Source: Erysipelotrichaceae bacterium
GTDB taxonomy: Bacteria; Bacillota_I; Bacilli_A; Erysipelotrichales; Erysipelotrichaceae
Length of the DNA stretch: 32,000 nt
Assembly (NCBI GenBank): GCA_963676105.1
Contig: OY781039.1
Location: 180,001-212,000, forward strand
Direction of reading: 5' to 3'
Numbering within the stretch: the stretch's first letter is position 1; every line of letters begins with the position of its first letter. The notes beneath the pieces were generated by a model, which was given only the letters and a program-made list of their open reading frames with translations, had not been told where the DNA came from and did no database searches. A program made the position numbers and the translations under genes. This document shows positions 1 to 32,000 of this stretch, in pieces.

Positions 1-11
1 CAATAAACCTT

Positions 12-1223
12 TTGTCTGTTGTCAGTGTGGACGAAAGTGTCAAACAATGCACTGATTTTATAGTCAAACATCATTTAAAACGAAAAGAAACTGTTAATAT
101 TGCAGATTCTTTTTCACGTATTTTATCAAGCAATATTATTTCACAAGAAAACGTACCTAATTTTAATCGTAGTACCGTAGATGGCTATGCTGTAATTGCT
201 TCAGAGACCTTTGGGGCAAGTGAGGCAATGCCATCTGTATTACGTTATGGTGGAGAAATCCAAATGGGTGAAAATACCTCATTGGAATTAAAAAAAGGTG
301 AATGTATTAAAGTCATGACTGGTGCAATGTTACCTAAGGGTGCTAATGCGGTTGTGATGATAGAGTATAGTGAACTGTTTGGTGAAAATATCCTCTTTTA
401 TAAAGCTGTATCTGAGAATGAAAATGTTATTTGGTTAGGTGATGATGCGAAAGAGAATGAGATTTTATTTCTTCCTTATCATTCAATGCATCACTCAGAC
501 ATTGGTTTTTGTGCAGCCTGTGGTGTAAATGAGATTGAAGTTTTTTCACCACTTAAAGCTTTAGTTATTTCAACCGGTGAAGAAGTTATAGAAGTTGAAA
601 AGAAAGCACAAATTGGTCAAGTGCATGATGTGAATATGCCTGTAGTCAAAAGTATGTTGAATGATTATGGTTTTCAGGTTGTAGAAAGCATGCTTATTCA
701 GGATGATCAAGTAAAACTACAAAACACCTTAATTAAATATCGAGAACTTGTGGATTTAATCATCATTTCAGGTGGTAGTTCTCAAGGTGAAAAAGATTAT
801 ACAGCTGAGGTCATCAATTATTGCGGTGACCCAGGTGTATTTGTTCATGGTGTTGCGATTAAACCAGGTAAACCTACAATTCTTGGCGCATCACAAGATT
901 GTTTAATGGTGGGATTACCTGGACAACCGGTTAGTGCTTTAACTGTTTTGCGTGAAGTCATTTTAAAAGCTTATGATTTAGCGTACCAACAAAAACCTTT
1001 AAAGATACAAGCAAAACTCACAAACAATATTATTGGCTCACCTGGTCGTGAAACAACGATTTATGTTCAATTAAAAGAAGATAATGGAAATAAATTGGCA
1101 CTACCACTTTATACAAAGTCAGGTTTAATTTCGACCCTTAAAAAGGCAGATGCCTATGTGATTATTCCACGTAATCATGAGGGTTATCCTAAAGATAGTA
1201 TTGTGGATTGTTATATATGGTAA
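12..1223 (+). CDS. moeA: MoeA-family molybdopterin metal (Mo/W) transferase, copy 1
   Basis: 403-aa ORF with MoeA hallmarks: 'NFNRSTVDGYAV', 'MTGAMLPKGANAVV', MoCF core 'ISGGSSQGEKDY', 'HGVAIKPGKPTILG...GLPGQPVSA'. The TTG start at 12 is uncertain because the frame stays open to the window edge (GTG at 27 is an alternative). Confidence 0.88.
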   Translation: MSVVSVDESVKQCTDFIVKHHLKRKETVNIADSFSRILSSNIISQENVPNFNRSTVDGYAVIASETFGASEAMPSVLRYGGEIQMGENTSLELKKGECIKVMTGAMLPKGANAVVMIEYSELFGENILFYKAVSENENVIWLGDDAKENEILFLPYHSMHHSDIGFCAACGVNEIEVFSPLKALVISTGEEVIEVEKKAQIGQVHDVNMPVVKSMLNDYGFQVVESMLIQDDQVKLQNTLIKYRELVDLIIISGGSSQGEKDYTAEVINYCGDPGVFVHGVAIKPGKPTILGASQDCLMVGLPGQPVSALTVLREVILKAYDLAYQQKPLKIQAKLTNNIIGSPGRETTIYVQLKEDNGNKLALPLYTKSGLISTLKKADAYVIIPRNHEGYPKDSIVDCYIW

Positions 1224-1235
1224 GGGGAGGTTAAA

Positions 1236-3131
1236 ATGGGACGAAATCTATATTTAAAAAGTGTTAGCTTAGAAGAAGCACATGAAAAATTTTTTAGATT
1301 AAAACAAACTCAAATAAAATCAGTTCAAACTGAAATTATACAAACAAAAGATGCTTATGATCGTGTTTTAAGTAAGGCAATTTTTGCGAATAAAAGTGTA
1401 CCTGCTTTTCCTAGTGCAGCCATGGATGGGATATCAGTTAAATCATCAATCACTCAAAAAGCAAGCGATCATCAACCACTATTGCTTAAAACAGATGATT
1501 ATCAAGTCATTGATACAGGTGATATCATCAAAGCACCTTATGATGCCGTAATTATGGCTGAGGATTGTATTGAAACTGAAGAAGGCATAAAAATTATTAA
1601 AGCTGTTGTCCCATATGAAAATGTGAGACCAATTGGTGAAGATGTAGTACAAGGTGAGCTAATATTTCCGATGGAACATGTTTTAGATGTGATGGATTTA
1701 TCGGTCTTAATCGCAAGTCACGTAAAAACTGTAACGGTCTATAAACAAGTAAAACTTGGCATTATTCCAAGTGGGGATGAAATAAAGAATATTGATGATT
1801 TATCAGATGAGGCAGATATTATTGAATCTAATTCCTATTTATTTGCTTCTTGGGCTAAAAAAGCTAAAGCAATCCCAACAACTTATCCAATTGTACCTGA
1901 TATTCCAGAAAAAATTGAAGCTATTTTAAAACAAGCATTAAAAGAAAATGATGTCGTTTTAATTAATGCTGGCTCTAGTGCAGGGCGTGATGATTATACG
2001 TCATCCATTATTGAAAAATTGGGAACAGTGGCAGTCCATGGCATTGCGATTAAACCAGGAAAACCTGCAATCTTAGGTGAAATTAACAGTCAAATTGTTT
2101 TTGGTGTACCAGGTTTTCCAGTATCAGCACATATTATTTTTGAAGAGTTCATTTATCCTTATTTATTAGAACTTAATCATCGTCCACTCGAGCGTAAAGT
2201 TGAACTTAACGCACGGAGTAGTAGAACGATCATTTCTAGTTTAAAAAGCAAAGAATATATCAGAGTAAAAGTTGCCAAATTAAATGATGAATATGTCGCA
2301 ACACCCTTAGCACGAGGTGCTGGCATGATGATGTCAGTTATTAAAAGTGATGGTTATGCCTTAATTGAACAAAACTCAGAAGGGATCAAAGCAAATGATC
2401 TAGTACATGTTCAGTTAAATAAACCTATTACAGAGATTGATAACACATTAGTGGCGATTGGATCACATGACTTACTAATGGATTTAATTAAAAATGCTTT
2501 AAAGGCAAGAGGATCTGAAACACATTTATCAAGCATTCATGTTGGATCATATGCAGGTATTTTAGCTTTAAGTAAACATGAATCTAAATTGGCAATGTCA
2601 CATTTATTGGATAAAGAAGGAAGCTATAACCAATCAAGTATTAAACCATTATTTAAAGAAGATATTGTTTTAATTAAAGGTGTTAAACGAATTCAAGGTT
2701 TGATTGTACAAAAAGGAAATCCTTTAAATATCAAAGATATCAGAGATTTAAAACGAACAAATTTTATTAATCGACAAAAAGGTTCAGGTACTCGTGTCCT
2801 TTTAGATTATTTACTTAACAAAGAAAATATAAATGTAGATGAAATTGAAGGGTACGGTAAAGAAGTATCAACTCATCTAGCCGTTGCGGCAGCTGTTGCA
2901 TCAAATGAAGCAGATTGTGGTTTAGGTGTTTATTCAGCTGCACAAGTGATGAACTGTGACTTTATTGAAGTAGGTGAAGAAGACTATGATTTTGTGGTCT
3001 ATAAAAATGAACTATATGATGCAGATATCCAAGCCTTTATAGAAGTCTTAAAGAGTGAATCTTTTCATGAACAATTATACAAATTAGGTGGATATAAAAT
3101 TGTCGAAGCCGGACGGGCACTTGATTTATGA
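1236..3131 (+). CDS. moeA: MoeA fused to a C-terminal PBP-like oxyanion-binding domain (molybdate/tungstate-binding type)
   Basis: 631-aa ORF. GGGGAGG lies 6 nt upstream of the ATG. The N-terminal ~400 aa are MoeA-like ('PAFPSAAMDGISV', 'INAGSSAGRDDY', 'HGIAIKPGKPAILG..GVPGFPVSA'). The C-terminal ~225 aa ('VAIGSHDLLMDL...NRQKGSGTRVLLDYLL...CGLGVYSAA') resemble the cytoplasmic PBP_like/COG1910 domain. Confidence 0.85.
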   Translation: MGRNLYLKSVSLEEAHEKFFRLKQTQIKSVQTEIIQTKDAYDRVLSKAIFANKSVPAFPSAAMDGISVKSSITQKASDHQPLLLKTDDYQVIDTGDIIKAPYDAVIMAEDCIETEEGIKIIKAVVPYENVRPIGEDVVQGELIFPMEHVLDVMDLSVLIASHVKTVTVYKQVKLGIIPSGDEIKNIDDLSDEADIIESNSYLFASWAKKAKAIPTTYPIVPDIPEKIEAILKQALKENDVVLINAGSSAGRDDYTSSIIEKLGTVAVHGIAIKPGKPAILGEINSQIVFGVPGFPVSAHIIFEEFIYPYLLELNHRPLERKVELNARSSRTIISSLKSKEYIRVKVAKLNDEYVATPLARGAGMMMSVIKSDGYALIEQNSEGIKANDLVHVQLNKPITEIDNTLVAIGSHDLLMDLIKNALKARGSETHLSSIHVGSYAGILALSKHESKLAMSHLLDKEGSYNQSSIKPLFKEDIVLIKGVKRIQGLIVQKGNPLNIKDIRDLKRTNFINRQKGSGTRVLLDYLLNKENINVDEIEGYGKEVSTHLAVAAAVASNEADCGLGVYSAAQVMNCDFIEVGEEDYDFVVYKNELYDADIQAFIEVLKSESFHEQLYKLGGYKIVEAGRALDL

Positions 3132-4081
3132 TTGATTCTTTTGGACGTGATTTAAGATACCTAAGAATTTCGATTACTGATCGATGCAATTTTAGATGTC
3201 AATATTGCATGCCAGAAGATGGGATTGAATCAATTTCACATGAAGACTTATTAAGTTTTGAAGAAATATCAACTTTAGTTTCACATTTTGTGAAATTGGG
3301 TGTGACTAAAATAAGACTAACAGGTGGTGAACCCTTAGTAAGAAAAGATGTAGTGAGTTTAATAAAAATGATTTCAAGTCACAAAGAAGTCAATGATATT
3401 GCGCTTACGACGAATGCAGCACTTTTAAAAGATAAGGCAAAAGAATTAAAAGATGCTGGATTAAATCGAGTCAATATTAGTTTAGATAGTTTAAAGTCAG
3501 ATCGTTTTTCATGGATTACTCGTGGTGGGAAATTGGAAGACGTATATAAAGGTATAGAAGAAGCTAAAAAAGTTGGCTTAGGTATCAAGATAAACTGCGT
3601 TATTAATAAAGGCATTAATGATGATGAGATCGATGATTTTATTCAATTGACCATTGATGAAGGTTTTGATGTGCGATTCATTGAACTAATGCCCATTGGT
3701 GAAACGGCTGACTATGCGAAAAAATACTTTTATAGTAATCAATTAATCTTAAAGAACCATCCCAATTTAAAAGCAGTAAAAGCCGAAGATATGTCATCAC
3801 CAGCAAGTTACTATCAATGTAAAGATGGCAGGGGAAGAGTGGGTTTAATCTCACCATTATCCTGTAATTTTTGTGCAAATTGTAATCGCATGCGTCTTAC
3901 ATCAGATGGTAAACTGAGACCTTGCTTACACTCAGATATTGAAATTGATTTAAAAGAAGCGTTAAGAAAAGGTGACGATATTGATGCGCTAATACAAACA
4001 GTCGTTGAAATCAAACCAGAGAAACATTTATTAGATCAACATAAATATATCGTAAGAACGATGAATAAAATTGGAGGCTAA
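3128..4081 (+). CDS. moaA: GTP 3',8-cyclase MoaA (radical SAM)
   Basis: 'CNFRCQYCMP' CxxxCxxC cluster, 'RLTGGEPL', and the C-terminal second cluster 'CNFCANCNRMRLTSDGKLRPCL'. The ATG overlaps the upstream stop (ATGA). Confidence 0.95.
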   Translation: MIDSFGRDLRYLRISITDRCNFRCQYCMPEDGIESISHEDLLSFEEISTLVSHFVKLGVTKIRLTGGEPLVRKDVVSLIKMISSHKEVNDIALTTNAALLKDKAKELKDAGLNRVNISLDSLKSDRFSWITRGGKLEDVYKGIEEAKKVGLGIKINCVINKGINDDEIDDFIQLTIDEGFDVRFIELMPIGETADYAKKYFYSNQLILKNHPNLKAVKAEDMSSPASYYQCKDGRGRVGLISPLSCNFCANCNRMRLTSDGKLRPCLHSDIEIDLKEALRKGDDIDALIQTVVEIKPEKHLLDQHKYIVRTMNKIGG

Positions 4082-4082
4082 G

Positions 4083-4562
4083 ATGGAGTTAACACATTTA
4101 AATAATCAAGGACATGGCAAGATGGTTGATGTCTCAAATAAAAATGAAACACAACGTATCGCAGTAGCTCAAGCGAAAATAAGCATGAATGCTAAAGCTT
4201 ATGAAGCCATTATTCATCAACGTCTTAAAAAAGGGGACGCCTTAGCGATTGCTCAAGTAGCGGGTATTCAAGCAGTTAAACAAACATCCAGTTTAATTCC
4301 AATGGCACATCCTTTGATGATTACATCTGTGGATATCCAATTTTATCCAAATGATGAAAAACGAGAAATAAGAATTGAATGTGAAGTACATTGTTTTGGT
4401 AAAACAGGTGTTGAGATGGAAGCCTTAAGTGGTGCATCTGTTTGCGCACTAACCATCTATGATATGGCAAAATCCTTAAATAAAAGTATGCGCATCGATG
4501 ATATTTATCTACTTGAGAAACAGGGCGGAAAATCTGGTCATTATGAGCGATCTCAAGATTAA
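4083..4562 (+). CDS. moaC: Cyclic pyranopterin monophosphate synthase MoaC
   Basis: 'MVDVSNK..T.R.A.A', 'KGDALAIAQVAGIQAVKQTSSLIPMAHPL', 'GVEMEALSGASVCALTIYDM'. I prefer the ATG at 4083 (GGAGG 5 nt upstream) over the track's TTG at 4071. Confidence 0.93.
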   Translation: MELTHLNNQGHGKMVDVSNKNETQRIAVAQAKISMNAKAYEAIIHQRLKKGDALAIAQVAGIQAVKQTSSLIPMAHPLMITSVDIQFYPNDEKREIRIECEVHCFGKTGVEMEALSGASVCALTIYDMAKSLNKSMRIDDIYLLEKQGGKSGHYERSQD

Positions 4563-4932
4563 AAAGATTCTCATAAAAGATAAATTAATCCGTGAACTTA
4601 ATCACTGTTTTGTTAGTTTAGATGGTTTAGTGGGTGATAAACATCAAGATGGCTCACTTATCTTAATGAGTGATCAAATCTATGAAGAGATGATGAATGT
4701 TAAAGACTCCGCATTATGCATGAATAAATTTTATCCCCAAATCACATTTTCAAATTTAAAGTTAGAAACAACATTAAAGATCAATTCAGTTGAATTAAGA
4801 CTTAAAGAAAAGGGTAAACTTTGTCATCAAAAAGAAGGTTGTCAGTATTTTGATAAACATAAAACTTGTCCTTTGATAACAGAAGTTTATGAATATCAGA
4901 TTTTAAATGAAGGTGAAATTAAACTCACTTAG
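4543..4932 (+). CDS. Small MOSC-like domain protein (Cys-rich variant)
   Basis: 129 aa counted from the internal ATG at 4543, which overlaps the moaC 3' end by 20 nt. 'LDGLVGDKH' resembles the MOSC 'GLxGDxH' motif, and the C-terminus carries 'GKLCHQKEGCQYFDKHKTCP'. The family assignment is by eye only. Confidence 0.55.
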   Translation: MSDLKIKKILIKDKLIRELNHCFVSLDGLVGDKHQDGSLILMSDQIYEEMMNVKDSALCMNKFYPQITFSNLKLETTLKINSVELRLKEKGKLCHQKEGCQYFDKHKTCPLITEVYEYQILNEGEIKLT

Positions 4933-4941
4933 GAGAGTGAT

Positions 4942-5436
4942 ATGTACAGATATTCCATTATTATTTCAAGTGATAAAGCAAGCACTGGTGAAAGAGAAGA
5001 CAAAGGGATTGATGCTATTCAATCGTGTTTAGATGAAAAAATTTTTGAGTGTATTTCAACTGTGATTGTACCTGATGAGATTGACGATCTTCAAAGAGAA
5101 ATTAAGCGAATTTGTGATGATGAAAAAGTTGATTTATGTTTTATTTCTGGTGGGACTGGTTTTTCAGTTCGTGATGTGACACCTGAAGCTTTAAGTCCAT
5201 TACTTGATAAACAAGTACCTGGTATATCTGAAGCAATTCGTGCTTATAGTATGACCATCACTAAAAAAGCGATGTTGTCACGAGCTATTTCAGGGATACG
5301 AAAAAATACTTTAGTGATTACCTTACCTGGTTCACCTAAGGCTGTGATTGAATCCGTTGAATTTATTTTAGAACCCCTTAAACATGGTTTAGACATTTTA
5401 ATTGGATCAGCAAGTGAGTGTGCAAGAACAGACTAA
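4942..5436 (+). CDS. moaB: MoaB/MogA-family molybdopterin adenylyltransferase-like protein
   Basis: 164 aa, RBS GGAGAG. MoCF_biosynth motifs 'ISGGTGFSVRDVTPEA' and 'LPGSPKAV'. Confidence 0.88.
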   Translation: MYRYSIIISSDKASTGEREDKGIDAIQSCLDEKIFECISTVIVPDEIDDLQREIKRICDDEKVDLCFISGGTGFSVRDVTPEALSPLLDKQVPGISEAIRAYSMTITKKAMLSRAISGIRKNTLVITLPGSPKAVIESVEFILEPLKHGLDILIGSASECARTD

Positions 5437-5439
5437 TTT

Positions 5440-6081
5440 ATGGAAATTCTTCAAATCATCTTTACAAGTCTATATGTTTCAATGAGTGCAACTTTGTTGG
5501 CGAGTATTTTTGCGATTCCTTTAGGTTTATATCTAGGGACAAAAACACATAAGTGGGCAAAACGGATTAGACCGATTCTTTCCACCCTTGCTTCACTTCC
5601 ACCAGTCATTGCCGGGGTTAGTATTTTCTTACTTCTGTCCAATGCTGGACCTTTAGGTGATTTAAGGCTTTTATATACAACGACTGCTATCATTATTGCG
5701 CAATTTATACTCGTTTTACCATTAGTGACGGTGACGATTATTCCAAGTGTCATCACCATTCGAAATGATTTTGGTGAAGTTTGTGATGGTTTGCATATCT
5801 ACGGTTTAAAACGATATTCAATGTTGATTAAAGAAATTAAAACCACCATTCTTATAGCTATGTTGTTAGGCTTTGGACGAGCGATATCTGAAGTTGGAGC
5901 GGTCATGATGGTCGGAGGGAATATTCGTTTTAAAACACGTGTAATGACGACCGCAATTGTTTTAGAAACACGTCAGGGAAACTATGAAACAGGTTTGATT
6001 TTAGGCTTAGCTTTATTGCTTATTTCTTTGAGTATACAAGCGTCAGCCCACTATTTTTTAAAGGGGAATCAAGATGATTGA
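5440..6081 (+). CDS. tupB: ABC transporter permease, tungstate (TupB-like)
   Basis: 213-aa polytopic membrane protein of the small BPD-type permease class. It lies in an operon with a TupA-type binding protein and an ABC ATPase. Confidence 0.8.
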   Translation: MEILQIIFTSLYVSMSATLLASIFAIPLGLYLGTKTHKWAKRIRPILSTLASLPPVIAGVSIFLLLSNAGPLGDLRLLYTTTAIIIAQFILVLPLVTVTIIPSVITIRNDFGEVCDGLHIYGLKRYSMLIKEIKTTILIAMLLGFGRAISEVGAVMMVGGNIRFKTRVMTTAIVLETRQGNYETGLILGLALLLISLSIQASAHYFLKGNQDD

Positions 6082-6628
6082 GTTTTCAAATATTAATCTT
6101 GCTTTTGAAAATAAAGTTTTATTAGAGGAAGCAACACTTCAATTAGAAGAACAAAAGTTGAATGTCATTATAGGATCTAATGGAAGTGGTAAGACAAGCC
6201 TGCTTAGGGCACTGGTTTATGATTATTTACCAGAATTAAAAATTAAATGGATTTATCAACCCCAATCCATCTTTCTGTTTAAGAAAAAAGTAAAAGATAA
6301 TTTCAATGATCAAAGTGTTGCACTTAGCATATTAGATCGTTTTGATGCATTAGATTTAGTTGAACAAGATGTCAAAGTTTTATCTGGAGGAGAAAAACAA
6401 ATTGTTAGTTTAGCACGTAGTTTTAGTTATCCAGCTGAAGTTTATCTCTTAGATGAACCAACAGCTCACTTAGATACAAGTATTAGACATAAAGTCTATG
6501 AACTATTAAAAGAAAAATCGATTGATAAAACAATCTTACTCATTAGTCATGATCAAAAATCTTATTTTGAAAATGCAAATCTTTTAAAGATTCAAAATAA
6601 AAAAATCAGTCAAACGAAAGGAGCCTAA
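6074..6628 (+). CDS. tupC: ABC transporter ATP-binding protein, tungstate (TupC-like), unusually compact (184 aa)
   Basis: Walker A 'GSNGSGKTS', signature 'LSGGEKQ', Walker B 'VYLLDEP', H-loop 'LLISHD'. It overlaps the tupB end by 8 nt. Confidence 0.85.
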   Translation: MIEFSNINLAFENKVLLEEATLQLEEQKLNVIIGSNGSGKTSLLRALVYDYLPELKIKWIYQPQSIFLFKKKVKDNFNDQSVALSILDRFDALDLVEQDVKVLSGGEKQIVSLARSFSYPAEVYLLDEPTAHLDTSIRHKVYELLKEKSIDKTILLISHDQKSYFENANLLKIQNKKISQTKGA

Positions 6629-6630
6629 AT

Positions 6631-7059
6631 ATGGGGCAAATCAAATCAATTAGTATTTCAAAAGAAAGGGGGAAATTAAAAGAAGCCGTTAATGAGGTAG
6701 ACATAAATCTAGAAGGTATTCTTGGTGATGGACACTCTGGTGATTGGGGAAGACAAATTACCATATTAAATTATCAAAGTTACATGCTTATCAAGAGTAA
6801 GAATCCTGAACTAGGTTTACGTCCCGGTAGTTTTGCGGAAAACATTATGATTGATGGACTTGATTTTTCGAAAATTGGTATAGGCACACAAATTCAAATG
6901 AATGATGTTGTGGTTGAAGTTACACAAATTGGAAAAGAAGATCATCCTTCGGTTGTGACTGAAAACTATGGTGTTAGTTTATTACCATATGAAGGTTTAT
7001 TTTGTAGAGTATTAAAAGCAGGGCATTTAAAAGTTAATGATTCTGCCAAAATTAATTAA
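6631..7059 (+). CDS. MOSC domain-containing protein
   Basis: 142 aa. 'GILGDGHSGDWGRQITIL', 'FAENIMIDGLDF', 'EVTQIGKEDH', 'EGLFCRVLKAGHLKVND' match small clostridial MOSC proteins commonly found in Moco operons. Confidence 0.75.
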   Translation: MGQIKSISISKERGKLKEAVNEVDINLEGILGDGHSGDWGRQITILNYQSYMLIKSKNPELGLRPGSFAENIMIDGLDFSKIGIGTQIQMNDVVVEVTQIGKEDHPSVVTENYGVSLLPYEGLFCRVLKAGHLKVNDSAKIN

Positions 7060-7075
7060 GAAACGGGGATAAAAC

Positions 7076-7924
7076 ATGAAAAAATTAATCGTTTTATTAT
7101 TAAGTGTATTTTTATTAACAGCTTGTTCTTCAGCGCCTGCTGAAGAAGAAGTCACATTACCTGAAGCTAAAACGCTTCGTCTAACAACCACAACATCAGT
7201 CAATGATAGTGGTTTAATTGAATTTTTAAGACCTTATTTATTAGAGGAAGAAAACATTACATTAGAAGTTGTATCAGTTGGTTCTGGCGCTGCTATTGAA
7301 GCTGGTATGAATGGTGATGCTGATGCGATTTTAGTTCACTCACCAGCCGCTGAAGAAACGTTTGTAGCGGATGGTTATGGTATCGCAAGAACTTCCTTTA
7401 TGCATAATTTCTTTGTGATTGTGGGACCAGCAGATGATCCTGCAGGTATTTCAGATATGAGCGCAACAGATGCATTAGCAGCGCTTGATGCGCAAAAAAG
7501 TGCTCAATTTGTTTCTCGTGGGGACAACTCAGGGACCCATAGTAAAGAAAAAGCAATTTGGAGTTTAACTGGTTTAGATTATGAGACTGTTTCTGTCGAC
7601 ACATCGTATTATGTATCAGCAGGGGCTGGTATGGGTGATACCTTGGTTATGGCAAGTGAACTTCAAGCATATACTTTAACTGATCTAGCAACTTATCTTC
7701 ATAATATGGAAAATTTAAACCTTGATATCTTAGTTAATGAAGGTTTAGATTTAATCAACGTTTATTCTGTGTTGGTTGTTAATCCTGATAAAGTGGATAA
7801 CACGGATGTTGAAACGGCTCAACGCTTTGAAACTTGGATTACATCTGATTCTACATTAGATTTAATAGCAGGCTATGGTGTTGAAGAATTTGGACAACCT
7901 TTATTCTTTAAAGGCGCTGAATAA
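7076..7924 (+). CDS. tupA: Tungstate ABC transporter substrate-binding lipoprotein TupA
   Basis: Lipobox 'LLTAC' with Cys17 (7112-7126). 'TTTTS' anion-binding motif at 7184-7198 (TupA signature 'TTTS'), followed by 'SRGDNSGTH'. Confidence 0.88.
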   Translation: MKKLIVLLLSVFLLTACSSAPAEEEVTLPEAKTLRLTTTTSVNDSGLIEFLRPYLLEEENITLEVVSVGSGAAIEAGMNGDADAILVHSPAAEETFVADGYGIARTSFMHNFFVIVGPADDPAGISDMSATDALAALDAQKSAQFVSRGDNSGTHSKEKAIWSLTGLDYETVSVDTSYYVSAGAGMGDTLVMASELQAYTLTDLATYLHNMENLNLDILVNEGLDLINVYSVLVVNPDKVDNTDVETAQRFETWITSDSTLDLIAGYGVEEFGQPLFFKGAE

Positions 7925-7947
7925 TTAGAAATATGATTTAGCCATCA

Positions 7948-7975
7948 TAAAAGACGAGTTTGCTCGTCTTTTTTA
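7948..7975. terminator. Bidirectional intrinsic terminator between tupA (+) and the aldo/keto reductase (-)
   Basis: aaAAGACGAG-tttg-CTCGTCTTtttt: an 8-bp stem with an A-run on one side and a T-run on the other. Confidence 0.85.
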
Positions 7976-7979
7976 GTGA

Positions 7980-8972
7980 TTAACGATAATCAATTTGCCC
8001 CATGATTGGATGTGGAACATAAGCTTCTTCTAAATAATCAATTTCATCTTGTGTTAGTACAACATCTAATGCACCTATCGCATCGTCAATATGACTGAGT
8101 TTAGTTGCGCCAATAATCGGTGCAACAACAGGTTTTTTGGTCCATAACCAAGCTAGGGCAATTTGAGCTTTTTTAACGTTTTTCTTGGCAGCAATTTCGG
8201 CTACACGATCAATGATGACTTGGTCTGCCTCCATCATTTTTCCGTACTTACTTTCTTGGGTTTTATCGGTATCAAAACGCTGAGAATGTTCTTCTTTTGT
8301 TTTAACTAAACGACCAGAAGCTAAAGGTGAGTATGGGGTTGTCGCAACACCACTATCTTCACAGAAATGATCCATTTCTCTTTCTTCTTCGCGATACATT
8401 AAATTATGATGGTTTTGCATTGAGATAAATTTAGTCCAACCGTTCTTTTCGGCAATATATTGAGCCTTTTGAAATTGCCAAGTGTACATTGCAGAAGCAC
8501 CAATATAGCGTACTTTTCCTGATTCTACTAAATCGTGTAAAGCTTTCATTGTTTCTTCAATCGGTGTTTTATAATCCCAACGATGAATAATATATAAGTC
8601 AATATAATCTGTTTGAAGTCTTCTTAAACTTTGTTCAACTTCATACATGATCGCTTTGCGTGATAAACCGCGCGCATTTGGCTCATCTCGCATGGGCATG
8701 TATACTTTGGTCGCTAATACAACTTTATCTCTGATTCCTAATTCTTTTAGTGCACGTCCAACATATTCTTCACTTGAACCTAATGAATAAATATTAGCTG
8801 TATCAATGAAGTTAATGCCAACATCAAATGCATGTTTGATAACTTCTTTACTTTTTTCATAATCAATGACCCATTGATGTTGCCACCCTAAACTAACATC
8901 ACCCATGCCCATTGTGCCTAAGCATATCTTAGAAACTTCTAAACCTGATTTTCCTAATTTTACGTATTCCAT
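7980..8972 (-). CDS. Aldo/keto reductase (330 aa, AKR11/YhdN-like)
   Basis: 'KLGKSGLEVSKICLGTMGMG', 'FIDTANIYS', 'LATKV', 'IDLYIIHRWD'. AGGAGG lies 6 nt upstream of the ATG. Confidence 0.9.
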   Translation of the reverse strand: MEYVKLGKSGLEVSKICLGTMGMGDVSLGWQHQWVIDYEKSKEVIKHAFDVGINFIDTANIYSLGSSEEYVGRALKELGIRDKVVLATKVYMPMRDEPNARGLSRKAIMYEVEQSLRRLQTDYIDLYIIHRWDYKTPIEETMKALHDLVESGKVRYIGASAMYTWQFQKAQYIAEKNGWTKFISMQNHHNLMYREEEREMDHFCEDSGVATTPYSPLASGRLVKTKEEHSQRFDTDKTQESKYGKMMEADQVIIDRVAEIAAKKNVKKAQIALAWLWTKKPVVAPIIGATKLSHIDDAIGALDVVLTQDEIDYLEEAYVPHPIMGQIDYR

Positions 8973-8990
8973 AAACTACCTCCTATGATT

Positions 8991-9021
8991 ACTATAAACC
9001 TTAGAGTAAACTCCAAGTCAA
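8991..9021 (-). promoter_or_regulatory. MerR-type promoter candidate: -35 TTGACT, 19-bp spacer carrying a dyad, -10 TATAGT
   Basis: Minus strand reads TTGACT-tggagtttactctaaggtt-TATAGT. The dyad CTTGGAGT-tt-ACTCTAAG matches in 7 of 8 positions and spans the -35 element and spacer. Confidence 0.6.
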
Positions 9022-9087
9022 GTTAGAAACTTCATTTTTATTTAGTCTTTAAAAAAGGTAAAATATAAACATAAAGGAGATCAAGAT

Positions 9088-9606
9088 ATGAATCGAAATA
9101 TCTTAGTGGTTTATTTCTCGAAACCAGGTAGTAATTACTACAAAGGCAGTATTATAAAGTTAGATACAGGGAACACTGAAAAATGTGCGAAATATATTGA
9201 AGATGAGTTTGATGCAGATATCTTTAGAGTTGAAAGATTAGATGATTATAAAGATGATTATAATTTATGTATGGAAGAGGCTGGCGTAGAATTTAAGCAA
9301 GATATTCATCCTAAACTACTTGATCATATAGATTCAATTGATCAGTATGAAACGATAGTTATAGCCTATCCAAATTGGTACAATACGATGCCAATGCCGA
9401 TGTTTACTTTTTTAGAAAGTTTAGATTTTAGTTCAAAGGTAATCCTGCCACTTTGTACGAATGAAGGCAGTGGTCTAGGTAATAGTGTTAAGGATATTAA
9501 AATACTCTGTCCACATGCAGATGTTAGACAGGGATTATCAATAAAAGGCAGTGAAGTTGATAATCTGCATAAAGAAATTATTAATTGGATAAATACTGAA
9601 AGGTAG
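9088..9606 (+). CDS. Flavodoxin-family protein (Flavodoxin_4-like)
   Basis: 172 aa. 'ILVVYFSKPGSNY', 'IVIAYPNWYNTMPMPMFTFLE', 'LCTNEGSGLGNS'. RBS AAGGAG. Confidence 0.85.
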   Translation: MNRNILVVYFSKPGSNYYKGSIIKLDTGNTEKCAKYIEDEFDADIFRVERLDDYKDDYNLCMEEAGVEFKQDIHPKLLDHIDSIDQYETIVIAYPNWYNTMPMPMFTFLESLDFSSKVILPLCTNEGSGLGNSVKDIKILCPHADVRQGLSIKGSEVDNLHKEIINWINTER

Positions 9607-9613
9607 ATTTTAT

Positions 9614-9639
9614 AAGCACACGCAAAGTGTGCTTTTTTA
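9614..9639 (+). terminator. Intrinsic terminator of the flavodoxin gene
   Basis: AGCACAC-gcaaa-GTGTGCT followed by a T-run. Confidence 0.8.
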
Positions 9640-9713
9640 AAAAAGAAATCTTATTTAAATCCACACGCTATGCGTGTGTGACAAGAGACTTATAGAGTGG
9701 TAACAGAAAAAAA

Positions 9714-9770
9714 GCCCACTTTGGTAGAATTAGAAAGGCTGACAACCGAATCTAAACACCAAAGGAGGGC
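9714..9770 (+). promoter_or_regulatory. Predicted RNA stem sequestering the tnpA Shine-Dalgarno sequence
   Basis: GCCCACTTTGGT (9714-9725) can pair with ACCAAAGGAGGGC (9758-9770), which contains the AAGGAGG SD of the TTG start at 9774. This is analogous to the translational-repression stem described for Salmonella IS200. Confidence 0.5.
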
Positions 9771-9773
9771 AAC

Positions 9774-10229
9774 TTGAGCTCAAGCGAAAACAGTTTATCA
9801 CATACTAGATGGAATTGTAAGTATCACGTCGTATTCATCCCGAAGTACAGACGGAAGGTCATATATGGGAAATTAAGAGAGGATATTGGACGAATATTGA
9901 GACGACTTTGTGAAATGAAAGACGTCGAAATACTAGAGGCACATGCATGTGCCGACCATATCCATATGCTTCTGAAGATACCACCGAAGTTAAGTGTTTC
10001 CGGATTCATTGGCTATCTGAAAGGTAAAAGCACCTTGATGATCTTTGATCGACACGCCAATTTGAAGTATAAACAAGGAAACCGAAACTTCTGGGCGAAG
10101 GGATACTATGTAAGTACGGTAGGACTGAATGAGAAAACAGTTGAAGCGTACATTCGAAACCAAGAAGCAGAAGACAAATTACGAGACAACATGACAAAGA
10201 GAGAATACATTGATCCCTTTAAGGGATAG
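9774..10229 (+). CDS. tnpA: IS200/IS605-family Y1 (HUH) transposase TnpA
   Basis: 151 aa. 'YHVVFIPKYRRKV', HUH motif 'DHIHMLL', catalytic-Tyr region 'FWAKGYYVSTVG'. TTG start preceded by AAGGAGGG. Confidence 0.95.
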   Translation: MSSSENSLSHTRWNCKYHVVFIPKYRRKVIYGKLREDIGRILRRLCEMKDVEILEAHACADHIHMLLKIPPKLSVSGFIGYLKGKSTLMIFDRHANLKYKQGNRNFWAKGYYVSTVGLNEKTVEAYIRNQEAEDKLRDNMTKREYIDPFKG

Positions 10230-10456
10230 TAAGTAAGAGAGAACGGTTGTCAGTCTTCAAATAGCTCTTTAGAGCTACTGTAAGCAAGATGCCCTTATAG
10301 GGCGAAACTAAAACTACCCGTTTTACGGGTAGATATTTATTGTTTAAAACAAAATATATGTTTATTACTTAAATGGATGCATATGACTTTAAAAAAGTAC
10401 ATAAGTATAATAAAATGTCTATAATTATATTATAAAAAGGCAAATAAGTTACATAT

Positions 10457-13400
10457 ATGAAAAAAATATATATCTTTACAAGCATTATTGCAGTGATTCT
10501 ATCGACAGTATTAACAAACCATGTGAATTTAGTTAAAGTAATGGCAGCAGATGCATACACTCCTGTATCTTGGCCAACAGATACTGCCTGGTTACCCTAT
10601 TTATATTCAGATGGCACGGCTGTACTAGATCCAGCTGGTGAAGAAAATCCTACACCCTCTGATATGACAAGTGGATTAACATCTGGTGTAGGTAATTTAC
10701 CAACTATTTATATCAGTATTGATAGTTCAAATGAGAATATCTTTTTTAGATATCGAGTCAAAGGTGACCCTTATGATCGTAAAGGTGGATATACATCCAC
10801 TGCATGGTTAGTGCAATTGTGGGACCCAACTACCCAAACACAAATCGGGACAGTAGGGATTGATGGGAAAGATTCTTTTAATGATTATGTTTATGTTGCG
10901 AATGGTGATGGATCACAATTTGCCAAAATATATGAAACAAATGATGATGCTTCAAGCGATACTGTTCGTGGGGTAAGAATAACACGTGCTGAAAACAATC
11001 AGTTTTTTATTGATTATCAAGTTCCTATTGCAGCTTTAAATACAGTTAATATTGGTCGAGATATTACAGCAACAACTCCATTAGCGCTATTTTATGGAAC
11101 ATCACAAGCTGCTAACTTGTCAGTTATTAATAAAGAGTGGTTAGATGATTCGGATGGTAATCCTGCAGATATTACTGACTTCTTTGTCTTGACTGGTGGG
11201 TTTGCAGATGTTAATCCTACATCTACTTCTTCGTTTAATACTTCACAAACAAATTTAAATGAACCAGATGTTATTCCTAATATAAGTATTAGTGGGTTTT
11301 GTGTTACAGGTTCTTGTCCAACGTATACAAACGATCCATTTACTTTAGATACGACAACAGATCCTGATAGCGTTCAAGTAACAGTTCAAGGGACAGTAAG
11401 TGATTATTCAGGTACAGTAACACTAAACATTTTAGGAACAGATTACACAACTACTGCTATTGATGGACAATGGTCATTGGATTTGTCGAACATAATTTCT
11501 CAATCTGGAACGTATATTGTAAAAGCATCGATTCCATATAACACTACAACCATTTCTGACACTGATACCTTTAGTGTTAATGGTGTAGGAGATAGTTTGG
11601 TGATAGATGGTGGTTATTATGTTGTAACAAGTAATTCTACCTATTCACCAACAGGTTCTTATAATTTGAGTAATCAAGGGAATGAAGTTGAATATCAAGT
11701 TAATATAAATGGGACTTGGATTAGTTTGAATAAATATAGTAGTACTAGCACATGGGATATGAGTGGCTCTATTGATTTAGTACCTGGAGAAAATCGTTTA
11801 GATGTCAGAATTATTAAAGGCAGTGATATTTTAGCGACTGCTACACAAATTATTTCGTATATTCCTAGTGGTAGTGATACATCGACTCTTGATTTAGGCG
11901 TTAATATCAGTTCGATTAACGGTACGAATCCTTCCCCAGGATTAAGCGGAACTTCGACTGGTAGTACACAGGTTGAAATTCAATTGGATGGCGTTACTAT
12001 AGCTTTTGTAACACCTGATGCGAATGGTAATTGGGAGATGCCAGCATTAGATTATCCACTAAATACTGGAACCTATACTTTTAGAGCGATTGTCCGTAAT
12101 TCAGATGGTGAAATTGCGATTGATACAATTACTCATACTGTAACTGAAGTTGCAATAAATATTGATAATGGTGCTACTTATACAACCAATGATACGCAAC
12201 CAATGATTAGTGGTAATGCAAATGTAACTGATGGCACTCAAATTACAGTTACTTTAAATGGCACTACATATACTACAACAGTGATAAATGGACGTTGGAA
12301 TATTATGCCATCATCACCATTGAGTGGGGGAACCTATACTGTAGTTGCATCTGTTGGTGGTAAAACAGCTACTCAAGAGTTGACAATAGTAACATCAACA
12401 CCTGAGTTAAGTTTAAACGGTGAGGCTAATGTTGATATAGTTGTAGGCTCTTCATATACAGATTTATCTGCTACTGCAACAGATATTTTAGATGATGAAA
12501 TTCAAAGTCGTTTAAGTACAATTAATCCTGTAAACACATCAATAATTGGTGTTTATACAGTTCGTTATAATGTTACAAATATTTATGGAAATTATGCGCC
12601 AGAAGTTACTCGCACAGTCACAGTTAGACCAGCAAGCTTAAGTTTAACTGGTAGTACTGGTAATTCAGGTTCAACCGGTCCTGCCACTGTGAGTGGTGGA
12701 ACTGCTGGAGCAACTGTCTATTTATATGATTCAGAAGGATCTCAAGTTGCTTCAGGAGTTTTAGATGAAAGTGGCAAATATACTTTCACAGGAATTAATC
12801 TTGGATCTGGATATACAGCCAAACAAGTGGTTAATAGTATTTTTAGTATTGAATCTAATACAGCAATTATTAGTGGTGAAAATAACATTCCTGTTATTGA
12901 AGAAGTTAGTGATGATACTATACAAGCAATTAATGCTTCTACATGGACTGCACCAAGTACAACAGCAAGCGATGTTGAAGACGGAAACTTAACATCTAAT
13001 ATTGTTATCACTTATTCAAGTGATGATACAGGAAGTAATGTATCTGATGAAGAATCAGCGCGCCAACATTTAGCAACTCCTGGTAACACTGTAAAGGTTA
13101 CATATGGTGGTGTAGTCGATAGTGCAACAAATCAAGCAGCAAATGTTTACGCGACATTTACGTCTGTGTCAACTCCAGTCACATCAGTCACAATTAATGG
13201 AACTTTAAAGATCGAAGAAACACTCACTACAACACTGGGACCTAGTGGATCAACAGTGACCTATCAATGGTATTGTGGCGATACTGATTTGGGTACTTAT
13301 AAACCGATTTTAGGTGCGACCAGTTCCACATATACATTAACTGCTGATGATAATAATTGTTTAATAAAAGTAGTAGTGGTAGGGACAGGTGTTTATAGTG

Positions 13401-14476
13401 GTTCCGTAAATGATGCCTCAGAGACTTCTGTTGTTAAAAAAGATGCGCCAGCGACTCCAATACCACCAACAGTCACGGACATTAAATACAATGAAATAAC
13501 AGTGGATGTAGTACCGGGTCAAGAATACTCAATAGATGGTGGTGAAACTTGGCAAAGTGGTGGAACTTTTATAGATTTAAATCAAACAACACAATATTCA
13601 ATCATTACTAGAATTAAAGAAACAAATGATACAAAACCTTCTCTTTCATCGACGGCAACTAATGCGACAACTCTAGCAATGTACACAGTTGATTTTATTG
13701 GATTTGATGGAATAACTAATGAAAAAGAAGAAAGTTTAAGTTCTGGCGATGATGCAACAGCACCAAGTTTAAGTAATAGCACAACTAAAAGATTTGTTAG
13801 CTGGAATATCGATTTTACGAATATTACTTCTAATACATCAGTTTATGCTCAATATGAAGAGATAACAGGAGATAGTGGATTAAACATTCAAGCAAGTACC
13901 TTTTTAACAAAAGTTCCAGCGTATTCAACAGATGCTTTAAATACACGTTCGGCACGTTTGACTATTGTTGAAACAGCTTATGCAAGCTTAACATCACAAG
14001 AACAAGCACTTGTCACAAGTTATATTGAAACAAACATTAATGAAGACACTGTTCATGAATATTATTTAGATGCGAGTCTTTTTGAAACAGTAAATAGTAT
14101 TGAATCTCAGGTTAATGAATCTTCAGAAGCGTTTAGTATTACAGTATCGATTCCAAGTACTTATTTATCTTTAGATTTACATTTCTTTAGAATGCATAAT
14201 TATGGGACTGATGCTGAACCTGATTATCGTTCAGAAGAACTTGCGTACATCATGGATACTAATGCGGGAACAATTACGTTTTCAACAAGTAAATTCTCAT
14301 CCTACGTTTTGGTGCTTGGTGAATCGCTGACCAGTGAAATAACTAGTACTACAACAGCTGTATCAACAGTAAGTCTTCTTCCAGATACAGGACTCAGCCA
14401 AAATATAGCTGCCATTATTGCTTTTATCTTAGGAATCCTAGGTTTAGCATTTGTCAAACTTCAAAACAATGAATAA
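10457..14476 (+). CDS. Large cell-wall-anchored surface protein (putative adhesin) with signal peptide, repeated bacterial Ig-like domains and an LPDTG sorting signal
   Basis: 1339 aa. Signal peptide ending 'VMA/ADAY'. Three related Ig-like modules ending GTYIVKASI (from 11507), GTYTFRAIV (from 12068) and GTYTVVASV (from 12329). DUF5011-like module around 12403-12630. Listeria/Bacteroides-type repeat ('YTVDFIGFDG...FVSWN...VYAQYEE'). LPDTG at 14378-14392, then a hydrophobic segment and a short tail. Confidence 0.9.
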   Translation: MKKIYIFTSIIAVILSTVLTNHVNLVKVMAADAYTPVSWPTDTAWLPYLYSDGTAVLDPAGEENPTPSDMTSGLTSGVGNLPTIYISIDSSNENIFFRYRVKGDPYDRKGGYTSTAWLVQLWDPTTQTQIGTVGIDGKDSFNDYVYVANGDGSQFAKIYETNDDASSDTVRGVRITRAENNQFFIDYQVPIAALNTVNIGRDITATTPLALFYGTSQAANLSVINKEWLDDSDGNPADITDFFVLTGGFADVNPTSTSSFNTSQTNLNEPDVIPNISISGFCVTGSCPTYTNDPFTLDTTTDPDSVQVTVQGTVSDYSGTVTLNILGTDYTTTAIDGQWSLDLSNIISQSGTYIVKASIPYNTTTISDTDTFSVNGVGDSLVIDGGYYVVTSNSTYSPTGSYNLSNQGNEVEYQVNINGTWISLNKYSSTSTWDMSGSIDLVPGENRLDVRIIKGSDILATATQIISYIPSGSDTSTLDLGVNISSINGTNPSPGLSGTSTGSTQVEIQLDGVTIAFVTPDANGNWEMPALDYPLNTGTYTFRAIVRNSDGEIAIDTITHTVTEVAINIDNGATYTTNDTQPMISGNANVTDGTQITVTLNGTTYTTTVINGRWNIMPSSPLSGGTYTVVASVGGKTATQELTIVTSTPELSLNGEANVDIVVGSSYTDLSATATDILDDEIQSRLSTINPVNTSIIGVYTVRYNVTNIYGNYAPEVTRTVTVRPASLSLTGSTGNSGSTGPATVSGGTAGATVYLYDSEGSQVASGVLDESGKYTFTGINLGSGYTAKQVVNSIFSIESNTAIISGENNIPVIEEVSDDTIQAINASTWTAPSTTASDVEDGNLTSNIVITYSSDDTGSNVSDEESARQHLATPGNTVKVTYGGVVDSATNQAANVYATFTSVSTPVTSVTINGTLKIEETLTTTLGPSGSTVTYQWYCGDTDLGTYKPILGATSSTYTLTADDNNCLIKVVVVGTGVYSGSVNDASETSVVKKDAPATPIPPTVTDIKYNEITVDVVPGQEYSIDGGETWQSGGTFIDLNQTTQYSIITRIKETNDTKPSLSSTATNATTLAMYTVDFIGFDGITNEKEESLSSGDDATAPSLSNSTTKRFVSWNIDFTNITSNTSVYAQYEEITGDSGLNIQASTFLTKVPAYSTDALNTRSARLTIVETAYASLTSQEQALVTSYIETNINEDTVHEYYLDASLFETVNSIESQVNESSEAFSITVSIPSTYLSLDLHFFRMHNYGTDAEPDYRSEELAYIMDTNAGTITFSTSKFSSYVLVLGESLTSEITSTTTAVSTVSLLPDTGLSQNIAAIIAFILGILGLAFVKLQNNE

Positions 14477-15179
14477 AAAAATCGTACTAAGCATTAAATA
14501 TATTTCAATTGCACTACTTTTATATAGTGCTTTTGTTTTGTTAACTGAAATGGTACGTTGGATGCAATTTAGTGAGACGAAAACTGAGTTGATTGAAATA
14601 CAAACTCATTCAGTAGAAGAAAAATCATTCAATGTGTTTGATAATTTAAAATCTATGAATGACGATTATATTGCATGGATATCCATTGATGATACTGATA
14701 TCAGCTATCCTATTGTTTTAGGTAAAGATAATAAGTATTATTTGAATCATGATTTCTATGGGAATGTCTTTGCTTATGGCAGTATCTTTATGGATTATCG
14801 GAACAAATCTGATTTTAGTGATGCGAATATCGCCATCTATGGACATGCAGCAAGATATAAAGCGATGTTTGGTTATTTAAATGAATATTTAGATGAAGAA
14901 TTTCTAAAAAATCATTCAATCATAAAAATCCAATTTAAGGATGAAGTAAAAGAGTTTCGTATCTTCAGTGTTTATGTAGTTGATGCGACAATTACAGGTC
15001 TTGATATTCCGTCTGATATAAAGTCGATTGACGAATTAAAAAATATGTATCAATCACAGTCATATGTAGATACAGAAGTTGATATCAGTCATGCTACACA
15101 AGTTTTATCTTTAGTATCATGTAATTATTCAATAGAAAATGGAAGAATTATTGTCCAAGCTATTCCAATTAATCCGTAA
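14469..15179 (+). CDS. srtB: Class B sortase
   Basis: N-terminal TM segment, 'SYPIVLGKDNKYYLNHDF', 'GSIFMDYRNKS', catalytic His 'IAIYGHAARYKAMF', Cys 'LSLVSCNY', Arg 'NGRIIVQA'. I prefer the ATG at 14469 (ATGAATAA overlap with the adhesin stop) over the track start at 14451. Confidence 0.9.
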   Translation: MNKKIVLSIKYISIALLLYSAFVLLTEMVRWMQFSETKTELIEIQTHSVEEKSFNVFDNLKSMNDDYIAWISIDDTDISYPIVLGKDNKYYLNHDFYGNVFAYGSIFMDYRNKSDFSDANIAIYGHAARYKAMFGYLNEYLDEEFLKNHSIIKIQFKDEVKEFRIFSVYVVDATITGLDIPSDIKSIDELKNMYQSQSYVDTEVDISHATQVLSLVSCNYSIENGRIIVQAIPINP

Positions 15180-15207
15180 AAAAAGTTATCATGGTGATAA
15201 CTTTTTC
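15177..15207. terminator. Bidirectional terminator between srtB (+) and zupT (-)
   Basis: aaaaAAGTTATCA-tgg-TGATAACTTtttc. Confidence 0.85.
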
Positions 15208-15215
15208 TTTACTTA

Positions 15216-16040
15216 TTAACCTAACGCTACATCTAAAATCATCATGACAGTAAAGCCAATCATGACACCGATCGTCGCAATATCAGTTTTGGATCCACCT
15301 TCTTCACGTTGTGCTTCAGGTATAAGCTCTTCGACAACGACATAAATCATCGCACCTGCCGCAAAGGCTAAAGCAAATGGTAGAAAACCTTGAAGTTGAA
15401 GTACAGCATAAGCGCCGATTACACCAGCTATCGGTTCAACTAGTCCAGAAGCTTGTCCATAGAAGAAAGATTTAGTACGTGAAAATCCTTCACGTCTAAG
15501 TGGGATAGAAACAGCTGCTCCTTCAGGAAAGTTTTGAAGACCAATCCCGATGGCCAAGGCAACCGCACCAGCAATACTAGCGGATGTACCTAAACTTGCA
15601 CCAACGGCTCCAAATGCAACCCCAACAGCCATGCCCTCAGGTATATTGTGAAGGGTAATTGCTAAGACAAGTAAAATTGATCTTTGCCAATTGGTTTTTG
15701 GACCTTCAGCTTGAGAAATGTCTAAGCCTTGATGTAAGTGGGGCAAAATCGCATCAACTAAATACAAGAATCCACCTCCAGCTAAAAATCCTCCAGCTGC
15801 CATTAACCAAGCGTTTTGACCTAACTCTTCTGCCATATCAATGGCAGGGTTTAGTAGTGACCAAAAACTAGCCGCAATCATAACTCCAGCTGCAAAACCT
15901 AACATTCCATTTAATAAGGTTTTATTAATGGTTTTGAAGAAGAAAACTAAAGCAGCCCCAAGAGCGGTAACACCCCAAGTAAAAAGGGTGGCAAATAAAG
16001 CTTGAGTTACAGGGCTAAAATTTTCAAAAAATTCAATCAT
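15216..16040 (-). CDS. zupT: ZIP-family divalent metal (zinc) transporter ZupT
   Basis: Polytopic membrane protein with '[11 protein letters not shown]' and '[11 protein letters not shown]' ZIP motifs. I prefer the ATG at 16040 (AAAGGAAA RBS). The track start at 16073 lies inside an upstream palindrome. Confidence 0.9.
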
Positions 16041-16056
16041 AGTTATTTCCTTTAAA

Positions 16057-16077
16057 AAAGATGACCATGTCATCTTT
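16057..16077 (-). promoter_or_regulatory. Perfect 9-3-9 palindrome between a candidate zupT promoter and the zupT RBS (operator, or terminator of the upstream AKR)
   Basis: Minus strand reads AAAGATGAC-atg-GTCATCTTT followed by tttAAAGGAAA. Candidate promoter TTGAAG (16110-16105), 17-nt spacer, TATACT (16087-16082) lies just upstream. Confidence 0.5.
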
Positions 16078-16119
16078 AATTAGTATAAATTGTTTTAAAT
16101 GATACTTCAATTGAATCGC

Positions 16120-17040
16120 TTAAGGTAAAGGTTTGCCTTGAGCTAAATAGAGTTCATACCATTCTTCTCTTGTGATTGAGAAAGCTGTAGCCTTACAACT
16201 ATCTTTTAAATGTTTAACTGAAGTTGTTCCTAAGATAACTTGCATATTTGCAGGATGTCTTAATAAAAAAGCTATCGCAATTGCTGCCTTATCAGCGTTA
16301 TACTTTTTAGCCAAACGCTCTAGAACAATGTTTAATTCTTTGTAATCTGGGTGGTTGATGAAGGTTCCTTCAGCCCAACTTGCTTGAATAGGGCTCCACG
16401 CTTGAATTTTAATATCATGTAAACGACAGTAATCGAGTACACTTCCATCACGATCTTGTATATTTTCATTGATAGTATTCATGAATATGCCTGTATCAAA
16501 GATACCTGAGTGTACAATAGATGCTTGGATTTGATTAAAAAGTAGTGGGAACTTCACATATTTTTGTAGTAATGCGATTTGCGCAGCTGAGTAGTTTGAT
16601 ACACCGAAGTGTTTGACTAATCCTTTATCAAATAGTTCATTAAACGCTTCAGCAATCTCTTTAGGATCTCCTAATGCGTCAGGGCGATGGATTAATAGAA
16701 CATCGATGTAAGTTGTTTTTAGTCTTTCTAAAGATAACTTTACACTCTCTAAGATGTGTTCTTTAGACGAATCATACATTTTTCCTGGGATAATGCCGCA
16801 TTTGGTTTGGATGATCATTTGTTCTCTGAGTTCTGGATTACGCTTTAAAACTTCACCAAAGAGCTCTTCTGATTTTCCTCTGCCATAAATATCAGCATGA
16901 TCAAAGAAATTAATGCCTTGTTCTAATGCTTCTTTTACTAAAACTTCAACTTCATCCACTGATTTAGATGCGATTCGCATACAACCTAGAATCAGTTCAG
17001 ATACTTCTAAATCTGTATTATTTAATTTATATTTTTTCAT
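16120..17040 (-). CDS. Aldo/keto reductase (YdhF-like, 306 aa)
   Basis: 'ELILGCMRI', 'FFDHADIYGRGKSEE', 'QTKCG', 'IDVLLIHRPD'. I prefer the ATG at 17040 (GAAAGGA RBS) over the track start at 17079. Confidence 0.88.
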   Translation of the reverse strand: MKKYKLNNTDLEVSELILGCMRIASKSVDEVEVLVKEALEQGINFFDHADIYGRGKSEELFGEVLKRNPELREQMIIQTKCGIIPGKMYDSSKEHILESVKLSLERLKTTYIDVLLIHRPDALGDPKEIAEAFNELFDKGLVKHFGVSNYSAAQIALLQKYVKFPLLFNQIQASIVHSGIFDTGIFMNTINENIQDRDGSVLDYCRLHDIKIQAWSPIQASWAEGTFINHPDYKELNIVLERLAKKYNADKAAIAIAFLLRHPANMQVILGTTSVKHLKDSCKATAFSITREEWYELYLAQGKPLP

Positions 17041-17179
17041 TTTTGTCCTTTCAATGACTTGTGTAAATTTATTGTACACTTCTTTTTACTTATAGAGTCA
17101 ATTTCACATTAAATTGGAAAAATGTGTCAAAATATATTAAAAGAATATCTTAGATATAATTCAAAGAAAAGAGACTAAG

Positions 17180-17989
17180 ATGATAAAAGATAATAAGTGC
17201 TTATCAAATGGTGTAAGTATTCCTACTCTCGGTTTTGGGACTTGGTTGATTGATAATGATCATGTAACTCAAGCAGTAAATGATGCTTTAGATTGTGGAT
17301 ATCGACATATTGATACAGCTCAAAACTATAAAAATGAAGAGGGTGTTGGTGAAGCAATTAAATTAAGTGGAGTAAACCGTGAAACATTATTCGTTACCAC
17401 AAAAGTACGTGCACGTCATAAAAATTATGATGTCGCTTTAGCTTCTATCTATGAATCTTTAGAAAAACTAAAGTTGGACTATGTAGATTTGTTACTTATA
17501 CATGATGTTAAACCTTGGGATGTACGTTTTGAAGACTATCGTTTTGAAAAAGAAAATCTTGAAGTCTGGAAAGCACTTGAAAAAGTCTATCATGATGGGC
17601 ATGTTAAATCGATTGGTGTTTCAAATTTTGACATAAGTGATCTTAAAAACTTGATAGATCACTCAAAGATTAAAGTAATGGTTAATCAAATCAAAGTACA
17701 TATTGGACATACTCCACTACGTCTCATTGAGTTTTGTCAAAGTAACGATATTATTGTGGAAGCTTATTCACCGATTGGACACGGAGACTTACTTAACAAT
17801 CAAAAACTAAAAGATATGGCAAATAAATATGAAGTAAGTGTTGCCCAGTTATGTATTCGATATACCATTCAATTAGGTTGTGTAACACTCCCAAAATCAA
17901 GTCATAAAAGCCATATTGAATCAAACGCGAATATTGACTTTGAAATACGTGAAGAAGATATGGAAGTCCTTAAAAAATTCAAACTATAG
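17180..17989 (+). CDS. Aldo/keto reductase (2,5-diketo-D-gluconate/glyoxal reductase-like, 269 aa)
   Basis: 'IPTLGFGTW', 'GYRHIDTAQNYKNEEGVG', 'FVTTKV', 'VDLLLIHD', 'IGVSNF'. Confidence 0.9.
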   Translation: MIKDNKCLSNGVSIPTLGFGTWLIDNDHVTQAVNDALDCGYRHIDTAQNYKNEEGVGEAIKLSGVNRETLFVTTKVRARHKNYDVALASIYESLEKLKLDYVDLLLIHDVKPWDVRFEDYRFEKENLEVWKALEKVYHDGHVKSIGVSNFDISDLKNLIDHSKIKVMVNQIKVHIGHTPLRLIEFCQSNDIIVEAYSPIGHGDLLNNQKLKDMANKYEVSVAQLCIRYTIQLGCVTLPKSSHKSHIESNANIDFEIREEDMEVLKKFKL

Positions 17990-18002
17990 AAGGAGAAAAG
18001 AT

Positions 18003-18719
18003 ATGGATAAAGTAATCGTTATTACAGGCACATCTTCTGGAATTGGAAGAGCGTGTGCACAAAGATATATTGAACAAGGATACAATGTGTTTGGGATTGA
18101 TAAAAATCCTTCAGATTTAGATGGTTTAAATGAATTTATTGCGGATATTAAAAATGCAGAAGAGAGACAATATTTTGTAGACTATATTTTAAGTAAAGTG
18201 GATCATGTAGATATTCTTGTTCATAATGCAATGGAGTATCATTCAGGGATTCTTGACGATTGTGATTTAGATGGATTTAGAGATGCCTTAGAAGTCGGTG
18301 TGGTTACACCATATCATTTGATTTCATTACTCAAAAATCATATGTCAGATAGATCATCAATGATCAATATTGTTTCAACCCGTGCCTTTCAAACTCAAAA
18401 AAATAATGAAGCTTATGCTTGTGCTAAAGGAGCGCTTAATTCATTAACAATTGCTTTATCTAATAGTTTAGGTCCTAAGGTTCGAGTTAACGCAATAGCG
18501 CCAGGATGGATCAATACCCATGAAACTGAACTAAGTGCTCAAGATATCACTCAACATCCAACTCATTTAGTCGGTGTTGCGGATGATATTGTGGATGCGA
18601 TTGAATATTTAAGTAGTGTCAAAGCAAAGTTTATTACTGGCCAAACTTTAGTGGTCGATGGTGGTATGAGTAAACAAATGATTTATCATAATGATGAAGG
18701 ATGGATATACAAAGGGTAA
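18003..18719 (+). CDS. Short-chain dehydrogenase/reductase (SDR)
   Basis: 'VITGTSSGIGRA' cofactor motif, 'YACAKGAL' YxxxK motif, 'VNAIAPGWI'. I prefer the ATG at 18003 (AAGGAGAA RBS) over the track start at 17916. Confidence 0.9.
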   Translation: MDKVIVITGTSSGIGRACAQRYIEQGYNVFGIDKNPSDLDGLNEFIADIKNAEERQYFVDYILSKVDHVDILVHNAMEYHSGILDDCDLDGFRDALEVGVVTPYHLISLLKNHMSDRSSMINIVSTRAFQTQKNNEAYACAKGALNSLTIALSNSLGPKVRVNAIAPGWINTHETELSAQDITQHPTHLVGVADDIVDAIEYLSSVKAKFITGQTLVVDGGMSKQMIYHNDEGWIYKG

Positions 18720-18731
18720 TCCATCCTTTTT
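18697..18731 (+). terminator. Intrinsic terminator after the SDR gene (stem includes the stop codon)
   Basis: AAGGATGGA...TCCATCCTT followed by a T-run. Confidence 0.7.
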
Positions 18732-18749
18732 AATATTGAAATACCAATT

Positions 18750-18785
18750 ATATAAGCATATACTAATAATATAAGCAAATACTAA
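18750..18785 (+). repeat. Tandem 17-bp direct repeat abutting the psuK start codon (candidate operator)
   Basis: ATATAAGCAtATACTAA (18750-18766) and ATATAAGCAaATACTAA (18769-18785), 16 of 17 identical, 19-bp period. Confidence 0.7.
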
Positions 18786-18786
18786 A

Positions 18787-19878
18787 ATGACAGAAAAAGA
18801 AAAGGAACTTCTTGAGATAATAGAGAAGAATCCACAAATATCACAAAATGAATTAGCTACACGATTGAAGATTACTCGATCGTCCGTTTCTGTGCATATT
18901 AATAATTTATCTAAAAAAGGTTACATTGCAGGTAGAGGGTATGTATTAAATCCTCGTGATTATGTCATGGTTATTGGGGCTGCCAATACAGATATACTTG
19001 GCTTTTCTAGTCAAGCAATTATTCCAAAAGATTCAAATCCGGGCCATATTAAAATTTGTTTAGGTGGAGTTAGTCGTAATGTATCTGAAAATTTAGCACG
19101 ACTTCAAACAGATGTTAAATTTTTGACTACCATTGGTGATGATGTATATGGACGACATTTACTAGATCAGTGTCAATCGTATGGGATTGATATGAGTCAC
19201 TCTTATTTGATGAAGGGCGAACCATCATCTATTTATATGGCTATTATGAATGAATCTGGTTCAATGGAATTAGCTTTATCTGATATGAGTACTTTAGATA
19301 AATTGCCTAATGATATCATTGAACAAAAGTCAGCTTTAATAAAGAGGGCTCAATTAATAATGTTGGATACAGGTTTATCTAAAAGTAGTTTAGAATATAT
19401 TACAGCTAATTTTACAGATCAAGATTTATATCTGGATCCTGTATCTATCGGTAAAGCAGAGCACGTTAAACATTTGATTTCATCTTTTCACACTATAAAG
19501 ATGAATCGATTGGAATGTGAGTATTTATCGGATATGCCAATCAATAGTATGCAAGATTTGGTGAAGGCGTCTGATTACTTTATGAATTTAGGGATAAAAT
19601 CAGTGTTTATTACCTTAGGTAAAGATGGTGTCTTTGCGAGAGATAGAAGTCAGTTCTATCACCATCAAGCAAGAAGCTTAGATATTGTCAACGAAACTGG
19701 GGCTGGAGATGCCTTTATGGCTGGTATTATATATAGCAGGTTACATGGATATAATTTAAAAGAAACATGTGAGTTTGCGACTGCAATGTCGGAAATAGCG
19801 CTAATGAGTGAAGAAACTGTTAGTCCACTTATTAGTTTAGAAAACATAGAAAAAATACTGAAAGAAATAAAAACATAA
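18787..19878 (+). CDS. psuK: Pseudouridine kinase (PfkB family) with an N-terminal winged-HTH domain
   Basis: N-terminus 'ELLEIIEKNPQISQNELATRLKITRSSVSVHINNLSKKGYI' (HTH), then a PfkB kinase ('VIGAANTDI', 'GGVSRNV', 'ETGAGDAFMAG'). It sits directly upstream of psuG. Confidence 0.8.
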   Translation: MTEKEKELLEIIEKNPQISQNELATRLKITRSSVSVHINNLSKKGYIAGRGYVLNPRDYVMVIGAANTDILGFSSQAIIPKDSNPGHIKICLGGVSRNVSENLARLQTDVKFLTTIGDDVYGRHLLDQCQSYGIDMSHSYLMKGEPSSIYMAIMNESGSMELALSDMSTLDKLPNDIIEQKSALIKRAQLIMLDTGLSKSSLEYITANFTDQDLYLDPVSIGKAEHVKHLISSFHTIKMNRLECEYLSDMPINSMQDLVKASDYFMNLGIKSVFITLGKDGVFARDRSQFYHHQARSLDIVNETGAGDAFMAGIIYSRLHGYNLKETCEFATAMSEIALMSEETVSPLISLENIEKILKEIKT

Positions 19879-19888
19879 GGGAGAATAT

Positions 19889-20809
19889 ATGACAAAATTT
19901 AATGAATTTATGGATGTATCAAATGAAGTCAAAGAAGCACTTGAAAATGGAAAGGCTGTTGTCGCATTAGAGTCAACGATAATATCTCATGGTTTTCCTT
20001 ATCCAGAAAACAAAGAATGTGCTTTAGAATCAGAAGCTAATATTAGAAAAATGGGCGCAATACCTGCGACGATTGCGATGATTGGTGGGCGTATTAAAGT
20101 GGGGTTAACAGAAGATCAAATAGAATACTTAGCCGTTAATAGAGATATTCCAAAAGCGTCAAGACGAGATGTCCCAGTGTTAATCGCTTTAGAAAAAGAT
20201 GGTGCAACAACCGTTGCGACAACAATGATGTTTGCGGAAATGGCAGGTATAAAAGTCTTTGCGACAGGTGGTATTGGTGGAGTTCACCGAAATGCTCAAG
20301 AAACTATGGATATTTCTGCAGATTTAGAAGAATTAGCGAATACATCAGTTGCGGTTGTTTGTGCTGGTGCAAAATCAATCTTAGATATTGGTTTAACAAA
20401 AGAATATTTAGAAACGAATGGTGTACCTGTTCTTGGATATCAAACTGAAGATCTTGGTGGCTTCTATACTCGCCAATCTGGTTTTAAAGTTGATCAACAA
20501 GTAGATTCAGCGATTGATATCGCAAAAATCATTGATACTAAGGCAAAACTAAAATTAAGAGGGGGCATGGTTATATCTAATCCTATCCCACAAGAATATG
20601 AAATGGATTATACCTTTATTAGCTCAATTACAGAACAAGCATTAAAAGAATCTGTTGAACAAGGTGTTAAAGGTAAAGCGACAACACCATTCTTGCTCGC
20701 TCGTATTCATGAACTGACAGAAGGAAAATCTGTTGATGCGAATAAACAACTTGTATTTAATAATGCCCGTGTGGCGGCACAAATTGCAGTAGAGCTTTCA
20801 ACATTATAA
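19889..20809 (+). CDS. psuG: Pseudouridine-5'-phosphate glycosidase (IndA/PsuG family)
   Basis: 'VVALESTIISHGFPYPEN', 'ATTVATTMMFAEMAGIKVFATGGIGGVHR', 'DISADLEEL'. Confidence 0.92.
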   Translation: MTKFNEFMDVSNEVKEALENGKAVVALESTIISHGFPYPENKECALESEANIRKMGAIPATIAMIGGRIKVGLTEDQIEYLAVNRDIPKASRRDVPVLIALEKDGATTVATTMMFAEMAGIKVFATGGIGGVHRNAQETMDISADLEELANTSVAVVCAGAKSILDIGLTKEYLETNGVPVLGYQTEDLGGFYTRQSGFKVDQQVDSAIDIAKIIDTKAKLKLRGGMVISNPIPQEYEMDYTFISSITEQALKESVEQGVKGKATTPFLLARIHELTEGKSVDANKQLVFNNARVAAQIAVELSTL

Positions 20810-20836
20810 AACAGATCTAATGATCTGTTTTTTTTA
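20808..20836. terminator. Bidirectional terminator between psuG (+) and the PRD regulator (-)
   Basis: aaAACAGATC-taat-GATCTGTTtttttt. Confidence 0.85.
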
Positions 20837-22744
20837 AAGATAATGCACTAATGTTTCAATAAATTGATTATAATTTTGTGAATGAAGGACACTATTCATC
20901 GCGGCTGGTTCAGTTAGTATCATCGTAAGATTTTCATAAACTTCATTGAAAAGTGATCGATCAAATTTATTTATGGTTAACATCATAATTAAATTGACTT
21001 TATTTTGACCCCAAGGTGTAGGCTTGTCGTTGATAATAACGAAAAGCCCTGTTTTTTTAGCGTTCATTTTCATTGAATGAGGAATAGCTAAATTATTGAA
21101 TGATGTTGATGACATAGATTCTCTTTCGAGTATTTCATTTTTAAAATTATCGTCAACGTAATTTGATTGTATTAGTTTATCAACCATAAAATCAATTGCT
21201 TCATACTCTGATTTAAATTCTATATTTCGCATAAACAAATCTGGGTTAAACATTTTTTGAAGATGTTGTAGAAACTTAATTTTTTTCTTTTCTTTTTTAA
21301 TTAAATTAATTTTTTGAAATATCGATTCAATATCTTTTTGATTTAAAAACAAAGAAATATTTTGTACGAATGTACTAATATTAGATTGATTTAAAGGTAT
21401 TGTTGTCAGTATTAGATCAATCTTATTTAATTCTTTTAATTCATTTTCATCAGTCATTATTGTCACTAAATTTAACTGCTCATTAAAATGACGAGTAATA
21501 CTATCTTTTAATTTTGTGCTTGTATCGTAATATGTAGGACAGAAAAGCACACATCTAAGTTTTTCCTCACTACTTTTTTGTGTTTCAATCGCCCCTCCCA
21601 AATGAAAAGCGATGTAGGCAATCTCGTCTTCATTGATACTTGCCCCAGTTAATTCATTTAGTTTGCTTGCCATTACAACAGATGTGTCGTATAAAAGGGG
21701 ACAACTTTTTCGAATGGTTTCAGTCATTGGGTTTTTAGAATACTGATTATTTTGACTGCGAATGAGTAAGTTTTTAATATGTAATGAGAAACGTGTCAAA
21801 AAATCACGATCATTAAAATCAATCATATAGTATGCACCAAGATCCTTAACCAAATCCTTAACGAGTTTAACTGTCTCTTTACCAATAATTTCTTCGAGAT
21901 TATCGGAAGAAATATTTTTATAATCTAAAACAGTTGTTGAAGAATAGATGAGGATTGTTAAATTATCAACTTCACCAGCAGAAAATTTAATGTGATATTT
22001 ATTTTCAATTTGTTTTACAAGTTTTTGAGCTACTTCACTTATTTCTTTCAGTTGATCGTCAATTTTAGTGGAAGCATTCAAATTTTCGGCATGATTTTGA
22101 ATACGATGTATAGCGATAGCTATATGCATGATAAGTGTAATCATAGCGAAATCATTTACATAAATTTTAGCTTCATTAAATATCTCATTGATGCACTGCT
22201 TTACAAATTGAACATCAACGTTTGGAAATGCGTTTTGTATTGACTCTAGAACAATTATGGATTCGTTTGATTCTTCATATAGTAATGAGCTTAAAATTTT
22301 ACGTTTGTTTTTTTCAAGTCCTGTAATTGATAAGAAATCTTGGCTATTAATCAAACTTAAATCAAATTTTGATAGTTTTGTTTTAAGTTTGCTAAAGTCT
22401 GATTTAATGGTTGAAGAACTAACATATAATTCATCACTAATATCAAATATATTTATGGGATCTTTACTTCTTATAATTCTTGAGATTAAAAAATTAATTC
22501 TTTCAGTCGATCCTTGATATACTTTGTCATCAAATTCATTAAGCAATTTTTGCGCTTTTTGATAATCAATTTGATAACCGTTGTTAGAAGAAATAATACA
22601 ATCATGACTAAAAGTATTAATTTCATTAATATAATTTTTAACCGTACGAACTGATATAGATAGATTATTAGATATCTGAGTAGCGGTCATCCATGTTTTT
22701 GATTCAACTAAAAGTTTGATTAGTTTTAAAAGTTTCGGATTCAT
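20834..22744 (-). CDS. PRD-containing PTS-controlled transcriptional activator (LicR/MtlR architecture: HTH-PRD-PRD-EIIB-EIIA)
   Basis: 636 aa. N-terminal HTH ('WMTATQISNNLSISVRTVKNYI'), His-containing PRD-like helices ('MHIAIAIHRIQN', 'FSLHIKNLLIR', 'IAFHLGGAI'), EIIB-like Cys ('VLFCPTYYD'), C-terminal EIIA-2 ('NLAIPHSM'). No AAA+ domain, so it is not LevR-type. Confidence 0.85.
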   Translation of the reverse strand: MNPKLLKLIKLLVESKTWMTATQISNNLSISVRTVKNYINEINTFSHDCIISSNNGYQIDYQKAQKLLNEFDDKVYQGSTERINFLISRIIRSKDPINIFDISDELYVSSSTIKSDFSKLKTKLSKFDLSLINSQDFLSITGLEKNKRKILSSLLYEESNESIIVLESIQNAFPNVDVQFVKQCINEIFNEAKIYVNDFAMITLIMHIAIAIHRIQNHAENLNASTKIDDQLKEISEVAQKLVKQIENKYHIKFSAGEVDNLTILIYSSTTVLDYKNISSDNLEEIIGKETVKLVKDLVKDLGAYYMIDFNDRDFLTRFSLHIKNLLIRSQNNQYSKNPMTETIRKSCPLLYDTSVVMASKLNELTGASINEDEIAYIAFHLGGAIETQKSSEEKLRCVLFCPTYYDTSTKLKDSITRHFNEQLNLVTIMTDENELKELNKIDLILTTIPLNQSNISTFVQNISLFLNQKDIESIFQKINLIKKEKKKIKFLQHLQKMFNPDLFMRNIEFKSEYEAIDFMVDKLIQSNYVDDNFKNEILERESMSSTSFNNLAIPHSMKMNAKKTGLFVIINDKPTPWGQNKVNLIMMLTINKFDRSLFNEVYENLTMILTEPAAMNSVLHSQNYNQFIETLVHYL

Positions 22745-22782
22745 AGTCGTAAATAATTATACCAAAACACATCATTCATCAA

Positions 22783-22827
22783 ATTAGTAATTTGCACACT
22801 TAGGTAGGCAAATATTAGTTTGCACAC
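22783..22827 (+). promoter_or_regulatory. Direct repeats ATTAGT(aa)TTTGCACAC upstream of the PTS operon (candidate activator binding sites)
   Basis: ATTAGTAATTTGCACAC (22783-22799) and ATTAGTTTGCACAC (22814-27). A third TTGCACA core lies at 22867-22873. Confidence 0.5.
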
Positions 22828-22917
22828 CCAATCGGCAAAATTGTGTTTGTTTTAAATGTTTGTATCTTGCACAATGGAGTCATTCAAGAGGTGCGCAACT
22901 CTGAAAGGATGTGTTTT

Positions 22918-23226
22918 ATGGATACAATTCGAATTTTATTAGTATGTGGATCTGGTGCTAGTAGTGGATTCATGGCTGCTAATATGAGAAAAGCTGCAAA
23001 AGCAAGAGGAATAGACGTAACAGTCACTGCTCGTAGTGAATCTGAAATTGAAAATTACATCGAAGATATTGATGTGATTATGGTGGGACCGCATTTAGCT
23101 TACATTATCGATGAAGCAGAAGAAATTGTGGATGGTCGTGATGTAAAAATTATTTTAATGAAGGGGGAATACTATGCTACCTTCGATGGTGATCAAGCAA
23201 TTGATCATATGATGAGTAGTCTTTAA
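22918..23226 (+). CDS. PTS lactose/cellobiose-family EIIB
   Basis: 'IRILLVCGSGASSGFMA' with the phospho-Cys. I prefer the ATG at 22918 over the track start at 22843. Confidence 0.9.
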   Translation: MDTIRILLVCGSGASSGFMAANMRKAAKARGIDVTVTARSESEIENYIEDIDVIMVGPHLAYIIDEAEEIVDGRDVKIILMKGEYYATFDGDQAIDHMMSSL

Positions 23227-23241
23227 AAGGAGAAATTAACT

Positions 23242-24459
23242 ATGAATAAATTTATGGATTGGTTGAACAAAAGCTTTGCTCCAATGATGACTAAAATTAA
23301 TAGAATCGTTTGGATTGTTACAATCAAAGAATCTGTTATGCAAATACTACCTTTGATTTTCTTAGGTTCACTATTTGTTATGTTGGCAATTCTAGGTGAC
23401 TTTATACCTAATTGGCCAAATTTCTGGGATCCGTTCGGTTGGACGATGGGTATGATTTCAGTTATCATTTCGTTCTTAATCCCATTTAATCTAATGGAGA
23501 AAAAGAAACTACGTAGAAGTCGTATTAATGCTGGGATGTCTTCATTAATTGCCTTCTTAATGGTTTTAGATCCAATTGAAACTGAAGTTGGTTTAGCTTT
23601 TAATACAAGTGGATTCGGCGCTGGTGGTATGTTTGTTGCCATTATCGTTGGTGTATTTGTTGGATTTGTATTTAGCTCATTTGGGAAATTCTCATTCTTT
23701 AAAGAAGAATCTGCCATTCCTGATTTTGTAAGAGCTTGGTTTGATGCGATGTTACCAATTGGTATCGTTGTTGTGACGATGTGGGTATTAGTGTTTATCT
23801 TAGGTATTGATTTATTTAATATTATTTCAGCAATCTTTGCACCAGTCGCAAATATTATTGAAACACCATTTGGATTTATGTTAATGATGTTTATCTATAC
23901 ATTTATCTATTCAATGGGTATCTCATCATGGGTATTAACACCTGTGTTTACACCAGCTTTGTTAGCTGCAATTACTGCTAACTTAGATGGTAGTGCACTT
24001 AACTTAGTTACCGATACAACGATCTATTCTGCCTATCTATGGTGGGGTGGTATTGGATGTACATTCCCACTCGTTCTTATGTTAATTAAATCCAAGAGTA
24101 AACGTCTTAAAGCATTAGGTGCTGCATCATTACCAGCTGCAATCTTTAATATTAATGAACCAGTTATCTTTGGTGCAATTGTTTGGAATCCTATTATGAT
24201 GGTTCCAATGTGGTTAATTGGTATTATTCTTCCATTATCAACATGGTTGTTTACAAAGATTATTCCACTCGCACCAATCCCTACAATGTTGTTTGAAATG
24301 TGGTATGTACCAATGCCTATCGCGACATGGATTACCACGGGTGCAGCAATTGGTGGTATGCTTTTATGGGGAATAAATGTTGCGTTAGCGTCAGCAATTT
24401 GGTTCCCATTCTTTAAAACTTACGAAAAACAACTTCTTGAAGAAGAAGCTGCTGCATAA
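23242..24459 (+). CDS. PTS lactose/cellobiose-family EIIC permease
   Basis: 405-aa polytopic membrane protein with a typical EIIC N-terminus ('MDWLNKSFAPMMTKINRIVWIVTIKES'). RBS AAGGAG. Confidence 0.88.
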   Translation: MNKFMDWLNKSFAPMMTKINRIVWIVTIKESVMQILPLIFLGSLFVMLAILGDFIPNWPNFWDPFGWTMGMISVIISFLIPFNLMEKKKLRRSRINAGMSSLIAFLMVLDPIETEVGLAFNTSGFGAGGMFVAIIVGVFVGFVFSSFGKFSFFKEESAIPDFVRAWFDAMLPIGIVVVTMWVLVFILGIDLFNIISAIFAPVANIIETPFGFMLMMFIYTFIYSMGISSWVLTPVFTPALLAAITANLDGSALNLVTDTTIYSAYLWWGGIGCTFPLVLMLIKSKSKRLKALGAASLPAAIFNINEPVIFGAIVWNPIMMVPMWLIGIILPLSTWLFTKIIPLAPIPTMLFEMWYVPMPIATWITTGAAIGGMLLWGINVALASAIWFPFFKTYEKQLLEEEAAA

Positions 24460-24489
24460 ACATAGAACATATATCTTAGGAGGTCCGTG

Positions 24490-24828
24490 ATGTCTGATGA
24501 AATGATTAGTCAGTCTATGAATATCATTCTTCATGCCGGTGATGCTCGTTTACAAGTTAAACTCGCATTAGATGCAATCGCAAAGCATGATTTTGAAAAA
24601 GCCAAAGAATGTATGAAAAAAGCGCATGAGGAAATTAGAATTGCCCATCAAACTCAAACGGACGCAATTCAAGGTGAGGCTCAGGGGAATAAAACTGAAT
24701 ATTCAGTTCTCTTCACTCACGCGCAAGATACATTGATGACAATTTATAGTGAAATCAATATTGCTAAACAAATGATCGCAATATTTGATTCATATGAAAA
24801 ACGTATAAAAGCGTTAGAAGAAAAATGA
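24490..24828 (+). CDS. PTS lactose/cellobiose-family EIIA
   Basis: 112-aa helical protein. 'IILHAGDAR', 'AHQTQTD' (phospho-His region). I prefer the ATG at 24490 (AGGAGG 6 nt upstream) over the GTG at 24487. Confidence 0.9.
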   Translation: MSDEMISQSMNIILHAGDARLQVKLALDAIAKHDFEKAKECMKKAHEEIRIAHQTQTDAIQGEAQGNKTEYSVLFTHAQDTLMTIYSEINIAKQMIAIFDSYEKRIKALEEK

Positions 24829-24847
24829 GGGCTTTATAGCCCTCTTT
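24827..24847 (+). terminator. GC-rich intra-operon hairpin between EIIA and GH1 (partial terminator or RNA-stability element)
   Basis: GAGGGCT-ttat-AGCCCTC followed by ttc. It overlaps the EIIA stop codon. The GH1 RBS AAGGAGG follows 9 nt later. Confidence 0.5.
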
Positions 24848-24851
24848 CTAA

Positions 24852-26292
<1,441 letters not shown>

Positions 26293-26294
<2 letters not shown>

Positions 26295-26322
26295 AAACAG
26301 GCAAATTATTGCCTGTTTTTTT
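26293..26322 (+). terminator. Intrinsic terminator of the PTS/GH1 operon
   Basis: ACAGGCAA-atta-TTGCCTGT followed by a T7 run. Confidence 0.9.
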
Positions 26323-26376
26323 AAAGCTTATTATATTTCTTTTAATACTTAAAAAAATCTTTAAATTGATGAAAAT

Positions 26377-26405
26377 TTGAGCTTAGTTTGTTAATTTGTT
26401 ATCAT
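26377..26405 (+). promoter_or_regulatory. Candidate sigma-A promoter for the kamA operon
   Basis: TTGAGC, 17-nt spacer, TATCAT. This would give a leader of roughly 150 nt. Confidence 0.4.
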
Positions 26406-26561
26406 ATATGTAGATTTCATGCGCAAAATCACTTTGTGCATTCGTTAAAATTGCGTTAATATTCATGCTTTTTTAATCAATTGTTGGCTAATTTTTTTTT
26501 ATGTACATTATAGAATAATGATTTTTTTTATGTGAATGAAATCAAGAAGGAGAGTGATTAT

Positions 26562-27767
26562 TTGAATAAGATTAAGAATGAATTATTTAAAGATGTTCCA
26601 CAAGAAAAGTGGAATGATTGGAAATGGCAGGTTTCTAATCGAATTATGGATTTTGAACGCTTAAAAGGTTATGTAAACTTAAAAAATGAAGAGAAAATCT
26701 CTGATTTCCCATTAAGAATGGCGATTACTCCTTATTACTTGAGTTTGATAAATCTTAAAGATAAACAAGATCCAATACGCAAACAAGCAATACCTACCAA
26801 AAGTGAAACGCACATATCCTCATGTGATTTTGAAGATCCACTTGGTGAAGATGAAGATATGGCTGTGCCTGGATTAGTTCATCGTTATCCTGATCGTGTT
26901 TTATTATTGGTTACTGATAAATGTAGTATGTACTGTCGACACTGTACCCGTCGTCGTTTTGCTGGGCAAAAAGATAATAGTTTACCAATCAAACAAATCG
27001 ATGTGGCAATTGAATATATTGAAAGAAATACTCAGATACGAGATGTAATTTTATCCGGTGGAGATCCTTTACTACTTCCTACAGAAGCTATTGAATCGAT
27101 ATTAAAAAAATTGCGCGCAATTGAACATTTAGAAATTATTCGTATTGGTTCAAGAGTTCCAGTTGTTCTACCACAAAGGATTGATGATGAACTTGTGGAT
27201 ATGTTGAAGAAATATCACCCATTATATATCAATACTCATTTCAATCACTATAAAGAAATTACACCTGAATCTAAGGCAGCTTGTGTAAAGTTAGCGGATG
27301 CTGGCATTCCATTAGGAAACCAATCGGTTCTCCTTAGAGGTGTGAATGATTGTGTAAACATTATGAAAAAACTTGTACACGAATTACTCATGATAAGAGT
27401 TAAACCGTATTACATCTATCAATGTGATTTATCTAAGGGGATAGAGCACTTTAGAACACCTATTTCAAAAGGTTTAGAAATTATGGAAGGACTAAGAGGT
27501 CATACTTCAGGAATGGCTGTTCCAACTTTTGTAGTTGATGCACCTGGAGGTGGTGGTAAAATTCCTCTACTTCCAAATTATCTAATTTCGAGAACCTATG
27601 ATAAAACTGTTCTACGAAACTTTAGAGGTGATTTAAGTGTTTATGAAGGACCAAAAAATTATGATGGAGAATGTACGTGTGAACTTTGTCAAAATTCAAA
27701 GGAATCAGAAACGGAAGGTATCTTAGGACACCTCTTAGGTGAAAATATTGTAGGTAATCAAGCTTGA
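26562..27767 (+). CDS. kamA: L-lysine 2,3-aminomutase (radical SAM/PLP, KamA type)
   Basis: 'CSMYCRHCTRRR' (26922-26945), 'ILSGGDPL', 'YIYQCDLSKGIEHFR', 'PTFVVDAPGGGGKIP' (PLP Lys), C-terminal 'CTCELC'. I prefer the TTG at 26562 (AAGGAGAG 7 nt upstream; the N-terminus then reads MNKIKNELF...WNDWKWQ) over the track's GTG at 26532. Confidence 0.93.
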   Translation: MNKIKNELFKDVPQEKWNDWKWQVSNRIMDFERLKGYVNLKNEEKISDFPLRMAITPYYLSLINLKDKQDPIRKQAIPTKSETHISSCDFEDPLGEDEDMAVPGLVHRYPDRVLLLVTDKCSMYCRHCTRRRFAGQKDNSLPIKQIDVAIEYIERNTQIRDVILSGGDPLLLPTEAIESILKKLRAIEHLEIIRIGSRVPVVLPQRIDDELVDMLKKYHPLYINTHFNHYKEITPESKAACVKLADAGIPLGNQSVLLRGVNDCVNIMKKLVHELLMIRVKPYYIYQCDLSKGIEHFRTPISKGLEIMEGLRGHTSGMAVPTFVVDAPGGGGKIPLLPNYLISRTYDKTVLRNFRGDLSVYEGPKNYDGECTCELCQNSKESETEGILGHLLGENIVGNQA

Positions 27768-28963
27768 TTAAGACAATTACGATTATTGGGGGTGGGAATA
27801 GTGCACATGTTCTAATTCCATTACTATCAAAAACGAATTTAACAGTTAATTTACTAACACGTAAACCCGAAAAATGGTCAAATGAAATTGATCTTGATTA
27901 CATTAAACCAAATGGAAAGTTTGTGCAGAGTATGAAAGGACAAATTGATGTTATTTCATCAGATCCAAATGATGTTATTCCACAAGCTGATATCATCATG
28001 TTTTGTATACCTGTTAATGTTTATCGAGAAATGTTACATAGGATTGCACCTTTCATTAAACAAAATAAGCGCGTATATATAGGAACAGTCTATGGTCAAG
28101 GTGGTTTTAATTGGATGTGTAAAGAAATCCAAACAAAATATCATTTAGATAAACTTGTTTCTTTCGCAATTGGACTTATTCCATGGATATGTCGAACAAT
28201 TCAGTATGGTAAAAAAGGATTAGTTTATGGTGCAAAACCTGTTAACTTGGTTGCGGTTAATCCAAAACATGAATTTGCTTTACTAAACAGAGTTTTATTA
28301 TCTCCTATTGTTGAACAATGGTTTGGTCATGGTCGTTTTCAATGTGTAAACCATTTTCTCTCATTAACTTTAAGTGTTGATAATCAAATCATACATACAT
28401 CACGTATGTACGGTTTGTTTAAAGAAACTAAAGGTGTTTGGAATCAGATTGAAGATGTTCCTTTGTTTTATGGGGATTTTTCAGAAAAATCTGCGGACAT
28501 TTTAAAAGGTTTAGACGATGATTATTCGTTAATCCGTTCAGCGATTAAAAAGAAATATAAATTTAATGATTATAAGTGGATGATGGGTTATATTACACAA
28601 GATAATTTAACTAATCTCAACAACAATCAAACAATTATTGAAACTTTTGAAAATTCAAGTACACTTGGTGCCATTAAAACACCCGTTATCGAAGTTAATG
28701 GGCAATGGATACTTAACCGTAAACATCGATTCTTTTATGATGATGTATTTTATGGGTTATGTATTGCGAAGTGGTTTGCTCAGAAACTAAATATTCAAAC
28801 ACCTCATATCGATGACCTTTTAATGTGGGCACAGAGTTACTTAAATGAGCCAATCATAGAAAATAATCGACTAAACTGTGATTCGAGTATGAAAAAAAAT
28901 CCGTTTAAATTCGGACTACCCAGTATTTATGGTTATACTTCGCTTGAGCAAGTAATAGATTAA
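27764..28963 (+). CDS. Opine dehydrogenase-family protein (octopine/nopaline dehydrogenase-like, NAD(P)-dependent)
   Basis: 399 aa. N-terminal Rossmann 'ITIIGGGNSAHVLIPLLS'. Family-like blocks 'GLIPWICRTIQYGKKGLVYGAK', 'NQIIHTSRMYG', 'VPLFYGDFSEKSADILKGLD', 'DDLLMWAQSYL' resemble animal and bacterial opine dehydrogenases as I recall them. The TTG start overlaps the kamA stop (cTTGAtt). Confidence 0.72.
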   Translation: MIKTITIIGGGNSAHVLIPLLSKTNLTVNLLTRKPEKWSNEIDLDYIKPNGKFVQSMKGQIDVISSDPNDVIPQADIIMFCIPVNVYREMLHRIAPFIKQNKRVYIGTVYGQGGFNWMCKEIQTKYHLDKLVSFAIGLIPWICRTIQYGKKGLVYGAKPVNLVAVNPKHEFALLNRVLLSPIVEQWFGHGRFQCVNHFLSLTLSVDNQIIHTSRMYGLFKETKGVWNQIEDVPLFYGDFSEKSADILKGLDDDYSLIRSAIKKKYKFNDYKWMMGYITQDNLTNLNNNQTIIETFENSSTLGAIKTPVIEVNGQWILNRKHRFFYDDVFYGLCIAKWFAQKLNIQTPHIDDLLMWAQSYLNEPIIENNRLNCDSSMKKNPFKFGLPSIYGYTSLEQVID

Positions 28964-28967
28964 AACT

Positions 28968-28992
28968 AACGGATAATAATTTTATCCGTTTT
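28968..28992 (+). terminator. Intrinsic terminator after the opine dehydrogenase gene
   Basis: AACGGATAA-taatt-TTATCCGTT followed by tt. Confidence 0.7.
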
Positions 28993-29012
28993 AATGTGGC
29001 ATAATTGAAGAT

Positions 29013-30167
29013 ATGAAAATTCAAACTATTTTATGTGCACCTGATTCATTTAAGGAAAGTATGAGCGCATCACAGGCATGTGATGCGATGGAAAAAGGAA
29101 TCTTAAGTGTAGATTCAAATATTGAAGTTATAAAAGTTCCAATGGCAGATGGTGGTGAAGGAACTGTTGATGCATTAGTAAGTTCAACAAGAGGACGTAT
29201 TTTTAATGTCAAAGTACATGATCCACTTGGAAGAATCATTGAGTCTAAATATGGGGTATTAGGCGATGGCGAAACAGCTGTCATTGAAATGGCTGCAGCA
29301 AGTGGACTTGAACTTTTGAATGAAGAAGAAAAAAATCCTTATTTAACGACCACTTTTGGAACAGGTGAACTTATTTTAGATGCCTTAGATAAAGGTGTAA
29401 AAAAGTTTTTAATTGGTATAGGTGGTAGTGCAACAAATGATGGTGGTACCGGAATGCTTGAAGCACTAGGTGTTCGATTTTTAGATAAAGACAATAATTG
29501 TTTAAAAATGAATGGTCAGAGATTAATCGATATCCATAAAATTGATATAAGTAGTTTAGATAAACGGCTAAAAGACGTAAAGATAGATGTAGCGTGTGAT
29601 GTCACAAATACTTTATGTGGATTTGAAGGAGCATCCTATGTTTATGGTCCTCAAAAGGGAGCTAATCAAGAAATGGTTGAAGTCTTAGATCAATATTTAA
29701 AACACTATGCAGGTATCATTAAAAAAGATTTAAACAAAGATGTATTAAACATTTCTGGCGGCGGAGCAGCAGGTGGTTTAGGTGTGGCTATGTCTGCTTT
29801 CTTAAATGCTAATCTAAAAAAGGGAATAGACTTAGTTATTCAATATTCTAATCTTGAAGAGAAGTTAATAGATGTTGATTTAGTTTTTACTGCAGAAGGG
29901 AAAATCGACTTTCAAACACGTTTTGGGAAAACGCCGGTAGGTGTTTCAATGCTTGCGCAGAAATATAATATTGATTGTGTGGGGTTTGGCGGTAAGGTAG
30001 ACATTGAGAAAGATGCATTAAAAGATTTAGGGATGAGTCATCTTATTAAAATAACGCCAGATGACATGGATTTAAAGGACGCATTAAAAAACGGAGAAAA
30101 AAATCTTGAGAAAAGTGTAGCCATTTATTTAGAGACTATAATAGATGCAGAGGAGTCAAAATTATGA
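29013..30167 (+). CDS. glxK: Glycerate kinase (GlxK/GarK family)
   Basis: 'ILCAPDSFKESMSA', 'PMADGGEGT', 'IGIGGSATNDGGTGMLEALG', 'ISGGGAAGGLG', 'VFTAEGKIDFQT..GKTP'. Confidence 0.92.
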   Translation: MKIQTILCAPDSFKESMSASQACDAMEKGILSVDSNIEVIKVPMADGGEGTVDALVSSTRGRIFNVKVHDPLGRIIESKYGVLGDGETAVIEMAAASGLELLNEEEKNPYLTTTFGTGELILDALDKGVKKFLIGIGGSATNDGGTGMLEALGVRFLDKDNNCLKMNGQRLIDIHKIDISSLDKRLKDVKIDVACDVTNTLCGFEGASYVYGPQKGANQEMVEVLDQYLKHYAGIIKKDLNKDVLNISGGGAAGGLGVAMSAFLNANLKKGIDLVIQYSNLEEKLIDVDLVFTAEGKIDFQTRFGKTPVGVSMLAQKYNIDCVGFGGKVDIEKDALKDLGMSHLIKITPDDMDLKDALKNGEKNLEKSVAIYLETIIDAEESKL

Positions 30168-30997
30168 AAGTGAAAATTACCACACTCATTGAAAACCACG
30201 AGGACGATCAGCATCAATTAAAATATGAACATGGTTTATCCATGTTAATTGAAACCAGCCGTCAAAAAATACTTTTTGATACAGGTGTAAGTGGAGATTT
30301 TATTGATAATGCGAAGCGTTTAAATGTCGATTTAAGTGATATCGATTACTGTGTCATTTCTCATGGACACTATGATCATGCTGGTGGCTATCGAAAGTAT
30401 GTTGAAAATAGTGAAATGCAATGCCCATTATTTGTGGGATCAAAGTTCTTTAATACAAAGTATCGTTTTGAAAAGGGTGAATATAGTATTAATGGAATAG
30501 ATTTTGATGAAAAGTTATTGATGGAAAAAGGTGTCCCAATCATAAAAATTAGTGATGACACAACAAATTTTCATCCTTCATTTACGATTTTTAAAAATTT
30601 TATTAAATCCAATGACTTTGAAGAAATAGAGAATAGATTCTATTTAAAAGACGGGGATACGTATGTAAAAGACGATTTTAGAGATGAAATTGTTCTTGGG
30701 ATAAATACGACTAAAGGAATTATTTTAGTGGTAGGATGTTCACACATCGGTATCGTTAATATTATTGAGTCAATAAAGAAAAGAACTAAATTACCAATTC
30801 GAGCAGTTATTGGTGGAACTCATCTAAATAAGGCAGATGATAATCGTATTCAAAAAACAATTGAGTATTTAAAATCTTTGAACTTAGAATTGCTTGCGAC
30901 ATCTCATTGTACTGGGGATAAAGCAATGGGGATGTTTAAAGAAGCAATGCCTGAAGTGTTTGAATTAAATAATACAGGACACATTATTGAATTATAA
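30164..30997 (+). CDS. MBL-fold metallo-hydrolase (COG1237-like)
   Basis: 277 aa. 'EHGLSMLIET', 'ILFDTG', HxHxDH motif 'ISHGHYDHAGG', 'VVGCSHIG', 'GGTHL', 'TSHCTG'. ATGA overlap with the glxK stop. Confidence 0.8.
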   Translation: MKVKITTLIENHEDDQHQLKYEHGLSMLIETSRQKILFDTGVSGDFIDNAKRLNVDLSDIDYCVISHGHYDHAGGYRKYVENSEMQCPLFVGSKFFNTKYRFEKGEYSINGIDFDEKLLMEKGVPIIKISDDTTNFHPSFTIFKNFIKSNDFEEIENRFYLKDGDTYVKDDFRDEIVLGINTTKGIILVVGCSHIGIVNIIESIKKRTKLPIRAVIGGTHLNKADDNRIQKTIEYLKSLNLELLATSHCTGDKAMGMFKEAMPEVFELNNTGHIIEL

Positions 30998-31018
30998 AAG
31001 CCAGTTTAAGTGGCTTTA
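30996..31018. terminator. Bidirectional hairpin between the MBL gene (+) and the LuxR-type regulator (-)
   Basis: AAAGCCA-gtttaag-TGGCTTT. It overlaps the minus-strand stop codon. Confidence 0.6.
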
Positions 31019-31992
31019 TTGTTGAAACGAGATAGAAATTCTGCTCGTGATTTAGTGTTAAGTTTTGCATAAATACTTGAGATATGCTTTTTAACAGTCG
31101 ATTCAGAAATAAAACATTGATCAGATATTTCTGAATTACTTAAGCCATTGAGTAGGAATCTTGCGATTTCATGTTCACGATTAGAGAGTATTTTTAATGC
31201 ATCTGAATTTTTTGAACTAGAGAAAAGAAGCGAATCTAATGTAGTTGTGTTATTGATTAAAACATTTTCTTTAGCTTCCTCAATGAGTGCTTCTGTTTCA
31301 ATATTATTATCTTTTAAATTACTGTATCCAATGTTGAGGGATAATTTTAAGGCTTCATTGTTGTAGTAGTACGTATTTTGACTAGCTTTACGATTAATGG
31401 CTTTCGCAATACTATAAGCTCTTTGTTTATTTGTATTATGTAAAACCATGAAGAAACGTGGACCATTTAGTCGAGTAATAAAATCTTGGTCTGATACAAG
31501 ATAGTTTTGAAGTAAACGTGCTGTTTGAGTAATCATCATATCACCAGCTTTTTGCGAGAACTTATCATTAATTTCAAGTAAGTGATTAATACTGAAATAG
31601 ATTAGGGTTAAAGGATCTTCAGTACTTGCGATACTTTCTTCTAATTTTTTAATACCATGATGATATTTAAATGCACCCGTTAATGAGTCTCTAAGAATTT
31701 CAGTTTGAATTTCGGATATCATGTCGTGGAATGTTCCATCTTTAAAATCATCGATATATAAAGAACCATGATTCGTAATATCTTTAATAAGCTCAATAAT
31801 CATCTTTTTATTTTCATGAATGATTGGTAAAGCAACAAACATATAGGTATGACTATCTGTAAAAACAATCTTAAAGAAAGGTTCATTAGTATTGAATGAC
31901 TCATTTGGAATGACGATATCAAATTCATTTTCTTTAATCCAATGATATGTTTTTTTATCTTGTTCATCAAAAATGGCAGTCGCTTCAAACAT
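31006..31992 (-). CDS. Transcriptional regulator: N-terminal unknown domain, degenerate GGDEF domain and C-terminal LuxR-type HTH
   Basis: C-terminus 'LSNREHEIARFLLNGLSNSEISDQCFISESTVKKHISSIYAKLN' (LuxR/GerE HTH). The middle region 'DSLTGAFKY...LIYFSINHLLEINDKFSQKAGDMMI...ITRLNGPRFFMVL' aligns to the GGDEF fold, with NGPRF in place of GGDEF (31453-31467). The frame is open to the window edge, so the N-terminus may be incomplete. Confidence 0.8.
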   Translation of the reverse strand: MFEATAIFDEQDKKTYHWIKENEFDIVIPNESFNTNEPFFKIVFTDSHTYMFVALPIIHENKKMIIELIKDITNHGSLYIDDFKDGTFHDMISEIQTEILRDSLTGAFKYHHGIKKLEESIASTEDPLTLIYFSINHLLEINDKFSQKAGDMMITQTARLLQNYLVSDQDFITRLNGPRFFMVLHNTNKQRAYSIAKAINRKASQNTYYYNNEALKLSLNIGYSNLKDNNIETEALIEEAKENVLINNTTTLDSLLFSSSKNSDALKILSNREHEIARFLLNGLSNSEISDQCFISESTVKKHISSIYAKLNTKSRAEFLSRFNNKAT

Positions 31993-32000
31993 CTTGCGAT

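Follow-up and report, generated by a model that had tools for sequence, protein, structure and literature searches.

Four settings are known for lysine 2,3-aminomutase: lysine fermentation, synthesis of the osmolyte N-epsilon-acetyl-beta-lysine, modification of EF-P, and antibiotics. In the osmolyte pathway, AblA-AblB of methanogens and kamA-yodP of Bacillus are two-gene units headed by an orthodox lysine 2,3-aminomutase, with a GNAT acetyltransferase as the second enzyme. Opine dehydrogenases of Pfam family PF02317 occur with an amino-acid isomerizing enzyme in the CntK/CntL/CntM system, where the racemase CntK is encoded together with the dehydrogenase CntM. In Lactococcus lactis, N5-(1-carboxyethyl)ornithine synthase (CEOS) uses NADPH to join pyruvate reductively to the side-chain amino group of lysine or ornithine. 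Carboxyethyl amino acids also decorate bacterial surface glycans: in Providencia rustigianii O14, GalA carries N-epsilon-(1-carboxyethyl)-L-lysine, and in P. alcalifaciens O35, Qui4N carries alanopine (PMC10609480).

The stretch of Erysipelotrichaceae DNA analyzed here (the window, 32,000 nucleotides) contains a kamA gene overlapping a gene for an opine dehydrogenase (ODH) family protein. Like AblAB, this is a two-gene unit headed by an apparently orthodox lysine 2,3-aminomutase, and its second enzyme would also cap an amino group of beta-lysine to leave a net-neutral zwitterion. Where AblAB has an acetyltransferase, this unit has a predicted NAD(P)H-dependent opine dehydrogenase, which would carboxyalkylate the amino group reductively instead of acetylating it. 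The locus resembles the Cnt system in encoding an amino-acid isomerizing enzyme, here KamA, with a PF02317 dehydrogenase, but it has neither CntL nor transporters, and its fold match to CntM-type enzymes is weaker. The proposed reaction, condensation of a 2-oxo acid with a diamino acid, is of the CEOS type, whereas CEOS belongs to another protein family (alanine dehydrogenase/PNT type) and has no known aminomutase partner. As in the decorated glycans, the products would be opine-type and lysine derived, and relatives of this ODH that lack kamA lie beside ligase and glycan genes; the kamA-linked copies differ in that no ATP-grasp, AMP-ligase, or glycan genes adjoin them.

An earlier sequence-only reading of this DNA had noted that partner genes of the four known KamA contexts are missing from the window, and our survey of its open reading frames (ORFs) agrees: GNAT (ablB/yodP), kamDE, kdd, kce, kal, epmA, and cntL are all absent from the 32 kb. 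The gene tables of related kamA-ODH loci likewise list no GNAT gene, and their flanks, covered for up to 10 kb in either direction (6 kb at some loci), hold no kamDE (B12-dependent beta-lysine 5,6-aminomutase), kdd, kce, or kal, the adjoining genes that mark a lysine fermentation cluster. Nor does KamA fit EF-P beta-lysylation, since it has the LAM_C domain and zinc site that are typical of full-length lysine aminomutases and absent from EpmB. At a probability of about one half, we propose that the two genes are inherited together as an operon with translational coupling and encode a short biosynthetic route from lysine through beta-lysine to an N-(1-carboxyalkyl)-beta-lysine. The sequence-only reading knew of no described kamA-ODH pathway, and our literature search likewise returned no paper combining an aminomutase, kamA, or beta-lysine with an opine or opine dehydrogenase.

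The two genes and their products

Identification of KamA as a canonical lysine 2,3-aminomutase is well supported by motif, profile, and alignment comparisons. The ORF contains CSMYCRHC, VVDAPGGGGKIP, YQCDLS, and C-T-C-E-L-C, its Pfam domains are Radical_SAM and LAM_C, and it scores 562.5 bits against TIGR03820 (lysine 2,3-aminomutase, the 'AblA' equivalog), above the cut-off of 525.4. Assignments as glutamate 2,3-aminomutase (459 versus a cut-off of 650), arginine 2,3-aminomutase (385 versus 600), and EpmB (248.8 versus 369.3) were rejected. The Clostridium subterminale enzyme (2A5H) aligns over 392 residues (E 6e-175), including the CxxxCxxC cluster, the PLP-Lys GGGGK loop, and the C-terminal CxCxxC zinc site, and the Asp residues of YQCDLS and VVDAP lie in segments identical in 2A5H. 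In the C. subterminale enzyme, Asp293 and Asp330 bind the epsilon-amine of lysine. The full KamA signature claimed from the sequence was thus borne out, including both Asp residues, and the protein is about 65 to 70% identical to lysine 2,3-aminomutases of lysine-fermenting clostridia. The kamA ORF was also correctly located, extending maximally over 26532-27767, but the GTG at 26532 is probably not its start. The TTG in Table 1 is favored by the AAGGAG upstream of it and by the 401 amino acids called in an 87%-identical orthologue.

The downstream product begins MIKTITIIGGGNSAH and has a Rossmann motif, GGGNSAH, at residues 9 to 15. A profile search proposed by the sequence-only reading gave 79.8 bits for PF02317 (Octopine_DH; gathering cut-off, 30 bits) and only a weak N-terminal Rossmann match, 25.4 bits, for NAD_Gly3P_dh_N. 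A profile match to octopine dehydrogenase (OcDH) from the scallop Pecten maximus (PDB 3C7A/3C7D/3IQD) covered the full length (E 1.8e-33, about 20% identity) and placed H211, R322, D327, Q112, and C143 opposite H212, R324, D329, Q118, and C148 of the scallop enzyme. In Pecten OcDH, H212 and D329 are the catalytic dyad and R324 is an NADH-contacting 'sensor' Arg (PMC2924402). The dyad, the sensor, and the equivalents of Gln118 and Cys148 are therefore all kept, and H211, D327, and R322 are invariant both in 29 and in 163 homologues. In contrast, Glu142, which binds the arginine guanidinium in the scallop enzyme, is replaced by an invariant Gly (G137), which argues that this ODH is not arginine specific. 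It differs from the scallop enzyme also in its bacterial host and its linkage to an amino-acid mutase gene.

Structural comparison pointed the same way. An AlphaFold model of the ODH (pLDDT 92.7) found its best PDB matches in scallop OcDH (3iqd and 3c7d, TM 0.80), and the top 14 matches were all opine dehydrogenases (E 3.5e-27 to 1e-12). OcDH ranked nearest, followed by CENDH and then CntM-type enzymes, with staphylopine, pseudopaline, and yersinopine dehydrogenases at TM ~0.6 and rmsd 8-9 A; ketopantoate reductases were far behind (from E 1e-10, TM ~0.5). Glycerol-3-phosphate dehydrogenase, ketopantoate reductase, and prephenate dehydrogenase identities were rejected, as they gave only weak N-terminal Rossmann matches and folds ranking far below opine dehydrogenases. 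By Pfam score, catalytic residues, and predicted fold, the protein is a genuine member of the octopine/opine dehydrogenase family, as the sequence-only reading had assigned it, and among solved structures the scallop octopine dehydrogenase is closest to it by profile and modeled fold. The family resembles enzymes of invertebrate anaerobiosis more than it does known bacterial opine dehydrogenases, and we know of no characterized member of this scallop-type bacterial group.

Table 1. Features of the kamA-ODH unit, in window coordinates
Feature	Position	Strand	Remarks
Intrinsic terminator of upstream 6-phospho-beta-glucosidase gene	26293..26322	+	5' boundary of unit
Promoter-like site	26377..26405	+	TTGAGC, 17 nt, TATCAT with extended TG (TTGAGC-17-TGnTATCAT)
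5' leader, ~150 nt	26411..26561	+	Two small hairpins, with U6 after the second
kamA (lysine 2,3-aminomutase)	26562..27767	+	401 aa from TTG 26562; RBS AAGGAG 26547-26552
ODH family gene	27764..28963	+	399 aa; PF02317; TTG start overlapping kamA stop by 4 nt
Hairpin after ODH stop	28968..28990	+	Weak terminator, poor U-tract

Recurrence of the pair and reach of the ODH family

The kamA-ODH pair was found in 13 loci, always with kamA first, on the same strand, and at a spacing of -4 to +40 nt. The stop/start overlap read from the window, where the kamA TGA (27765-27767) runs into the ODH TTG (27764-27766), recurs in three other loci (L003, L004, and L166), and the remaining pairs are separated by 16 to 40 nt. 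All carriers are uncultured anaerobic Firmicutes and come from the Erysipelotrichaceae, Christensenellaceae, and other Clostridia metagenome-assembled genomes. Because the pair recurs in different surroundings, at least five unrelated neighborhoods with no conserved third gene, its adjacency is not attributable to chance. Identities of KamA and ODH to their counterparts fall in parallel (86/79, 69/63, 66/61, and 65/59%), and in the sequence comparisons both proteins form matching clades: kamA-linked ODHs all lie within one clade (17 of 163 ODHs) and ODH-linked KamAs within one split (36 of 131), with the named Clostridium aminomutases outside it. In a blind prediction, a KamA picked solely from that split (P0275) proved to have an ODH gene 24 nt downstream.

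Conservation of the pair, anticipated from the window, thus holds across these loci, but only within a single Firmicutes branch of an ODH family that is far larger and in which about 90% of the sampled loci lack kamA. Relatives without kamA come from many phyla and are about 50% identical to the ODH of the window, with 85 columns at least 97% conserved family-wide, and the family spreads horizontally from phylum to phylum as a single gene. Among 160 related loci, about 40 have an ODH gene that adjoins an ATP-grasp or AMP-ligase gene together with glycan biosynthesis genes (RimK-like or TupA-like ATP-grasp enzymes, PaaK-like ligases, UDP-sugar dehydrogenases, glycosyltransferases, and flippases); in other loci it stands alone. 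We infer that this family may be linked to the Providencia O-antigen structures. Literature searches returned no paper tying opine dehydrogenases to ATP-grasp or polysaccharide genes and none linking carboxyethyl-lysine or alanopine glycan decorations to a biosynthetic enzyme.

Even within the kamA clade, three loci (L168, L011, and L086) have an intact ODH gene and no kamA in the available DNA, one of them (L168) syntenic with L004, L166, L167, and L170, which argues that the ODH does not depend strictly on a neighboring kamA. Members of the clade carry changes at otherwise conserved positions, including V154, S240, N281, and others in a list of eight. Under strict criteria, four clade-specific positions remain, compared with three in an unrelated three-member clade, and the idea of a substrate switch was downgraded to weak. 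These residues are no proof of a changed substrate.

A candidate route to a beta-lysine opine and its rivals

In the proposed route, radical-SAM/PLP KamA would convert L-lysine to (3S)-beta-lysine, and the ODH would then use NAD(P)H to condense an amino group of beta-lysine reductively with a 2-oxo acid, most likely pyruvate, giving an N-(1-carboxyalkyl)-beta-lysine such as C9H18N2O4. KamA should act on lysine rather than on a lysine opine, because the epsilon-amine Asp pair is kept and a free alpha-amine is needed for the PLP aldimine. The product would probably be a cytoplasmic zwitterion and could serve as a compatible solute in the manner of N-epsilon-acetyl-beta-lysine, as a pyruvate/NADH sink as in marine invertebrates, or as a building block for enzymes encoded elsewhere. 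We know of no characterized PF02317 enzyme whose nucleophile is an epsilon-amine or a beta-amino acid. The biosynthetic direction is favored because no transporter, regulator, kamDE, kdd, kce, or kal adjoins the pair, because genes of the wider ODH family neighbor those for amide-forming ligases in loci for glycan biosynthesis, and because the characterized PF02317 enzymes (OcDH, CntM, and Ocs/Nos) work reductively.

The two enzymes might instead be co-regulated without acting consecutively, with the ODH making an ordinary alpha-amino-acid opine (of the alanopine/strombine type, or N-epsilon-carboxyethyl-L-lysine) and KamA separately making beta-lysine, both as parts of one stress response involving, for example, osmolytes or redox balance. 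The strong conservation between this ODH and its kamA-less relatives, the few diagnostic substitutions that set its clade apart, and its capacity to stand alone within that clade all fit such an arrangement. However, the stop/start overlap, strict gene order, co-divergence, and joint relocation into at least five contexts typify consecutive pathway steps, and free beta-lysine, being cationic, is not known to us to accumulate unmodified, so we consider this explanation unlikely. Catabolic entry is a quite improbable reading, in which the ODH would oxidatively cleave an imported lysine-derived opine (e.g., N-epsilon-carboxyethyl-lysine, lysopine-like) to lysine and pyruvate, and KamA would feed a beta-lysine fermentation encoded elsewhere. 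Opine dehydrogenase reactions are reversible, the similarity of KamA to aminomutases of lysine fermenters agrees with such a role, and catabolism would explain why the ODH persists in loci without an adjacent kamA. Yet neither fermentation genes nor an opine or amino-acid transporter adjoin the pair in any neighborhood examined, the rest of the family occurs in biosynthetic glycan loci, and known bacterial opine catabolism differs in relying on flavin oxidases and ABC transporters.

The suggestion in the sequence-only reading of a metallophore-precursor role fared poorly. In an opine-type metallophore pathway, KamA would be the amino-acid modifier and the ODH would take the role of CntM. CntM-type enzymes do share the Pfam family and appear among the fold matches, but no nicotianamine-synthase-like CntL, metallophore exporter, or importer lies near any copy, and the modeled fold is much closer to scallop OcDH than to CntM, making this role very doubtful. 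Fortuitous adjacency of two unrelated genes is hardly credible at all: an ODH family that travels as a single gene could conceivably land beside kamA, but 13 loci with the same order, strand, and close spacing, the congruent clades, and the successful blind prediction speak against it.

Returning to the biosynthetic operon, a more specific version can be offered tentatively, at somewhat less than even odds. The pair may make N-(1-carboxyethyl)-beta-lysine, an undescribed type of opine with a beta-amino acid as its backbone, which would serve anaerobic Firmicutes as a compatible solute or a non-acidifying pyruvate/NADH sink, and this would be the first function assigned in an ODH family whose other members might supply carboxyethyl-amino-acid decorations to surface glycans. 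If true, the conserved, self-contained pairing would constitute a fifth context for lysine 2,3-aminomutase. The pairing also predicts a specific new small molecule, and expression of just two genes is enough to look for it. A further point of interest is the compact ODH family itself, which often occurs in capsule/O-antigen loci. Opine dehydrogenases are sought as reductive-amination biocatalysts, and the range on offer would grow with an enzyme that accepts a beta- or diamino acid.

Flanking signals and leader

The sequence-only reading had the unit bracketed by terminators, which is correct upstream, where a 12-bp hairpin (26293-26320) followed by U7 forms a strong signal (-14.4 kcal/mol, z -5.6). 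A genuine hairpin also lies downstream (-10 kcal/mol, z -3.6), but a consensus scan lists it on the minus strand only, and with its poor U-tract it is uncertain whether it insulates the 3' end of the unit from the gene for glycerate kinase at 29013. GC content is uniform (0.31 to 0.34) across the pair and its flanks, and a horizontal-transfer island in the window is unsupported.

The kamA leader is a possible attenuator. Its hairpin at 26444-26477 reaches -7.1 kcal/mol, but the leader as a whole has a z of -0.54 and is thus not significantly structured. A new leader RNA common to the pair was dropped as a claim: in an alignment of nine leaders, column identity was 47% and no convincing shared block emerged, no complex 9-mer is common to at least four lineages, and of 12 leaders scanned by script only 6 had a terminator-like hairpin. 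A known riboswitch upstream of kamA was also rejected, as Rfam gave no such match at the gathering threshold in the window or in 12 related loci, and none when the leaders of the window, L007, and L009 were searched at E up to 10. Among the related loci, L006 alone gave an Rfam match, to an unrelated purine riboswitch. The window and the orthologous L006 leader share 83% identity between about 26388 and the start codon.

Identity of the two enzymes

The kamA frame contains motifs that the sequence-only reading had taken as the signature of a lysine 2,3-aminomutase (LAM, or KamA), namely, CSMYCRHC, the PLP-lysine loop VVDAPGGGGKIP, YQCDLS, and the C-terminal CTCELC. Its product scored 562.5 bits against TIGR03820, the curated equivalog model for lysine 2,3-aminomutase (cut-off, 525.4), and matched the Clostridium subterminale enzyme (2A5H) in a 392-residue alignment (E value, 6e-175) in which both Asp-containing motifs are identical. 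Glutamate 2,3-aminomutase, arginine 2,3-aminomutase, and EpmB were rejected as identities, as the product scored under the cut-off of each. Translation had been placed at the GTG at 26532, but it probably starts 30 nt further downstream, at the TTG listed in the table. This codon follows a canonical AAGGAG at a distance of 9 nt and fits the 401-aa call of an 87%-identical ortholog. The junction with the next frame, where the TGA of kamA and a TTG start overlap at 27764, is as originally described.

That second frame had been proposed to encode an opine dehydrogenase (ODH), and model scores, profile searches, and predicted fold all agree. It scored 79.8 bits against Pfam Octopine_DH (cut-off, 30), and models for glycerol-3-phosphate, F420, and prephenate dehydrogenases matched weakly and in the N-terminal Rossmann part only. 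When a profile of 29 homologs was compared with all PDB sequences, the sole family matched was octopine dehydrogenase from Pecten maximus (OcDH), over its full length (E value, 1.8e-33). Residues with known functions in OcDH, His212 (dyad, carboxylate contact), Arg324 (NADH sensor), Asp329, and Cys148 (PMC2924402), correspond in the profile alignment to invariant residues H211, R322, D327, and C143 of the window ODH. Glu142, which grips the arginine guanidinium in OcDH, is replaced by an invariant Gly, so that the window protein is not an octopine (arginine) enzyme. Gln118 of OcDH, which presumably binds pyruvate, aligns with Q112, also invariant.

An alignment-based AlphaFold model of the ODH (pLDDT, 92.7; pTM, 0.91) had OcDH as its best PDB fold match (TM, 0.80; E value, 3.5e-27), followed by the Arthrobacter opine dehydrogenase CENDH and then by yersinopine, staphylopine, and pseudopaline dehydrogenases; ketopantoate reductase and mandelate dehydrogenase ranked below all of these. 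Every sequence and predicted-fold comparison tested thus places the second enzyme among the opine dehydrogenases. The outcome that the sequence-only reading had named as refuting its proposal, a better score as glycerol-3-phosphate dehydrogenase, ketopantoate reductase, or another Rossmann family, did not occur. The T32-R33-K34 segment after the second beta-strand may hint at NADPH as the cofactor. The window ODH is in a bacterial sub-family without a characterized representative; in a recent survey, activity had been confirmed for only about 11 ODHs, none of this type (PMC10787698).

Features of the window and of related loci
Feature	Sequence	Positions	Strand	Remark
Upstream terminator	window	26293-26322	+	strong
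Promoter-like site	window	26377-26405	+	TTGAGC-17-TGnTATCAT, sequence match
kamA leader	window	26411-26561		untranslated
kamA leader	L007	4428-4775		untranslated
kamA leader	L009	4483-4781		untranslated
AAGGAG	window	26547-26552		
kamA start	window	26562		TTG, probable
kamA ORF	window	26532-27767	+	maximal extent; LAM motifs, TIGR03820
ODH ORF	window	27764-28963	+	399 aa; TTG start overlapped by kamA TGA; N-terminus IIGGGNSAH
Downstream hairpin	window	28968-28990	+	real, poor U-tract
ODH region, kamA missing	L168	5667-7197		ACT, alanine racemase, 5-FTHF cyclo-ligase, 200-aa protein, ODH, RsmD, CoaD
Molybdenum/tungsten cofactor cluster	window	12-7924		
MoeA fused to PBP-like domain	window	1236-3131		within the cofactor cluster
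IS200-like (Y1_Tnp) transposase	window	9774-10229		
Surface protein, then sortase	window	10457-15179		
HTH-PfkB and Indigoidine_A genes	window	18787-20809		
Purine riboswitch RF00167	L006	9685-9788		50.2 bits

Recurrence and limits of the kamA-ODH pair

Loci with an ODH homologue (169 in all; L-numbered handles) were gathered from genomes, metagenomes, and exact-protein look-ups, and adjacent kamA genes were detected by tblastn with KamA; L170 was added after being reached from a KamA query. Besides the window, kamA lies directly upstream of the ODH on the same strand in 12 non-redundant loci (L006, L007, L008, L009, L010, L012, L013, L087, L166, L167, L169, and L170). The adjacency noted in the window is therefore kept elsewhere, although it is confined to one branch of the ODH family: in a neighbor-joining tree of 163 ODHs that includes the window's, the 12 kamA-linked sequences that it contains all sit in one clade of 17. 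Carriers are labeled Erysipelotrichaceae, Christensenellaceae, or "Clostridia" MAGs or are unbinned contigs, and the closest, from Erysipelotrichaceae, is syntenic with the window. The two genes overlap (-4 nt) in 4 loci and otherwise lie +16 to +40 nt apart. At least five unrelated flank arrangements surround the pair; for example, it lies beside PTS-cellobiose and glycerate kinase, between alanine racemase plus 5-FTHF cyclo-ligase and RsmD plus CoaD, or between a PEP-utilizing enzyme plus DUF7064 and PfkB. No third conserved gene accompanies the pair across these loci, and by sequence comparison it behaves like a self-contained unit. GC content of the pair is the same as that of its surroundings in the window.

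Identity of KamA and ODH to the window proteins drops in parallel (86/79, 69/63, 66/61, and 65/59%). Ordinary clostridial LAMs are 64 to 67% identical to the window KamA, about equal to the more distant ODH-linked KamAs. An unrooted tree of 131 KamAs places every ODH-linked sequence on one side of a split; that side has 36 leaves, none of them a LAM from a named Clostridium, Tepidibacter, or Bacteroidales. As a blind test, we picked KamA homologue P0275 from this side, on a 348-kb contig where no ODH was previously known. The prediction succeeded: at its locus (L170), an ODH lies 24 nt downstream of kamA. Four more pairs are implied by contigs of identical length in the KamA and ODH match lists.

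The pair had also been described as bracketed by terminators, which holds well upstream; the downstream hairpin is real yet has a poor U-tract. An untranslated leader of 150 to 360 nt always precedes kamA, in the window and in the related loci (L007, L009, L010, L166, L167, L008, L169, L012, and L087). Of the 12 leaders scanned, 6 (5 of these belonging to kamA) contain a terminator-like hairpin with a U-run 45 to 97 nt before the start codon. These kamA leaders matched no Rfam family and had no motif common across lineages; the hairpins may represent lineage-specific attenuation.

About 90% of the ODH homologs sampled have no kamA nearby; a Carboxylicivirga isolate and a Chloroflexota MAG, for instance, each carry a solitary ODH at about 50% identity. 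Cultured strains with a kamA-less ODH include Ancylomarina longa (L024), Carboxylicivirga (L016), Riemerella columbina (L043), and Odoribacter (L084). Even the kamA clade has members without an adjacent kamA, both nested (L011, L086, and L168) and basal (L014 and L088). Of these, L168 tells the most: its neighborhood is that of L004, L166, L167, and L170, yet kamA is absent. A promoter segment 84% identical to that of L167 over 67 nt immediately precedes the ODH, which is intact and retains all 62 family-invariant residues checked. L168 looks like a natural kamA deletion. A periplasmic-binding-protein gene lies 3' of this ODH. For the nested members, either kamA was relocated in the genome or beta-lysine is not a strict requirement of the ODH.

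When the kamA clade was compared with 146 kamA-less ODHs, 8 positions nearly invariant in the latter were changed: T154V, C183V, K189H, D240S, R281N, S294T, L377K, and S383Y. N281 falls on the helix face of invariant residues Y276, D280, T283, and N284. Nested kamA-less members carry these 8 changes too, and basal members retain R281. Under a stricter control, 4 changes were fixed in the kamA clade versus 3 in an unrelated three-member clade. At best, these residues hint weakly at a change in the ODH pocket alongside the arrival of kamA.

Predicted chemistry and alternatives

With both enzyme identities well supported, we infer that the most likely mechanism is a two-step route from lysine through beta-lysine to a beta-lysine opine. 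KamA would turn L-lysine into (3S)-beta-lysine, and the ODH would then join one of its amino groups to pyruvate or another 2-oxo acid and use NAD(P)H to reduce the resulting imine to an N-(1-carboxyalkyl)-beta-lysine. KamA is placed first because a lysine opine should be a poor substrate for it: the enzyme retains the two Asp residues that hold an unmodified epsilon-amine, and its PLP requires that the alpha-amine be free as well. We favor a biosynthetic direction because the pair is not accompanied by transporter, regulator, or downstream fermentation genes, because sister ODHs lie in biosynthetic loci, because LAMs without kamDE are typical of biosynthetic contexts such as ablAB, and because characterized PF02317 enzymes act reductively.

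A catabolic module running from opine to lysine to beta-lysine would account for the kamA-less ODHs, but with transporters and fermentation genes missing beside the pair it is decidedly improbable. It is also unlikely that KamA and ODH are co-regulated without catalyzing consecutive steps, a reading hard to square with the gene overlap, strict gene order, and joint mobility. Synthesis of an opine metallophore precursor would be very surprising, as neither CntL nor a transporter accompanies the pair and the fold match to metallophore enzymes is weaker. Chance adjacency is scarcely credible at all, excluded as it is by the recurrence of the pair and the P0275 prediction.

Under the two-step route, the product could be a zwitterionic compatible solute, by analogy with N-epsilon-acetyl-beta-lysine; a non-acidifying pyruvate/NADH sink, by analogy with molluscs; or a building block used by ligases whose genes lie elsewhere. 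Going by record names, several carriers derive from metagenomes of cold seeps, sulfidic springs, and other saline or anoxic sites, which would be compatible with the solute role without counting as evidence for it. Like AblA-AblB, the pair couples an aminomutase to a predicted amine-capping enzyme, but it has no GNAT and so is not a member of that system. Full-text literature searches returned no kamA-ODH pathway and no beta-lysine opine, in line with the sequence-only reading. What is new is therefore the combination and its predicted product, as both enzyme families were already known. On a purely genomic basis, the pair points clearly to a possible new metabolite and a possible function for a widespread ODH family, and both can be tested cheaply.

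The wider ODH family and other features of the window

Among 160 ODH loci tallied for neighbors (11 with kamA, L013 and L170 being left out), the commonest immediate neighbors besides kamA were RimK-like ATP-grasp ligases (about 20), TupA-like ATP-grasp proteins (8 to 10), and PaaK/CapK-like AMP-ligases (8). The same loci carry glycosyltransferases, UDP-glucose/GDP-mannose dehydrogenases, epimerases, Wzx-like flippases, and PGA_cap, and by gene content they are surface-polysaccharide loci. Examples of kamA-less ODHs beside such ligases are L020, L038, L041, L043, L053, L056, L059, L062, L065-L067, L072, L077, L083, and L096. Opine-type decorations of surface glycans have been documented chemically: in Providencia rustigianii O14, GalA carries N-epsilon-(1-carboxyethyl)-L-lysine in amide linkage, and P. 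alcalifaciens O35 contains alanopine (PMC10609480). A literature search found no paper tying such decorations to an ODH; the kamA-less glycan-locus ODHs are candidates for making carboxyethyl-amino-acid decorations of O-antigens or capsules.

The kamA-less branch behaves as a horizontally mobile single gene, consisting of the ODH and about 50 to 130 nt upstream (L016, L024, L028, L034, L035, L038-L042, L050, L064, L111-L140, and others). At least 90% protein identity is found among 42 of 163 homologs, though their records carry different phylum labels (Marinilabiliales isolates, Zixibacteriota, Verrucomicrobiota, Aegiribacteria, Desulfobacterales, and Sulfurimonas). Between an Ancylomarina longa isolate and a 60-kb Zixibacteriota contig, nucleotide identity is 86% across a 1243-nt segment that begins about 40 nt ahead of the start codon and ends shortly after the stop; the flanks show no similarity. 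Some short ODH contigs may be mis-binned.

Elsewhere in the window, the molybdenum/tungsten cofactor cluster holds two MoeA genes, one of them the fusion, with MoaA, MoaC, a MoaB/Mog-like gene, an ABC ATPase, a MOSC protein, and a PBP_like_2 binding protein. The transposase gene lies between flavodoxin-like and large surface-protein genes, and the surface protein (1339 aa) has bacterial Ig-like domains. In L006, a syntenic Erysipelotrichaceae MAG, the purine riboswitch lies upstream of a purE-purK cluster; the counterpart of this region falls past the window end. Finally, a fused HTH(MarR-like)-PfkB kinase gene adjoins a pseudouridine glycosidase-like gene, and the two resemble a pseudouridine utilization pair with a built-in regulator domain.
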